37,971 nt of DNA from Promethearchaeota archaeon (GTDB lineage Archaea > Asgardarchaeota > Lokiarchaeia > Sigyniarchaeales > SOKP01), in assembly GCA_019894815.1 (NCBI GenBank), contig JAGXNU010000002.1:1-37971 (forward strand), in the 5' to 3' direction. Positions 1 to 37,971 of this stretch are shown here, in pieces. Below the pieces are notes generated by a model. It saw nothing but the letters and a program-made list of their open reading frames with translations, ran no database searches and was not told the origin of the DNA. The position numbers and the translations under genes were made by a program. How positions within the stretch are numbered: position 1 is the first letter of the stretch; each line of letters begins with the position of its first letter.

Positions 1-476
1 GAGACGATGTCGCTCATGGAGAATGCGGAGATGAGGCTTTGGATTGGTGTGGCAGACAATTCGATAAAAATTTAGAGAATAGAGTATTAGCACTTCATCA
101 TCATTTAATTCCGGTTCCATTATCTGGTCAAAAATTCACAACTGTGAGAGACGCAGGGGAATTGCTCGAATTTACTCAATTATTTGAAATAGATTTAGTT
201 TTAATGGGTCATAGGCATGTTCCGCACGTTTATGTAATTGGTCCAACGACTTTTCTTTATTGTGGTACTTCCACTTCCAATAAAGTCCGAGCTGATGATA
301 GTCCTAGTTTTAACCATATTATATTGAATGAAGGCGATATAGAAGTTAATATCGTAAATTCTACAAATCTCGAAAGCACTCTACTTCTGGAACGAAAATT
401 AAGTCGAACTAAATTTGTCAGACCGCGTCGAACGCGTATCGAACACTTATTAAGTTCTTCCGTGTGGGATGATTAA
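1..476 (+). CDS. Metallophosphoesterase (calcineurin-like), C-terminal part; 5' end lies outside the window
   Basis: The frame of ORF 39..476 stays open back to nt 3 (DDVAHGECGDEAL...). The listed start is a TTG. GHxH phosphoesterase motif in LVLMGHRHVPH. Confidence 0.6.
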   Translation, partial: DDVAHGECGDEALDWCGRQFDKNLENRVLALHHHLIPVPLSGQKFTTVRDAGELLEFTQLFEIDLVLMGHRHVPHVYVIGPTTFLYCGTSTSNKVRADDSPSFNHIILNEGDIEVNIVNSTNLESTLLLERKLSRTKFVRPRRTRIEHLLSSSVWDD

Positions 477-478
477 TC

Positions 479-892
479 ATGCCAAAACCCGTAACTCCAT
501 TACTAGCAGTTGACGCTGTTATATTGTTTCAGCAGAATTCAATTGTTTTAATTCGTAGAAAAAATCCCCCTTTTAAGGGTGAACTTGCTTTACCAGGGGG
601 TTTTGTAGATATAGGTGAAACAGTAGAACAAGCATGTATAAGAGAAACTTATGAAGAAACAAACATAAACGTGAAAATTCTTAATTTAATTGGTGTTTTT
701 TCAGATCCTAAAAGAGATCCAAGAGGGCATAATATTTCTATTGCTTTTTTATGTGCTCCCGTCTCAGAAAATGAGGTTCCAAGAGCAAAAGATGATGCTG
801 CATCACTCGAAATAGTGTCACTTGATAATCTAATAGATCTAAAATTAGCATTTGATCATTTGGATATAATTAAAGCTTCTGGTATATTATAA
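479..892 (+). CDS. NUDIX hydrolase
   Basis: Canonical Nudix box GX5EX7REUXEEXGU in LPGGFVDIGETVEQACIRETYEETNI. Size 137 aa. Confidence 0.85.
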   Translation: MPKPVTPLLAVDAVILFQQNSIVLIRRKNPPFKGELALPGGFVDIGETVEQACIRETYEETNINVKILNLIGVFSDPKRDPRGHNISIAFLCAPVSENEVPRAKDDAASLEIVSLDNLIDLKLAFDHLDIIKASGIL

Positions 893-909
893 AATTCCAT
901 GTTATTAAT

Positions 910-1743
910 TTATTCGATCTCAAATATTTGAGAAAAACATTTACAACAAGGAATACCAAATTTAACATTTTTATATTGAGGAACTTCATAATTGGTGATT
1001 TCTTCTAAGAGATTTAATAATTGGTCTTTAATTTTTATGGAATCTACATTTTTACTAAAAAAAATAGTTTTTAGAGCGTTATAATGTAATTTTGATTTGC
1101 ATATAGGGCAAATTGAGAATACATCAAGAAAATTTTTAAATTCCTCATCTTCCAATTCTCTAGGGATAATTGAAAAATTGGAGAGATCATAATTGGGATC
1201 GAGTTTCTGCACAATGTATCTAAAAATTTCTTTCTTTGTATCATTTTCTTCATAAATTGAACTGAAAAATATAGTGTCTAAGTTCTTTTCTTGGATTAAA
1301 TCTAAAATTTCTTGATCTTGTACTTCACGATTCTCTAAATCTTTTTTAGTACCAATCAATATTATCGGAATATTACCAGATCCCTCTCTTAGTAAATTTA
1401 TCCAATAATTTAATGCAATGAAAGAATTTCTATCTGATAAATCAAAACAGAGTAAACCTGCATATGCGCCTCGGCAAAAATCTTTAAACATGAAATGAAA
1501 GCGTGGGCGATCCTTTAAATCCCATAATAAAAATTTGTAGATATCATTCTCATTTGCATAGCATTCTACTAATCTAAATGCGATGCCGATATTATCATTG
1601 TTTCCATAAATGAAATTATTATTGATTCCATTAATGAATGAGCTTTTACCAGAACCAGAACTGCCGAGTAGCATTAATTTTAATTTGTACGATTTGAGCA
1701 TTTCAATTAATCCCACATTTAAATTATGTGCATTTGGCACCAT
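910..1743 (-). CDS. Ras-superfamily small GTPase with C-terminal Cys4 zinc-ribbon-like tail
   Basis: P-loop LGSSGSGKSS and NKxD-like GTKKDL. Degenerate G3 (WDLKD). C-terminal CPICKSK...CCKC. Confidence 0.7.
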   Translation of the reverse strand: MVPNAHNLNVGLIEMLKSYKLKLMLLGSSGSGKSSFINGINNNFIYGNNDNIGIAFRLVECYANENDIYKFLLWDLKDRPRFHFMFKDFCRGAYAGLLCFDLSDRNSFIALNYWINLLREGSGNIPIILIGTKKDLENREVQDQEILDLIQEKNLDTIFFSSIYEENDTKKEIFRYIVQKLDPNYDLSNFSIIPRELEDEEFKNFLDVFSICPICKSKLHYNALKTIFFSKNVDSIKIKDQLLNLLEEITNYEVPQYKNVKFGIPCCKCFSQIFEIE

Positions 1744-1773
1744 TGGTATTAAGACAATTCACTCTAAAAAAGT

Positions 1774-2172
1774 TTATGGTGATTTAATTTCAAATAAATT
1801 ACCAAAATCATCTTTAATAAATAAGAAATAATTATCACTACCTTCCCGGGGTACTTTAATTACCTTATAACCCTTTTTTCTTGCGTTATCAACTAATTTA
1901 TCTCGATCTTCCACAATTATGCAAGTATGGGTGAACTTATCAGATGATTTATCATTCTCATTGATGATAAAAACCTCTATACTCACGGATTCATTAGAAT
2001 ATCGAATAATTTGCTGATCTTTATTCACACCGAAAAATTGGTTAATTAAATCTTTAGAAACGATAAAAGATTTGATTTTTTGGAGTTTGAGTAAATCCAT
2101 ATAAAAATTATCACTATTCACTTCTGAATTGGATGCTACAGCAACATGTTCAATTTTCATATTATTCATCAC
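1774..2172 (-). CDS. VOC / glyoxalase-bleomycin-resistance family protein
   Basis: IEHVAV...FYMDLL at the N-terminus, HTCIIV in the middle and DDFGNLFEI at the C-terminus fit the paired beta-alpha-beta-beta-beta VOC pattern. 132 aa. Confidence 0.6.
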   Translation of the reverse strand: MMNNMKIEHVAVASNSEVNSDNFYMDLLKLQKIKSFIVSKDLINQFFGVNKDQQIIRYSNESVSIEVFIINENDKSSDKFTHTCIIVEDRDKLVDNARKKGYKVIKVPREGSDNYFLFIKDDFGNLFEIKSP

Positions 2173-2280
2173 AATTTGGCTTCAATCAATATAATATAAG
2201 AATGAAAATTTAATAAATTTTGAAGGTTAATTTATATTATTCTATCATATAATTGTGATTTTAGGTTAAGGTAAAACTGA

Positions 2281-3144
2281 ATGACTGATGTAAAAGAAGA
2301 CCAATTTTTAGAAAAACTATATGATGTTATATACAAGCTTTCTATCATCTCAAAAACTCAATCTTATCGTTTTAAAAAAGAATGGGATCTTATTTTTACT
2401 CAATTCAACGCAAATCCGCACCTTATTCGTGCAATTAACGTTGAAAAAGATAAGTTTCTGGAAGATAATAAATATAGAATCCGTGTATTAAATACCGTTA
2501 AATTAGCTTTTGAGGACTGCTTCCATTCCATTAAAACTTTAATAGAAACACTCTATAATCATTTTTTCAACGACTCTGATTTATTAAAAGAGAGTTTTTC
2601 AGAACAAGATCAATTGATTCTTAAATATTTTGTAGCTTTCAAATTGTTGGGAGATCTCGTGCAATATAATATGATGGATCATGAAACAGTTCCATTAAAA
2701 TACAATATATTAGCTAGAAATTACTTGATGATTAAACTAAAGGGGTTAAAAGATACGGAAATAAAGGATAACATGAAAAAGATTCGAATCAACTTAAACA
2801 TCACTGATATAAAGAAATATCTAAACCAAATCGAAAAAGATGGATTTATTAAGAAACAAAAGAAGGGAAAATCTAATATCTATAAAATCCTGAAAGAATT
2901 AAATTTAAGCGTGGAAGGACAAGAAAAGTACAACTTGCTTCTTCGTCCTTTGATTGATTGGCCGACGGGAATTTGGAGGAGCTTTTTTAACGTTCGAGAA
3001 TTAAACGTGACTGTTAGTAATCATGATGGTGAAAAAATCGAATTTTTAAATAATATTTTAGAGACAGCAGCAACACAAGGATATGTTGCATCTCATTACG
3101 TGTTCAAGAATCTGATAAAATTTTACAAGGAAATTAAAGAATAA
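2281..3144 (+). CDS. Hypothetical protein with probable winged-helix segment
   Basis: Long ORF with no competing frame. IKKYLNQIEKDGFIKKQKKGKSNIYKILK resembles a wHTH recognition helix plus wing. No catalytic motif seen. Confidence 0.5.
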   Translation: MTDVKEDQFLEKLYDVIYKLSIISKTQSYRFKKEWDLIFTQFNANPHLIRAINVEKDKFLEDNKYRIRVLNTVKLAFEDCFHSIKTLIETLYNHFFNDSDLLKESFSEQDQLILKYFVAFKLLGDLVQYNMMDHETVPLKYNILARNYLMIKLKGLKDTEIKDNMKKIRINLNITDIKKYLNQIEKDGFIKKQKKGKSNIYKILKELNLSVEGQEKYNLLLRPLIDWPTGIWRSFFNVRELNVTVSNHDGEKIEFLNNILETAATQGYVASHYVFKNLIKFYKEIKE

Positions 3145-3152
3145 TAAATTCA

Positions 3153-4061
3153 TCATTTGAAATCTTTAGTCTTCCTAATAGGGATATCATATTCATTTAA
3201 AATACTAATTAAATGTTGCTTTTCTTCTGAATTAGTTCCTTTCCAATCTATAACAAAATAATCAATCTTTTCAACCGTGTTTCCAATCATTTGATCAATT
3301 ATGGAATTATCTAAATCTTTTATGAAATATTTTGGACATATAAATGAAAAAGCTATCTTGTTTTCTCGCTCTAACCTGCTGAAATTTTGAGCATAATGAG
3401 TTCCTCCAAAACCTAAACCGATTTTATGATCTTTATTCTCAGTATATTGAAGAAATCTTAAAATGGCTTCGATTATGCTATTAGCAACAACCTCCGCCGC
3501 AAGAATATTAGTCCATTCCTCTTTACTACTTCCTAATTCTATAAATATTAGTGGTTTTTTTAAGATGCTTGGACCATGATGGGTTACTTCAACATCAATC
3601 GCAAACTCCTCTAAATTTACTTTTTGGGAATTAAAAATTAATGATAGAAATCCAGATTTACGAAGTAAAGCACTAGCAAACGATAATTCTCGGGGATTCC
3701 CCCCATATTCTGCTTCACGGCCCCAATTTCCAGTAGTATGAACTAATAATGCCGGTCGCGATGTTTTTGATCTATGTCGACTTGCCATAATTACATGATC
3801 GAAAGTAATTTCTGTTTCAGCCAACTTGAGATCATTTAAATGTATTAAAGAAGTATCAGTTAAGCCTAAGTATATTCTATTGCCTTCTATTTGAGAATTT
3901 CTTTCTTCTTGTTCATCGAATCCTGAAAATTCATAAATAATATTATTATGCCACATGGAGTCAATCTGGTGGAATTTATAATGAGAGGAAGTTAATAATC
4001 TCTCACGTATATTCATTGATGCTACATCTTCAGTACTACTAACAATTAGAAAATCAGGCAT
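3153..4061 (-). CDS. dtdA: D-aminoacyl-tRNA deacylase, archaeal DTD2 type
   Basis: The N-terminal LIVSSTEDVASMNI and central LVHTTGNWG..GGNP pattern match my memory of the archaeal DTD2 family. Length about 300 aa. Confidence 0.65.
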   Translation of the reverse strand: MPDFLIVSSTEDVASMNIRERLLTSSHYKFHQIDSMWHNNIIYEFSGFDEQEERNSQIEGNRIYLGLTDTSLIHLNDLKLAETEITFDHVIMASRHRSKTSRPALLVHTTGNWGREAEYGGNPRELSFASALLRKSGFLSLIFNSQKVNLEEFAIDVEVTHHGPSILKKPLIFIELGSSKEEWTNILAAEVVANSIIEAILRFLQYTENKDHKIGLGFGGTHYAQNFSRLERENKIAFSFICPKYFIKDLDNSIIDQMIGNTVEKIDYFVIDWKGTNSEEKQHLISILNEYDIPIRKTKDFK

Positions 4062-4175
4062 TATCTCAACTTTAGAATAGGTTACTAAAGAAAATTTGCT
4101 TGAGGTTTATAATTTTATGTTTCAAAATTTTAATTTTATAAACTTTTTAATATTCGGTATATTTATTGGATATTA

Positions 4176-5150
4176 ATGACTGATTTCTTGACAACAGTTA
4201 TAATTTCTATAGTATTGGCTGTTCTATTCTTCATATCTGAATTCTTCAATAAAAAACATCCACGTATTCATATCTCCTTTATCGGGGGAATTTCGGTAGC
4301 ATATTTTTTTTTGGTTGTTCTTCCTGAAATTTCAGAGAATTTTCCAGAAAATCCCTTTAATTCAGTAATTTTTGAGTATCTTTTTGTAGTATTAGGTTTT
4401 GTATTTGTTCACACTTCTGAGAAATTAATTTTACAAAAGGTAGAGTCTAAATCGCAAAGGAGAATGCGTAAATTAATTGAGAAAGAAAAAATATTAGAGG
4501 AAGTGAAAAGAAATATGGAACACGTGTTAACAAATCAAATTAATAATGAGGATTTAGATGAATTTGCCTTAAAAGATATTGCTCAAACTCTTAGTGAACT
4601 AAACGAAAAAGAATCTGAGTTTCAAAATGAAATCAATAAGTATAAATTGAAAATTCAAGTTCATATCAGCGAAGATTTAAGGAAGCTTAGATTTTTTACT
4701 AATTTTGCTTACCACCTACTAGTTGGAATCATTATCGTTGGAATTTTAAACGATAATTTAATCCCCAATCCTATCATTCCCGGCATCTTATTCTTCTTCT
4801 TTGCGTGGTTTAGAACAATAATTTCTCACCGATCAGAAGCTCACATTATCTTTAGCGATTTAGATATTTGTGAAATTAAGGAAGTCACACCAAAATTAGT
4901 AAAAAGGTACCTTATCTCTTGCGCAGTTCCAATAGGAGTATTAATTGGTTTACTATTTGAAGTTATTTATCCCATAGATTTGGAAATTCTATATGTTTTA
5001 TATTCATTCATCTCAGGTGTGATTATGTATACAATTTTTCGAGAAGTAATTCCCGAGAAAGAGAAAGGGAATCCAATCTACTTTCTCACTGGATTTCTGG
5101 GCTATACATTAATTATTATAATATTGAATATCTATTCGAGCGTTATTTAG
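4176..5150 (+). CDS. Integral membrane protein with central coiled-coil loop, function unknown
   Basis: Three N-terminal and about four C-terminal hydrophobic helices flank a charged helical segment of about 90 aa (KLIEKEKILEEVKRNMEH...). Confidence 0.55.
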   Translation: MTDFLTTVIISIVLAVLFFISEFFNKKHPRIHISFIGGISVAYFFLVVLPEISENFPENPFNSVIFEYLFVVLGFVFVHTSEKLILQKVESKSQRRMRKLIEKEKILEEVKRNMEHVLTNQINNEDLDEFALKDIAQTLSELNEKESEFQNEINKYKLKIQVHISEDLRKLRFFTNFAYHLLVGIIIVGILNDNLIPNPIIPGILFFFFAWFRTIISHRSEAHIIFSDLDICEIKEVTPKLVKRYLISCAVPIGVLIGLLFEVIYPIDLEILYVLYSFISGVIMYTIFREVIPEKEKGNPIYFLTGFLGYTLIIIILNIYSSVI

Positions 5151-5307
5151 GTTTAAATAATTAAAAAGAAGGTTTAACAAGAACAATTATTTATAATTTA
5201 GAAATTATTTAGTCATATTAAGTATTATTTTTAGTAAAAAACCTTATATTTTCTGTATTCTCTAAAGAGAGAATTTAAATTTCCATTTCTATTCTAGGTG
5301 TACGATA

Positions 5308-5880
5308 ATGATAAAAAAAACTTTCAAAGAGATTTTAAATATTGATGATGCCGATTATAAAATAATCGAGATGATAGAAAAAGATCCGTCAATTACACAT
5401 TCCAAAATCGCTGTTGAGATTGAAAAATCTCAACCAGCTGTCGGAGCGCGAATAATAAAGCTTGAACGCAAGCATCTCTTAACGAAACAAGTTGGGTTTA
5501 ATATAAAGGAAGTGGATATTAAAACTGCTATTGTTTTCATCTCCACAAAAGATGTAGAGGGCGTAGTTTCCAAGATCTCAAAATGTCCTTTTATCAATCA
5601 TGCTTTTAAGATATCAGGAGAATTCAATTTATTATGTTTTATTTCAGCAACCGATCTCCAAACAATCGAAAAATTAGTAGATTTATGCTTTAGAAAGGAT
5701 CCTAATGTCATTAACGTCAAAACCAATATTCTAATAGAATCCGTTCATGATTTCGTGGTGCCTATTGATTTCCAAATCGAAAAATTCGATTTTCACGCTA
5801 CAAATTGCGGTCCTGATTGTAACCAAAATGTGAACCTCCCAAAATATCAGTTTGCTAAAGTTGAGGAAGAGGAAGAGTAA
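5308..5880 (+). CDS. Lrp/AsnC-type HTH regulator with Cys-containing C-terminal extension
   Basis: DYKIIEMIEKDPSITHSKIAVEIEKSQPAVGARIIKLE is an AsnC-type HTH, followed by a RAM-like domain. Cys positions: KCPF...NCGPDC. Confidence 0.7.
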   Translation: MIKKTFKEILNIDDADYKIIEMIEKDPSITHSKIAVEIEKSQPAVGARIIKLERKHLLTKQVGFNIKEVDIKTAIVFISTKDVEGVVSKISKCPFINHAFKISGEFNLLCFISATDLQTIEKLVDLCFRKDPNVINVKTNILIESVHDFVVPIDFQIEKFDFHATNCGPDCNQNVNLPKYQFAKVEEEEE

Positions 5881-5940
5881 ATTTTTACAACAAGCCTTTG
5901 GACTTAGCAGGGATATCAAAGGACAGTTAGAAATTTAAAG

Positions 5941-5984
5941 TTAAAATTAATTCCGGGTTGAAATTGTAATATACCATCATTTTC
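5941..5984 (-). pseudogene. 44-nt relic copy of an internal segment of the neighbouring Lrp-like gene
   Basis: 39/44 nt identical to 6390..6433, including the exact run aattgtaatataccatc. On the minus strand it reads QENDGILQFQPGINF versus LEKDGILQFQPGINF in the gene. It is bounded by stop codons. Confidence 0.5.
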
Positions 5985-6034
5985 TTGAAACTAAAGATGT
6001 TCATCAACAATAAATATTGAATTTTATTACCGAT

Positions 6035-6577
6035 TTATAGTAATACTCCATTTTTCTTGATTTTTTGACGCATACACTTATCTCCGCAGCCATTTTCTAT
6101 CGTTGGGTCATGATCATCGGAGCTAAAATCGATAGGTAAAATAAAATCTTTTGCTATTTCAGTTACAATCTCCATGGAAACAGACTGGACCTCTGGGTTA
6201 GACCTGAAATGATAATTTATTATATTATCTATCTTTGATAGTTCTGAACTTGCCAAAAGTATGCAAATATTATGGACACCACTTAATTTAAATGCGTTTA
6301 GCATGAATGGGCAGCATTTAGCCATCTCAAATATTTCATTAGGATTCTTAGTGTTGATTTCTATCGTTGCCAAATGAATATTAACAAGCTTAAAGTTAAT
6401 TCCTGGCTGGAATTGTAATATACCATCTTTTTCCAACTTTTTAATGCGCATACCAACTGTCGGTTGACTCCTATTGATGTTTTCGGCAATTTGGGTATGA
6501 GTGAGATTAGGATTTTCTTGAACCAGCGTAATAATTTGTCGATCTATATTATCTAGCTTTAATTTTTCTGAGATCAT
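6035..6577 (-). CDS. Lrp/AsnC-type HTH regulator with Cys-containing C-terminal extension (paralog of 5308..5880)
   Basis: DRQIITLVQENPNLTHTQIAENINRSQPTVGMRIKKLE HTH. Cys positions: CCPF...GCGDKC. Convergent with its paralog. Confidence 0.7.
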   Translation of the reverse strand: MISEKLKLDNIDRQIITLVQENPNLTHTQIAENINRSQPTVGMRIKKLEKDGILQFQPGINFKLVNIHLATIEINTKNPNEIFEMAKCCPFMLNAFKLSGVHNICILLASSELSKIDNIINYHFRSNPEVQSVSMEIVTEIAKDFILPIDFSSDDHDPTIENGCGDKCMRQKIKKNGVLL

Positions 6578-6683
6578 AAAATTATCTCTATAAGTTAATT
6601 ATTCCTTAGAAATGAATAATTGCTCATCATTTATAAATAATCAAAAATAGAGGAAAAAATAATAATATTTTCAACATGCTGCA

Positions 6684-6944
6684 TTAATCGATAGTTATAG
6701 CTTCCAATTTACATGCGGTAGTACACATGTGGCACTTTACACACATATCTTCACGATCTTCCACGACCACGCATTTTGGTTCAGTATCTTTATCGATTAC
6801 TTCATATATCCCCCGAAAGCAAGCATTTTCGCAATCAAATGACTTGCACACCCTGCACTTGCTAGTGTCTATGTGATGGAACTTATAACTTTCGATTGGG
6901 TTTGGTTTTTCAGCGTCCCTCATCAAGTAATTCCTAATATTCAA
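6684..6944 (-). CDS. Small Cys-rich ferredoxin-like protein (probable di-cluster 4Fe-4S)
   Basis: CRVCKSFDCENAC and CVKCHMCTTAC motifs in 86 aa. Overlaps the stop of the upstream reductase by 11 nt. Confidence 0.7.
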   Translation of the reverse strand: MNIRNYLMRDAEKPNPIESYKFHHIDTSKCRVCKSFDCENACFRGIYEVIDKDTEPKCVVVEDREDMCVKCHMCTTACKLEAITID

Positions 6945-7878
6945 TTTTTACATTTTTTAAATAATCAAACGCAGAATATGCCGCGATAACACCCTCTGCA
7001 ACCCCAGTAATTGCTTGCTTAAAAGGAGCATCTGCAACATCTCCCGCAGCAAAAATTCCTGGCATATTGGTTTCCGACTTTCTATTAATGATGATTTCCC
7101 CTTTTTCATTTATTTTAGTTCCTATTCTTTGGGCAATCTCTGAATTAGGGATTGATCCGATCTCAATAAAGACGCCGTCAACCTCTAACTCTTTTCCATT
7201 ATCAAAAATCACGTGGTTAACTGTTGTTTTACCAACTATTTCAACCACGTTTGTGTTATTGATTATTTCTATTTTCTCATTTTCGTAAACCCTCTTCTTA
7301 TTTATGGGTTCCGCTCTTATTTCTTCTTTACGATAAATAATGTAGACCTTTTCCACATTTTGAGCCAAAAATAAAGCCTCTTTAGCAGCAGAATCACTTC
7401 CTCCAATAACACATACAACTTTATCTTTATAAAAGGGACCATCACAGGTAGCACAATAAGAAACTCCTTTACCCGCGAATTCGTTTTCTCCTGGAATTCC
7501 TAATTTGCGTCTTTCTGACCCCGTTGCGATACAAATCGACTTTGCCTTGAATTTTTGAAAAAATGAATGTAAAACAAAATAGTCTTCAACATTTTCAATG
7601 CTTCTAATCTCATCAGAAATGTAAGGAATGCTCAATGAGTTCATGTGGTCTTTGAACATTTCCATTAACCCTTGACCGCTTATTGAAGTGATTCCAGGAT
7701 AATTCTCGACAATATCCGTGGTAGCGATTAATCCTCCAAAAACTTTACCAACTATTAATACATCCATCGCGAAGCGAGCGGCATAAATTGCACATGCAAT
7801 GGCAGTAGGTCCACCACCCAATACTATTAGATCATATGTTTTCTCTAAATCTAAACTATCCATATCAATATTAAACAA
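6934..7878 (-). CDS. trxB: Thioredoxin-reductase-family flavoprotein; NADPH-binding signature not conserved
   Basis: FAD motif GGGPTAIACAIYAAR. Redox-active CATC. GD motif FAAGDV. The pyridine-nucleotide region reads GGSDSA...YRKEEIRA instead of GGGNSA...HRRxxxR. Confidence 0.85.
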   Translation of the reverse strand: MFNIDMDSLDLEKTYDLIVLGGGPTAIACAIYAARFAMDVLIVGKVFGGLIATTDIVENYPGITSISGQGLMEMFKDHMNSLSIPYISDEIRSIENVEDYFVLHSFFQKFKAKSICIATGSERRKLGIPGENEFAGKGVSYCATCDGPFYKDKVVCVIGGSDSAAKEALFLAQNVEKVYIIYRKEEIRAEPINKKRVYENEKIEIINNTNVVEIVGKTTVNHVIFDNGKELEVDGVFIEIGSIPNSEIAQRIGTKINEKGEIIINRKSETNMPGIFAAGDVADAPFKQAITGVAEGVIAAYSAFDYLKNVKIEY

Positions 7879-8509
7879 TTTTATCTCCTCCTATCAGTTC
7901 TTGTAGGACTTCCTCAGGTCCTACCATTCCTATAAATGATTTTTTATCATTTATTACAGTATAAGGGACGCTTGAAACGTCATAGGATTCAGCAATGTCC
8001 GAATGCGCCATGATATCAATGATAACTGATTGTATTTTGCCATTAGACGCGATTGCGAATTTATTAACGAACGTTATTATCTCTGGGCAATAAACACATG
8101 AATTGGTAATCATTACTTTGATTATTGATGGTTTTATCTTTTCAATATTTTCTTTGATGACCACTTCATAATAATTTTTGTCTCCTGAAAAAATGGTTAA
8201 AGTTTCAACGAAGGGTCGGATTTCAGCACCAAATGGTTTTGCTAAGTAGCGAATTATTTCTTTCACTTTATCATTGATGAATAAAATGGCAGGAAAGTGG
8301 TTGACTTCATAATTCTTAGAGACAACTGGATTAGAAACCTCTTTAATTGAAAGTAATTCGTTAGAACTTTCTTCATATATTTTAAGAATAGATCTTACAT
8401 TGTCATTATCCTCGATATTTCTACCCATAAATAGTGATAATTCCACTGGTTTTGTGAGCTTTACCATCTCGTCACGGATTAATTTATTAAAAACGTAAGC
8501 TATAGGCAT
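7871..8509 (-). CDS. Protein-disulfide oxidoreductase (PfPDO/glutaredoxin-like, two Trx folds), paralog 3
   Basis: C-terminal unit has CVYC. N-terminal unit has no CxxC. Collinear with the two upstream paralogs (..FPAILF.., ..VPYTVIND..). Confidence 0.75.
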   Translation of the reverse strand: MPIAYVFNKLIRDEMVKLTKPVELSLFMGRNIEDNDNVRSILKIYEESSNELLSIKEVSNPVVSKNYEVNHFPAILFINDKVKEIIRYLAKPFGAEIRPFVETLTIFSGDKNYYEVVIKENIEKIKPSIIKVMITNSCVYCPEIITFVNKFAIASNGKIQSVIIDIMAHSDIAESYDVSSVPYTVINDKKSFIGMVGPEEVLQELIGGDKIV

Positions 8510-8551
8510 TTTTTTTCTCTGATGTATAATATAATTTTAAAAATTTACTCT

Positions 8552-9262
8552 TTAATACTGAACGCGTATATTTCCTCCTAATAATTCTCGCATGATCTCA
8601 TTGGGTCCAACAATTCCAACCAATGCGTTCTGATCGTTGATTATTGTATATGGAACTCCCGATGCATCATAATATTGACCAATATCTGGGTTTGCATTAA
8701 TGTCAATAATTATTGTTCTTATTTTTCCTCCAGACGCTAATGCAAATTGATTACAGATCGTTGCTACTTGCGGACAATATGGACATGTATTTGATATTAT
8801 GACTTTAATTGTAGCAGGTTCAATTCGATTTAGATTTTGTTTAATTGCAGCCTCATAGTAATTTGGAGCCCCTGCAAAAGTAAATAGCGCTTGAATAAAT
8901 GGTTGGATCTCAGCACCTTGTGGTGCTGCTAAATATCGAATGAATTCAGTACCATGTTCATCCACAAATAAAATCGTTGGAACACGTTGAATGTCATACC
9001 GCTTTGCAAATTCGGGATTTTCATCAATAGATAATTCTTCAATCGTTAACATGCTATTTGAATTTTCTTCATATACTCGTAATAAAGACATGAATTGACC
9101 ACAATCCATGCAAGCCCTTATTTTGGTTCCATCAGGTCGAGCGCTTTGAGATGTAAAAACGGTTAACTTCACGGGTCTTTTTAATTTAGCCATTTCTTGT
9201 TTTATAATTTCTTTATATTTATCATCTTGAGACACTTTAATCCACCACTTTAATAATTTCAT
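8552..9262 (-). CDS. Protein-disulfide oxidoreductase (PfPDO-like), paralog 2
   Basis: N-terminal unit CMDC and C-terminal unit CPYC. Its start overlaps the upstream gene's stop (TAATG). Confidence 0.8.
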   Translation of the reverse strand: MKLLKWWIKVSQDDKYKEIIKQEMAKLKRPVKLTVFTSQSARPDGTKIRACMDCGQFMSLLRVYEENSNSMLTIEELSIDENPEFAKRYDIQRVPTILFVDEHGTEFIRYLAAPQGAEIQPFIQALFTFAGAPNYYEAAIKQNLNRIEPATIKVIISNTCPYCPQVATICNQFALASGGKIRTIIIDINANPDIGQYYDASGVPYTIINDQNALVGIVGPNEIMRELLGGNIRVQY

Positions 9263-9966
9263 TAGGCATACATTCCACCAAAATCCCTTTGTCCTTTTGT
9301 TAATTTATCCAATAAATCTTGAGGTGAAAACATTCCATAGATGTGCTCTTTTTCATTAACAACAGTATGAGGTACGCCTTGAATTTGATATTTTTTTGCT
9401 ATGTCTGGATTCAAATTTACATCAATTACTTCAGCAGTTATCTTCCCTTTAGAGACTATTGCAAATAATGTCACTACAGGCACGGTTGCAGGACAATATG
9501 GACACGTTGGAGTGATAAAGATCTTCATGTTTGATTTAGCAATTTTTTTGAGATGAGATTGAATCTGGTCACTATAATAGGGTCTCACTCCAGAAAAATA
9601 CTGAATACTGTTAAGGAACGGTACGAATTCTGATCCTGAAGGGTTAGCCGAGTATCTGATAATCTCCTTACCATTTTCATCAACAAAAAGTATCGCAGGA
9701 ATCCGATTCACATTATAACGTTCTGTTTCTTCTTTATTCTCCTCAGTTGATAACTCTTCATGATCTAATTTCCCATCGGAAAGTTCTGAAAGGGTCTTTA
9801 ATAGATCGTGCGTCCCCTCGCAAGCCATGCACATTCGTTTTTTTGTACCATCTTTTTGTGTTTTAAAATCCGTGAATAACTTTAGCACAACTTTATCTTT
9901 TAATTTACTCAATTCATTTTTTATATTTTTTAATTCATTTTCTGAGAATAGCATTTCATCACCCAT
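9262..9966 (-). CDS. Protein-disulfide oxidoreductase (PfPDO-like), paralog 1
   Basis: N-terminal unit CMAC and C-terminal unit CPYC. Same architecture as 8552..9262. Confidence 0.8.
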   Translation of the reverse strand: MGDEMLFSENELKNIKNELSKLKDKVVLKLFTDFKTQKDGTKKRMCMACEGTHDLLKTLSELSDGKLDHEELSTEENKEETERYNVNRIPAILFVDENGKEIIRYSANPSGSEFVPFLNSIQYFSGVRPYYSDQIQSHLKKIAKSNMKIFITPTCPYCPATVPVVTLFAIVSKGKITAEVIDVNLNPDIAKKYQIQGVPHTVVNEKEHIYGMFSPQDLLDKLTKGQRDFGGMYA

Positions 9967-10208
9967 TTCTATTATTCATATTTGAAATAACCCTTAAAAT
10001 AGTTCTTTCTTTAAATTATAAAATCGAATAGAGGTAATTGAGGTTGGGATAAATGAAAGCTTAAAGTAGTTTTTATTATCATAATTCTCGCTTTAAATAT
10101 CTTATTTAAATCACATGTTTTATATCGTTTGATTGGTATCTTTTATATGCTAATATTAAATTAATCAGATTAATTATTTCAGAACCAACAAAAGTGTTTT
10201 AATCAAGG

Positions 10209-11246
10209 ATGATACCGACATATTCACCAGCAATAGTTTACATCCATATAAATGGATCAAATGAACCAAAAATCAATTTTTGGTATCCTTCTGAACTTCC
10301 AGAAGACGTGAGAACATTAATTGGAATGAAATGCAGTTCTATCATTTCTGACGATATGAGCTATATACCTGAAGTACTTTTAGTATTTCCTCTCCCGTCA
10401 TTAAAATCAAAAATGTTGATTAAATATTTTGAAAGCCATAAAACGTCAGAACAAGAAATTCCAAATCGATCAGCATTAATATTTGTTTTTTCTGAAGAAA
10501 ATGATGTGATTTTTTATAGATACATGAGTTATATTGATTCATATTTTGGAGATACAATCAAAAAAATTAAAGAACTTGAAATGAATAAAAATGACAAACA
10601 AACAATTTTCACTGAAATCATTAAGTTAAAAGATACATTAATCGAATCCACCGAATATTTATACTCGAAAAGTCAATTTTTATTGAAATCGCAAGATCCT
10701 CAAGACTCTCCAACAGAATTAGATTCTAAAGTAGACCCTCAATCCAAATTTAAAGTAGTGATTTTAGGAGATCCAAGCGTCGGTAAAACATCCAGTGTCT
10801 TAAGATTTACCGATAACGTTTTTTTACGGGCTTATATTCCCACAATGGGTCTTAACATCACCCAAAAAAGATTTAAAATAAATTATAATTCCATGGAACT
10901 CGTATTATGGGATGTAGGTGGACAGCAAAAATTTGAAACAATCAGAAAACAATTTTATGAAGGTGCAAGTGCTTACATTTTATTATTTGATCTTACCAGT
11001 GCAAAATCTTTTGCAAAAATACCAAAATGGCATGAAGACATTGTAAGTTATTTAGGGAAAAAGGCCCTTATTAAAGGGTATCTCATAGGAAATAAAATAG
11101 ATTTAAATAAAGACAGGATTGTTAGCGTAATAGACGGAATTAGACTTGCTAAAGCACTGGACGTTGATTATTTTGAATCCTCTGCATTAACTGGACACAA
11201 TATCGAGTTTTATTTTAGGAAAATATCAAATGACCTATTACAATAA
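10209..11246 (+). CDS. Rab/Arf-like small GTPase with about 180-aa N-terminal (possibly longin-like) domain
   Basis: Complete G1-G5 set: GDPSVGKTS, switch-I T in PTMG, WDVGGQ, GNKIDL, SSALTG. The N-terminal domain is unassigned. Confidence 0.8.
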   Translation: MIPTYSPAIVYIHINGSNEPKINFWYPSELPEDVRTLIGMKCSSIISDDMSYIPEVLLVFPLPSLKSKMLIKYFESHKTSEQEIPNRSALIFVFSEENDVIFYRYMSYIDSYFGDTIKKIKELEMNKNDKQTIFTEIIKLKDTLIESTEYLYSKSQFLLKSQDPQDSPTELDSKVDPQSKFKVVILGDPSVGKTSSVLRFTDNVFLRAYIPTMGLNITQKRFKINYNSMELVLWDVGGQQKFETIRKQFYEGASAYILLFDLTSAKSFAKIPKWHEDIVSYLGKKALIKGYLIGNKIDLNKDRIVSVIDGIRLAKALDVDYFESSALTGHNIEFYFRKISNDLLQ

Positions 11247-12230
11247 TAAATCGCATGGATCTTTGAGTTTGAACTTAAATTTTTTCTTTTTGCCATAAAA
11301 TTTTAAAATCCAAAAAGCATCAGGGCAATAAGTTGTTATAAAACCTTGAAAATTCTCAGTTGGAAAACTAAATTCAATTTCTTTAAATTCTTCCATACGT
11401 CTAATAGCAATCTTTTCAGCTATATCAACTCTTAATTGGTGTCCCACTCCACCCCCACAACAACTATGAGGGACATCCAAAATGGTGAATCCACTTTTTG
11501 CATAAATATCACTCATAGATCTCTCTATTTCTGGAAATTCAATGTATTTCAATGGACAAGCATGCTGAATCACGAGATTTCCAGATTTTTTCTCACTTGA
11601 ATGAGTTAAATACTCCGTGAAATACTTGATTTCAATCCCAAGTTCACTGTAATGTTTCTTAAAAACCATGTAACAACTGGGACAAGTGGTAATTATTTTC
11701 TTATAACCATTTTGGGTGAACAATTGCTTATTTTTCTCCACTAATAGTTCATAAGTTTTTAGCTCACCTGTACAAAGGATTGGATATCCACAACATATTT
11801 CTTGGTCAATTACAGTGAAATCAACGTCTTTTTTAATTAAATATCTAACAATGTTTTCAGCGTATTTGGGCGTTTTGACTGTTGTGAAACATCCAAAATA
11901 TAATAATGTCTCACTTTCCTTCGATATTCCCTCAGGTAATTTGACTCGGCTTTTATTTTTGGTAAATGGTGTTCCATATACTTTTAAAGCCTCGATTGAT
12001 GAGTTCAATCCTTCGATTTTGTTGCCATCTTTTAAAAATTTTTGTTTAAGTAGGAAACGTTCAGATTGCGTGCCACAAGCTCCACAATGAATACAGTTAT
12101 ATAACTTATAATAATCCTCTTGCTTGAATGAATAAGAATTTGCATCTTTGAGGAGATTTAATACTTTTTGATTAGACAAGAAATTATCAGGATCTACATT
12201 TTCACAAGGACAGTCATAATCTTCATTCAT
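11238..12230 (-). CDS. HdrD/GlpC-like Fe-S oxidoreductase with two CCG domains
   Basis: CIHCGAC cluster motif. CCGYP..C and CCGGGVG CCG-domain motifs with CPSCY and CPDAF partners. Confidence 0.75.
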   Translation of the reverse strand: MNEDYDCPCENVDPDNFLSNQKVLNLLKDANSYSFKQEDYYKLYNCIHCGACGTQSERFLLKQKFLKDGNKIEGLNSSIEALKVYGTPFTKNKSRVKLPEGISKESETLLYFGCFTTVKTPKYAENIVRYLIKKDVDFTVIDQEICCGYPILCTGELKTYELLVEKNKQLFTQNGYKKIITTCPSCYMVFKKHYSELGIEIKYFTEYLTHSSEKKSGNLVIQHACPLKYIEFPEIERSMSDIYAKSGFTILDVPHSCCGGGVGHQLRVDIAEKIAIRRMEEFKEIEFSFPTENFQGFITTYCPDAFWILKFYGKKKKFKFKLKDPCDLLL

Positions 12231-12238
12231 GATTTAAT

Positions 12239-13234
12239 TTAAAGCAGTAATTCGAATATATCCTTTGCTTTTGGTTCTATTTTGCAAATCTTACTAAAAC
12301 GAGCTAGAATCCACCAACAACTGGGACAGTAAGTTGTAGCATAATCAATATCTGTTTTGTTAAAATCCTCCATTCTCTTATAAGCTATAGCCTTAATGAT
12401 GTCTGTACGATGCATATATCCAATTCCTCCTCCACAACACCACATTGGAATATCTTCTACTTCATATCCGCTTTTTTCGAGTATTTTATCAACCATCTTA
12501 TCTACTCCTTCTCTGCCCCTGTTAATTAATTGACATAAATGTTGCACTCCTATTTTCCCCTCCTTCTTATCCTCAGATGGTCTCAGATAATCGCTGATGT
12601 AAACAAATTCCACTTCCTTTTCCATTTCTGGTGCATAATATTTATTAAATAGAAAATAACAAGCAGGACACAAGCAAATTATCTTCTTAAACTGGTTAAA
12701 AATTTCAATATTTTCCTTTTTACATGTTTCAAACTCTTTCAATGAGCCGCTTGCAAACCACGGCCACCCGCAGCAGATTTCCTCATCTAAAATGGTAAAG
12801 TCTATACCCTGTTTAAGTAGATATTGAAGTGAATGCTCCGTATATCTCGGAATTCTAATTGTCGAAAGACATCCCATAAAATATAATGTATCGGACTTCT
12901 CGGAAATTCCATCAGGACGTCGTATGCGCATCTTTTTTGATGGATAGGGGGTTCTATACTTCTTAAAACAATCTTGTAGTTCTTTTAACCCATTAAAAGT
13001 ATTCCCATCTTTGAGAAATTTCTCTTTTAACTGAATTCTCTCTTCCTCAGTTTCGCATTCCCCGCAATCAACGCAATTATATATTTTATAATAATCATCC
13101 CTATTAAACTTAAAATTATCCTTATTTCGTATTAATTCCCTTATTTTCTCATCAGATAGAAAATTCTTTGAATCGACTTCATCTGTAGGGTAATTCTTTC
13201 TCCCTTTAATCCTTTCTTTCACTGGTTCCACCAA
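12239..13234 (-). CDS. HdrD/GlpC-like Fe-S oxidoreductase with two CCG domains (tandem paralog)
   Basis: CVDCGEC, then CCGWP, CPACY, CCGGGIG, CPSCW. Collinear with 11238..12230. Confidence 0.75.
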   Translation of the reverse strand: MVEPVKERIKGRKNYPTDEVDSKNFLSDEKIRELIRNKDNFKFNRDDYYKIYNCVDCGECETEEERIQLKEKFLKDGNTFNGLKELQDCFKKYRTPYPSKKMRIRRPDGISEKSDTLYFMGCLSTIRIPRYTEHSLQYLLKQGIDFTILDEEICCGWPWFASGSLKEFETCKKENIEIFNQFKKIICLCPACYFLFNKYYAPEMEKEVEFVYISDYLRPSEDKKEGKIGVQHLCQLINRGREGVDKMVDKILEKSGYEVEDIPMWCCGGGIGYMHRTDIIKAIAYKRMEDFNKTDIDYATTYCPSCWWILARFSKICKIEPKAKDIFELLL

Positions 13235-13352
13235 ATATTTGAAGTGTATGTTTACTCTTAAAAATGGGGTTAAATTATTATTAACTTTTAATGAAATTAG
13301 GGCAAGTTAAATTAAAAATTGTAAGAGAAAAAAATTCAAAATGGCCTAAATC

Positions 13353-13511
13353 TTATTTTTTTTCTTTAAGTTTAACATCAGTTCGTTGGATTCCAACTTC
13401 CTTACTACTTGGAAGTGCAGTACCACAATTATCTCGGTTTGATTCATTTGCTTTTAGTGCTTTATCTAATTCGGCCTCTAATTCATCATCAGACAATTCT
13501 TTATCATTCAT
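13353..13511 (-). CDS. Possible 52-aa acidic/basic small protein (not in the ORF track)
   Basis: Hand translation: MNDKELSDDELEAELDKALKANESNRDNCGTALPSSKEVGIQRTDVKLKEKK. Same strand as all neighbours. It competes with the low-complexity + strand ORF 13291..13515. Confidence 0.3.
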   Translation of the reverse strand: MNDKELSDDELEAELDKALKANESNRDNCGTALPSSKEVGIQRTDVKLKEKK

Positions 13512-13595
13512 ATGAATAAATCAGTAATGAAAATATTTAAGGCTTATATTTATGAATTATTGATAAAAGAATGTTAGAAAAAAGGAGTATATAAT

Positions 13596-13961
13596 TTATT
13601 TATTGAGAAAATCTATAACGGCTTGTTCTTTCTCCTTAGGTCTGCGTTCTGGCACTAAAATAAAAGCCTCATTTATAGTTTCATAGAAATCAGAACGCAT
13701 GTAGAGGTTACAATAACAAGTACCGTGCTCTTTAACATCTAAAGGTGCATAATCACAAGGACATATCAAATCTCTATCCAATTCCCTATTTCCAGAAGCT
13801 AATCTACAGGGACAGGATTGATATCCCAGCTTATTTTTATTCACAGTTAAACCATCAAGTAATTCGCTTAACGTTTCATCTTCCTTATTCAATACCCATT
13901 GATTTTTTTGAGCCACTTTATTACAATATTCCAACATTCCTTCTTTTGTGTCCATATCCAT
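13596..13961 (-). CDS. Ferredoxin:thioredoxin reductase catalytic-subunit (FTRc) homolog
   Basis: CPC-x16-CPC-x13-CYC arrangement (CPCRLASGNRELDRDLICPCDYAPLDVKEHGTCYC) resembles the FTR beta-chain cluster and disulfide motif. Confidence 0.7.
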   Translation of the reverse strand: MDMDTKEGMLEYCNKVAQKNQWVLNKEDETLSELLDGLTVNKNKLGYQSCPCRLASGNRELDRDLICPCDYAPLDVKEHGTCYCNLYMRSDFYETINEAFILVPERRPKEKEQAVIDFLNK

Positions 13962-14275
13962 TATTTCATTATCTCCTCATATTTATTTGGATCATATCCA
14001 ACAACAAATTTATCATCACAAACTAAGAATGGGTAGGCAATCCTATCTGGTTTATATTTCTCTCTGAGGTATTCAAGAATTTCTGACTTCTGTTTTGATG
14101 AAAGGCTATCCAGATCAATGTATTTATATTTAATATCTCGATCCTTTAGAAATTTCTTACATTTTTTACACCACATGCATGTGCTAAGGGTGTAAATACT
14201 CACTTCATGAGAATCATTCTTACCTTCAACTTCATTAAAAAGTTCCCGCATAAATTCTGGAAGCATAATTATCAC
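13961..14275 (-). CDS. Glutaredoxin/NrdH-like small thiol protein
   Basis: CMWC active-site position followed by KFLKDRDIKYKYIDLD. About 100 aa. 1-nt stop/start overlap with the FTRc homolog. Confidence 0.65.
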   Translation of the reverse strand: MIIMLPEFMRELFNEVEGKNDSHEVSIYTLSTCMWCKKCKKFLKDRDIKYKYIDLDSLSSKQKSEILEYLREKYKPDRIAYPFLVCDDKFVVGYDPNKYEEIMK

Positions 14276-14347
14276 TTATATTGATTTTTTGATATTTAAT
14301 TGAAAGATTGAATTAAATGATATTAAATTAAGGTTTATAAATTAAAA

Positions 14348-14806
14348 TTAATTTTGAATTTTTAACTTTTTAATATTCTCACGCCAATTAACATCGATGC
14401 ATTCGAATGCTTTTTCGGTACGCTCTCTTATGTCCACATCACAAGAATCAATTAAAATCCCTAATTGTTGTAAAGCACGTTTATCTCCTATTTTCATTAA
14501 ACTATCAATAATTAAGAATAATCTGGCTTTATCTTGATTCTCTTCTGGCTTTTCAAGCTCTTCAGATAAGAATTTAAGTATTGACAATGTAGATTTTGCA
14601 TTTCTAATTTCACCCATTACCTCAATTATGCGATTTATTACTACCGCATCATTTTCTTTATTTATAGCTTTGATTAAAAGATTAACTGCACGCCCCTCTT
14701 TTAGGTGTCCTAATTTTCTTGCAGCCGCAACTCTTTCCATGGTTTCGCCGTGAAATAATTTCCGAATAGCTTCGTTGAATTCATCTTTTTTAGTATCTGG
14801 ATCCAT
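14348..14806 (-). CDS. HEAT-repeat (PBS-lyase type) protein
   Basis: Repeating AAARKLGHLKEGRAVNLLIKAL..D....VRxxA-like units. Confidence 0.6.
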   Translation of the reverse strand: MDPDTKKDEFNEAIRKLFHGETMERVAAARKLGHLKEGRAVNLLIKAINKENDAVVINRIIEVMGEIRNAKSTLSILKFLSEELEKPEENQDKARLFLIIDSLMKIGDKRALQQLGILIDSCDVDIRERTEKAFECIDVNWRENIKKLKIQN

Positions 14807-15031
14807 ATAAGAATGAGAAATTTAAAACTTTAAAATCTATTTTTTATAATTTATTAAGTTTTAGAGTAAGTAGAGTTCGATTTTTAGCTAATGTGAAAAT
14901 AATATTTATAATAAATCGACTAAGATAAATGAAAAACTCATGTTTTCTCATACAACCACAATCAAATATAAAATACATCCGGAACAATTTATCATTAATT
15001 TCATTATGTATAAAAAAAAAAGGTTTTTACA

Positions 15032-16396
15032 ATGGAAAATGAATTAACACACTCGAAATTAAACATGGCGTCTATGGGATTCGCAAAGTTTCTCAATGAA
15101 TTCATTGAAATGGCGTTTACAGCTTGGTGTTTTTATTTTTACGAACAAGTACTGCATTTAGAGACATTTTGGGTTGGTATCGGATATATCATTTTCGCTC
15201 TATGGAATGCTGTTAATGATCCTCTCATGGGATTCCTAACGAATCGACCCTTTAAATTCACGCGGAAATGGGGGCGCAGATTTCCTTGGATCATCATCGG
15301 TGGAGTTCCCTATGTATTAAGCTATACTCTAATTTTTACTCCCCCTGGATCGGAACCTCTAATACTCTTCTTATGGTTAATATTTTCAACCTGTCTTTTC
15401 GATCTATTTAACTCAATTTTCTTCATAAACTACGTTTCCTTGTTTCCCGATAAGTTCAGGTCCGTAAAAGAAAGACGTACTGCAACTGCTGTCCAAACTC
15501 CGATAGGTATCATTGGAATTGCCATTGGTGCCTTATTGCCTCCAATGATTATAGACGATACAGTTCCCGGGTCTTTTATGGTTCAAGGCGTTATAATGGC
15601 TATGATCGGTCTTGTGGTTATTGTATTGGCAATACCAGGCTGTCGTGAGGATAGACAAACAATAGATCTCTATCTCGACAAAGAAAGAGAGAAAACACCC
15701 TTCTTTAAATTATTGAAAACTGCCTTATCACAAAAAAGTTTCTTAGTTTTCATCATCACTTATTCTCTCTATCGTTGTCTTGTCATTTCATTCCAAGCAT
15801 CGATCCCATATTTAGTAGAATTTGTATTGCTTGAAGACGAAATCATAGTAACCATACTATCTGCTGGATTTCTCTTAGGATCCTTATTCACTTCACCCTT
15901 ATGGGCCCGATTGGCGCACAAATCGAATAATAACAAGAAAGCAATGCTAATAAGCGCAGTTATACTAATCATATGTACTTTTGTGTTGGCATTTATCAAT
16001 GATTGGATGATCATGTTTGTCGGAATCATGTTTTGGGGCATCGGCTTAGGAGGCTTTTGGACGATGATATCACCCGTTTTAGCTGATGTCATTGATGAGG
16101 CGGTTGTTACAACACAGAAACGACAAGAAGGTATTTATAATGGGTTCTTGCAATTCTTTGGACGATTAGGAATTCTCTTTCAAGCGCTCTCCTTTTCATT
16201 AATCCATATTGTTACGGGATTTGTTGAAGGGAGTTCTACTCAAGGTGCTCTCGCTGTATTTGGCATTAAACTGCACTTTTCTGTCATTCCAACGATAGTA
16301 ATGTTAATTGGAGCGCTCATATTTTGGAAATTTTACAAATTAACCCCTGATAAGATTAAAGAGCATCAAGAAAGAGTGATAGAACTTAAATTATAA
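15032..16396 (+). CDS. MFS transporter, GPH (glycoside-pentoside-hexuronide)-like
   Basis: About 12 hydrophobic helices. NAVNDPLMGFLTNR matches the GPH D-P-x-x-G-x-x-x-D/N-R loop. Confidence 0.75.
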   Translation: MENELTHSKLNMASMGFAKFLNEFIEMAFTAWCFYFYEQVLHLETFWVGIGYIIFALWNAVNDPLMGFLTNRPFKFTRKWGRRFPWIIIGGVPYVLSYTLIFTPPGSEPLILFLWLIFSTCLFDLFNSIFFINYVSLFPDKFRSVKERRTATAVQTPIGIIGIAIGALLPPMIIDDTVPGSFMVQGVIMAMIGLVVIVLAIPGCREDRQTIDLYLDKEREKTPFFKLLKTALSQKSFLVFIITYSLYRCLVISFQASIPYLVEFVLLEDEIIVTILSAGFLLGSLFTSPLWARLAHKSNNNKKAMLISAVILIICTFVLAFINDWMIMFVGIMFWGIGLGGFWTMISPVLADVIDEAVVTTQKRQEGIYNGFLQFFGRLGILFQALSFSLIHIVTGFVEGSSTQGALAVFGIKLHFSVIPTIVMLIGALIFWKFYKLTPDKIKEHQERVIELKL

Positions 16397-16493
16397 CTAC
16401 ATTTTTTCTTTTTATTTTAAAACTAAAGGAAATGGACGCTAATTCCATAAGTTGTATAAAAAAGAAATTAAAATAATGTTAATTTTATTAAAA

Positions 16494-17129
16494 TTATTTT
16501 CCTGCTAATTTTTTAATATGCCTGACTCCATCGACAGCGTCATCTGCGAAATCGTCTGCGCCTAACCGTTTAGCAAGTTCCATATTCAAGGGAGCTCCAC
16601 CAACGATTAATTTTACTTTATCTCTAATACCAGCTGACTTTAAAGCCTCGTGAGTGGTTTTGATGTGTTCCACAGTCATGGTCAATAGGGAGCTTAAAGC
16701 TACGATTGTGGCTCCTGTTTCTTTTACTTTTTCAACAATAACATTTTCATCAACATCCATTCCTAAATCATGCACTTCAAAACCACTGCTCAATAATAAT
16801 GAGCCTAAAATATTCTTTCCAATGTCATGGTTGTCCCCTTGTACTGTGGCCAATATTATCTTAGTTTTATCTATTGACTTGTCTGATGCAGCTAAAGCTG
16901 GTTGAAGCACTTTAAACGCTTCTTTCATTGTCTCTCCAGCTAAAACTAGTTCTGTCAAGTAATATTCCTTCTCTTCATATCTACGACCAACTTCATCCAT
17001 TCCTTTGGTTAATGCATTTAGAACATCAAATGGATCCTTTCCATCTGCATCTAAAGCCTCTTTTACAGCTGCTTCTATATCGTCAACTTCCAATTCAATT
17101 ATAAGTTCTGTTAATTTCTCAAATTTCAT
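16494..17129 (-). CDS. Methyltransferase-cognate corrinoid protein (B12-binding domain)
   Basis: N-terminal helical cap plus DxHxxG (GDNHDIGKN), SxL (LSSLLT) and GG (VGGAP) cobalamin-binding signature. 211 aa. Confidence 0.85.
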   Translation of the reverse strand: MKFEKLTELIIELEVDDIEAAVKEALDADGKDPFDVLNALTKGMDEVGRRYEEKEYYLTELVLAGETMKEAFKVLQPALAASDKSIDKTKIILATVQGDNHDIGKNILGSLLLSSGFEVHDLGMDVDENVIVEKVKETGATIVALSSLLTMTVEHIKTTHEALKSAGIRDKVKLIVGGAPLNMELAKRLGADDFADDAVDGVRHIKKLAGK

Positions 17130-17295
17130 CTTGTTGAACCCCTAAGTAAGTAACTAAGTAATTTATTAGTAATATACCTTAAAAATTATAAATATTACTA
17201 CTCCAATTCTATTGAAATCTAAAGCTCGCAAATCAATCTCAATAAGGAATGAAATCATAAAACTTTTAGTTTAAGTTTTTTTCATATTAAAAAAA

Positions 17296-17454
17296 GAGAA
17301 GGAGGGAAGACCGAAAATTAAAACCTTTATTAAGGTTTATTTTAGACAAAGTTTAGTTACCATTTAATTAGGAAATTTCCTCATCACGCGTTTATCGCGC
17401 GTGATTTAGGGGATATTTAGTTTATTTTTTTCCGGAAGAATATTTCTTCCCTCT
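17296..17454. promoter_or_regulatory. Palindrome-dense divergent control region
   Basis: AGGAAATTTCCT (17370-17381). ATCACGCG/CGCGTGAT 8-bp dyad (17383-17390 / 17398-17405). GGAAGAA-TAT-TTCTTCC (17434-17450). Hairpin aaacctt/aaggttt near 17322-17339. Distal complement GAGGGAAGA (17302-17310) / TCTTCCCTC (17445-17453). Confidence 0.5.
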
Positions 17455-17590
17455 AATAATTAAATATCACAAGTTGCTATTTAAAGTTATTTATAACAAG
17501 AAGCAATATTCAATCGTTTTTAGAAGGAGCTAAATAGTATTTTAAGTGAACATGAACTATAAAAATCATTATTATTAATGACGAATAATC

Positions 17591-18337
17591 ATGGAAAGAG
17601 AATTTTTCGAGGAAATACACGGTTCAGATTCAGTGGCCAATCGTAAACTAATAAAAGATAATGATTTAGTGATCTTAGCGCGTGATTTGGTAAAAAATTA
17701 TGAAATAGGAGATTTTATAGTAAAAGCTGTGGATCACGTGTCTTTAGAAATAAAAAGAGGCGAATTTCTTGTGATTATGGGACCTTCAGGCGCAGGAAAA
17801 ACCACGTTACTAAATTTAATCGGAGGACTTGATCTTCCAGAGCAGGGTATAATATATTATAATGGCGTGCTTATATCGAGTATGAATGAGGAATCATTAG
17901 CAATCTTTCGTTTAATGAATTCTGGTTTCATATTTCAAAATTATAATCTCATTAGCACTTTAACTGCTGAAGAAAATGTAATGTTTCCAATGAGTTTGGC
18001 AGGAGTTAGTTTAAAAGATCAAAGAGAACAAGCTGTCAGCTTATTATTGAAAATGGGGTTGGAAAATAGAAGAGAACATCTACCATTTCAATTATCTGCT
18101 GGTGAGCAACAAAGGGTGGCAATAGCACGAGCACTTGCCAATAAACCTCCAAATATTTTAGCAGATGAACCGACTGCTAACCTAGATAAAAAAACAAGCA
18201 TTTTCATTCAAAAATTATTTAAAGAATTGAAAGAAGAAGGAATTACCATGGTAATAGCTACGCATGATGATGGTTTAATTGAATTGGCTGATCAAATTAT
18301 TGTATTTGAAGATGGCAAAGTGATAAATAATACTTAG
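17591..18337 (+). CDS. ABC transporter ATP-binding protein (MacB/LolD-like)
   Basis: Walker A GPSGAGKTT, Q-loop, signature LSAGEQQR, Walker B ILADEPT, H-loop ATHD. Confidence 0.9.
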   Translation: MEREFFEEIHGSDSVANRKLIKDNDLVILARDLVKNYEIGDFIVKAVDHVSLEIKRGEFLVIMGPSGAGKTTLLNLIGGLDLPEQGIIYYNGVLISSMNEESLAIFRLMNSGFIFQNYNLISTLTAEENVMFPMSLAGVSLKDQREQAVSLLLKMGLENRREHLPFQLSAGEQQRVAIARALANKPPNILADEPTANLDKKTSIFIQKLFKELKEEGITMVIATHDDGLIELADQIIVFEDGKVINNT

Positions 18338-18429
18338 GGTGAGGTGAATATTTTATTTCGTTTGATTTTGCACTGAAAGATTTTTATAGGAACAAAGAAA
18401 ACACCTTTCCATATGTTATTATCATTAGT

Positions 18430-20259
18430 TTGATAATAGCTCTAGCGGAATTCTTAATATTATTTGCTTCATCAATTGGATTGAATCAACTAATAACTTA
18501 CAATTTTCAAAATGAATTTTATTTTTCAGGAGGACTAAGTTATCTTTATTCTAATTTCACAATTTTAATAATTAGTTTAATAATTATATTAGCTTTTATA
18601 ATGATATTGGTTGCTTCAAGTAGTTTAATCCTTTCAAAAAAACGTGATATTGCGATAATGAAATCCTTAGGGACGATTCCAAGAAGATTATATAGTTTTT
18701 ATTTAACAGAAGTATATATTATATTCATTATTGGTTTCTTAGTAGGTCTTATTGTTGGTCTAGTCGTCTTTGGTGTATTTTCCTTATTTATCAGTAGTTT
18801 AGGGTTATCAGGATTTTTCTATTTTGATCTGTTTTTCACCCCAATATTATTTCTCGCCAGTATCCTTGGCATTTTTTTCGTACCGGGAGCGATAATGCGA
18901 AAAATAGCAAATCGATCGGCTGTAGAAATCTTTTCTAAAGACATCCCATTTGACTTAGATGCTTCGAAAAAAATTTCCTTCATACCTAAATGGATTTCGG
19001 GCATAAATTTCAATTTTAAAATCTCAGTATTGAATACCTTACGACGTAAAGGAGAATATAAAAGGTTCCTACTGGTGTTTTCAATAATTTCGATGATTAT
19101 TTTTACTTTAGGGCTTGGAACATTCGTTTTAAGCCAATCTGCTCAGAATTGGATACAAAAAGCACAAGGAAATAATTTAATAGTGATTGGTCACGAAAAT
19201 GTAATTCAACAATATGCATTGATGTATGAAATGTTTTCCGATCCTTCAATCATCGTGGACACGGAAATAATTGATTTTCTTGATCCACAATACTTATTTA
19301 ATTTATCTGATATTGAAGATTTTGCACTCATTCCTGAAATTTCAAAAATTGATGAACGTCTCCTATGCTTTAGCGATGTTAGCGAATTAAACGGATACGT
19401 ATATCCTGAAGATGGTGGGTATCAAATAGTTGGTCAGGAAAGAACAGGAAATTTCCCAATTTTAGGAGTTAATACCAGTAATTTAATCCAGAACTTTGAA
19501 TTAGAAGGTGTGTACTTTACTCCTTCTGACTCATACATGTTTATTGGTGATGGGTTAGGTTATAACTTTTTCGACTCCCCATTTGATCAGAGCATGAGTA
19601 TTGAAGAGCTTCAACATACTTTTCATGTATCAGGGATAGTAATCGATACGTTGTATAGTGGTTATGCAGGTTATATCGATAGTGAGATAATGAGAGAAGA
19701 ACTGAATTTTACAGGTCAAGAAATAAATCTTGTCATATTGCAATTACAATCTGGAATTACTGATGAAATTGAAGACCAATTAAATTTAATCATTTCTGGA
19801 AATTTAGGAGAAAATTTTAGCATGCTCCCCCTAACCTCTACTTTTCAAAAAAATCAAGATTTTATCAATAATTTAGGCTTATTTCCAAATATTATTATTG
19901 TTGTTCTTTCGGTAATTTCATTATTGTCCTTATATAATTACCAAAAAAGTGGGATCATGGATAAAGCAAAAGATTTTTTAATTATGAGAGCGATAGGTTC
20001 AAGTTATAAGAGCATTAAAAAAATTTTATTTCTTGAGACGTTTTATGTTATAATTCCATCATTATTTTTTAGTTTAGGGATTGGAATGATATTGAATGCT
20101 TTAATACTATTTGATAGAGTTACTTTACCCCCCTTATCTATTCCATTTATTCTTATCGGGATTCTAATTGGTCTATTTTTGCTATTTAATTATCTCTCTC
20201 TCTCTTCTCTTATGAAAAAAATCAAAAAATTTTCAATTAAGGATTTTGAAATATATTGA
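18430..20259 (+). CDS. ABC transporter permease with two FtsX-like domains; true start probably upstream
   Basis: Two FtsX-type helix bundles (..KKRDIAIMKSLG.. and ..KDFLIMRAIG..) flank a large soluble domain. The frame is open from 18343 and encodes the typical FDFALKDFYRNKENTF N-terminus. No ATG/GTG/TTG occurs there. Confidence 0.8.
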   Translation: MIIALAEFLILFASSIGLNQLITYNFQNEFYFSGGLSYLYSNFTILIISLIIILAFIMILVASSSLILSKKRDIAIMKSLGTIPRRLYSFYLTEVYIIFIIGFLVGLIVGLVVFGVFSLFISSLGLSGFFYFDLFFTPILFLASILGIFFVPGAIMRKIANRSAVEIFSKDIPFDLDASKKISFIPKWISGINFNFKISVLNTLRRKGEYKRFLLVFSIISMIIFTLGLGTFVLSQSAQNWIQKAQGNNLIVIGHENVIQQYALMYEMFSDPSIIVDTEIIDFLDPQYLFNLSDIEDFALIPEISKIDERLLCFSDVSELNGYVYPEDGGYQIVGQERTGNFPILGVNTSNLIQNFELEGVYFTPSDSYMFIGDGLGYNFFDSPFDQSMSIEELQHTFHVSGIVIDTLYSGYAGYIDSEIMREELNFTGQEINLVILQLQSGITDEIEDQLNLIISGNLGENFSMLPLTSTFQKNQDFINNLGLFPNIIIVVLSVISLLSLYNYQKSGIMDKAKDFLIMRAIGSSYKSIKKILFLETFYVIIPSLFFSLGIGMILNALILFDRVTLPPLSIPFILIGILIGLFLLFNYLSLSSLMKKIKKFSIKDFEIY

Positions 20260-20344
20260 TATATTAGTTTATGAAAAAAGTTAAATTTGTAATGTTAGAT
20301 GAAATATATATATTAAAAACGTTCTTTTTCATTAAGTGAAAATT

Positions 20345-21616
20345 ATGGGTCTCCAAGATGATTCCGTTGACGGTAATGCCTTACAGGAGCAACTTAATGA
20401 GCAAAATAAGGAACTCAATAAGAAAGACAACGAAATCGTTCTTTATTTAGAAAAAATCCATATTCTCGAAGATGAGATCATCAAATTGAGAGAACTTCTG
20501 CCTGATGAACACTCCAAAAAAAAAGGAAAGAAAGTTAAAGAAACAAAATTACAACTGGAGATAGAAGCAAAAGATCAAGAAATGAGAGAACTTAAAACCC
20601 GAATGAGCTATTTACGGATAGAAAATATAAATTTTCAAAAAGAGTTAAAAAAACTAAAAGGGTCTGATTCCACGGTTATAAATGTTGAGGACTTGAGAAA
20701 AAAAGCTCCGTTAAATGTCTTAGTAAAAGAACTTCAGGAAAAAATAAATAAACAAGAATCATTAATTAGGAAATTTCAATATGATAAGGTCAACGATGAT
20801 TTACATGATCTTTTAAAAGCCAAAGATATCGAGATCGAAAATCTTACTGATAAAATCCAGGATTTAGAAGAAAATAATTCCAAACCCACCAAGCTTGATG
20901 ATGATCTAAGAAATAATGATAATATAAATAAGAAAATATTGACGGATTTACAAGATAAACTCAATAAATTAAAGAGGCAAAATGAAGATTTAAAATCCAA
21001 AATCAATAAAAAACAACAGAAGAGTGGTAGAGTTATAGAGTTAGAAGAAGAGATTAAAACTTTAAAAAGTAAATTAAATAAAAAAAATAGCGAAACTAAT
21101 CATCAAGAGGGACCCTTAGAACAAGTAGTTGAAGAATTACAGAACAAGCTAAATAAAGCAAAATCAAAAATTAATATCCTTCAAGATCAACTAAAAGAGA
21201 TTAAAGTTCAAAATATTAGTTCTCCTCCTGCAAATGAATCCCATATTGGTACTACTGATAAGTTAAAAATGCAAAGAGATTTGGCAAGTTTCTTACAACA
21301 ACAATTAGATGACGCTAAAAGAGCATTAAAAACAAAAGTGGAAGAAATTGGCACAATTAAGAATGAAGCTATAAGAATAAAACGAAGATATGAAGATTTA
21401 GAAACACAAATTCAATTCAAGGACAATTCCATAAGGGAATTACGTAATAATTTAGATACGTTAAAATTACAAACTCAACCTTATTCTTCTAACATGCAAG
21501 AAGAGAACCCATCGTATGAGTTGAGACTTCAAGAATTGAAAAGTATAGTAGAAGATTTAACAAAGCAAAATATTCAGCAACGGTTAGAAATTAACCAAAT
21601 AAGAAAAACCAATTGA
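20345..21616 (+). CDS. Long coiled-coil protein, function unknown
   Basis: Heptad-rich K/E/L/N sequence throughout. The first ATG is at 20345; the track starts at a GTG at 20336. Confidence 0.6.
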   Translation: MGLQDDSVDGNALQEQLNEQNKELNKKDNEIVLYLEKIHILEDEIIKLRELLPDEHSKKKGKKVKETKLQLEIEAKDQEMRELKTRMSYLRIENINFQKELKKLKGSDSTVINVEDLRKKAPLNVLVKELQEKINKQESLIRKFQYDKVNDDLHDLLKAKDIEIENLTDKIQDLEENNSKPTKLDDDLRNNDNINKKILTDLQDKLNKLKRQNEDLKSKINKKQQKSGRVIELEEEIKTLKSKLNKKNSETNHQEGPLEQVVEELQNKLNKAKSKINILQDQLKEIKVQNISSPPANESHIGTTDKLKMQRDLASFLQQQLDDAKRALKTKVEEIGTIKNEAIRIKRRYEDLETQIQFKDNSIRELRNNLDTLKLQTQPYSSNMQEENPSYELRLQELKSIVEDLTKQNIQQRLEINQIRKTN

Positions 21617-21630
21617 AACATTGATTCTAT

Positions 21631-22611
21631 ATGGATATCATTATTTTAGGATCAGCGGCAGCAATTCCAATGAAACAGAGGAATCTACCTGCCATTGCAT
21701 TACGATATCAAAATGAACTAATTCTTTTTGATTGTGGAGAAGATGTACAACGTAGAATTATTGAAGCAGGTTTAAAATTTAATAAACCAATGAAAATTCT
21801 AATCTCACATTTTCATGGTGATCATGTTATTGGTTTACCCGGATTACTGTTCCGATTCGGATTAATCGAGAGAGATGCACCTCTTACAATATACGGTCCA
21901 AGAAATCTGTTCTTATATCTAAACCTTCATAAAAAAATTCTTGGACTAAAAGCAAATTATCCATTTAAAATAATAGAAATTGATCAATTGAGTAATAAAA
22001 TAATTGAATACGACGGTTTAGATTCGGAATCGTCAATTAGTGAGGAAAATATTGAAAATAACATAATCTTCAATGGAAAAAGATATTCATTAAAGTTTAC
22101 AACTGTTGAACACTCCGTTATTTCATTTGCATATTCTTTTATCGAAAAGCCGAGGAGTGGAAAATTCAATCCTGAACGAGCAATTGAGCTAGAAATTCCT
22201 GAAGGAAGATTATGGAAAAGAATGCAGGAAGGACAAACTATAGAATATAAAGGTCGTGAGATAAATCCTGAAAAAGAAAAAATTGTTGGTCCTAAACTAA
22301 CTGGTCGAAAAATTACTTATTCTGGAGATACTGTACCATCTAATAATTTAATAATGCTTGGAAAAGATTCAGATGTGTTAATACATGAAGCGACTTTTTC
22401 AAATGAACTAAAAAAAATAGCAGAAGAGAAAAAACATTCTACTTCAGTAGATGCCGCTGAATGTGCTCTGAAAATGAATGCAAAGAAGTTAATCTTAACT
22501 CATATTTCTTCTAGATATCAAGAAGATGCTATAATTTTATTAGAAGATGCGAAAAAATTATTTCCAAATACGATCTTAGCAGAAGATCTGATGAAAATTA
22601 CACTAAAATGA
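21631..22611 (+). CDS. rnz: Ribonuclease Z (tRNA 3' endonuclease)
   Basis: ILGSAAAIP..RN..LFDCGE..Q and the metallo-beta-lactamase motif HFHGDH, plus the C-terminal HIS..Y. 326 aa. Confidence 0.85.
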   Translation: MDIIILGSAAAIPMKQRNLPAIALRYQNELILFDCGEDVQRRIIEAGLKFNKPMKILISHFHGDHVIGLPGLLFRFGLIERDAPLTIYGPRNLFLYLNLHKKILGLKANYPFKIIEIDQLSNKIIEYDGLDSESSISEENIENNIIFNGKRYSLKFTTVEHSVISFAYSFIEKPRSGKFNPERAIELEIPEGRLWKRMQEGQTIEYKGREINPEKEKIVGPKLTGRKITYSGDTVPSNNLIMLGKDSDVLIHEATFSNELKKIAEEKKHSTSVDAAECALKMNAKKLILTHISSRYQEDAIILLEDAKKLFPNTILAEDLMKITLK

Positions 22612-22656
22612 AATTTATTAAAAGAAGAAAACAAAGATATCTTTTTATAGATTTTT

Positions 22657-22920
22657 CTAAAAGCCACCAGCGATGTGTGGAAGTATAGTAACGGCATCTG
22701 TTTCTCTAATAACGGTATCCTCATCGGCACGTTTGCCATTTACCAGTATTCCAAAGCATTTTCCCTCCAAATTAAGCTCTTTCAGGAGATCTTTAACTAA
22801 CATGCTCTTTTCTGGTTTAAATATTTCATAAATTCCCGTTTCTAATAGTTCATGAGTTTGTTTTATAGTATTACCACCAAATGCTAAATAATTTGAACTA
22901 TTATAATTAAAACTGTATTC
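22657..22920 (-). pseudogene. ThiS/MoaD-like beta-grasp reading frame lacking a canonical start; ends ...AGGF
   Basis: Hand translation between stops: EYSFNYNSSNYLAFGGNTIKQTHELLETGIYEIFKPEKSMLVKDLLKELNLEGKCFGILVNGKRADEDTVIRETDAVTILPHIAGGF. The only ATG is at 22803, leaving 48 aa. No GTG/TTG lies upstream. Confidence 0.4.
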
Positions 22921-23245
22921 CTATTTAAAATTATTTCCTATCCTATTAAAGGTGTTAATCCATTTATATTCTTAACAATAAATCAATTATTGGTAGTTAG
23001 AAAAGGCTGGTTTGAATTTTGAGCAAAAATTATCTGAAATAATATATTTTCAGTAAAATAAAAGGCTTTTTATGGTAACTTAAATTTTATTTCATAACGT
23101 TTAAATCCTATTAGTGGGTTGATCTTAAATACTTCAAGAGAGTTTTGTTGATTATAGAGATTACTTAGAAAAATTAAGAGATTTTATAGATCAAGGCGGA
23201 ATTAATAAGAATAATAAGGATATAAACCTAATTATAAATCAAGTA

Positions 23246-24775
23246 ATGGAAGAATCAGCAAATTTAGCTAATGATATTGCCGAAACGGGGGAATTTCTTG
23301 AAGCTGGAGAATTTCTGTATTCGGTCGCATCCTTAATTGAAGAAATAGATAATTCAAAATCATTAAAAATACTTGAATTAGTAGATAGATATTGGGAAAA
23401 ACAAATCTCTTCTTATAAACTTCAAGCTAAATTACACGAAATCGCTGAAATTTATATTCGCTTAGCGGATTTGCATGCTGATAAATTTAAAAATCAAAAA
23501 CTCGAAAGAAAAAATATTCGTAATAGTATTAATTTTTTAAAACAAGAAAGTAAATTATTAAAGGATTTTAACGAAATAAGGAAATTAGCTCAAAATTATC
23601 AAAATATCGCAGAATTATATCTTAAAATTTTAGATTATAAACGAGCTACTCGTTATTATGCATTTGTAATTGAAGTTTCAAAAAGTCTACATTATTTTGA
23701 TTTACTAGCATATTCTTATCAACAAATTGCTTCATGTTTTCAAGAATTAGATGATTACGATCGTTCTAATAATATAATTTTAGATGGTATCGAATATTTC
23801 CTCGATTTATTTGAGGAATATGAAGAAAAAAATAATAATTTGACTGTTGCGCAATTATCTCAAGTTTTGAGAAAACTTTACAAATTAATCGATGATAACA
23901 AACAATTTGTCAATTATTCTAAGAAGGAAGCGGGAGCTTATATAAATTTGGCTGAATATTTAGAAAAAAAACCCGAAAACTTTCAGAAAATAGCTACATT
24001 TTACAGAGGCGCTGCTCTTTGTTATCAAGAAATCGATAATAATCTAATTGAATCAGCCTCCTGTTTCGTATTAGCAGGCAATTATTCCGAAAAAATTGAA
24101 GATTATAACGAATCAGCAGTTAATTTTTTTAACGCAGCTGTTACATTTAAGGAAATGAATAATTTAGATATGACCTACAAGCATTTTATAAAAGCAGCTG
24201 ATAATTATTGGAAAGATGGTAATGTTAATGATTCAACAGAGTGCTATTTAAACGCATATGATATAGCGGTTGAAGGAGATTTAGAATATAACCAATATGG
24301 ATTATTTAACCAAATTGTGCGTGGATTGAGTATTATAGCGAAAGAAGGTTTAAAAAATAAGAAATTTTATACTGCCGCTACTTTAATATTGGAAAGCATC
24401 AAATTTTATCAGAAGCTTGATACAGCAAAGGATTTTCTCCTAAAAGAAATGGTAAGGAACGTTTATAAATATTATTATAAAGCAGCAAATTTAAAAGAAA
24501 TTGGTAAGTCACACATCGTTCAATCCTACGTTTTAGCAGCTATTTCTTCGATCTTAAATGGAAGAATTGATAAAGCTCGAGAGATAATATCAAAATTAAA
24601 TTCTACTGGAAGTACTGAAAGAAAATATAAAGAATTGGTTGAAACAATGATTATTTGGATAAATCAAGGAAAACAAATTGAATTTGAGAAATTCTCTTAC
24701 CCCCTTCAACGAATTATAGAAAATTCTGAAGAAATCATGTATCTTTTGCGTCTTTTTAAAGGTTACAAAATCTAA
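23246..24775 (+). CDS. TPR-like all-helical repeat protein (possibly SNAP-like)
   Basis: Repeated antiparallel-helix units with A/Y/L/N periodicity (AQNYQNIAELYLKILDYKRATRYY; HFIKAADNYWKDGNVNDSTECYLNAYDIA). Confidence 0.6.
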   Translation: MEESANLANDIAETGEFLEAGEFLYSVASLIEEIDNSKSLKILELVDRYWEKQISSYKLQAKLHEIAEIYIRLADLHADKFKNQKLERKNIRNSINFLKQESKLLKDFNEIRKLAQNYQNIAELYLKILDYKRATRYYAFVIEVSKSLHYFDLLAYSYQQIASCFQELDDYDRSNNIILDGIEYFLDLFEEYEEKNNNLTVAQLSQVLRKLYKLIDDNKQFVNYSKKEAGAYINLAEYLEKKPENFQKIATFYRGAALCYQEIDNNLIESASCFVLAGNYSEKIEDYNESAVNFFNAAVTFKEMNNLDMTYKHFIKAADNYWKDGNVNDSTECYLNAYDIAVEGDLEYNQYGLFNQIVRGLSIIAKEGLKNKKFYTAATLILESIKFYQKLDTAKDFLLKEMVRNVYKYYYKAANLKEIGKSHIVQSYVLAAISSILNGRIDKAREIISKLNSTGSTERKYKELVETMIIWINQGKQIEFEKFSYPLQRIIENSEEIMYLLRLFKGYKI

Positions 24776-24827
24776 TTCTTTTCGAATTATTTGATAATTT
24801 GGAGCAACAATTACATAGTGAATATTT

Positions 24828-25508
24828 ATGACAAACGTAAATAAAATTCTTGTTAGTTTTGATTTAGATTATACCTTAATATATAATAGTCAAGGTATTG
24901 TAAATTCATTCAATTACGCTCTAAATAAATACAATTTACCTCCGAAAAAGCCAAATGAAATTGAAAAAATGATTGGAGAACCTTTAGATCACATGTTCTC
25001 AGAGTTTTCTAGCATGGATCCAACAATTTTATCCTCAGCTTTTCGAGAGTTTTATAGTAGAAAAGGAATTTTTCAATCTCAACTAATACCAGGTGTCCAA
25101 AATATTCTTAAGATGTTAAAGAAACACAAATTCCAATTAGGAGTGATTACTTCTAAAAAGCAAGAAATAGCAGAGCAAATTATTCGATATTTAAAAATTA
25201 GAGACTATTTTGAGTATGTAATAGGAGAAACTCCTGAAAGAAAAACTTTAGGGAAGCTTGATCCATCATTAAAAGCAATAATATCTAACAAGTTTCCCGA
25301 GCATCAGGTCATTGTAGTTGGTGATCATCCAAAAGATGCAAAACTTTCCAATAATTTAGAATGCTTTTTTATTGGTGTTTTAACGGGTCATTACGGTAAA
25401 GAAGAACTCAAGAAGGAAAAGCCTAACAACTCCATAGTAGTCAATAGTGTTAATGAAATATCAATTGATCTTATTAAAAATCTCCTAAAAAAACGTAAAT
25501 TAAAATAA
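24828..25508 (+). CDS. HAD-superfamily phosphatase (PGP-like)
   Basis: Motif I FDLDYTL (DxDxT), motif II ITSK, motif IV VGDHPKD. Confidence 0.8.
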   Translation: MTNVNKILVSFDLDYTLIYNSQGIVNSFNYALNKYNLPPKKPNEIEKMIGEPLDHMFSEFSSMDPTILSSAFREFYSRKGIFQSQLIPGVQNILKMLKKHKFQLGVITSKKQEIAEQIIRYLKIRDYFEYVIGETPERKTLGKLDPSLKAIISNKFPEHQVIVVGDHPKDAKLSNNLECFFIGVLTGHYGKEELKKEKPNNSIVVNSVNEISIDLIKNLLKKRKLK

Positions 25509-25531
25509 AAAATAGAAAAAAAGATAGAGTA

Positions 25532-26989
25532 TTATTCCTTTTCCCAAGATTCGTATTCTTTCATAAATTCTTCTGGTTTCCATTGAGTATCCATGAATTT
25601 AGGAATACCAGAACTATCTCTTGGTCCTACTACAACAAAAGCATTTGCTTCATCTTCTAAAGCACCACTAATACGAGCAGCCATTCCCGGGAGAATTAAT
25701 ATTCGGTGCTTTACGTTATCAAAAGGTTTGAATTCATTTACTGCTTCTCCTATTCCACTAGCACTGAATTGACCTCCAGCAACTGCTGATTCAATACCAA
25801 TACCTTCAGTATCAGCTACTAATAACCAACAAGCAATATTAGCTCCTTGTAGATCTTGTTCAACAGGAATTTTTGTCATTCGATAATTACTTGTGACAAA
25901 AATTGGAGCCATATCTCCTGGTTCACCGACTTTATAAACACCTGGATCCACAGCTGGATATATCCTTGGATCACTATATACACTTTGCCTTAAAGTCATC
26001 AAAGCTAACAGTGCCCAAATATCATCTTTTTCTTGACCAGTATGCATTATAATAAGACTCGTTCCAATAGACTCCATGATCGCGCCCATGATTATTTCTT
26101 CAAATTGATGTCTCCACAGATCCTTTTTATCATCAACCTTAGTTTGCGCCCAATAAACTGCTGGTACACCCATAACTGGCCAACCTGCGTTCACATCTTC
26201 TTTATTAATAGCAGCTGTTCTCAATTTAATTATATTATCATAAGTTACAGCTAAATTACCAGGACCAAAGTAAGTTCCAGCATCTAATATAATTGATTTT
26301 GCTCCTAACTGTTGAAGTGTTGCACTGAGTGATACCAGTTCATCAATATTAGTTGAAACAGCAGCAACGGGTAAATTATTTTGAACTGCAAATGTTCCAA
26401 TTTGTTCCCAAGTATCCTTAGTTGCAGCATAAAGTAATGGATTTTTCTCTTTGATATCAGCAGCAGCAGCTAGAAGTATATCAGGATTTAAGCAACATAA
26501 AATAATAGGTAAATTTGATACGTCTGCTAGTTTTTTTGCAGCAAGCTTAAATTGTTCTTTATCTCCAGATACATTTCTTAATGCTATACCATTAACTTGT
26601 AAGACCTCTCCAATACGATTAATGGTTAAATCCGCTAAATATTTTACTTTTTGTTCCAAATCAGGGTCATCATCTGCAATTTCTATGAAAATTCCCGTTT
26701 CATTATAGTATGTTAATTGGTGACGCATTAAAACCTCCTCACCGCCAACTGTTACTGCTCTCTCTCCCGTGCCAATGATAACCGGTTTCTGAGGGGGAGT
26801 AATGAGTTTTATGAGTTTATTCCGTTTTTTAGCTTGCTTGGAGTCATTCATGAGGTGAGTACAGTCTTTTACATGGATCTTGCGTTCAAGCAAACCCGTA
26901 GCAAATGCCATGCACGTGTCGTAGCCACATTCCTTACAATTGGATTTATCCAATAAAGAATAAATGTCCAATGGTGATGGTCGGCCCAT
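25532..26989 (-). CDS. cdhE: Acetyl-CoA decarbonylase/synthase gamma subunit (corrinoid Fe-S protein large subunit)
   Basis: N-terminal Fe-S motif CKECGYDTCMAFA....C followed by a TIM-barrel-sized body. 485 aa. Confidence 0.8.
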   Translation of the reverse strand: MGRPSPLDIYSLLDKSNCKECGYDTCMAFATGLLERKIHVKDCTHLMNDSKQAKKRNKLIKLITPPQKPVIIGTGERAVTVGGEEVLMRHQLTYYNETGIFIEIADDDPDLEQKVKYLADLTINRIGEVLQVNGIALRNVSGDKEQFKLAAKKLADVSNLPIILCCLNPDILLAAAADIKEKNPLLYAATKDTWEQIGTFAVQNNLPVAAVSTNIDELVSLSATLQQLGAKSIILDAGTYFGPGNLAVTYDNIIKLRTAAINKEDVNAGWPVMGVPAVYWAQTKVDDKKDLWRHQFEEIIMGAIMESIGTSLIIMHTGQEKDDIWALLALMTLRQSVYSDPRIYPAVDPGVYKVGEPGDMAPIFVTSNYRMTKIPVEQDLQGANIACWLLVADTEGIGIESAVAGGQFSASGIGEAVNEFKPFDNVKHRILILPGMAARISGALEDEANAFVVVGPRDSSGIPKFMDTQWKPEEFMKEYESWEKE

Positions 26990-27092
26990 TATTTAATCAT
27001 CTCTCTCTTTAATTTGACTTTTCTTGATTTTATTATGAATATTTATGTTTAGAATTAATTATGAATTGTAATTAAAAATTTGGATTTTTACC

Positions 27093-27310
27093 AGAGAATT
27101 AGGGAGAAGGGCTGGAATGTTTTTTAAAAAGGAATGGAAAAACCTTTTGTGAAAAGCTTTTTAAAATGAAAACTATAGTGCAAAAGTCAAAAATTTATTT
27201 TTTTGAAAATTAGAAGAGAGAAATAGGGAGAAGAACTGCTTTTTAAAAAAGAAGGGGTAATTTTTTGCGAATGGATAAAATTTTATTTCAATCCTTCTTC
27301 CCATTCTCTC
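27093..27310. repeat. Purine-rich repeat family in the cdhE upstream region (two direct copies, one inverted)
   Basis: 27093-27137 AGAGAATTAGGGAGAAGGGCTG..TTTTTAAAAAGGAATGG. 27217-27257 AGAGAAATAGGGAGAAGAACTG..TTTTTAAAAAAGAAGGGG. 27293-27310 ccttcttcccattctctc is the reverse complement GAGAGAATGGGAAGAAGG. Confidence 0.6.
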
Positions 27311-27376
27311 AGCGAACCATTGAAAAATACTATTTATTATTTGAAACTGGTGTTTATAAAGACAACTCATTTTTAA

Positions 27377-27877
27377 TTAACACGTGATATCGCCCAAAAT
27401 CTCATTAATGAAGTATACATTTTCATCCCCAACCTCTGTGAGAAGTTGATGAGATAATGATCTTTTAAAACTCCAAATTTCAATCGTTTTCTCCAAATCT
27501 CGTAGTTTTCTGACAATTTCAATAAAATCTGAATCCCCTGAAACCAAAATTGCTTTATCATATATATCTTCACCAGCGAGCTCTACAACATCTCTGTAGA
27601 TGAAAATATCAAGCCCTTTTTGCATTTTTTTACCTTCTGCAATTATTTTTATCGGTCTCGCTTGAATTACATATCCCTGAGATGTCAAATATTTAAGGAA
27701 ACGTTTCTTCTTGGGATAAAGTTCCTCGGGAATGCCCATGTACATGAAGGCCCCTACTAGATGATCATCCCTTGTTAAAATCTCTTTAAATTTTTTATAA
27801 TCTATTCGAATTTGAAGATTTAACAAGTTATAAAATAAATTTGCGTGGTCAATGAAAATTATAGCCCTTTGTCTCAA
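27377..27877 (-). CDS. NYN/LabA-like (PIN-fold) domain protein
   Basis: IFIDHANL at the N-terminus and LVSGDSDF about 100 aa later are the conserved acidic motifs of the LabA/NYN family. TTG start. Confidence 0.7.
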   Translation of the reverse strand: MRQRAIIFIDHANLFYNLLNLQIRIDYKKFKEILTRDDHLVGAFMYMGIPEELYPKKKRFLKYLTSQGYVIQARPIKIIAEGKKMQKGLDIFIYRDVVELAGEDIYDKAILVSGDSDFIEIVRKLRDLEKTIEIWSFKRSLSHQLLTEVGDENVYFINEILGDITC

Positions 27878-27940
27878 CCTATTAGAACCCCGAAGTATAT
27901 TATTTTAGACACATTTTATTCTATAGATTGATATTTAAAC

Positions 27941-27980
27941 ATGGTGGATTTTTCAAAAATTGGAGCTTTTTACAATTAAA
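27941..27980 (+). repeat. Copy 1 of the three-copy motif (core TCAAAAATTGGAGCTTTTTACA)
   Basis: Core at 27953-27974, between the NYN gene start and the SWIM gene stop. Confidence 0.7.
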
Positions 27981-28029
27981 AAAAGATTTTTTTAAAAATA
28001 CCTCCTCGTTTAATAGATCTAACCTAAAC

Positions 28030-28668
28030 TTAACTCTTGCATTCAGAAATGTGTTTACAGACTTTTTTTCGGAATACAAATTGAGGGCATGTACATGTAA
28101 ATGAACCGTCGGCTTTCTGAGTTACTGTATAAACTTTACTTTTATCACTTGAACTGGCGATCTCCCATTGTTTTACGCCGCTTTCCTTGTCCTCCTTCTG
28201 AGGTTTAGCTGGATTTACTTGTTCTGATTTTAAATCCTTAAAAAATTCCTCGAGATCTGAAATTCCATGGTCTTTTGGGAGGATCTTTATTGGAAACTTC
28301 TCGTATTGGGAAGGGTTGTAATCAATTTGAGCAGCACCGTTTTTAAAAAACTTTTTTAATTTACAGGCGAATGGGAGTTTTTTATTTTTTTTTACATAAT
28401 CAACTAAACTCTTGCCCAGAATTTCCTTAACTTCATTTTTATCGGCGATATGAGAACCTTTATCTGTAATAACATTATACTTAATAGTTGGAAAATTTGT
28501 CTCTTCCATAATTTCCTTGTGGATAATTATATCATCTTTTTCTACTTCATAGTTCTCAATACCGCCTAACTTCATCAAGAAACCAAAACTAGAGGCGTGA
28601 ATGTGATGAAACCAATCGCCTCCTAAGTCATCATCTAATTTATTTAGATCAATTTTCATTTTAATCAT
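28030..28668 (-). CDS. SWIM zinc-finger protein with unassigned N-terminal domain
   Basis: C-terminal FTCTCPQFVFRKKVCKHISEC fits the SWIM CxCxnCxH signature. Confidence 0.65.
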   Translation of the reverse strand: MIKMKIDLNKLDDDLGGDWFHHIHASSFGFLMKLGGIENYEVEKDDIIIHKEIMEETNFPTIKYNVITDKGSHIADKNEVKEILGKSLVDYVKKNKKLPFACKLKKFFKNGAAQIDYNPSQYEKFPIKILPKDHGISDLEEFFKDLKSEQVNPAKPQKEDKESGVKQWEIASSSDKSKVYTVTQKADGSFTCTCPQFVFRKKVCKHISECKS

Positions 28669-28754
28669 TTTGTCATATTTTTGTCTTAAACGTTAGTAAT
28701 CGATGGATATTTTTAAATCTATATTATCTCCCATTTTTTTATAAGGATAGTAGA

Positions 28755-28800
28755 ATGTTGAATTTCTCAAAAAATTGGAGCTTTTATATCCAAATTTAAT
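28755..28800 (+). repeat. Copy 2 of the three-copy motif; also contains the likely promoter of the peptidase gene
   Basis: Core TCAAAAAATTGGAGCTTTTATA at 28767-28788. TTTTATAT lies about 25-30 nt upstream of the ATG at 28814, so the transcript could be leaderless. Confidence 0.7.
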
Positions 28801-28813
28801 ATCATTTACAGCC

Positions 28814-30025
28814 ATGAAAAAATCGGATTACATTTTGATTGCAGTCACAATTTTAGTATTCACTTTTGTATTAGCACCAATCATTATCTTTAATGACTCA
28901 TTGTATATAATAAAAGGGGGCTCAATGGAGCCGAATCTTTATCATGGAGATCTAGTTATTGTAATGGATAAAGAACCAGCAGACATTCAAGCGGGATATC
29001 AAGATGGCGACATTGTCGTAATTAAGGGACCTGAGTATTATACCGATCAAGGCGCGGAACCAGATTTCTGGGATCTACTTAATAATACTCAAATCATTCA
29101 TCGAGTAATTGACAAGAAACTCATTAATGGTACGTGGTATTTTCTAACTAAAGGAGATAATACTGCCATGATTGATGGTTCTATTCGAACAATATTTAAA
29201 TCAGAAGATTATTCTATATTCGAATATAACGAATCAAATGGAGTTTACATAACAAAAGATGCTATTCTCGGGATTGTAATATTCAAAATTCCCTTCATTG
29301 GATATTTGCAAGAATATGGATTATTAATTTCTCTCTTTCTTATAATTTCAATGCTTTTATTCCAATTATTTTCTAAAAAATGGCAGTTTCAGTTATTTAG
29401 AAGCAAGAGAGGTGAAAAAAGATTGGTAAAATCCAAATCTTACTTAATTTTTTCAGGGATTTGCTTGATAGTTTTGTTTTTACAGATAATATTGATCCAA
29501 AATCCATTTTTCCTAAATATGACTAACAATTCCATGAATCCAACCCTAAGCCAAAATGATTTAGTAATCTCAACAACTAAAGATCCATCTGAGATTTTGG
29601 TTGGGGATGTTGTAATCATTAAAAGTGCCCATTATTTTTATGATAGGGGGTTCCCTCCCATACTTTGGAGTAATTTCCCCAATAATTCTTATATTATTCA
29701 CAGAGTTGTAGATAAATTGAACGTGAATGGAACATGGCATTTCATGACTAAAGGAGATAATAGTGGTTATGAAATTGATGGAATGTATAGAACGGTTTCA
29801 TCAAGTCCAGGTTATATATTATTTGAATACAATAAATCTAATATCATTTATCTTCCTCAAGAGGCAATTATCGGAGTAGTTGAGTTTAAAATCCCGTTCA
29901 TTGGATTTTGGAAGGATAATTTTCTCTTCAGTGTATCCATCATTATTTCCCTACAGGTTTTAATTATAATTTTTAAAAAGACAAACATGAAAATTGAGAT
30001 TACAATTAGAGAAACCAATAAATAA
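28814..30025 (+). CDS. Tandem-duplicated archaeal/ER-type signal peptidase I (two S26B modules in one ORF)
   Basis: Each half has a TM anchor, a Ser box (GGSMEPNL / NNSMNPTL), a His box (IIHRV in both) and TKGDN in both. An identical 16-mer actaaaggagataata occurs at 29157 and 29747. The ATG at 28814 is preferred over the TTG at 28775. Confidence 0.75.
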   Translation: MKKSDYILIAVTILVFTFVLAPIIIFNDSLYIIKGGSMEPNLYHGDLVIVMDKEPADIQAGYQDGDIVVIKGPEYYTDQGAEPDFWDLLNNTQIIHRVIDKKLINGTWYFLTKGDNTAMIDGSIRTIFKSEDYSIFEYNESNGVYITKDAILGIVIFKIPFIGYLQEYGLLISLFLIISMLLFQLFSKKWQFQLFRSKRGEKRLVKSKSYLIFSGICLIVLFLQIILIQNPFFLNMTNNSMNPTLSQNDLVISTTKDPSEILVGDVVIIKSAHYFYDRGFPPILWSNFPNNSYIIHRVVDKLNVNGTWHFMTKGDNSGYEIDGMYRTVSSSPGYILFEYNKSNIIYLPQEAIIGVVEFKIPFIGFWKDNFLFSVSIIISLQVLIIIFKKTNMKIEITIRETNK

Positions 30026-30132
30026 ACAAAATGTTTATTTTTGTAAAAAAAACTGATGTTTTTTTCTAATTTACCTTAAAGTAAATCGAAATGTATTTAT
30101 GACGCCAATCATTTAAAAACACAGAAACAAAA

Positions 30133-30867
30133 ATGAAGACAGAAACAAAAAAAGACGACCGAGTCTCAAATAACAAAGACCGAGAGTCGTGCCAATCCAC
30201 TATTAATCCCACCAGCGAGTGGAAGGGAAGAACAATAGAAATTGATGACGCTGGGACGGGTGATCTCGTCGGAAATGCCTTTATAGGCTTTCGTGATACG
30301 AGCACGGGAAAGATTATTTATCAATCGGTTCCAGTTGACCTTTATAAAGAAGACGAGGATAAGAAGAAACACATTCTAGAACCGAAGAAACACATTCTTA
30401 AGGTAGTTATTAAAGCTCTTAGGATACTTAATCACAACGAGAGTGATAGAATCCTTCTATGTCGTGGTAATTGCTTTGATCTTGTAAGAGAATATTTTGA
30501 CGAGAATGAAATTTACTACGAGGCCGCCGTGGTTGAAGGAGTACTTCAGGAGGCCGTGGAAGGTAGATTCATTCAACACCTTAGAAAGTTAGGAGTAAGT
30601 TCGAAAAAACTAACAACCGAAGCAGGTTTCCAGAGATACTTTGTCTTGTTTAACTGGGTGTGCCAAGATTTTCCAAATCGGGAGCGCTACGTTAAGACGG
30701 GCTTTCCATCATGGCCAAAGAAATGGCGAAGGATCGCATTGGAGCGATACCAAAAGTCTGAGAACGGTCAGACTCAAAGAAGAGAGTTAATCAAGCGAAG
30801 AGCGAATGAAATCTATAACATCATGCTTGAGGAACCTATTTCCGCAAGAAACACTAAAAGTAGATAA
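30133..30867 (+). CDS. Hypothetical protein, compositionally foreign (GC-rich); DDAGTGDLVG motif
   Basis: Hand-counted lines give 37-50% GC against about 18-30% in the flanks. IEIDDAGTGDLVGNAFIG loosely recalls the RNase HII DEAGRGxxxGP motif. In-frame 21-nt duplication (KKHILEP KKHILK). Confidence 0.55.
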   Translation: MKTETKKDDRVSNNKDRESCQSTINPTSEWKGRTIEIDDAGTGDLVGNAFIGFRDTSTGKIIYQSVPVDLYKEDEDKKKHILEPKKHILKVVIKALRILNHNESDRILLCRGNCFDLVREYFDENEIYYEAAVVEGVLQEAVEGRFIQHLRKLGVSSKKLTTEAGFQRYFVLFNWVCQDFPNRERYVKTGFPSWPKKWRRIALERYQKSENGQTQRRELIKRRANEIYNIMLEEPISARNTKSR

Positions 30868-31085
30868 GATTTTTAGTATTTAGAGAATAAAACTGTATTA
30901 ATGTTAGAAAAGCAGAATCTTAAACTTAATTGTAATTAAATTTGCTACATTCTACTTATACTACAAAAATACCTGCTTATTAGACACTCGAAGCTTTTTT
31001 TATAGTTATTTTATTCTTATCTTTTTTTTATTATATAAAGTTATATAGACCAATTTTGATAAAACTAAAGAAAATATTAGTATTA

Positions 31086-31122
31086 TCAGCATTAGAAAAG
31101 CCATATTTACTATTAATGCTGA
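31086..31122 (-). terminator. Possible hairpin terminator downstream of the 78-aa gene
   Basis: 9-bp stem TCAGCATTA / TAATGCTGA with a 19-nt loop, followed on the minus strand by a T-rich stretch. Confidence 0.3.
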
Positions 31123-31200
31123 ATCAAGGGATAACCTTTTCTTAGAAAAGAGTTGAAATCCATTTTTATTTATTAAATTATTTATTAGTTAATAAGGAAT

Positions 31201-31437
31201 TTAGTCGTAATCCTTTATGAACTGAACTTCTTTGCCAACTTTTTTAAGGTACCCTAAATAGCACGCTTGATTAAAATGGGCATAAAATTTTTGTTCAATT
31301 ATATCTTCTTCTTCAGCAAATTCTTTAAAATCAGAAAGAGACATTTTCCCATCTACGCTATAAGTTTTAGCGATTCTAATTAAGGTCTTTACGTTATTAT
31401 TTAGATAAATTTTTCTTTCTGTCATTTTTGAGTTCAT
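31201..31437 (-). CDS. Small hypothetical protein (78 aa)
   Basis: Clean ORF with ATG. The segment SLSDFKEFAEEEDIIEQKFYAHFNQACYLGYL faintly resembles helical DNA-binding repeat modules. Unverified. Confidence 0.45.
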   Translation of the reverse strand: MNSKMTERKIYLNNNVKTLIRIAKTYSVDGKMSLSDFKEFAEEEDIIEQKFYAHFNQACYLGYLKKVGKEVQFIKDYD

Positions 31438-31520
31438 CTTTGATAATAATTATTTTAATATAGAAGTTTTGAATTTCAATTTATCAAATCCTATTCTATC
31501 GAGTAAGAAGTTCTTTTTCG

Positions 31521-31566
31521 AAAAAAAAAGAAAAAAAAAGTATGAAGCCATACTCCCCGGGGTATA
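31521..31566 (-). terminator. Dyad plus double T9 tract terminator after the 39-aa ORF
   Basis: On the minus strand the stop is followed by the ATAC..CCCCGGGG..GTAT and GTATG/CATAC dyads (31540-31565), then CT9CT9 (31521-31540). Oligo-T tracts are the known archaeal termination signal. Confidence 0.5.
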
Positions 31567-31567
31567 A

Positions 31568-31687
31568 TTAAGGAGTTCCACCGCCAGGAAAATATCCGAC
31601 GGCGTATGAAGTTGAACTTAAAGTGATTCCAAGAGAAATCACGCTTAAGGCTAACATTATTACAACAAAAATTCTATTTTTATCCAT
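31568..31687 (-). CDS. Unannotated 39-aa hydrophobic (signal-peptide-like) micropeptide
   Basis: Hand translation: MDKNRIFVVIMLALSVISLGITLSSTSYAVGYFPGGGTP. Charged N-terminus, hydrophobic core and a Gly/Pro tail. Same strand as the giant ORF and 240 nt downstream of it. It has its own terminator. Confidence 0.45.
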   Translation of the reverse strand: MDKNRIFVVIMLALSVISLGITLSSTSYAVGYFPGGGTP

Positions 31688-31927
31688 TTCTAAATTACCT
31701 CACTTAATAATAGCACCAATTATTTAGTGCTATTGATTACTTTAGAAAAGTGTATTTAAACTTCGATTTTTTAAAAATAACTATTTAAACTCCTAAGATA
31801 TAATTTTTCATGCTTTAGGAGTAAAGAAAAAGAATGAAGGATATAGAAATTTTATTTTTATATACGTAATGCGCTTAATATTATATTTTATATATGGACC
31901 CCCATATCTATTCTCATGTTATTTTTA

Positions 31928-34900
31928 CTATTCTGAATTTAATTTGGGATATTGTGGCGTGAAATTTTCACCAAAAAGTTTATGATTCATGTAAATTTTG
32001 TCAAAATCATTCCATTTCAAGTTGAGTAATGGGTTATAGTTATTTTTCAAATCGACTCCCTTAAACACCTCAGCAAGCCATTCTTTAGTCTTGAACAGTT
32101 CACTGAAAAAAATGAAATGTTCAATATTCAAATGATCAAGCACGTCAAATATAACATCCACATAGGGACTTATTTCCATTTCAGGTAATTTTAGCTTTAT
32201 ATACAACCCATTGTTGAAAGTGATCAATTCTTCAAAAGATTTAACAAAAAATTCACCCTCTATTTCCCTAATGGTTACCACATTAAAGAACTGGAATAAT
32301 TTTATAAGAATTTTAACTTGTTCTTCATTAAGGTCAGGTATGATAAAGTTTAAGCATTCCCTTAGCTTTAAATTTTTAAGTTTCAGTGATGGATGGATTA
32401 ATTTATTTTTTAAAAGCCTTAAAACAACCAGTTCTAATTTTGCTCCTTTTTTTGTGCCCCAGAAGCTCTTAATATTAGATCTCCTCTTGAATATTTTTAA
32501 TAAATCTTTAAATTTGGCATTTGCAGGTGAGATATATGAATCAATGTGAGTCTTTTCAAAATTCAAAGTTCTTAAGTTTGGGTTATAGGGATTATATGAC
32601 GGATCAAATAGAACTTTTTGAACATATTGTGTAAAGAGATTATAATCAATTCTCCATCCATCTGGCGTGATGTTTTTCGAGAAATCGAAAATTTCATGAG
32701 TTTTTTTGATAGAAAATAAACAATACTCATTAATACTTTTCTTTGAGTATAGGAGCCAATTGAGATACGCCTTATTCGGTGTGTTATACGGGAAAATATA
32801 TTTAACCAAAAAGCTATATGTATCAAATCTTGTCGAATTAAATCTTATAGAGATGAATGTATTTATCAGAAGTAATTCGGGGTTTATTGCATTGAAATCT
32901 GATGGTTGAAAATACAAGTAATATTTCTGTAACCCGAATTCTTGAAGGATTGGCTTAACACGAATGGAATTTATATATTGAAAGAAGGGGTTTTCTCTTA
33001 AATCTTGATATACTTTTGAATTTAGCAAGTAATATTCTAATCGTTTATTAAAATCTAATAATCTGTCTAATTGATTCAAGTCAAAATGTTGAGGTTCCAT
33101 CATTCTTTTTTGGTTCAATTCATCTATAAAGGATTGTAAGTTGGTTTTATTGAGCCAAAAATGATCGGTATTGTTAGGTGCTTGAATATTAAAGGGAGTT
33201 AAATTTTTTCCAAATCGATCTCTAATCGATTTCTTGAATTCTGAATAAAGATCGGGTGTATAAAAAAAAGTGCCCTCGATAAAATCATAAAAATTTTTGC
33301 GTGAAAATGCTATATAAAATCCTTGATGGATATATCGTGTAAAAATAACTAAATCAGCTTTTAACAGATGATGCACAATCGAATAGAATTCATATTTTTC
33401 CTTCATGTTCATTCCTTGAATTCCAAATCGACAAAAAATAAAATTCTGATCATCCAAAACTTCGTTAAGTTCATAATAATTATAGTGTGGGACTATGTGT
33501 GATATTTTTTCTATGAAATTTAAAACTCGTTTTGTATTTTTGGCCAATAAAATGAATGAAATTGTTGAATATAATACTGTAATTAATGAATCAATCATTT
33601 TTGGAGATATAATAGGGGGAATTGAAGTTGCAAAATCTTCAAGCCTATTCTCGACCTCTACACTTGTTATGTTTCTCAATTGGGAATCCTTATATATCAA
33701 ATCTAATTTCTCTTCTTTTACAGTATAAATCCTTGTTGAAGTTTCTGGATTTTCTAGAATGTATTTTATTGAATTTAAATCATAAATTTTTAATTCCTCA
33801 CAAATTGATAAATATTCATGGTAAAGCTTGAATGCTTGATATTCTTCATCAAAAAGATTTCTATTGCGAAAATACAGGGGAATAAGTTCAATTATCAGTA
33901 AATTTCGTACTCGTTGATTATTAAGATTAAGATTTTCATGAAATGACGTTGAGATTCCCTTTTTTTTAACAAAATCCTTAAAAGAGACAGGATCGGTTAT
34001 TGATGGATTTCTCTTTAAGATTTCCCTGGCTAATTTTAAAGATTCTACAATCTGTTCCATGTATTCCTTAAATGTAAAGAAACTATATCTCTGATTATTT
34101 TGGAGTAAATTGAAAAACTTTTTTTTTAGATCTGGTGATTCAGAAAACCGAGAAGAAAACCGATCAACCGCGTTTCTTAACTGAACTATAACATTTTTTT
34201 GATAGGAGATCTCTTTTAATAAATCTGATTTTAAATCTTTCAGGGTAGATTCACGTCTTTCAAATCCAAATCCAGTAAAAGATAAATTTCTTACTCTATC
34301 TAATATTATAAAATCAAGTAAAGAAAGCTTCTTCAGAACTACTTCTTTCTGATAATTAGACTTGAAAATGAGCTCTAAGTCTTTGCGATATCCTTTCCGT
34401 TGAGAGTGTAAGATCTTGTCCATTTCGGTAAGCTTCCTATAATAATTAAGATTCAAGTAGTAGTGCATGGTCTCCGGTTCATAAAGTGAAATTTCCTGGA
34501 AGAATCCAGTATCTTTGAAAAACTCCAAAGACTGCAATAGATCCCCTACATATGAATTAGGAATGATAATATACCCAAAGAATTCCCGAGCATATCCAAA
34601 TGAAGAAAGTTGGGACCAAAAGAAAAAGGGCAAGTTCCTCATGAACACTTTAATATTTCTCCATCTACAGCTTGGATGAAACCGAATGTATATAATATAG
34701 ATTGCCATGTTAATAGTAAACCAATCCAAGTGATAATTAGGCGCACAGAAAGTATGTTTATTTAGCCATCTCACGTTAGATGAAAATTTACGAAGACTCA
34801 AGTCCGTTGTAATTAATCCACTTTCTTTAAATTTTTTGAAGTAATCTTGATACTCAAGTAAAGCTCGATAATTTTTGACGGAAAAAAATATTTCTTTAAG

Positions 34901-35536
34901 AACTTTTATGGTTTCAAGAATATCATCTTTTTGAAGATATAATTTGATTCGATTTATGAATTCAATTACGATGATACCAAAAATGGTGTTATTGAGTAAA
35001 TCTGGCTCGAGGGAGTTAATCAACTGGAAAAGAGTAGGTATGACGTTTTCTTTCGTATCGGGATCTTCTAACTTAACGAATTTTATCAACATATCGCCAT
35101 TATTTGCGAAATGTGGTTGAAAATTCTCATGACTTCTAATAATTTTCTTCCATTCTGTAATGTTATTCAAAGTTTCGAGTTCAGATTCTATTATCATGTA
35201 AACTACAAATTGCACTTGAATGCTCTTTCGATTTTTAGGAATAATGAATAATTTATAACATTCTCGTAATAGAATTTGAGGAATAAATTTTATACACCTA
35301 AGTGAAATATGAATTTCATTCAAAAAATTGGAGCGTTTTACACCAAATTCAAATGTTTCGCTTAAATTTAAGTTTTCTTCATCTAATATGTCAATCTTGA
35401 TATTAGTTTCATGGGGCTTGCTTTCCAGAGCTTCTTCAATATTTAACATTAGTGAATTAAAGATATCTTGCACTTTTTCAAGATTCTTCCCTTTTGAGAG
35501 GGAATTTAATAAATTTAGATCAATACCTAATCCCAT
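31928..35536 (-). CDS. 1202-aa ORFan, no recognisable catalytic or nucleotide-binding motif
   Basis: Uninterrupted 3.6-kb frame in a genome where random frames close quickly. No Walker A, DEAD, HNH, DxD or CxxC pairs found by eye. Recurrent aromatic-rich beta-like stretches (YIIYIRFHP, GYIIIPNSY, KYYLYFQPSDF, LNFIIPDLN, LYIKLKLPE) alternate with helical stretches. Confidence 0.8.
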   Translation of the reverse strand: MGLGIDLNLLNSLSKGKNLEKVQDIFNSLMLNIEEALESKPHETNIKIDILDEENLNLSETFEFGVKRSNFLNEIHISLRCIKFIPQILLRECYKLFIIPKNRKSIQVQFVVYMIIESELETLNNITEWKKIIRSHENFQPHFANNGDMLIKFVKLEDPDTKENVIPTLFQLINSLEPDLLNNTIFGIIVIEFINRIKLYLQKDDILETIKVLKEIFFSVKNYRALLEYQDYFKKFKESGLITTDLSLRKFSSNVRWLNKHTFCAPNYHLDWFTINMAIYIIYIRFHPSCRWRNIKVFMRNLPFFFWSQLSSFGYAREFFGYIIIPNSYVGDLLQSLEFFKDTGFFQEISLYEPETMHYYLNLNYYRKLTEMDKILHSQRKGYRKDLELIFKSNYQKEVVLKKLSLLDFIILDRVRNLSFTGFGFERRESTLKDLKSDLLKEISYQKNVIVQLRNAVDRFSSRFSESPDLKKKFFNLLQNNQRYSFFTFKEYMEQIVESLKLAREILKRNPSITDPVSFKDFVKKKGISTSFHENLNLNNQRVRNLLIIELIPLYFRNRNLFDEEYQAFKLYHEYLSICEELKIYDLNSIKYILENPETSTRIYTVKEEKLDLIYKDSQLRNITSVEVENRLEDFATSIPPIISPKMIDSLITVLYSTISFILLAKNTKRVLNFIEKISHIVPHYNYYELNEVLDDQNFIFCRFGIQGMNMKEKYEFYSIVHHLLKADLVIFTRYIHQGFYIAFSRKNFYDFIEGTFFYTPDLYSEFKKSIRDRFGKNLTPFNIQAPNNTDHFWLNKTNLQSFIDELNQKRMMEPQHFDLNQLDRLLDFNKRLEYYLLNSKVYQDLRENPFFQYINSIRVKPILQEFGLQKYYLYFQPSDFNAINPELLLINTFISIRFNSTRFDTYSFLVKYIFPYNTPNKAYLNWLLYSKKSINEYCLFSIKKTHEIFDFSKNITPDGWRIDYNLFTQYVQKVLFDPSYNPYNPNLRTLNFEKTHIDSYISPANAKFKDLLKIFKRRSNIKSFWGTKKGAKLELVVLRLLKNKLIHPSLKLKNLKLRECLNFIIPDLNEEQVKILIKLFQFFNVVTIREIEGEFFVKSFEELITFNNGLYIKLKLPEMEISPYVDVIFDVLDHLNIEHFIFFSELFKTKEWLAEVFKGVDLKNNYNPLLNLKWNDFDKIYMNHKLFGENFTPQYPKLNSE
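35308..35354 (+). repeat. Copy 3 of the three-copy motif, inside the 5' part of the giant ORF (antisense to it)
   Basis: Core TCAAAAAATTGGAGCGTTTTACA at 35320-35342. Extended match to copy 2 (GAATTTC..TCAAAAAATTGGAGC.TTTTA.A.CCAAATT.AA). Confidence 0.7.
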
Positions 35537-35847
35537 TATCCTTAATCCGTTTTGAGTACATTATTTATCTCAGTTTATCCTATAAAATTAGACCTATTAA
35601 CATATAAATTTTACTTATAGCTCAAAATTAAGAAGAAAAAAAGAAAAATAAAATCCATAAGATATTGTTTAAAATGAGTTAATTAAGAGGGCGAAATACA
35701 GATTTTTTTTTCCATTCTAAGAATGAATTAAATGAGAACTATAAAAACTCCCTATGAAATTTTTACCCTTCAACTAGTTTTTATAAAAAAGTAAGATTAG
35801 AACCATTTTTCACAAAAAATATAACATTTTAATTATTTAATTAAATA

Positions 35848-37266
35848 ATGGAAAATCAAAATCGCTTGGATCAGAGTCTCTTTAATCCAAAACATATTGC
35901 GTTCATTGGAGCTTCAGAGAAGAGTACTTTAGGATCGATGTTATATCTAGTAGCATTTAAGGAGTCTCAATGGGCATCCACATTTTATCCTGTAAACCCA
36001 AAATATGAAAAAATAATGGATTGGAAATGTTATTCCTCAGTATTAGACATTCCTTTCCCGGTTGATACGGCTTACATATCTGTTAAAACCAAGATTATCC
36101 CAAGTGTGCTAATTGAGTGTGTAGAGAAAAAAATATCATGGGTAATTATTTTTTCATCTGGGTTCTCTGAAACTGGAGATAAAGAGGGATTTAAATTAGA
36201 GAATCATATAAAAGAGATTATTAAGGACTCCAATACACGTGTTATAGGCCCAAATTGTTTAGGTCCATTCAATGGAGAAAATGGAATGGCATTCTCTTTT
36301 ACCCCTAATAAAGGGATTTCTGGAGGAATATCCTTCATGTCTCAATCTGGAGGGCATCTTACTCAACTATTGGATGTTGGAGCTAAACGTGATTTTAGAT
36401 ATCGATATGGCGTATCTTTTGGAAATCAAGTTAATTTAAACGCTATTGATTTTTTACGATTTTATCACAATGATATTAAAACAAAGCTCATTGCGGCTTA
36501 TCTTGAGTCATTTGGCTCTGGTTATGGGAATGATTTTTATTTAGAATTGAAAGCGACCACTAAAAGTAAACCAGTAATAATTTGGAAAGGTGGTTATACT
36601 AACGATGGATCACGCGCTGCATTTTCTCACACGGGTGCAATGGCAAGCGAAATTAAATTATGGAACGTGCTTGCAAAACAAGCAGGAGCGGTCATTGTAC
36701 GTAATAATATTGAGTTTTGGAATGTTATTAAAACATTTGAATTGTTGGTACCACAATTTTTACCCAAAGGAAGAAAAGTGGGGATAATCACCCCGGGAGG
36801 GGGATCCTCCGTAAATGCAACAGATTTACTTGCGGTAAATGGATTGAAAGTACCGGAACTAACATTAGAATCGCAAAAAAAGATATCCGAAATTTTACCA
36901 AAAGAAAATGTTAACGTAAAGAATCCAGTTGATCTTGGTGCCGTTGGATTTGTCCTAGATATCTTCATTAGATGTATTGAAGTAGTAGCCAAAGATCCTA
37001 TTGTTGATATATTATTAATTCCATTATGGCCTCATTTTTTGTACAGTCACGTTTTTACCAAAATGATCAAGACGTTAAAAAAAAGTGGTAAACCTTTTGC
37101 GTTCAGTTTACCTAGTATTTCAGATTCTTTAGATGTCGCAAAGAAGTTTTCTAATGTTCAAAAAATACTACACAAACAAAGAGTTTTATATTTTTTCAAT
37201 CTGAGCGAAGCAGCCAGGAGTTTATCATTATTATGTGATTATTCTGAATACTTGCAATCACATTAG
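35848..37266 (+). CDS. ADP-forming acyl-CoA synthetase alpha subunit / CoA-binding protein
   Basis: CoA-binding start IAFIGAS, GPNCLG, SQSGG, and the phosphohistidine loop FSHTGAMAS typical of NDP-forming acyl-CoA synthetases. Confidence 0.75.
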   Translation: MENQNRLDQSLFNPKHIAFIGASEKSTLGSMLYLVAFKESQWASTFYPVNPKYEKIMDWKCYSSVLDIPFPVDTAYISVKTKIIPSVLIECVEKKISWVIIFSSGFSETGDKEGFKLENHIKEIIKDSNTRVIGPNCLGPFNGENGMAFSFTPNKGISGGISFMSQSGGHLTQLLDVGAKRDFRYRYGVSFGNQVNLNAIDFLRFYHNDIKTKLIAAYLESFGSGYGNDFYLELKATTKSKPVIIWKGGYTNDGSRAAFSHTGAMASEIKLWNVLAKQAGAVIVRNNIEFWNVIKTFELLVPQFLPKGRKVGIITPGGGSSVNATDLLAVNGLKVPELTLESQKKISEILPKENVNVKNPVDLGAVGFVLDIFIRCIEVVAKDPIVDILLIPLWPHFLYSHVFTKMIKTLKKSGKPFAFSLPSISDSLDVAKKFSNVQKILHKQRVLYFFNLSEAARSLSLLCDYSEYLQSH

Positions 37267-37269
37267 TAA

Positions 37270-37614
37270 TCAAGTAATCTTTTTTACCACTTTTTTCAAA
37301 TATTTCCTCATGAAATACCTTTCAAGCATGCAGTAGTCAATTATTTGATTGTTACTTAGCAATTTATCTTTATTATTTGATAAGGAAAGATGTATTTCCA
37401 TGACTTTGTGAAGTATATCATATAGATCCTCATCAAGTGGTTGTAAATTGACATATTTAAAATTCTGATTAAATTGTTCAGAAATTAGCATGATTTGAGT
37501 TAAATCATCTCTTTTAAGAGGTGGATCATTTGGAGCCTTAATAGAAGAGTTTTGGTTAAGGAGATAGTCTCCTTCTAATGAACCCCCAATTATTTTCACT
37601 TTTCCAGAACTCAT
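37270..37614 (-). CDS. Hypothetical protein (114 aa)
   Basis: ORF with ATG and no competing frame. No motif recognised. Confidence 0.4.
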   Translation of the reverse strand: MSSGKVKIIGGSLEGDYLLNQNSSIKAPNDPPLKRDDLTQIMLISEQFNQNFKYVNLQPLDEDLYDILHKVMEIHLSLSNNKDKLLSNNQIIDYCMLERYFMRKYLKKVVKKIT

Positions 37615-37921
37615 ATTGAGAGACCTCTTAACATTATTTTTTGAATAAATTTGTCAAATTTGCCCCAAAATCAACGCATAATTCTTTTTTTGTCGGTATT
37701 TAGAGCTACGTTAAAATACTTTTTCAAGGCACTGAGATATTAACGCTAATAATTCAATTTTACATATACTATTATTAACTCTATATTAAACTTCGTTTGA
37801 GACACATATTAACGCATTAATAATCCACGAAATAGTCAAAATCTAACAAGGACCAAGATCAAATTTAAAATGAATTAAAGAGATCAATAAATTAAATTAA
37901 TAATTATCAAATGAATAAAAA

Positions 37922-37971
37922 ATGTCTTTTATAACAGGCCTTAAGGAACTATTTAGAAAACCATTCTACAT
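37922..37971 (+). CDS. Start of an ORF running off the window (MSFITGLKELFRKPFY...)
   Basis: ATG at 37922, open to the end of the window. Only 16 codons are visible, so no call is possible. Confidence 0.25.
   Translation, partial: MSFITGLKELFRKPFY

What the first reader, a model, noticed from the sequence alone, without database searches (positions are those of the whole stretch)
6684..14806. 8-kb ferredoxin-to-thiol redox supercluster as a candidate undescribed electron-transfer system
About 8 kb holds 3 PDOs, 1 TrxR-like flavoprotein, 1 ferredoxin, 2 HdrD-like proteins, 1 FTRc-like protein, 1 Grx-like protein and 1 HEAT protein. It is bordered by two Cys-decorated Lrp regulators and interrupted only by a GTPase. 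That gives three mechanistically different disulfide reductase types: flavin, 4Fe-4S FTR-type and CCG-type. No obvious NAD(P)H-binding module is present. This points to a ferredoxin-fed network for protein or small-molecule disulfide reduction in an anaerobe.
Basis: inference. Interest (0 to 1): 0.65.

Follow-up and report, generated by a model that had tools for sequence, protein, structure and literature searches.

The report
Conserved Asgard archaeal thiol-redox gene neighbourhood
This stretch of an uncultured Asgard (Loki-type) archaeon holds three different kinds of disulfide-reducing machinery side by side, in an order kept across about 80 related species; two of the three look like lineage versions of known archaeal systems, and they sit behind separate promoters rather than forming one new electron-transfer machine.

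Summary
Window 6684-14806 encodes a 2x[4Fe-4S] ferredoxin, a TrxR-like flavoprotein, three PDO paralogs, two CCG (HdrB/HdrD-like) proteins, an FTRc-like protein, a Grx-like protein and a HEAT protein. A Ras-type GTPase interrupts the block.

In 80 species-level Asgard genomes anchored on CCG2, the order HEAT-Grx-FTRc-s52-CCG2-(CCG1)-PDO-PDO-TrxR is collinear in 74.

It is not one operon. Tight coupling exists only within HEAT-Grx-FTRc, CCG2-CCG1 and PDO-PDO-TrxR. Unrelated genes, often on the opposite strand, sit between these units in relatives. Each unit has its own conserved TATA-like block.

- **FTRc + Grx:** a split form of the known FDR / methanoredoxin-type pair; PDB 7pwe is a natural fusion of both.
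- **TrxR + PDO:** resembles the Sulfolobus/Pyrococcus system. It does have a nucleotide-binding domain, with conserved non-canonical NADPH motifs, so its donor is open.
- **Ferredoxin:** abuts TrxR only in this lineage; everywhere it travels with an Lrp-like regulator.
- **CCG2/CCG1:** appears Asgard-restricted and uncharacterised.

Verdict: a new variant of known kinds, of moderate interest.

The parts
14348..14806 (-). HEAT-repeat protein (152 aa) with two invariant Cys; first gene of the HEAT-Grx-FTRc unit
   Evidence: PF13646 HEAT_2 E 6e-9. C122 and C136 are 100% conserved in 52 sequences. The median gap to Grx is 30 nt in 50 loci. A conserved TATA-like block lies upstream.
13961..14275 (-). 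Glutaredoxin-like redoxin of the methanoredoxin type, motif CMWCKKC plus C86 (public gene call is 101 aa)
   Evidence: PF00462 E 1e-10. Best PDB hits are 3nzn (E 1e-13) and 5cax (E 4e-12). It also matches residues 5-74 of the fusion protein 7pwe. Four Cys are 96-100% conserved. It overlaps FTRc by 1 nt.
13596..13961 (-). FTR catalytic-subunit-like [4Fe-4S] disulfide reductase of the FDR type, single domain (121 aa)
   Evidence: PF02943 at 69.3 bits. PDB 7pwe E 1.4e-25 and 4tpu E 1.1e-22, against only about 5e-4 for plant/cyanobacterial FTRc. CPC...CPC...CYC is 100% conserved in 71 sequences.
   Evidence: Called as a gene on public contigs. Found in 62 loci at 60-88% identity. Codon-position mismatch is 0.24/0.14/0.42. 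It has its own TATA-like block. No Pfam, NCBIfam or PDB match.
12239..13234 (-). CCG2: soluble HdrB/HdrD-like protein with an N-terminal CxxCxxC motif and two complete CCG motifs
   Evidence: PF02754 with 2 stretches. Invariant Cys listed. AF2 pLDDT 90.6. Foldseek best hits are EtfD 9ojn, LutA and HdrB. Orthologs are 61-91% identical in 80 Asgard species. Only 10 clusters reach E<=1e-30 among 1.84e9 representatives.
11238..12230 (-). CCG1: paralog of CCG2 (42% identity); its second CCG motif lacks the last Cys (CPDA)
   Evidence: PF02754 and alignment. The median gap to CCG2 is 9 nt in 41 loci. Present in 39 of 74 loci with room.
10209..11246 (+). Ras/Roc-family GTPase with a ~170-aa N-terminal domain, convergent with CCG1; lineage-specific insert, probably not part of the redox machinery
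   Evidence: PF00071 E 2e-42. An ortholog sits at this position in only 9 of 80 loci.
10010..10022 (-). TATA-like box (TTTATAATTTAAA) of the conserved promoter block upstream of PDOc
   Evidence: At least 80% column conservation across 59 loci. Exact match in the window, 44 nt upstream of the ATG.
9262..9966 (-). PDOc: protein disulfide oxidoreductase with two Trx-fold units, CMAC + CPYC
   Evidence: TIGR02187 E 8e-51. PDB 1a8l/1j08 E 4e-23. All four Cys invariant in 59 sequences. About 77% identity across loci.
8552..9262 (-). PDOb: second PDO paralog, CMDC + CPYC; overlaps PDOc by 1 nt
   Evidence: TIGR02187 E 6e-41. Cys invariant in 54 sequences. The median PDOc-PDOb gap is -4 nt.
7871..8509 (-). 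PDOa: third PDO paralog with only the C-terminal CVYC
   Evidence: TIGR02187 E 5e-36. A third PDO paralog is present in 18 of 50 loci that have TrxR.
6934..7878 (-). Low-Mr thioredoxin-reductase-like flavoprotein with CATC active site and non-canonical nucleotide motifs GGSDSA and YRKEEIR (public gene call is 309 aa)
   Evidence: PF07992 E 7e-47 and PF00070 E 1e-10. TIGR01292 scores 316.9, below the 343.45 cut-off. Best PDB hits are 4zn0/3f8p at 1e-68, against 6gna (FFTR) at 4e-43. GGSDSA is found in 51/51 and YRG in 48/51 orthologs.
6684..6944 (-). 2x[4Fe-4S] ferredoxin-like protein; true start probably at 6923 (79 aa)
   Evidence: PF00037 at 21.8 bits, just above the cut-off. Eight Cys are invariant in 29 sequences and the N-terminal 7 codons are absent from orthologs. 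The public call is 79 aa. The junction with TrxR is spanned by contigs of 3 runs.
6035..6577 (-). LrpB: Lrp/AsnC-type regulator with conserved CPF and C-terminal CGxxC; constant neighbour of the ferredoxin
   Evidence: PF13412/PF13404. Cys conservation. All 29 ferredoxin orthologs lie next to an LrpB-like gene.
5308..5880 (+). LrpA: Lrp/AsnC regulator with conserved Cys (C93, C127, C167, C171), downstream of the ZIP transporter
   Evidence: PF01037 and PF13412. About 84% identity across loci. Cys conservation.
4176..5150 (+). ZIP-like metal transporter; conserved end of the syntenic block
   Evidence: PF02535 at 32.7 bits, below the 35.1 cut-off. Syntenic in many loci.

Best explanation
The region is a conserved thiol-disulfide redox gene neighbourhood of Loki-type Asgard archaea. 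It is built from separately promoted units that work in parallel rather than as one chain.

- **Unit 1 (HEAT-Grx-FTRc).** This is a ferredoxin:disulfide-reductase-type enzyme: an FTRc-like protein with one [4Fe-4S] cluster next to a redox-active disulfide. It takes single electrons from a ferredoxin and reduces its cognate methanoredoxin-like redoxin (CMWC), which then reduces target disulfides.
- **Unit 2 (s52-CCG2-CCG1).** This is an apparently Asgard-restricted soluble HdrB/HdrD-like pair. It most likely uses CCG-bound iron-sulfur clusters to reduce an unidentified disulfide. The substrate could be a low-molecular-weight disulfide or one involving the single Cys of s52.
- **Unit 3 (PDOc-PDOb-[PDOa]-TrxR).** This is the archaeal thioredoxin-type system. 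The flavoprotein (FAD plus CATC) reduces the CPYC sites of the PDOs, which repair or reduce protein disulfides. Its electron donor is unresolved: NADH or NADPH with altered binding, F420H2, or ferredoxin.
- **Regulatory side.** The small 2x[4Fe-4S] ferredoxin and the two Cys-bearing Lrp regulators form the adjacent unit. They probably couple the neighbourhood to redox or metal status.

Shown here: gene content, motifs, family relationships, conservation of order, and the sub-unit boundaries. Inferred: cofactors, direction of electron flow, substrates and regulation.
For: - **Domain and motif content:**
- **Conservation:** 80 species-level Asgard loci, 74 collinear. Grx/FTRc/s52 lie beside CCG2 in 92-93% of loci with room, and PDOc/PDOb/TrxR lie downstream in 81-85%.
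- **Unit boundaries:** median gaps are HEAT-Grx 30 nt, Grx-FTRc 13 nt by the estimate (the two genes overlap by 1 nt in the window), CCG2-CCG1 9 nt, PDOc-PDOb -4 nt and PDOb-TrxR -14 nt. By contrast, s52-CCG2 exceeds 500 nt in 20/69 loci, CCG-PDOc is never 60 nt or less, and TrxR-Fd is always at least 1177 nt in relatives.
- **Inserted genes:** they are unrelated and often on the opposite strand. They include SfsA, HSP20, NYN, a MOT1-type MFS, a GAF-PAS kinase and roadblock-like proteins.
- **Promoters:** separate conserved TATA-like blocks lie upstream of HEAT, s52, PDOc, Fd and LrpB.
- **Grx-FTRc partnership:** the two genes overlap, and PDB 7pwe is a single chain matched by both (residues 5-74 and 93-192).
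- **FDR precedent:** 4tpu matches at E 1e-22. FDR reduces a Trx homolog in M. acetivorans (PMC6262447; PMC7278568).
- **TrxR-PDO precedent:** the best PDB hits are S. solfataricus TrxB-3 and PfPDO. NTR-to-PDO relay is described in PMC7278568.
- **CCG2 fold:** HdrB, LutA and EtfD. A Helarchaeota relative is fused to polyferredoxin domains.
Against: - No expression, protein-interaction or biochemical data could be obtained. The only candidate RNA-like runs gave fragmentary contigs.
- Synteny on the low-coordinate side extends to unrelated genes (DTD, glyoxalase, NUDIX). Part of the conservation may therefore be regional inertia rather than selection for linkage.
- CCG-domain proteins also act in non-disulfide electron transfer. 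EtfD and LutA are the best fold matches.
- The conservation statistics are conditional on the presence of CCG2, which was the anchor.
- The depositors' class labels (Hod-, Hermod-, Odin-, Thor-) were not verified, so the true phylogenetic breadth is uncertain.
- About 15-19% of loci with room lack the PDO/TrxR unit nearby, for example L022 and L034.
Confidence: 0.6

Rival explanations
1. The whole block is one integrated, ferredoxin-fed electron-transfer system. The ferredoxin delivers electrons to the TrxR-like flavoprotein, the FTRc-like protein and the CCG proteins, and these act together on a common pool of PDO/Grx redoxins or one small-molecule disulfide.
For: - All units stay within about 10-15 kb in most of 80 species despite repeated insertions.
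- The TrxR-like protein has conserved deviations from both NADPH motifs: GGSDSA in 51/51 and YRG in 48/51 orthologs. This leaves room for a non-pyridine donor.
- In this window the ferredoxin starts 10 nt after the TrxR stop, and that junction is real.
- FTR-type and CCG-type enzymes both use one-electron donors. A CCG2 relative is fused to polyferredoxin domains.
Against: - Ferredoxin is never adjacent to TrxR in the 22 relatives where the gap could be measured. It is always next to an Lrp-like gene.
- TrxR is much closer to NAD(P)H enzymes than to FFTR/DDOR structures: 1e-68 against 1e-41 to 1e-43.
- The units have separate promoter-like blocks and are separated by opposite-strand genes.
- Some genomes keep CCG2 without the PDO/TrxR unit nearby.
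Confidence: 0.15
2. The clustering is mainly inherited gene order in a slowly rearranging chromosomal region. The units are independent housekeeping redox genes, each with its own function and regulation. Their proximity has no mechanistic meaning.
For: - Synteny continues past the redox genes to ZIP, D-aminoacyl-tRNA deacylase, a 287-aa unknown, glyoxalase, a Ras GTPase and NUDIX in loci that reach that far.
- SfsA, HSP20 and NYN genes recur inside the block.
- Each unit has its own promoter-like block.
Against: - In the more distant loci (CCG2 61-66% identical), the Fd/Lrp/ZIP side is lost or rearranged. The Grx-FTRc-s52-CCG2...PDO-PDO-TrxR order persists even with 1.4-4 kb of foreign genes inserted.
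- The opposite flank (MFS, corrinoid protein, ABC transporter) is retained only in the closest relatives.
- Nine of twelve consecutive genes are Cys-redox proteins.
Confidence: 0.2
3. CCG2/CCG1 is not a disulfide reductase. It is the iron-sulfur electron-transfer subunit pair of some dehydrogenase or oxidoreductase, as with LutA, GlpC, EtfD or SdhE. It is only a neighbour of the thiol systems.
For: - The best structural matches are EtfD (TM 0.68) and LutA, ahead of HdrB.
- Sequence similarity to HdrB is weak (E 4e-9).
- NCBIfam hits span TfrB, LdhH and GlpC.
Against: - No dehydrogenase, flavoprotein or membrane partner gene is adjacent in any of the 80 loci.
- The constant neighbours are FTRc, Grx and s52.
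- Both CCG motifs are complete and invariant in CCG2. That is the signature of the HdrB active site.
Confidence: 0.25

Closest known systems
NTR-PDO thioredoxin-type system of Sulfolobus/Saccharolobus, Pyrococcus and Aeropyrum (low-Mr thioredoxin reductase plus protein disulfide oxidoreductase)
   Same: The TrxR-like protein has an FAD domain and a CATC active site. Its best solved relatives are M. mazei NTR and S. solfataricus TrxB-3 (E 1e-68). The PDOs have two Trx-fold units with CxxC sites and a CPYC C-terminal site. PfPDO 1a8l and P. horikoshii 1j08 are the best hits. The PDO and TrxR genes are translationally coupled.
   Different: - Two to three PDO paralogs sit in tandem.
- The NADPH signatures are replaced by GGSDSA and YR(G/K)EEIR in all Asgard orthologs.
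- TIGR01292 and TIGR02187 scores fall below the curated cut-offs.
- The electron donor is therefore untested and may differ.
Ferredoxin:disulfide reductase (FDR) of Methanosarcina acetivorans and related FTRc-like proteins (PDB 4tpu, 7pwe), with methanoredoxin-type Grx-like proteins (PDB 5cax, 3nzn)
   Same: The CPC...CPC...CYC cluster/disulfide motif is invariant. Sequence similarity to 7pwe and 4tpu is strong. The adjacent Grx-like protein has the TCxWCKK motif of 3nzn/5cax. The Grx and FTRc domains occur fused in 7pwe.
   Different: - The protein is single-domain (121 aa), with no rubredoxin or fused Grx domain.
- The Grx-like partner has two extra conserved Cys (CMWCKKC, C86).
- It is preceded by a Cys-bearing HEAT protein and followed by s52.
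- Coenzyme M, the methanoredoxin reductant, is not expected in these archaea (own knowledge).
Plant/cyanobacterial ferredoxin:thioredoxin reductase (FTRc + FTRv)
   Same: The Pfam family is the same (PF02943), and so is the presumed one-electron [4Fe-4S]/disulfide chemistry.
   Different: Similarity is only distant (E about 5e-4). No variable subunit gene is present. The partner is Grx-like rather than a classical WCGPC thioredoxin.
Heterodisulfide reductase HdrB/HdrD and other CCG-domain proteins (DsrK, TfrB, GlpC, LutA, EtfD)
   Same: There are two CCG motifs (CXnCCGXmCXXC), complete in CCG2. The predicted fold superposes on HdrB, LutA and EtfD.
   Different: - The N-terminus has only one CxxCxxC motif, followed by Glu or Ser instead of Cys-Pro. 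HdrD has two 4-Cys ferredoxin motifs.
- The proteins are soluble, with no HdrE/HdrA/HdrC, dehydrogenase or membrane partner nearby.
- The family forms a tight cluster whose named members are all Asgard.
- The substrate is unknown.
[quoted passage not shown]
   Same: It is a low-Mr TrxR fold lacking canonical GxGxxA/HRRxxxR motifs. In this window only, a ferredoxin gene follows directly.
   Different: FFTR/DDOR structures match much more weakly (6gna 4e-43, 6gnd 1e-41, 5j60 3e-41) than NTRs do, and are about 25 residues shorter. One Arg of the 2'-phosphate triad and the final Arg are retained. Ferredoxin is not adjacent in relatives.

Membership tests
NADPH-dependent low-Mr thioredoxin reductase (NTR; TIGR01292) | FAD-binding domain and redox-active CxxC in the second domain | tested here: met
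   PF07992 is matched full length at E 7e-47. CATC aligns with the active site of 4zn0, 3f8p and 7aaw.
NADPH-dependent low-Mr thioredoxin reductase (NTR; TIGR01292) | Pyrophosphate motif GGGxxA and 2'-phosphate motif HRRxxxR (as defined in PMC5627308, PMC10880999 and PMC6262447) | tested here: not met
   The window has GGSDSA and YRKEEIR. Asgard orthologs have GGSDSA in 51/51 and YRGEEIR in 48/51.
NADPH-dependent low-Mr thioredoxin reductase (NTR; TIGR01292) | Score above the curated equivalog cut-off | tested here: not met
   316.9 bits against a cut-off of 343.45.
NADPH-dependent low-Mr thioredoxin reductase (NTR; TIGR01292) | NADPH-dependent reduction of a redoxin | not testable with these tools
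   This needs an enzyme assay.
[quoted passage not shown] | Closest similarity to, or clustering with, characterised FFTRs | tested here: not met
   6gna scores 4e-43 and 6gnd 1e-41, against 1e-68 for NTR structures.
[quoted passage not shown] | Absence of NAD(P)H motifs | tested here: inconclusive
   The motifs are altered but not erased. The Rossmann domain (PF00070) is present, and Arg183 and Arg188 are kept.
[quoted passage not shown] | Reduction by ferredoxin | not testable with these tools
   Gene adjacency to a ferredoxin exists only in this lineage.
Protein disulfide oxidoreductase (PfPDO family; TIGR02187) | Two thioredoxin-fold units in one ~225-aa chain, with a CxxC in each and CPYC in the C-terminal unit | tested here: met
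   PDOc has CMAC + CPYC and PDOb has CMDC + CPYC, all invariant. 1a8l and 1j08 match at E 4e-23. PDOa has only the C-terminal CVYC.
Protein disulfide oxidoreductase (PfPDO family; TIGR02187) | Score above the curated cut-off (185 bits) | tested here: not met
   The three proteins score 172.4, 140.2 and 123.9 bits. They are related to the equivalog model but lie outside it.
FDR-type FTRc-like ferredoxin:disulfide reductase | FeThRed_B domain with the CPC-Xn-CPC-Xn-C(H/Y)C cluster/disulfide motif | tested here: met
   PF02943 scores 69.3 bits against a cut-off of 22. All six Cys are 100% conserved in 71 sequences.
FDR-type FTRc-like ferredoxin:disulfide reductase | Closer to archaeal/bacterial FDR-like proteins than to plant-type FTRc | tested here: met
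   7pwe scores 1.4e-25 and 4tpu 1.1e-22, against 4e-4 to 7e-4 for 2pvd/1dj7.
FDR-type FTRc-like ferredoxin:disulfide reductase | Fused rubredoxin domain, as in M. acetivorans FDR | tested here: not met
   The protein is 121 aa with a single domain. Nothing aligns to the rubredoxin part of 4tpu.
FDR-type FTRc-like ferredoxin:disulfide reductase | Ferredoxin-dependent disulfide reduction | not testable with these tools
   This needs biochemistry.
Plant-type FTR heterodimer | Variable subunit (FTRv) gene or partner | tested here: not met
   No ORF of the region matches a variable-chain family.
HdrD / HdrB heterodisulfide reductase | Two CCG motifs | tested here: met
   PF02754 gives two stretches. 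C122, C154, C155, C189, C192 and C234, C266, C267, C303 are invariant, and C306 is nearly so. CCG1 lacks the last Cys.
HdrD / HdrB heterodisulfide reductase | HdrC-like domain with two 4-Cys [4Fe-4S] motifs (HdrD), or a separate HdrC/HdrA/HdrE partner | tested here: not met
   Only one CxxCxxC motif is present (C54, C57, C60). No Fer4 Pfam hit was found, and no partner genes occur in the 80 loci.
HdrD / HdrB heterodisulfide reductase | CoM-S-S-CoB or other disulfide reduction | not testable with these tools
   The substrate is unknown.
Methanoredoxin / YruB-type Grx-like redoxin | Grx fold with an N-terminal TCxWC active site | tested here: met
   PF00462 E 1e-10. 3nzn and 5cax alignments show STC[MV]WCKK. 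The TIGR02196 score of 47.5 is below the 88.55 cut-off.

The most novel reading that the evidence does not exclude
s52-CCG2-CCG1 may be an Asgard-specific carrier-and-reductase system analogous to DsrC/DsrK. In this reading, the single invariant cysteine of the 52-aa protein carries a mixed disulfide or persulfide. The CCG pair resolves it with ferredoxin-derived electrons. Together with the FDR/Grx unit and the non-canonical TrxR/PDO unit, this would form a largely pyridine-nucleotide-independent thiol-redox network characteristic of the archaeal relatives of eukaryotes.
Probability: 0.15. Interest if true: 0.75.

Novelty: new variant of a known kind. Interest (0 to 1): 0.55.

Why it matters
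Asgard archaea are the closest known relatives of eukaryotes. How these anaerobes cope with oxidants and maintain protein thiols bears on models of eukaryogenesis at oxic-anoxic interfaces.

This neighbourhood holds some of the most conserved proteins of the region: TrxR about 80%, PDOc about 77% and LrpA about 84% identity across species. It suggests three specific, testable points:

1. A thioredoxin reductase with systematically altered NADPH motifs, whose reductant is unknown.
2. An apparently Asgard-restricted CCG-protein family, with a co-located Cys-bearing micro-protein, that has no assigned substrate.
3. Cys-bearing Lrp regulators paired with a ferredoxin, as a possible redox or metal sensor.

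Each can be tested with recombinant proteins or in the cultured Loki-type strains.

Tried and rejected
- **Exact look-up of TrxR.** The TrxR product found nothing with the TTG-extended ORF. The FTRc look-up then showed that the window is an ENA metagenome contig.
- **Expression evidence.** No clearly labelled RNA run holds the sequence. The four runs of unknown type gave short, mixed-strain contigs with no interpretable coverage pattern. No statement on co-transcription could be made from reads.
- **FFTR membership of the TrxR-like protein.** Rejected on similarity.
- **A C-terminal aromatic tail as in DDOR/FNR-like enzymes.** Considered and dropped. The protein is only about 4 residues longer than M. 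mazei NTR.
- **Selenocysteine forms.** NCBIfam's best families contain selenoproteins, but no in-frame stops occur at Cys columns in any ortholog.
- **s52.** No match in Pfam, NCBIfam or the PDB.
- **Shared operator motif.** The search found only AT-rich TATA-like blocks, and nothing specific was shared between units.
- **Literature.** No paper in the held library describes this cluster. The FDR and FFTR primary papers were not held. One search failed.
- **Homolog search with FTRc.** It returned only Asgard orthologs in the top 120, so it gave no view of non-Asgard contexts.
- **Rfam and tRNA scans of the window.** Both were empty.

Full report
**What is in the window**

The window is low-GC (about 30%) and corresponds to an ENA metagenome contig of 61.8 kb. 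The same sequence occurs in permafrost, soil and sediment metagenomes.

Gene content points to an Asgard (Promethearchaeota) archaeon. It includes Ras-family GTPases, a SNAP/TPR-like protein, CdhD and an ADP-forming acyl-CoA synthetase-like protein. Named homologs of CCG2 and the FTRc-like protein carry Asgard labels only.

**Inventory (window 6684-14806)**

| Coordinates | Product | Key features |
|---|---|---|
| 6684-6944(-) | Ferredoxin-like protein | True start probably 6923, 79 aa; eight invariant Cys in two cluster motifs |
| 6934-7878(-) | Low-Mr thioredoxin-reductase-like flavoprotein | CATC active site |
| 9262-9966(-) | PDOc | CMAC + CPYC |
| 8552-9262(-) | PDOb | CMDC + CPYC |
| 7871-8509(-) | PDOa | CVYC only |
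| 10209-11246(+) | Ras/Roc GTPase | Opposite strand |
| 12239-13234(-), 11238-12230(-) | CCG2 and CCG1 | Two CCG-domain proteins |
| 13596-13961(-) | FTR catalytic-subunit-like protein | CPC...CPC...CYC |
| 13961-14275(-) | Glutaredoxin-like protein | CMWCKKC |
| 14348-14806(-) | HEAT-repeat protein | |

- Both Lrp/AsnC regulators lie on one side (5308-5880+, 6035-6577-).
- A 52-aa gene at 13353-13511(-) was missed.
- The TrxR-like protein does carry a nucleotide-binding Rossmann domain (PF00070).

**Is the block conserved?**

CCG2 was used as the anchor because it is distinctive. Its homologs are 61-91% identical across Asgard MAGs. A scan of one genome per species returned 119 relatives, and the best 80 loci were kept. 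All 80 come from Asgard MAGs or from MAGs deposited only as 'uncultured archaeon'. The named ones are labelled Promethearchaeota, or Hod-, Hermod-, Odin- or Thorarchaeota by the depositors; these labels were not verified.

A tblastn of all window proteins against these loci gave the following results:

- The order HEAT-Grx-FTRc-s52-CCG2-(CCG1)-(GTPase)-PDOc-PDOb-(third PDO)-TrxR-...-Fd-LrpB-LrpA-ZIP is collinear, with the same strands, in 74 of 80 loci.
- Among loci with enough flanking DNA, s52, FTRc and Grx accompany CCG2 in 92-93%.
- PDOc, PDOb and TrxR accompany it in 81-85%.
- CCG1 accompanies it in 53%.
- Fd and LrpB lie within 10 kb in 51-55%.

The proteins are also unusually conserved: TrxR about 80%, PDOc about 77% and LrpA about 84%. 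Neighbouring genes such as ZIP, the deacylase and HEAT are 50-60% identical.

**One system or several units?**

Estimated intergenic distances across loci show tight coupling only within three groups:

- HEAT-Grx has a median gap of 30 nt.
- Grx-FTRc is always 21 nt or less, and the two genes overlap in the window.
- CCG2-CCG1 has a median gap of 9 nt.
- PDOc-PDOb has a median of -4 nt, and PDOb-TrxR a median of -14 nt.

Between these groups, relatives carry unrelated genes, often on the opposite strand:

- Two unknown proteins of about 350 and 368 aa lie between s52 and CCG2 in 20 of 69 loci.
- A GAF-PAS histidine kinase, a MOT1-type transporter or both lie between CCG2 and PDOc.
- SfsA, with or without HSP20 and NYN genes, lies between TrxR and Fd.

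Alignment of upstream regions shows separate, strongly conserved TATA-like blocks ahead of HEAT, s52, PDOc, Fd and LrpB. None is seen ahead of Grx or TrxR. The PDOc block includes TTTATAATTTAAA at window 10010-10022.

The region is therefore a set of separately promoted units rather than one operon.

**The ferredoxin**

In this window the ferredoxin starts 10 nt after the TrxR stop. Contigs from three independent runs span that junction, so it is real.

In all 22 relatives where both genes are found consecutively on the same strand, at least 1177 nt separate them. This holds even in the relative whose CCG2 is 91% identical, L005. By contrast, all 29 ferredoxin orthologs sit next to an LrpB-like gene.

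The juxtaposition that most suggests a 'ferredoxin-fed' TrxR is thus a derived deletion state of this lineage. The ferredoxin's constant partner is a Cys-bearing Lrp regulator. LrpA and LrpB both keep a CPF cysteine and a C-terminal CGxxC.

**The TrxR-like protein**

- Its closest solved relatives are NAD(P)H-type enzymes: M. mazei NTR 4zn0 and S. solfataricus TrxB-3 3f8p, both at E 1e-68.
- Ferredoxin-dependent FFTR and DDOR structures score 1e-41 to 1e-43.
- The two NADPH signatures defined in the literature are GGGxxA and HRRxxxR (PMC5627308, PMC10880999, PMC6262447).
- They are replaced by GGSDSA (51/51 Asgard orthologs) and YRGEEIR (48/51; YRKEEIR in the window).
- The TIGR01292 score is below its cut-off.

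It is therefore not a canonical NTR and not an FFTR-clade member. The donor could be NADH or NADPH bound differently, F420H2, or ferredoxin. Loki-type archaea encode F420 biosynthesis (PMC8498797).

Its partners are almost certainly the co-transcribed PDOs. Their best solved relatives are PfPDO and its homologs. This mirrors the NTR-to-PDO relay described for Sulfolobus and Pyrococcus (PMC7278568).

**The FTRc-like and Grx-like pair**

- The FTRc-like protein is of the archaeal/bacterial FDR type. It matches 7pwe at E 1.4e-25 and 4tpu at 1.1e-22, against about 5e-4 for plant/cyanobacterial FTRc.
- 4tpu is, to my knowledge, the rubredoxin-fused M. acetivorans FDR.
- All six cluster/disulfide cysteines are invariant.
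- The overlapping upstream Grx-like gene is most similar to Methanosarcina Grx-like proteins 3nzn and 5cax, which share STCxWCKK. 5cax is methanoredoxin, to my knowledge.
- The Grx-like protein also matches residues 5-74 of 7pwe, while the FTRc-like protein matches residues 93-192 of the same chain.

That natural fusion is good evidence that the two window proteins are partners. FDR reduces a thioredoxin homolog in M. acetivorans (PMC6262447).

Differences from the known examples:

- It has a single-domain architecture.
- The redoxin carries two extra conserved Cys.
- A Cys-bearing HEAT protein heads the unit.

**CCG2, CCG1 and s52**

- CCG2 has one N-terminal CxxCxxC motif and two complete, invariant CCG motifs. 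CCG1 lacks the last Cys.
- The AlphaFold model is confident (pLDDT 90.6). It superposes best on M. smegmatis EtfD, then LutA and HdrB.
- In a library of 1.84 billion cluster representatives, only 10 score E<=1e-30. Every named member of the closest clusters is an Asgard archaeon.
- A Helarchaeota relative is fused to polyferredoxin-type domains. This is consistent with electron input from iron-sulfur carriers.
- No dehydrogenase or membrane partner is nearby in any locus.

s52 is a real gene:

- It is called on public contigs.
- It is present in 62 loci at 60-88% identity.
- Its codon-position mismatch is 0.24/0.14/0.42.
- It has one invariant Cys and its own promoter-like block.
- It has no known homolog.

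A disulfide-reductase role for CCG2/CCG1, possibly acting on s52 or a low-molecular-weight disulfide, is an inference from context and motif completeness. It has not been shown.

**Caveats**

- Synteny on the low-coordinate side extends beyond the redox genes to the deacylase, glyoxalase, a Ras GTPase and NUDIX. Some of the conservation reflects regional gene-order inertia.
- Against pure inertia, the opposite flank is lost beyond the closest relatives. In the most distant loci the three thiol units remain linked, while the Fd/Lrp/ZIP side is lost or rearranged.
- The statistics are conditional on CCG2.
- No expression data could be recovered.
- No paper in the held library describes this cluster.

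**Verdict**

The best reading is a conserved Asgard thiol-redox neighbourhood made of parallel modules. Two are lineage variants of known systems: the TrxR-PDO relay and the FDR/methanoredoxin-type pair. One is uncharacterised and apparently Asgard-restricted: s52-CCG2-CCG1. Beside them sits a ferredoxin/Lrp unit that is probably regulatory.

The finding is a new variant of known kinds. It offers concrete open questions on the TrxR donor, the CCG substrate and the Lrp/ferredoxin sensor.

Noticed in passing
window 13353-13511 (-): A conserved 52-aa protein with one invariant Cys (motif D[HNQ]CG[TS]xxPxNxEVG[IV]QRT) lies between FTRc and CCG2. It shows a clear coding signature and has its own promoter-like block. 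No known family or structure matches it.
   Followed up: yes
window 6923-6934; compare L005 9432-11342: This lineage has lost about 2.2 kb between TrxR and the ferredoxin. Its closest relative still carries NYN, two HSP20 genes and SfsA there. The window has a NYN paralog elsewhere, at 27377-27877.
   Followed up: partly
window 9967-10208, esp. 10010-10022 (-): The non-coding DNA upstream of PDOc is unusually conserved: a TATA-like box plus a downstream AAATATTCATAATAGA-like block. It is kept at 80% or more across 59 species whose proteins are only 60-80% identical, which suggests a constrained promoter, operator or leader.
   Followed up: partly
window 5308-5880 (+) and 6035-6577 (-): Both Lrp/AsnC regulators keep a CPF cysteine and a C-terminal CGxxC motif across species. 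LrpA is about 84% identical across loci and sits downstream of a ZIP-like metal transporter. They may be metal- or redox-sensing regulators.
   Followed up: partly
L012 751-1803 (-) and 1936-3042 (-); same site in about 20 loci: Two conserved proteins without Pfam or NCBIfam hits are inserted on the opposite strand between s52 and CCG2 in many relatives. One is a 350-aa membrane protein. The other is a 368-aa protein whose N-terminus looks roadblock/longin-like. Both are absent from the window.
   Followed up: partly
L066 11026-12666 (-), L067 12073-13233 (+): A GAF-PAS histidine kinase and a MOT1-type MFS transporter recur between CCG2 and PDOc in the more distant relatives.
   Followed up: no
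window 10209-11246 (+), 910-1743 (-), 23246-24775 (+): Eukaryote-like signature genes are present. There are two Ras/Roc-family GTPases, one with a ~170-aa N-terminal domain whose ortholog sits in the same position in 9 loci. There is also a SNAP/TPR-like protein.
   Followed up: no
window 31928-35536 (-): A 1202-aa ORF has no Pfam match. ORFs at 20336-21616, 28030-28668 and 30133-30867 also lack matches.
   Followed up: no
P0284 (Helarchaeota, 609 aa): A relative of CCG2 is fused to Fer4_5 and dicluster ferredoxin domains. This is a possible hint at the electron-input partner of the family.
   Followed up: partly
window 15032-17129: An MFS_2 transporter and a corrinoid (B12-binding) protein flank the block on the high-coordinate side. 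This flank is syntenic only in the closest relatives (L006, L007).
   Followed up: partly

Follow-up and report, generated by a model that had tools for sequence, protein, structure and literature searches.

The locus studied here raises the question of what two HdrD-like CCG-domain proteins could do beside a homologue of the ferredoxin-thioredoxin reductase (FTR) catalytic subunit and a glutaredoxin (Grx). The window, that is, the whole 37,971-nucleotide stretch of Promethearchaeota DNA analysed, contains six genes on the minus strand that encode, from upstream to downstream, a HEAT-repeat protein, a Grx-like redoxin, the FTR homologue (FTRc), a 52-residue product (sm52), CCG2, and CCG1. These genes are real: the five ORFs named in the original prediction all lie on that strand where it had placed them, with Pfam assignments that agree, and the sixth product it mentioned is sm52. 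We lean toward reading these genes as the upstream half of an island, conserved within one family of Promethearchaeota (Lokiarchaeia-type), that would serve ferredoxin-powered thiol repair and the oxidative stress response from separate transcription units, with CCG2 and CCG1 acting as a soluble Fe-S disulfide reductase.

The Grx-like redoxin (positions 13961 to 14275, minus strand; 104 residues; Pfam Glutaredoxin) carries the active site C33-M-W-C36 and has its best PDB matches in 3nzn and 5cax. Its stop codon overlaps the start codon of FTRc by 1 nt (TAATG), as had been reported. FTRc (13596 to 13961, minus strand; 121 residues) matches Pfam FeThRed_B with 69.3 bits against a cut-off of 22, and its cysteines are arranged in the pairs CPC (50/52), CPC (67/69), and CYC (82/84). 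The original prediction recognized these three motifs but gave their spacing as x16 and x13; the actual arrangement is CPC-x14-CPC-x12-CYC. FTRc matched the PDB entries 7pwe_A (E = 1.4e-25) and 4tpu_A (E = 1.1e-22), with all six cysteines aligned, including those of CYC. Because CYC is common to both of these solved structures of the ferredoxin:disulfide reductase (FDR) type, it is a family trait and not an unusual feature. Together, Grx and FTRc make up a known module of the FDR type; that FTRc is an FDR-type enzyme of archaea and is coupled to a Grx-like protein is upheld, whereas novelty of the pairing is not, as it is already a known feature of FDR systems. FTRc was found in 160 of the 301 Asgard genomes sampled, and a Grx gene adjoins it at all 38 Asgard loci checked, which come from many families; one locus encodes a natural Grx-FTRc fusion of 231 residues, and another encodes a Grx together with an FTRc-rubredoxin fusion.

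The gene for the HEAT-repeat protein (14348 to 14806, minus strand; 152 residues; Pfam HEAT_2 and HEAT_PBS) lies 72 nt upstream of Grx, and the gap is free of T-runs. It occupies this position at most loci of the window's family and is absent from it in genus g14 and outside the family; a HEAT-Grx-FTRc unit probably begins with it. Published FDRs have a thioredoxin as the reduced partner, and the class III ribonucleotide reductase (RNR) of M. barkeri, of a subtype that uses the glutaredoxin-like NrdH, receives its electrons via an FDR (PMC6262447, PMC9176816). NrdD is present in the window's genus, encoded away from the island, and the Grx of the window is presumed to be the direct substrate of the FDR. 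Grx-FTRc without CCG2 is found in most Asgard families, in genus g14, and, within the window's own genus, in some genomes; the FDR therefore does not need CCG2.

CCG2 (12239 to 13234, minus strand; 331 residues) and its diverged paralogue CCG1 (11238 to 12230, minus strand; 330 residues) each match the Pfam CCG domain twice; they share 43% identity, and CCG1 starts 8 nt downstream of CCG2. As originally noted, each protein has a single CxxCxxC motif. In CCG2 the cysteines are C54xxC57xxC60, followed by C122, CC154/155, and C189xxC192 and by C234, CC266/267, and C303xxC306; CxxCxxC and both five-cysteine CCG motifs are invariant among 21 orthologues. CxxCxxC is what remains of the ferredoxin motifs, motif 1 and the fourth cysteine of motif 2 being missing, and a fourth ligand for the N-terminal cluster is not evident, Cys89 being conserved in 48% of orthologues. 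CCG1 forms its own clade in a quick tree; its second CCG motif is CxxA in 10 of 11 orthologues, where other conserved cysteines replace it, and the protein has extra conserved cysteines at positions 7, 9, 153, and 326. CCG1 is absent beside CCG2 in three relatives and in many genomes of genus g12. The AlphaFold2 model of CCG2 (pLDDT 94.5) most closely resembles EtfD in Foldseek (TMq 0.70 over the whole length), followed by LutA and HdrB. Both CCG proteins fall below the cut-offs of the TfrB, HdrB, GlpC, GlcF, and LdhH models (for instance, 43 to 53 bits against 278 for GlpC, 15 against 333 for GlcF, and 21 to 38 against 345 to 450 for HdrB), and the LutA model does not appear among their profile matches. 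The grouping with LutA, GlcF, or GlpC that had been named as a refuting outcome is thus not seen in the profile search; the proteins form a narrow clade with an HdrD/EtfD-like fold that is confined to Asgard archaea.

The neighborhood is conserved across three Asgard lineages, in agreement with the co-conservation that the original prediction had called for. Of the 54 CCG2-positive genomes of the window's family, 49 have CCG2 on the strand and contig of FTRc, downstream of it, and in 48 of these the two are at most 3.5 kb apart. In genus g49, which belongs to another family, CCG2 is found 6 to 7 kb downstream of Grx-FTRc, in an island that also encodes superoxide reductase, ferritin, rubrerythrins, and a rubredoxin-reductase-like protein. 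CCG homologues of Helarchaeota type are flanked by thioredoxin and rubredoxin genes at four of four loci and by Grx genes at two; FTRc lies 1.7 to 2.8 kb from the homologue at two loci. The quick tree does not require an independent re-association of CCG2 with redoxin genes, and the neighborhood of the three lineages may have been inherited from one ancestor.

CCG domains can also function simply in electron transfer, as they do in LutA, GlcF, GlpC, and EtfD. CCG2 and CCG1 could accordingly be subunits of this type for a dehydrogenase or ETF encoded elsewhere, with no thiol chemistry of their own and with a proximity to the FDR-Grx genes that is inherited synteny without function. The top structural matches to EtfD and LutA are consistent with such a role, as is an acyl-CoA dehydrogenase gene that g49 and two Helarchaeota loci have close to the CCG homologue; moreover, the source genome has at least 12 CCG-domain genes, which makes a CCG gene beside any given cluster less surprising a priori. 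We consider this role unlikely, however, because the family's island contains no dehydrogenase, ETF, or quinone-linked partner, the profile scores are far below the GlpC and GlcF cut-offs with LutA absent from the matches, no transmembrane segment is predicted in the CCG proteins, whereas EtfD is membrane anchored, and redoxin-fold genes recur as neighbors in three lineages with differing gene orders.

The disulfide might instead be replaced by sulfane sulfur as the target, CCG2 reducing persulfides or polysulfides on rhodanese, TusA/DsrE, or redoxin-fold proteins to sulfide, comparable to DsrK acting on DsrC or to the Hdr-like complexes of sulfur oxidizers acting on carrier-bound sulfur. The g49 orthologue directly follows an MBL-rhodanese fusion gene at three of three loci (24 to 35 nt), and one Helarchaeota-type homologue is divergent from a TusA-DsrE-cysteine desulfurase-IscU cluster; the other three Helarchaeota-type loci lack this TusA-DsrE context, however. 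A YeeE-type Sulf_transp gene after CCG2 is likewise limited to one g49 locus, and genes for rhodanese, TusA, and DsrE are missing from the island of the window, which together make a sulfane-sulfur function rather improbable.

In an alignment of 16 orthologues, the small protein sm52 (13353 to 13511, minus strand), which contains a single cysteine, shows an acidic stretch at the N-terminal end, D-x-C-G as an invariant motif, and the conserved sequence E-[VI]-G-[IVL]-Q-R-[TS], in which Q-R is invariant. It has no match in Pfam or NCBIfam; within the window's family 63 of 68 genomes encode it, and none of the 233 genomes of other Asgard families does. At loci without CCG2, sm52 remains with FTRc, and in one genome it remains with CCG2 behind an insert. 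A T6 run (13578 to 13583, minus strand), a candidate archaeal oligo-T terminator, lies 13 nt past the FTRc stop codon, and a T7 run (13328 to 13334, minus strand), a candidate terminator ahead of CCG2, lies 19 nt past that of sm52. Runs of at least six T occur twice in the 274 internal intergenic nucleotides and not at all in the 3,288 coding nucleotides of the six genes, although in a genome of 31% G+C such runs are weak evidence for termination. Although the six genes share a strand with short gaps and about half of the family's genomes keep the order FTRc-sm52-CCG2, the predicted single operon is not supported in view of the two T-runs, of the two opposite-strand ORFs between sm52 and CCG2, or the distance of as much as 8 kb between the modules, that many relatives show, of the convergence of CCG and redoxin genes at Helarchaeota-type loci, and of the wide occurrence of FDR-Grx without CCG2, and the related idea of one FDR-Grx-CCG complex forming a new composite disulfide reductase is highly improbable.

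Nor do these genes form a second, separate operon. The downstream part of the same island (6684 to 9966, minus strand; Pfam and ORF list) comprises three PDO-like genes (PDO_a, 9262 to 9966; PDO_b, 8552 to 9262; PDO_c, 7871 to 8509), a TrxR-like flavoprotein gene (6934 to 7878), and a gene for an 86-residue ferredoxin of the 2x[4Fe-4S] type (6684 to 6944). It is split from CCG1 by a Ras-family GTPase gene (10209 to 11246, plus strand; Pfam Ras) that only some of the relatives possess at this position; this gene is a variable insertion in the source genome and stands outside the redox system. In relatives without it, PDO_a follows about 140 to 180 nt after CCG1, and CCG1 is contiguous with the PDO, TrxR, and ferredoxin genes at six loci. 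The earlier remark that no flavoprotein is adjacent is thus only narrowly true, the TrxR-like gene being part of the island, while HdrE and HdrA/C are indeed missing from the window. Conservation does not extend to the MFS and B12 genes at the flanks.

On the reading we prefer, HEAT-Grx-FTRc would constitute a first unit, encoding an FDR-type ferredoxin:redoxin reductase made of two components. Two single electrons from reduced ferredoxin would enter the FTRc [4Fe-4S] cluster, whose ligands are, by analogy with FTR, C50, C67, C69, and C82; the cluster would reduce the adjacent C52-C84 disulfide, and the resulting dithiol would in turn reduce the Grx-like protein at its CMWC disulfide, and this protein would reduce clients. 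The family-specific, single-cysteine sm52 may be a second unit, and CCG2-CCG1, extended in relatives by the genes for PDO, TrxR, and ferredoxin, a third. This soluble HdrD-like enzyme is proposed to accept electrons at the remaining N-terminal cluster and to transfer them to two noncubane [4Fe-4S] sites of the HdrB type, at which it would cleave an S-S bond; a disulfide of a redoxin-fold protein, a protein persulfide, and a small disulfide are candidate substrates. CCG2 and the FDR may share a pathway or work in parallel.

Among known systems, the Methanosarcina FDR (PDB 4TPU) shares with the window's module the FTRc-like fold, the CPC...CPC...CYC motifs, the lack of an FTR variable subunit, and coupling to a small redoxin-fold protein. 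Its known partners are a thioredoxin and the NrdH-like redoxin that feeds class III RNR, whereas in the window this role falls to a translationally coupled Grx that is encoded separately and carries a CMWC site; the Methanosarcina FDR also has 173 residues with a C-terminal rubredoxin domain, which is absent from the window's FTRc, and the window's module is accompanied by the family-specific 52-residue gene and the HEAT gene. PDB 7PWE ("Ferredoxin-thioredoxin reductase subunit B", 196 residues) is matched by both window genes, FTRc (for which it is the best match in sequence) over residues 93 to 192 and Grx over residues 5 to 74, and is therefore a fused form, in one polypeptide, of the two overlapping genes. 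CCG2 resembles the CCG-domain disulfide reductases HdrD, HdrB, and DsrK, which contain noncubane [4Fe-4S] clusters, in its two complete C-x31-CC-x33/35-CxxC motifs, its HdrB-like fold, and the HdrD-like order of an Fe-S domain followed by two CCG domains; unlike these, the window's proteins keep only three cysteines of one ferredoxin motif and have no HdrE, HdrA/C, or DsrMJOP partner within the window. M. smegmatis EtfD (PDB 9OJN), aligned over 341 columns, is much larger than CCG2 (742 residues) and only 18% identical to it, and ETF genes are missing from the island. The adjacent genes for three PDO-like proteins with two Trx folds, a TrxR-like protein, and a ferredoxin form the same kind of system as PDO/TrxR and the ferredoxin-dependent flavin TrxR (FFTR), for which no description of an attached HdrD-like pair and FDR-Grx module was found in the literature searched. 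The island pairs a known FDR-type disulfide reductase and its Grx with two copies of an uncharacterized, Asgard-only relative of HdrD.

The six genes that the original prediction joined into one operon all lie on the minus strand and encode a HEAT protein (14348-14806, 152 aa), a glutaredoxin-like redoxin (Grx; 13961-14275, 104 aa), a homologue of the FTR catalytic subunit (FTRc; 13596-13961, 121 aa), a 52-aa open reading frame (sm52; 13353-13511) lying in the 360 nt that separate FTRc from CCG2, and two HdrD-like paralogues, CCG2 (12239-13234, 331 aa) and CCG1 (11238-12230, 330 aa); a membrane-like segment is found in none of the six products. The contig, C218, belongs to a MAG of 2.13 Mb that is 71% complete and has a G+C content of about 31%. 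The 1-nt overlap of Grx and FTRc was correctly read, the Grx stop and the FTRc start sharing a base (TAATG), and the other gaps are 72 nt (HEAT-Grx), 84 nt (FTRc-sm52), 118 nt (sm52-CCG2), and 8 nt (CCG2-CCG1). Archaeal transcription usually terminates at oligo-T tracts. Here, T6 occurs 13 nt past the FTRc stop and T7 19 nt past the sm52 stop, and the coding sequence of the six genes (3288 bases) has no run of six or more T. With a G+C content of 31%, such runs are only suggestive as terminators. A scan for sigma-70 promoters and hairpin terminators, uninformative for an archaeon, gave counts at or below the shuffled expectation. Taken together with opposite-strand insertions in relatives, the T runs point to three predicted transcription units as the most likely layout in place of one, namely, HEAT-Grx-FTRc, sm52, and CCG2-CCG1, the last continuing to the PDO genes in genomes without the Ras gene described next.

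In the window, a Ras-family GTPase gene with a 180-aa N-terminal extension (10209-11246, plus strand) separates CCG1 from the PDO genes and overlaps the CCG1 end by 9 nt with its own end. It is found at the same spot in five related loci (L022, L023, L026, L027, and L029) and is missing in five others (L028, L030, L032, L033, and L035), which marks it as an insertion in the redox island that is mobile or varies between genomes. In relatives without it, CCG1 is followed after approximately 140 to 180 nt by PDO_a, PDO_b, sometimes PDO_c, and the TrxR-like gene. The MFS and B12-binding genes that flank the island in the window did not turn up in any of the 20 loci that were compared, so the island holds together better than its flanks. 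A convergent pair of Lrp/AsnC-type regulator genes (5308-5880, plus strand; 6035-6577, minus strand), also present in loci L023, L025, L059, and L060, travels with the island, lying beside its TrxR end in some genomes and beside Grx-FTRc in the genus g14; the pair is a candidate for the regulators of the island.

The FTRc product matches the Pfam family FeThRed_B (PF02943) with 69.3 bits (cut-off, 22; 68.9 bits in the whole-genome scan) and has six cysteines in three CxC pairs, CPC(50,52)-x14-CPC(67,69)-x12-CYC(82,84). The spacings of x16 and x13 in the original prediction were slightly off. These cysteines align with those of 7pwe_A, 4tpu_A, and cyanobacterial FTRc; among PDB entries, 7pwe_A (E = 1.4e-25) and 4tpu_A (E = 1.1e-22) are the strong matches, and the cyanobacterial proteins are much weaker (approximately 1e-3 to 1e-4). 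CYC occurs in the alignments with both 4tpu_A and 7pwe_A, in contrast to CHC in cyanobacterial 2pvd_A; since both solved proteins of the ferredoxin:disulfide reductase (FDR) type have CYC, the tyrosine is a family trait. The Grx product, with the active site C33-M-W-C36, matches Pfam Glutaredoxin (PF00462) with 42.1 bits (cut-off, 22.9) and, in the PDB, 3nzn (E = 1.3e-13) and 5cax (E = 4e-12), and it stays below the curated cut-offs for YruB (TIGR02196; 47.5 versus 88.55 bits) and NrdH (TIGR02194; 34.6 versus 85.75 bits). Grx also matches residues 5 to 74 of 7pwe_A and FTRc matches residues 93 to 192 of the same chain, which makes 7PWE a fused form of the two genes; a Grx-FTRc fusion of 231 aa is likewise encoded in an Asgard locus (L062).

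FTRc is present in 160 of 301 sampled Asgard genomes, and in all 38 Asgard loci whose upstream sequence is long enough, a Grx gene directly precedes it. Outside the family, many matches to FTRc have one in-frame TAA (or TAG/TGA) within the matched stretch, probably because the matches overrun the true gene end. Judged by sequence, the Grx-FTRc pair is a known FDR module and not new in kind. FDR is reported to reduce a Methanosarcina thioredoxin (cited in PMC6262447), and an FDR is reported to feed electrons to the class III RNR of M. barkeri, of a subtype that uses a glutaredoxin-like NrdH (cited in PMC9176816). Each of 12 genomes from the window's genus encodes NrdD, away from the island, and NrdD is a possible client.

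The two CCG genes are the less usual part of the island. Among 69 sampled family genomes, the window included, CCG2 is found in 54 and FTRc in 63; as read by hand from two coordinate tables, 49 of the 54 CCG2-positive genomes have both genes on one contig, with CCG2 always downstream on the same strand. The distance between them is 0.3 to 0.9 kb where only sm52 intervenes, a further 1 to 3.5 kb in other genomes, and 8 kb in a single one. In the four genomes of g14 and a few genomes of the window's genus, Grx-FTRc-sm52 is kept and CCG2 is absent.

The only small gene neighbouring FTRc, sm52, is found in 63 of 68 sampled family genomes and is missing from all 233 genomes sampled from other Asgard families. 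In an alignment of 16 orthologues, D-x-C-G is invariant and the motif E-[VI]-G-[IVL]-Q-R-[TS] is conserved. A reading as an analogue of the FTR variable subunit or as a rubredoxin remnant found no support: sm52 has a single cysteine, no match to Pfam (at E <= 10) or NCBIfam, and hits only to anonymous protein-atlas clusters. A second, diverged copy (approximately 45% identity) is located at 3204-3350 (plus strand) of contig C102 in the window's MAG, and second matches occur in about a dozen family genomes. Between sm52 and CCG2, roughly one-third to one-half of the family genomes have an insert of approximately 2.6 to 2.8 kb at the same position (for instance, L034:6697-8987, minus strand, and L022:3477-5735, plus strand) with two adjacent opposite-strand ORFs of about 350 and 370 aa, neither of which has a Pfam match.

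CCG1 and CCG2 share 43% identity, and each has a single CxxCxxC motif, as the original prediction described. CCG2 has two CCG domains with the full five-cysteine motif in each, the HdrD-type arrangement, and both motifs, the CxxCxxC motif, and Cys187 are invariant in 21 orthologues; Cys89, the candidate fourth ligand of the N-terminal cluster, is kept in only 48% of them. In an alignment with distant HdrD-like homologues, which keep both features, the CCG2 clade (the Asgard-only relatives of the two proteins) lacks ferredoxin motif 1 and the fourth cysteine of motif 2 throughout, indicating at most one N-terminal cluster with three cysteine ligands. In CCG1, the second CCG motif has become CxxA in 10 of 11 orthologues, and extra cysteines are conserved at positions 7, 9, 153, and 326, so CCG1 is a paralogue that has specialised rather than decayed; even so, CCG2 occurs without CCG1 in many genomes. 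Across 11 contigs of the window's MAG, which is 71% complete, there are at least 12 genes with CCG domains, one of them an 835-aa frame on contig C170, an unusually rich set of Hdr-like proteins.

A search of 1.84 billion cluster representatives with the CCG protein returned only 10 at E <= 1e-30, and the bit score dropped from above 220 for the closest full-length relatives (fragments score below this) to 113 for the first generic CCG protein. All relatives that carry a name come from Asgard MAGs and are annotated as "(Fe-S)-binding" or "heterodisulfide reductase-related," and a scan of genomes with the metagenomic relative P0124 as query yielded distant proteins only. None of the curated equivalogs compared was reached by the CCG proteins: TfrB, 79 to 86 bits (cut-off, 385); LdhH, 66 bits (800); GlpC, 43 to 53 bits (278); HdrB models NF041780 and TIGR03288, 21.4 and 38.2 bits (450 and 345); GlcF, 15 bits (333); and LutA, no match. 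Grouping with LutA, GlcF, or GlpC, the outcome that the original prediction named as refuting it, is thus not seen, and the original prediction also held in that HdrE and HdrABC are not neighbours: the genes beside the CCG pair in the island are Grx, FTRc, sm52, Ras, PDO, TrxR, and ferredoxin, with no HdrE among them, and HdrA and HdrC are not in the window.

CCG2-clade genes are found in two other Asgard lineages, the genus g49 (family f26) and a Helarchaeota-type lineage. In the three genomes that have both on one contig, the g49 orthologue (59% identity) shares its strand with Grx-FTRc and follows it at a distance of 6 to 7 kb, directly preceded by an MBL-rhodanese fusion gene. Between the two lie genes for superoxide reductase, ferritin, rubrerythrins, a rubredoxin-reductase-like flavoprotein, and an acyl-CoA dehydrogenase; in locus L052 (8515-15739) these genes, with rubrerythrin in two copies, a DOMON protein, and the MBL-rhodanese fusion, make up a compact oxygen-defence island. 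The Helarchaeota-type homologues (42 to 43% identity) are convergent with genes for a 118-aa thioredoxin and a rubredoxin in four of four loci, and in two loci they diverge from one Grx gene or a pair of them; FTRc is 1.7 to 2.8 kb away in two loci, in one of which Grx and a rubredoxin-reductase-like gene lie beside it. A TusA-DsrE-cysteine desulfurase set was dropped as a conserved partner of the clade, being present only in genome G314 and absent from three related loci. A quick maximum-likelihood tree resolved four groups (Helarchaeota-type, CCG1, g49, and family CCG2), with g49 sister to family CCG2; the clade is thus older than the family, and the neighbourhood common to the lineages may be inherited and not independently re-formed.

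The recurrent redoxin-fold, rubredoxin, and oxidative-stress neighbours point to a disulfide or persulfide on a protein, or to a small thiol disulfide, arising in thiol repair, as the most likely class of substrate for CCG2. The main rival reading takes CCG2 and CCG1 as an electron relay of the EtfD/LutA kind. An AlphaFold2 model of CCG2 (alignment of 107 sequences; mean pLDDT, 94.5) was matched by Foldseek best to M. smegmatis EtfD (TMq, 0.70 over 341 columns), then to LutA, and then to several HdrB chains, and acyl-CoA dehydrogenase genes are nearby in two lineages, both of which favour a relay; however, the family's island contains no dehydrogenase, ETF, or membrane anchor. Bacillithiol disulfide was dropped as a substrate: a review describes BshA/BshC homologues in Asgard archaea (PMC7278568), but BshC (PF10079) is absent from 60 other family genomes and matched once among the 61, on another contig of the window's MAG (C232:1415-2482, plus strand; 40 bits in a 585-aa frame); contamination by this contig or a gene gained recently could explain the match.

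A mechanism can be proposed for both modules. From the FTR/FDR literature, electrons would pass from ferredoxin to the FDR cluster (C50, C67, C69, and C82), on to the C52-C84 disulfide, and then to the CMWC disulfide of Grx. By analogy with HdrB, HdrD, and DsrK, CCG2 would accept single electrons at its remaining N-terminal cluster and cleave an S-S bond between two noncubane clusters, and it could work in series with FDR-Grx or in parallel. The most far-reaching reading of CCG2, to which we give only a small chance, is that the clade constitutes a new soluble, HdrD-derived class of Fe-S redoxin reductase, in which ferredoxin or rubredoxin electrons and noncubane clusters serve to reduce disulfides or persulfides of PDO, Grx, and Trx in Asgard archaea. 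If CCG2 does reduce redoxin-fold proteins or carrier persulfides, CCG chemistry would reach from methanogenic and sulfate-reducing energy metabolism to general thiol repair, and a clade annotated merely as "(Fe-S)-binding protein" would gain a function; if it has no such activity, the result is the annotation of a known FDR system with orphan CCG genes.

The island collects in one conserved place every kind of reductant-to-thiol converter that these archaea appear to use, namely, the FDR-Grx pair, the TrxR-like flavoprotein with three PDOs and ferredoxin, and the HdrD-like pair, and bears on how they hold protein thiols reduced and withstand oxygen. No published report of the CCG2/CCG1 clade attached to redoxin genes was found in the literature searched, where most subscription journals are missing; on the evidence of sequence and gene order, the clade and its conserved attachment are an undescribed variant. 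Unlike HdrD, whose N-terminal domain holds two [4Fe-4S] clusters in two CxxCxxCxxxC motifs, the CCG2 clade does not have this domain complete. FTRc shares CYC with the Methanosarcina-like FDR but not its C-terminal rubredoxin domain, ending at residue 121 with no cysteine beyond the six; the Methanosarcina architecture itself occurs in another Asgard family (L065), where an FTRc-rubredoxin fusion gene is overlapped by Grx. Should the proposed reductase class prove real, CCG2 would provide a third Fe-S-based way of keeping protein thiols reduced, next to FTR/FDR and distinct from the flavin reductases.

Follow-up and report, generated by a model that had tools for sequence, protein, structure and literature searches.

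Among contigs of Asgard archaea, two recurrent gene neighbourhoods bear on the locus described here. The first is built around p244, a 244-aa protein whose gene is directly followed by an NYN gene (NYN-B) in about 20 loci and accompanied by a zinc-finger gene, usually just upstream, in about 19. The second pairs the gene of a giant protein with an MFS transporter gene (PF07690), which was found within 5 kb of the giant gene in 47 of 85 loci, mostly adjacent and on either strand. In the window, a stretch of 37,971 nucleotides of contig JAGXNU010000002.1 whose host is a Lokiarchaeia-type Asgard archaeon, members of both neighbourhoods stand in one block of seven genes between cdhE and an acyl-CoA synthetase gene. 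A sequence-only reading had proposed this block as a single system of unsettled character. The comparison with relatives, which covered homology, gene neighbourhoods, indels, folds and selection on one short gene, revealed that the seven genes are separate conserved families, each with a different usual neighbour elsewhere. The block is most probably a lineage-specific mosaic, formed between cdhE/NYN and acd at a site that is prone to rearrangement, and not one functional system.

Genomic setting of the block

All seven open reading frames were found where they had been placed, and the AT-rich spacers and mixed strands described for the block were both seen. The left flank encodes the corrinoid Fe-S subunit of CODH/ACS (25532..26989, reverse strand), in which CdhD (PF03599, 5e-96) and an N-terminal FeS domain (PF04060, 3e-11) were detected, a content consistent with the name cdhE that it had been given. 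The right flank encodes an ACD-type acyl-CoA synthetase (acd, 35848..37266, forward strand) with CoA_binding_2 and Succ_CoA_lig domains. Between cdhE and the first block gene lies a 65-aa ORF (27173..27370, reverse strand) with no Pfam match, kept in close relatives only (tblastn: 96% identity in contig L001 and a partial 78% match in L002). About 20 loci have acd adjoining the giant gene, and in 17-20 the giant gene is flanked by cdhE and/or acd. The domain search of the block products gave neither an integrase nor a transposase, in agreement with the first reading, and tRNA and Rfam searches gave no match. The comparison set consists of metagenome contigs or MAGs throughout, with gene copy number per genome uncertain, and assembly chimeras could imitate some junctions, especially in L250.

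The SWIM cassette

The 212-aa protein encoded at 28030..28668 (reverse strand) has a C-terminal SWIM-type zinc finger; the CxC...CxH motif speaks for this assignment, but the Pfam score of 16.5 bits falls below the cut-off of 19.6. The gene rides on a cassette of about 815 bp that is either present or absent and has its own promoter-like and 5'UTR motif, and the motif GTTTAAGACAAAAATA accompanies the gene into its other contexts. The cassette is flanked by a direct repeat of about 20 bp, with the left copy TTTTTCAAAAATTGGAGCTTTT at 27949..27970 and the right copy TTTCTCAAAAAATTGGAGCTTTT at 28763..28785 (both forward strand), the latter overlapping the listed TTG start of the neighbouring peptidase ORF. 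Both copies are kept around the cassette in L001, L120 is an empty site with a single repeat copy, and L002 contains a decayed SWIM copy.

A private 40-nt motif in three copies had been ascribed to the block. The three copies exist, but the core is 16-22 nt long: AAAAATTGGAGCKTTT occurs three times in the window at one mismatch or less, vs 0.05 occurrences expected, and is the sole such triple there, 12 shuffles having given none. Two of the copies are the direct repeat flanking the cassette; the third lies inside the giant-gene coding sequence, is not conserved in L001 and is probably due to chance.

The 212-aa family comprises 25 clusters only, with close homologues in at least six different contexts. 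In two of these six contexts (the window type and L241) a giant-family gene is found no more than about 3.5 kb away, and L007 contains a SWIM-only gene of 70 aa, separate from this family, at 1.3 kb from the giant gene. This proximity is a weak signal that exceeds what is expected by chance.

p244 and the NYN nucleases

The gene next to cdhE (27377..27877, reverse strand) encodes an NYN/LabA-like PIN-fold nuclease, as had been recognized from its sequence (PF01936, E 8.7e-20). This clade A protein (NYN-A) keeps the D...D...SGDxD residues and is most likely an RNA nuclease. NYN-A and the p244-adjacent NYN-B are deep paralogs that form separate clades, both with the catalytic residues kept.

p244 (30133..30867, forward strand) had been regarded as a GC-rich foreign gene. 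It is a compositional outlier, with a GC of 0.414 and a GC3 of 0.412 vs 0.322±0.028 and 0.252±0.046 for the 26 other ORFs of the window, but it is not evidently foreign: 583 homologues were found, with identities of at least 68% among the matches listed and about 70% across Asgard phyla. The family has invariant residues in its alignment, and p244 carries an IDDAGTG motif. According to its structure model (pLDDT 90.3), which matched integrase cores at probability 1.0, p244 is an RNase H-like fold protein. Of 75 p244 loci, 29 have NYN-B at 5 kb or less, Thor, Hod and Hermod contigs among them, and of 82 NYN-B loci, 28 have p244 equally close, an Odin contig among them; distant relatives of p244 have C-terminal zinc fingers fused on. 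p244 is most likely a metal-dependent nucleic-acid enzyme, which would normally act beside NYN-B and a small zinc-finger protein. The nuclease-type association suspected in the block exists, but with different partners, as it joins p244 to a paralog of the window's NYN across Asgard phyla.

Whether this association was rebuilt in the window is the most serious alternative to a mosaic: p244, NYN-A and the SWIM protein would be a re-formed nucleic-acid processing trio, the only real sub-module, with the other block genes as bystanders. The conservation of the zinc finger/p244/NYN-B neighbourhood across phyla, the fused zinc fingers and the catalytic residues of both NYN clades are in its favor. 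In the window, p244 lies close to NYN-A (2.3 kb) and to the zinc-finger gene (1.5 kb), despite NYN-B lying on another contig, without p244, in the sister MAG. A rough estimate gives a chance below 1% for p244 to lie only 2.3 kb from an NYN paralog when its usual NYN partner is located elsewhere, so that NYN and p244 may be functionally coupled after all, with SWIM perhaps replacing the usual zinc finger. However, NYN-A adjoined cdhE before p244 came, as in L023, L043 and L059, and SWIM is dispensable, since L120 lacks it and L002 has a decayed copy. Moreover, no homologue of the usual FCS/TRASH-like finger, to which the SWIM finger bears no relation, was found in the window, the trio genes lie on opposite strands with the peptidase in between, and over half of the p244 loci lack an NYN gene at 5 kb or less. 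On balance, such a trio is possible but doubtful.

The giant protein family and p39

The 1202-aa protein (31928..35536, reverse strand) had been called an ORFan, a label that does not hold. Its family, uncharacterised and Asgard-wide, comprises 88 homologue clusters, all about 1200 aa and full length, in Promethearchaeota (Loki), Thor-, Hod- and Helarchaeota contigs, with two to three paralogs in several MAGs. The family is fast-evolving, its identity being about 33% in comparisons in which cdhE retains about 72%. Elsewhere, the gene is found among Trm5/TYW2, archaeosine TGT, ribosomal protein L15e and DUF371 genes. The structure model (pLDDT 86.5, pTM 0.85) contains four ferredoxin-like beta-alpha-beta-beta-alpha-beta units and no membrane segment, and the structure search gave just a local match, to NirDL. 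The giant is most likely a cytoplasmic multi-domain protein of Lrp/AsnC-like, ferredoxin-type ligand-binding modules, which would act with a membrane partner, usually the MFS transporter and here perhaps p39.

The 39-aa hydrophobic peptide ORF reported earlier is present (p39, 31568..31687, reverse strand) and lies downstream of the giant gene. Its product is a conserved micro-protein that has a basic N-terminus and a single hydrophobic helix and ends in PGGGxP. The peptide is conserved in L001, L002, L085 and L059 under moderate constraint (dN/dS about 0.3-0.6), and another giant paralog is accompanied by similar peptides with a GGP end. That giant and p39 form a functional unit at the membrane, with p39 standing in for the missing MFS transporter, is rather unlikely. 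The frequent MFS pairing on either strand would fit such a unit, no MFS transporter was found in the whole window, and two separate lineages that lack MFS (one comprising the window clade and L059, the other L005 and L060) have GGP-ended peptides of a single helix next to the giant gene. Nevertheless, these are the only two independent cases, they are not arranged alike (same-strand and downstream vs upstream and divergent), and the similarity of such short peptides could be convergent. No membrane segment is seen in the model of the giant, and many MFS-less giant loci are without such a peptide.

The tandem signal peptidase and the helicase remnant

The double signal peptidase was confirmed as a tandem-duplicated archaeal-type signal peptidase I (28775..30025, forward strand), with two stretches matched by TIGR02228 (88.9 bits) and halves that are 43% identical. 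Both halves keep the S...HRV...GDN motifs, each with its own hydrophobic anchor, and a membrane signal peptidase is the most likely role. Judged from the sequence, the ATG at 28814 is a likelier start than the listed TTG. The gene adjoins p244 only in the window's genus.

The ORF of the 78-aa protein (p78, 31201-31437, reverse strand) is present, but it is the last 78 codons of a 3' remnant (31201..31509, reverse strand) of a 721-aa SF2 helicase gene, with 84% identity to helicase residues 617-721. The break point is identical in L002 and L085, and the full-length gene is located elsewhere, adjoining a radical-SAM gene. A dN/dS of about 0.08-0.18 indicates purifying selection, and p78 is most likely a domesticated helicase C-terminal domain. 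In the AT-rich spacer between p244 and p78 (30868..31200), close relatives have one or two GDPD genes, such as a 515-aa gene in L001. The spacer is likely a deletion scar: positions 31072-31143 retain 80% similarity to the GDPD region of relatives, and L273 is 99.75% identical to the window up to 31194 and has GDPD genes from there on.

Co-localisation and structural variation among relatives

The complete set of seven genes is confined to the genus of the window. Among 84 giant loci, SWIM, tandem peptidase, p244, p78 and p39 lie near the giant gene only in close relatives of the window, with p39 in L059 and the SWIM-only gene in L007 as exceptions; L001, L002, L085 and L120 alone have it together with peptidase, p244 and p78. 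At the 75 p244 loci, giant, SWIM, p78 and tandem peptidase are absent outside the window clade; in L103, a distant S26 gene with a single domain lies 2.3 kb upstream of p244. The block genes are thus individually conserved and not co-localised elsewhere, the outcome set beforehand as refuting one system.

The region did prove structurally variable: the SWIM cassette and the GDPD genes are subject to indels, a helicase gene is truncated and one tract is divergent. This tract of 6.4 kb (29100..35400) shares 75-88% DNA identity with the sister contig L001, vs 95-100% in both flanks (300-bp bins). The window arrangement is reproduced by the independent contigs L251 and L273, and because the block order is kept across relatives at about 80% DNA identity, recent co-regulation of its genes may exist.

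Defence and export readings

It is improbable that the block, or a core of NYN, SWIM and giant, is a defence or conflict island in which the nuclease would be the effector, the zinc finger or the giant the sensor, and an arms race the source of high variability. PADLOC gave only a generic NYN match: NYN matched the NYN model at 1.6e-16 and HEC-09 at 3.5e-07, and the other block products had no match at E<=0.001 save a marginal one for p78 (Cyclase model, E 0.001, 16.6 bits). A SWIM homologue adjoins a SIR2_2 gene in L248, and another lies in an NYN/1087-aa/SWIM/1115-aa helicase cluster in L239. The fast evolution of the giant family, the gene-sized indels and a central tract far more divergent than its flanks could also be read in this way. 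However, giant and p244 are widely conserved chromosomal genes in housekeeping surroundings elsewhere, which include ribosomal genes and genes for tRNA modification, the link of NYN-A with cdhE is stable across long distances, and no SWIM protein homologue was found in viral contigs. The divergent tract also spans p244, among the most conserved Asgard proteins, which argues for imported ancestry rather than diversifying selection.

An export module of tandem peptidase and p39, in which cleavage after ...SYA would free a GGG-rich peptide of about 10 residues, is highly improbable: p39 does resemble a signal peptide (basic N-terminus, hydrophobic core, A-x-A-like site), both peptidase halves keep their catalytic motifs and the genes are 1.5 kb apart, but p39 accompanies the giant gene, in L059 and likewise for the GGP-ended peptides of the other paralog with no peptidase present, the peptidase neighbours p244 and lies on the opposite strand to p39, and p39 is just moderately constrained.

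A probable lineage-specific mosaic

For the mosaic, we infer the following order of events. An older order cdhE-(NYN-A)-(MFS)-giant-acd, kept in other genera, would have been the starting point, from which the window clade would have lost the MFS partner and inverted the giant gene. A segment with the tandem peptidase, p244 and the helicase 3' end may then have been placed between NYN-A and p39/giant, followed by insertion of the 815-bp SWIM cassette with a duplication of about 20 bp. GDPD genes would subsequently have been gained or lost between p244 and p78, and the 6.4-kb tract may finally have been exchanged with a more distant relative. Two uncharacterised associations are the real leads of the locus, namely the neighbourhood of RNase-H-like, NYN and zinc-finger genes and the pair of giant and MFS.

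A variable chromosomal patch between cdhE and acd

The seven ORFs at 27377-35536 were all confirmed at these coordinates in an ORF check of the window, which has a G+C content of 31% and whose relatives are Promethearchaeota (Lokiarchaeia-type) Asgard MAGs. The left flank matches Pfam CdhD together with an N-terminal Fe-S domain, which fits the corrinoid Fe-S subunit (cdhE), and the right flank is, according to Pfam, an ACD-type CoA ligase (acd). The sequence-only reading had taken the block for one undescribed system, either a defence module or a module for peptidase processing and export of a micropeptide. This proposal is unsupported: the seven genes are united only in the window's genus, and their histories and usual partners differ from gene to gene. 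Elsewhere, the 1202-aa giant protein pairs with an MFS transporter, and p244, a protein of 244 aa, pairs with NYN-B, a paralog of the block's own NYN gene (NYN-A). No conserved, operon-like neighbourhood of the seven genes was found in phylogenetically distant genomes, and literature searches on Asgard archaea and NYN, and on Asgard defence islands, brought up no work on these particular families. Viewed as a system, the block is nothing unusual, a variable patch of the chromosome.

Chromosomal plasticity zones, the variable stretches that lie between core genes in prokaryotes, are the closest known counterpart. As in such zones, the flanks (cdhE, acd) are conserved, close strains differ by gene-sized indels, one cassette is bracketed by direct repeats, one gene survives as a truncated remnant, and one tract has foreign ancestry. 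The block differs in that it has no integrase, transposase or tRNA target, and most of its residents (giant, p244, NYN) are widely conserved chromosomal genes, not strain-specific cargo. An integrative mobile element or genomic island was ruled out because Pfam, tRNA and Rfam searches of the window revealed no integrase, transposase or recombinase domain, no tRNA and no Rfam family, in agreement with the earlier impression that integrases and transposases are absent, and because no repeats bounding the whole block were found; flanking repeats, in direct orientation, are confined to the 815-bp SWIM cassette. A known defence system was ruled out as well: PADLOC, run on all seven products, matched only NYN (a generic NYN model and HEC-09), besides a marginal 16.6-bit match for p78, and the other five products had zero matches in PADLOC-DB 2.0, where a described system has all its core genes matching models and lying together.

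Structural variation and mosaic identity

Identity between the window and its sister contig L001 is 95-100% over 23.1-28.8 kb and 35.4-37.8 kb but drops to 75-88% over 29.1-35.4 kb, a divergent tract whose two borders fall within the peptidase gene and within the 5' end of the giant gene. For other relatives, identity is uniform over the whole region, and the window's arrangement was also found in two independent contigs, L251 and L273. The simplest reading of this 6.4-kb tract is homologous exchange with a more distant relative, although these are MAG contigs and assembly artefacts are possible. At 24000-24900, window and L001 share 900 bp at 100% identity where neighbouring bins differ by 3-5%, which adds to the signs of recent recombination, or else reflects shared assembly input.

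Gene content varies on the same scale. In L001 and L245 a GDPD gene lies between p244 and p78, and L273 is 99.75% identical to window positions 31194-37971 and then carries GDPD genes, of which the window retains only a 72-bp remnant. Over window positions 18030-31512 contig L250 is 99.7% identical, and at the p78 site it encodes a 721-aa SF2 helicase (DEAD/ResIII/Helicase_C), of which p78 makes up the last 78 residues. The helicase-derived sequence of the window, which reaches position 31509, is 84% identical to residues 617-721 of this helicase, and the same break point at residue ~617 was seen in the comparison contigs L002 and L085. Helicase copies were found on at least 15 metagenome contigs, about 10 of them full length, where they adjoin a radical-SAM gene and never p244; L250 is therefore a recombinant, or an assembly chimera, through the helicase repeat. 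The idea that the helicase is a conserved companion of p244 or of the giant was rejected, since the other loci do not have it. The dN/dS of p78 (0.08-0.18) indicates purifying selection, and p78 is a retained stand-alone helicase domain, not junk.

The SWIM cassette and the tandem signal peptidase

The SWIM gene (28030-28668, minus strand) is a cassette of 815 bp. A three-copy 40-nt motif had been described as private to the block; its core, AAAAATTGGAGCKTTT, does occur three times, against 0.05 expected, and the description itself was imprecise. No comparable triple exists in other 9-kb stretches of the window or in 12 shuffles. Two copies, at 27949-27970 and 28763-28785, bracket the SWIM gene and are both kept in L001. 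The third lies within the giant gene, where it encodes the conserved stretch FEFGVKRSNFL; it is not kept in L001 and is regarded as chance. In contig L120 the NYN gene is followed by a single repeat copy and then by the peptidase gene, without a SWIM gene, and in L002 the SWIM gene is reduced to its first 61 codons.

The encoded family is small (25 clusters, 49-100% identity) and is found in no fewer than six distinct settings: in the window type, flanked by NYN-A and the tandem peptidase; 3 kb from a 25%-identical giant paralog (L241); between an NYN/1087-aa pair and a 1115-aa helicase (L239); beside a SIR2_2 gene (L248); among unnamed small genes (L246); and at a further unrelated locus (L238). 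A TATA-like box and the motif GTTTAAGACAAAAATA accompany the gene across settings. The protein has a C-terminal SWIM-type finger of 16.5 bits with the signature CxCxnCxH, in which C192, C194, C204 and H206 are conserved in the family. This CxC...CxH finger is its likeness to the SWIM zinc-finger proteins (PF04434), which include MuDR transposases and SWI2/SNF2 proteins; however, the score is below the Pfam gathering cut-off of 19.6, the N-terminal domain of 160 aa has no match, and the very small cassette that carries the gene bears no recognisable transposase. A HUH-type transposase was ruled out for the N-terminus because its HHIH motif has a single conserved His. No relatives of the protein were found in viral contigs.

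Three of these settings have features of their own. At L239:1209-9625, an NYN gene (173 aa), a gene for a 1087-aa protein without Pfam match, the SWIM homologue and a gene for a 1115-aa Helicase_C protein lie on the same strand, a cluster closer in appearance to a conflict module than the block of the window is; an HMM search ruled out the 1087-aa protein as a giant homologue. At L248:1528-4713, a 66%-identical SWIM homologue lies 1 kb downstream of a gene with a SIR2_2 domain, which is common in defence systems. At L241:1-6627, a very divergent giant paralog, sharing ~25-28% identity with all others, precedes a small FCS-like zinc-finger ORF, Rad51-like and TPR genes and then the SWIM homologue, with both zinc-finger types near the giant-family gene.

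The neighbouring gene (28775-30025, plus strand) matches the S26/TIGR02228 signal peptidases over two stretches, at 88.9 bits against a curated cut-off of 51.85. Its two halves are 43% identical and both contain the Ser (GSMEP/NSMNP), His-Arg-Val (IIHRV) and Gly-Asp-Asn (GDN) boxes; by sequence, the product is an archaeal-type signal peptidase I (TIGR02228/S26). It shares with the archaeal/eukaryal Sec11/S26B-type enzymes these three boxes and a hydrophobic anchor, present in both halves; unlike them it joins two complete units in one 416-aa chain, a fusion seen, among the loci examined, only in the window's genus. At 28775-28813, the listed TTG start of the ORF lies inside the direct repeat of the SWIM cassette, and the ATG 13 codons downstream (MKKSDYILIAV...), ahead of the hydrophobic anchor, is the likelier start.

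p244 and its NYN and zinc-finger neighbourhood

The p244 gene belongs to the part of the block (30133-35536, with p78, p39 and the giant) in which no product matched Pfam or NCBIfam at E cut-offs of 0.01 and 0.05. It had been called GC-rich and foreign. The compositional outlier is real, at about 3.3 SD in GC and 3.5 SD in GC3, and the imported 29.1-35.4 kb tract may be part of the answer; the foreign origin found no support, as p244 has 583 homologues, 68-91% identical among the 120 listed, which include those of Thor- and Hodarchaeota. An exhaustive HMMER search of 50%-identity representatives added 138 distant relatives sharing residues 34-208, from Bathyarchaeota and one Firmicute among others; distant relatives carry C-terminal zinc fingers fused to the p244 domain.

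The structural model of p244 (pLDDT 90.3) has an RNase H-like fold with a beta-beta-beta-alpha-beta-alpha-beta-alpha core and a five-stranded mixed sheet, and in Foldseek it hit the catalytic cores of retroviral integrases (probability 1.0, lowest E 5.6e-5, TM 0.3-0.46). Strand 1 ends with the conserved D38-D39 (IDDAGTG, within the motif IDDAGTGDLVG), and conservation extends to C110-R-G112 after strand 4 and to Q139/E143 on the next helix, after strand 5; the motif resembles DEAGRG of RNase HII and DPGxxxxG of RuvC. The core order and the places of D38/D39 and E143 resemble those of the RNase H-like superfamily (integrase core, RuvC/YqgF, RNase HII-type). In contrast, an invariant Cys-Arg-Gly replaces the acidic residue expected after strand 4; the conserved acidic residues are D38, D39 and E143; four cysteines are invariant across the Asgard group; the TM values stay at 0.3-0.46; and no Pfam, NCBIfam or PDB family was matched at the sequence level. 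Searches of 68 family members against Pfam at E<=1 likewise gave no consistent family, with single weak matches to Pox_A22 and to a ZSWIM RNase-H-like domain.

NYN is the only recurrent neighbour of p244: of the 75 p244 loci, 29 have it within 5 kb, and in about 20 it is the next gene downstream in the same orientation. In the reverse search, p244 was within 5 kb in 28 of 82 NYN loci, including contigs of Thor-, Odin-, Hod- and Hermodarchaeota. In about 19 loci p244 also has, within 5 kb and usually just upstream, a small zinc-finger gene (CxxC...FCSxxC, weak DUF7576 match). A non-coding RNA upstream of p244, suggested by conserved "ORFs" on both strands, was discarded; these are the real zinc-finger gene and its antisense shadow ORF, and Rfam and ARAGORN searches of the region were empty. 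After NYN, Ras-family genes are the commonest other family around p244 (20 of 75 loci).

The window's own NYN gene (27377-27877, minus strand) encodes a protein matching PF01936 with an E-value of 8.7e-20 and 72.1 bits against a gathering cut-off of 24.2. In the neighbour-joining tree NYN proteins form two deep clades, A beside cdhE, including the window's gene, and B beside p244; D9, D89, D95 and S-G-D-x-D are invariant in both. NYN-A can thus be placed by its residues among the NYN domain nucleases (PF01936), and a ribonuclease role is predicted. Examples of NYN/LabA-like PIN-fold ribonucleases are cyanobacterial LabA and the NYN domain of eukaryotic MARF1. The window protein resembles such ribonucleases in scoring well above the domain threshold and in keeping the acidic SGDxD-type residues, but it is a single-domain protein of 166 aa without LOTUS/OST-HTH or other partner domain, and it is one of two deep Asgard paralogs with different fixed neighbours, cdhE and p244. 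In the MAG of the window's closest relative, NYN-B lies on a separate contig without p244, so p244 has left its usual partner in the window's genus. In the window p244 is 2.3 kb from NYN-A, a proximity with a chance, roughly estimated, of <1%, and this is the best argument for some surviving functional coupling in the block. Between cdhE and NYN, a 65-aa ORF (27173-27370, minus strand) without family match is 96% conserved in L001 and partly in L002, and is a possible small gene.

Several homologues of p244 show other arrangements. In P0292, a distant homologue of 575 aa, a ~350-residue insert with a weak LAGLIDADG_3 match splits the signature motif (DDSGWG / insert / SLVGG) and looks like an intein in the putative active-site hairpin of the RNase-H-fold domain. 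In P0250 and four cluster members from Hermodarchaeota (442-450 aa), the p244 domain is N-terminal to an isopentenyl phosphate kinase (AA_kinase, 2.4e-43), a fusion with no obvious tie to a nuclease role. Two contigs assigned to non-Asgard organisms, L094 (labelled Nanopelagicaceae bacterium) and L236 (labelled Thermoplasmatales chromosome), contain p244 at 70% identity and part of an NYN-B gene at 74%; mis-binning is the probable cause, and otherwise lateral transfer.

The giant protein, its MFS neighbour and p39

The 1202-aa protein had been taken for an ORFan, which proved wrong: a database search gave 88 homologue clusters from Loki-, Thor-, Hod- and Helarchaeota, nearly all of ~1200 aa, aligning end to end at 26-88% identity and without name or Pfam domain. 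Scanning one genome per species yielded 78 loci, and several MAGs have two or three paralogs. Pfam, NCBIfam and PDB profile searches with the window protein were empty, and 14 relatives gave nothing consistent in Pfam at E<=1. The AlphaFold model, from an alignment of 44 sequences, is confident (pLDDT 86.5, pTM 0.85), and Foldseek found no global structural match for it in PDB or the viral BFVD library. The only meaningful match was local, to the siroheme decarboxylase NirDL (4ch7; probability 1.0, TM 0.45 on the target and 0.15 on the query), which has a doubled Lrp/AsnC-like fold. A match to AcrB was dismissed as porter-subdomain noise (TM 0.08). The DSSP string shows four beta-alpha-beta-beta-alpha-beta units, every one with helices ahead of it, at ~277-362, 655-730, 865-946 and 1056-1140; no internal repeats were detectable by sequence when internal modules were compared with hhalign. 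The local match and the four ferredoxin-like units would link the giant to NirDL/AhbAB and the Lrp/AsnC regulators (HTH plus ferredoxin-like RAM domain), from which it differs in its length of ~1200 aa, its long extra helical regions and its lack of profile similarity to E. coli Lrp (hhalign probability 0.5%). The modelled likeness to Lrp/AsnC-type proteins would thus be at the level of fold only.

ORFs were called and clustered in 85 giant loci. The commonest neighbour is a ~400-aa MFS transporter (PF07690), within 5 kb in 47 of the 85, mostly as the very next gene, in either orientation; further out lie housekeeping genes (Trm5/TYW2, archaeosine tRNA-guanine transglycosylase, ribosomal protein L15e, DUF371). 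In 17-20 loci the giant lies between cdhE and acd, usually in the order cdhE-(NYN)-MFS-giant-acd. Based on this conserved position and these surroundings, the giant is an old resident of the neighbourhood, not cargo. Relative to these loci the window's giant gene is inverted, and an MFS homologue is absent throughout the window's 38 kb. In otherwise syntenic cdhE-MFS-giant-acd loci (L016 and L020; L023 and L047) the MFS gene switches strand, which points to repeated single-gene inversions. In some lineages small Arf/Ras/Roc-type GTPase genes adjoin giant paralogs (L005:13949-14452; L007); the GTPase genes near the giant and p244 may only reflect how many of them Asgard genomes carry.

The 39-aa peptide p39 (MDKNRIF...GYFPGGGTP), under moderate constraint (dN/dS 0.3-0.6), is conserved downstream of the giant in L001, L002, L085 and the more distant L059. 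In L005/L060 two similar GGP-ended peptides flank another giant paralog, in a lineage that also has no adjacent MFS gene. The peptide therefore tracks the giant, not the peptidase.

Implications for Asgard protein families

Two cautions follow from the block: the lack of a Pfam match combined with odd base composition does not make an ORF an ORFan or a foreign gene, and adjacency within one genus does not make a system. What deserves interest is the zinc finger/p244/NYN neighbourhood, the pair of giant and MFS transporter (or micro-peptide) and the tiny SWIM cassette, for all of which functions are inferred from fold, residue conservation and gene neighbours. p244, of the RNase H fold and ~70% identical across Asgard phyla, recurs beside an NYN nuclease gene and a zinc-finger gene, and the giant is a confidently modelled 1200-aa protein without global structural match, linked to an MFS transporter. 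Taken together, these could, as a tentative proposal held at less than even confidence, represent two undescribed Asgard-wide partnerships, one for nucleic-acid processing (p244 as a new RNase-H-fold enzyme, the NYN nuclease and the small zinc finger) and one at the membrane (a ~1200-aa protein of new architecture with the MFS transporter or micro-peptide), in addition to a new kind of minimal mobile gene cassette in the 815-bp SWIM unit. Asgard archaea are the closest known relatives of eukaryotes, and the block points to protein families without assigned function that are conserved Asgard-wide.
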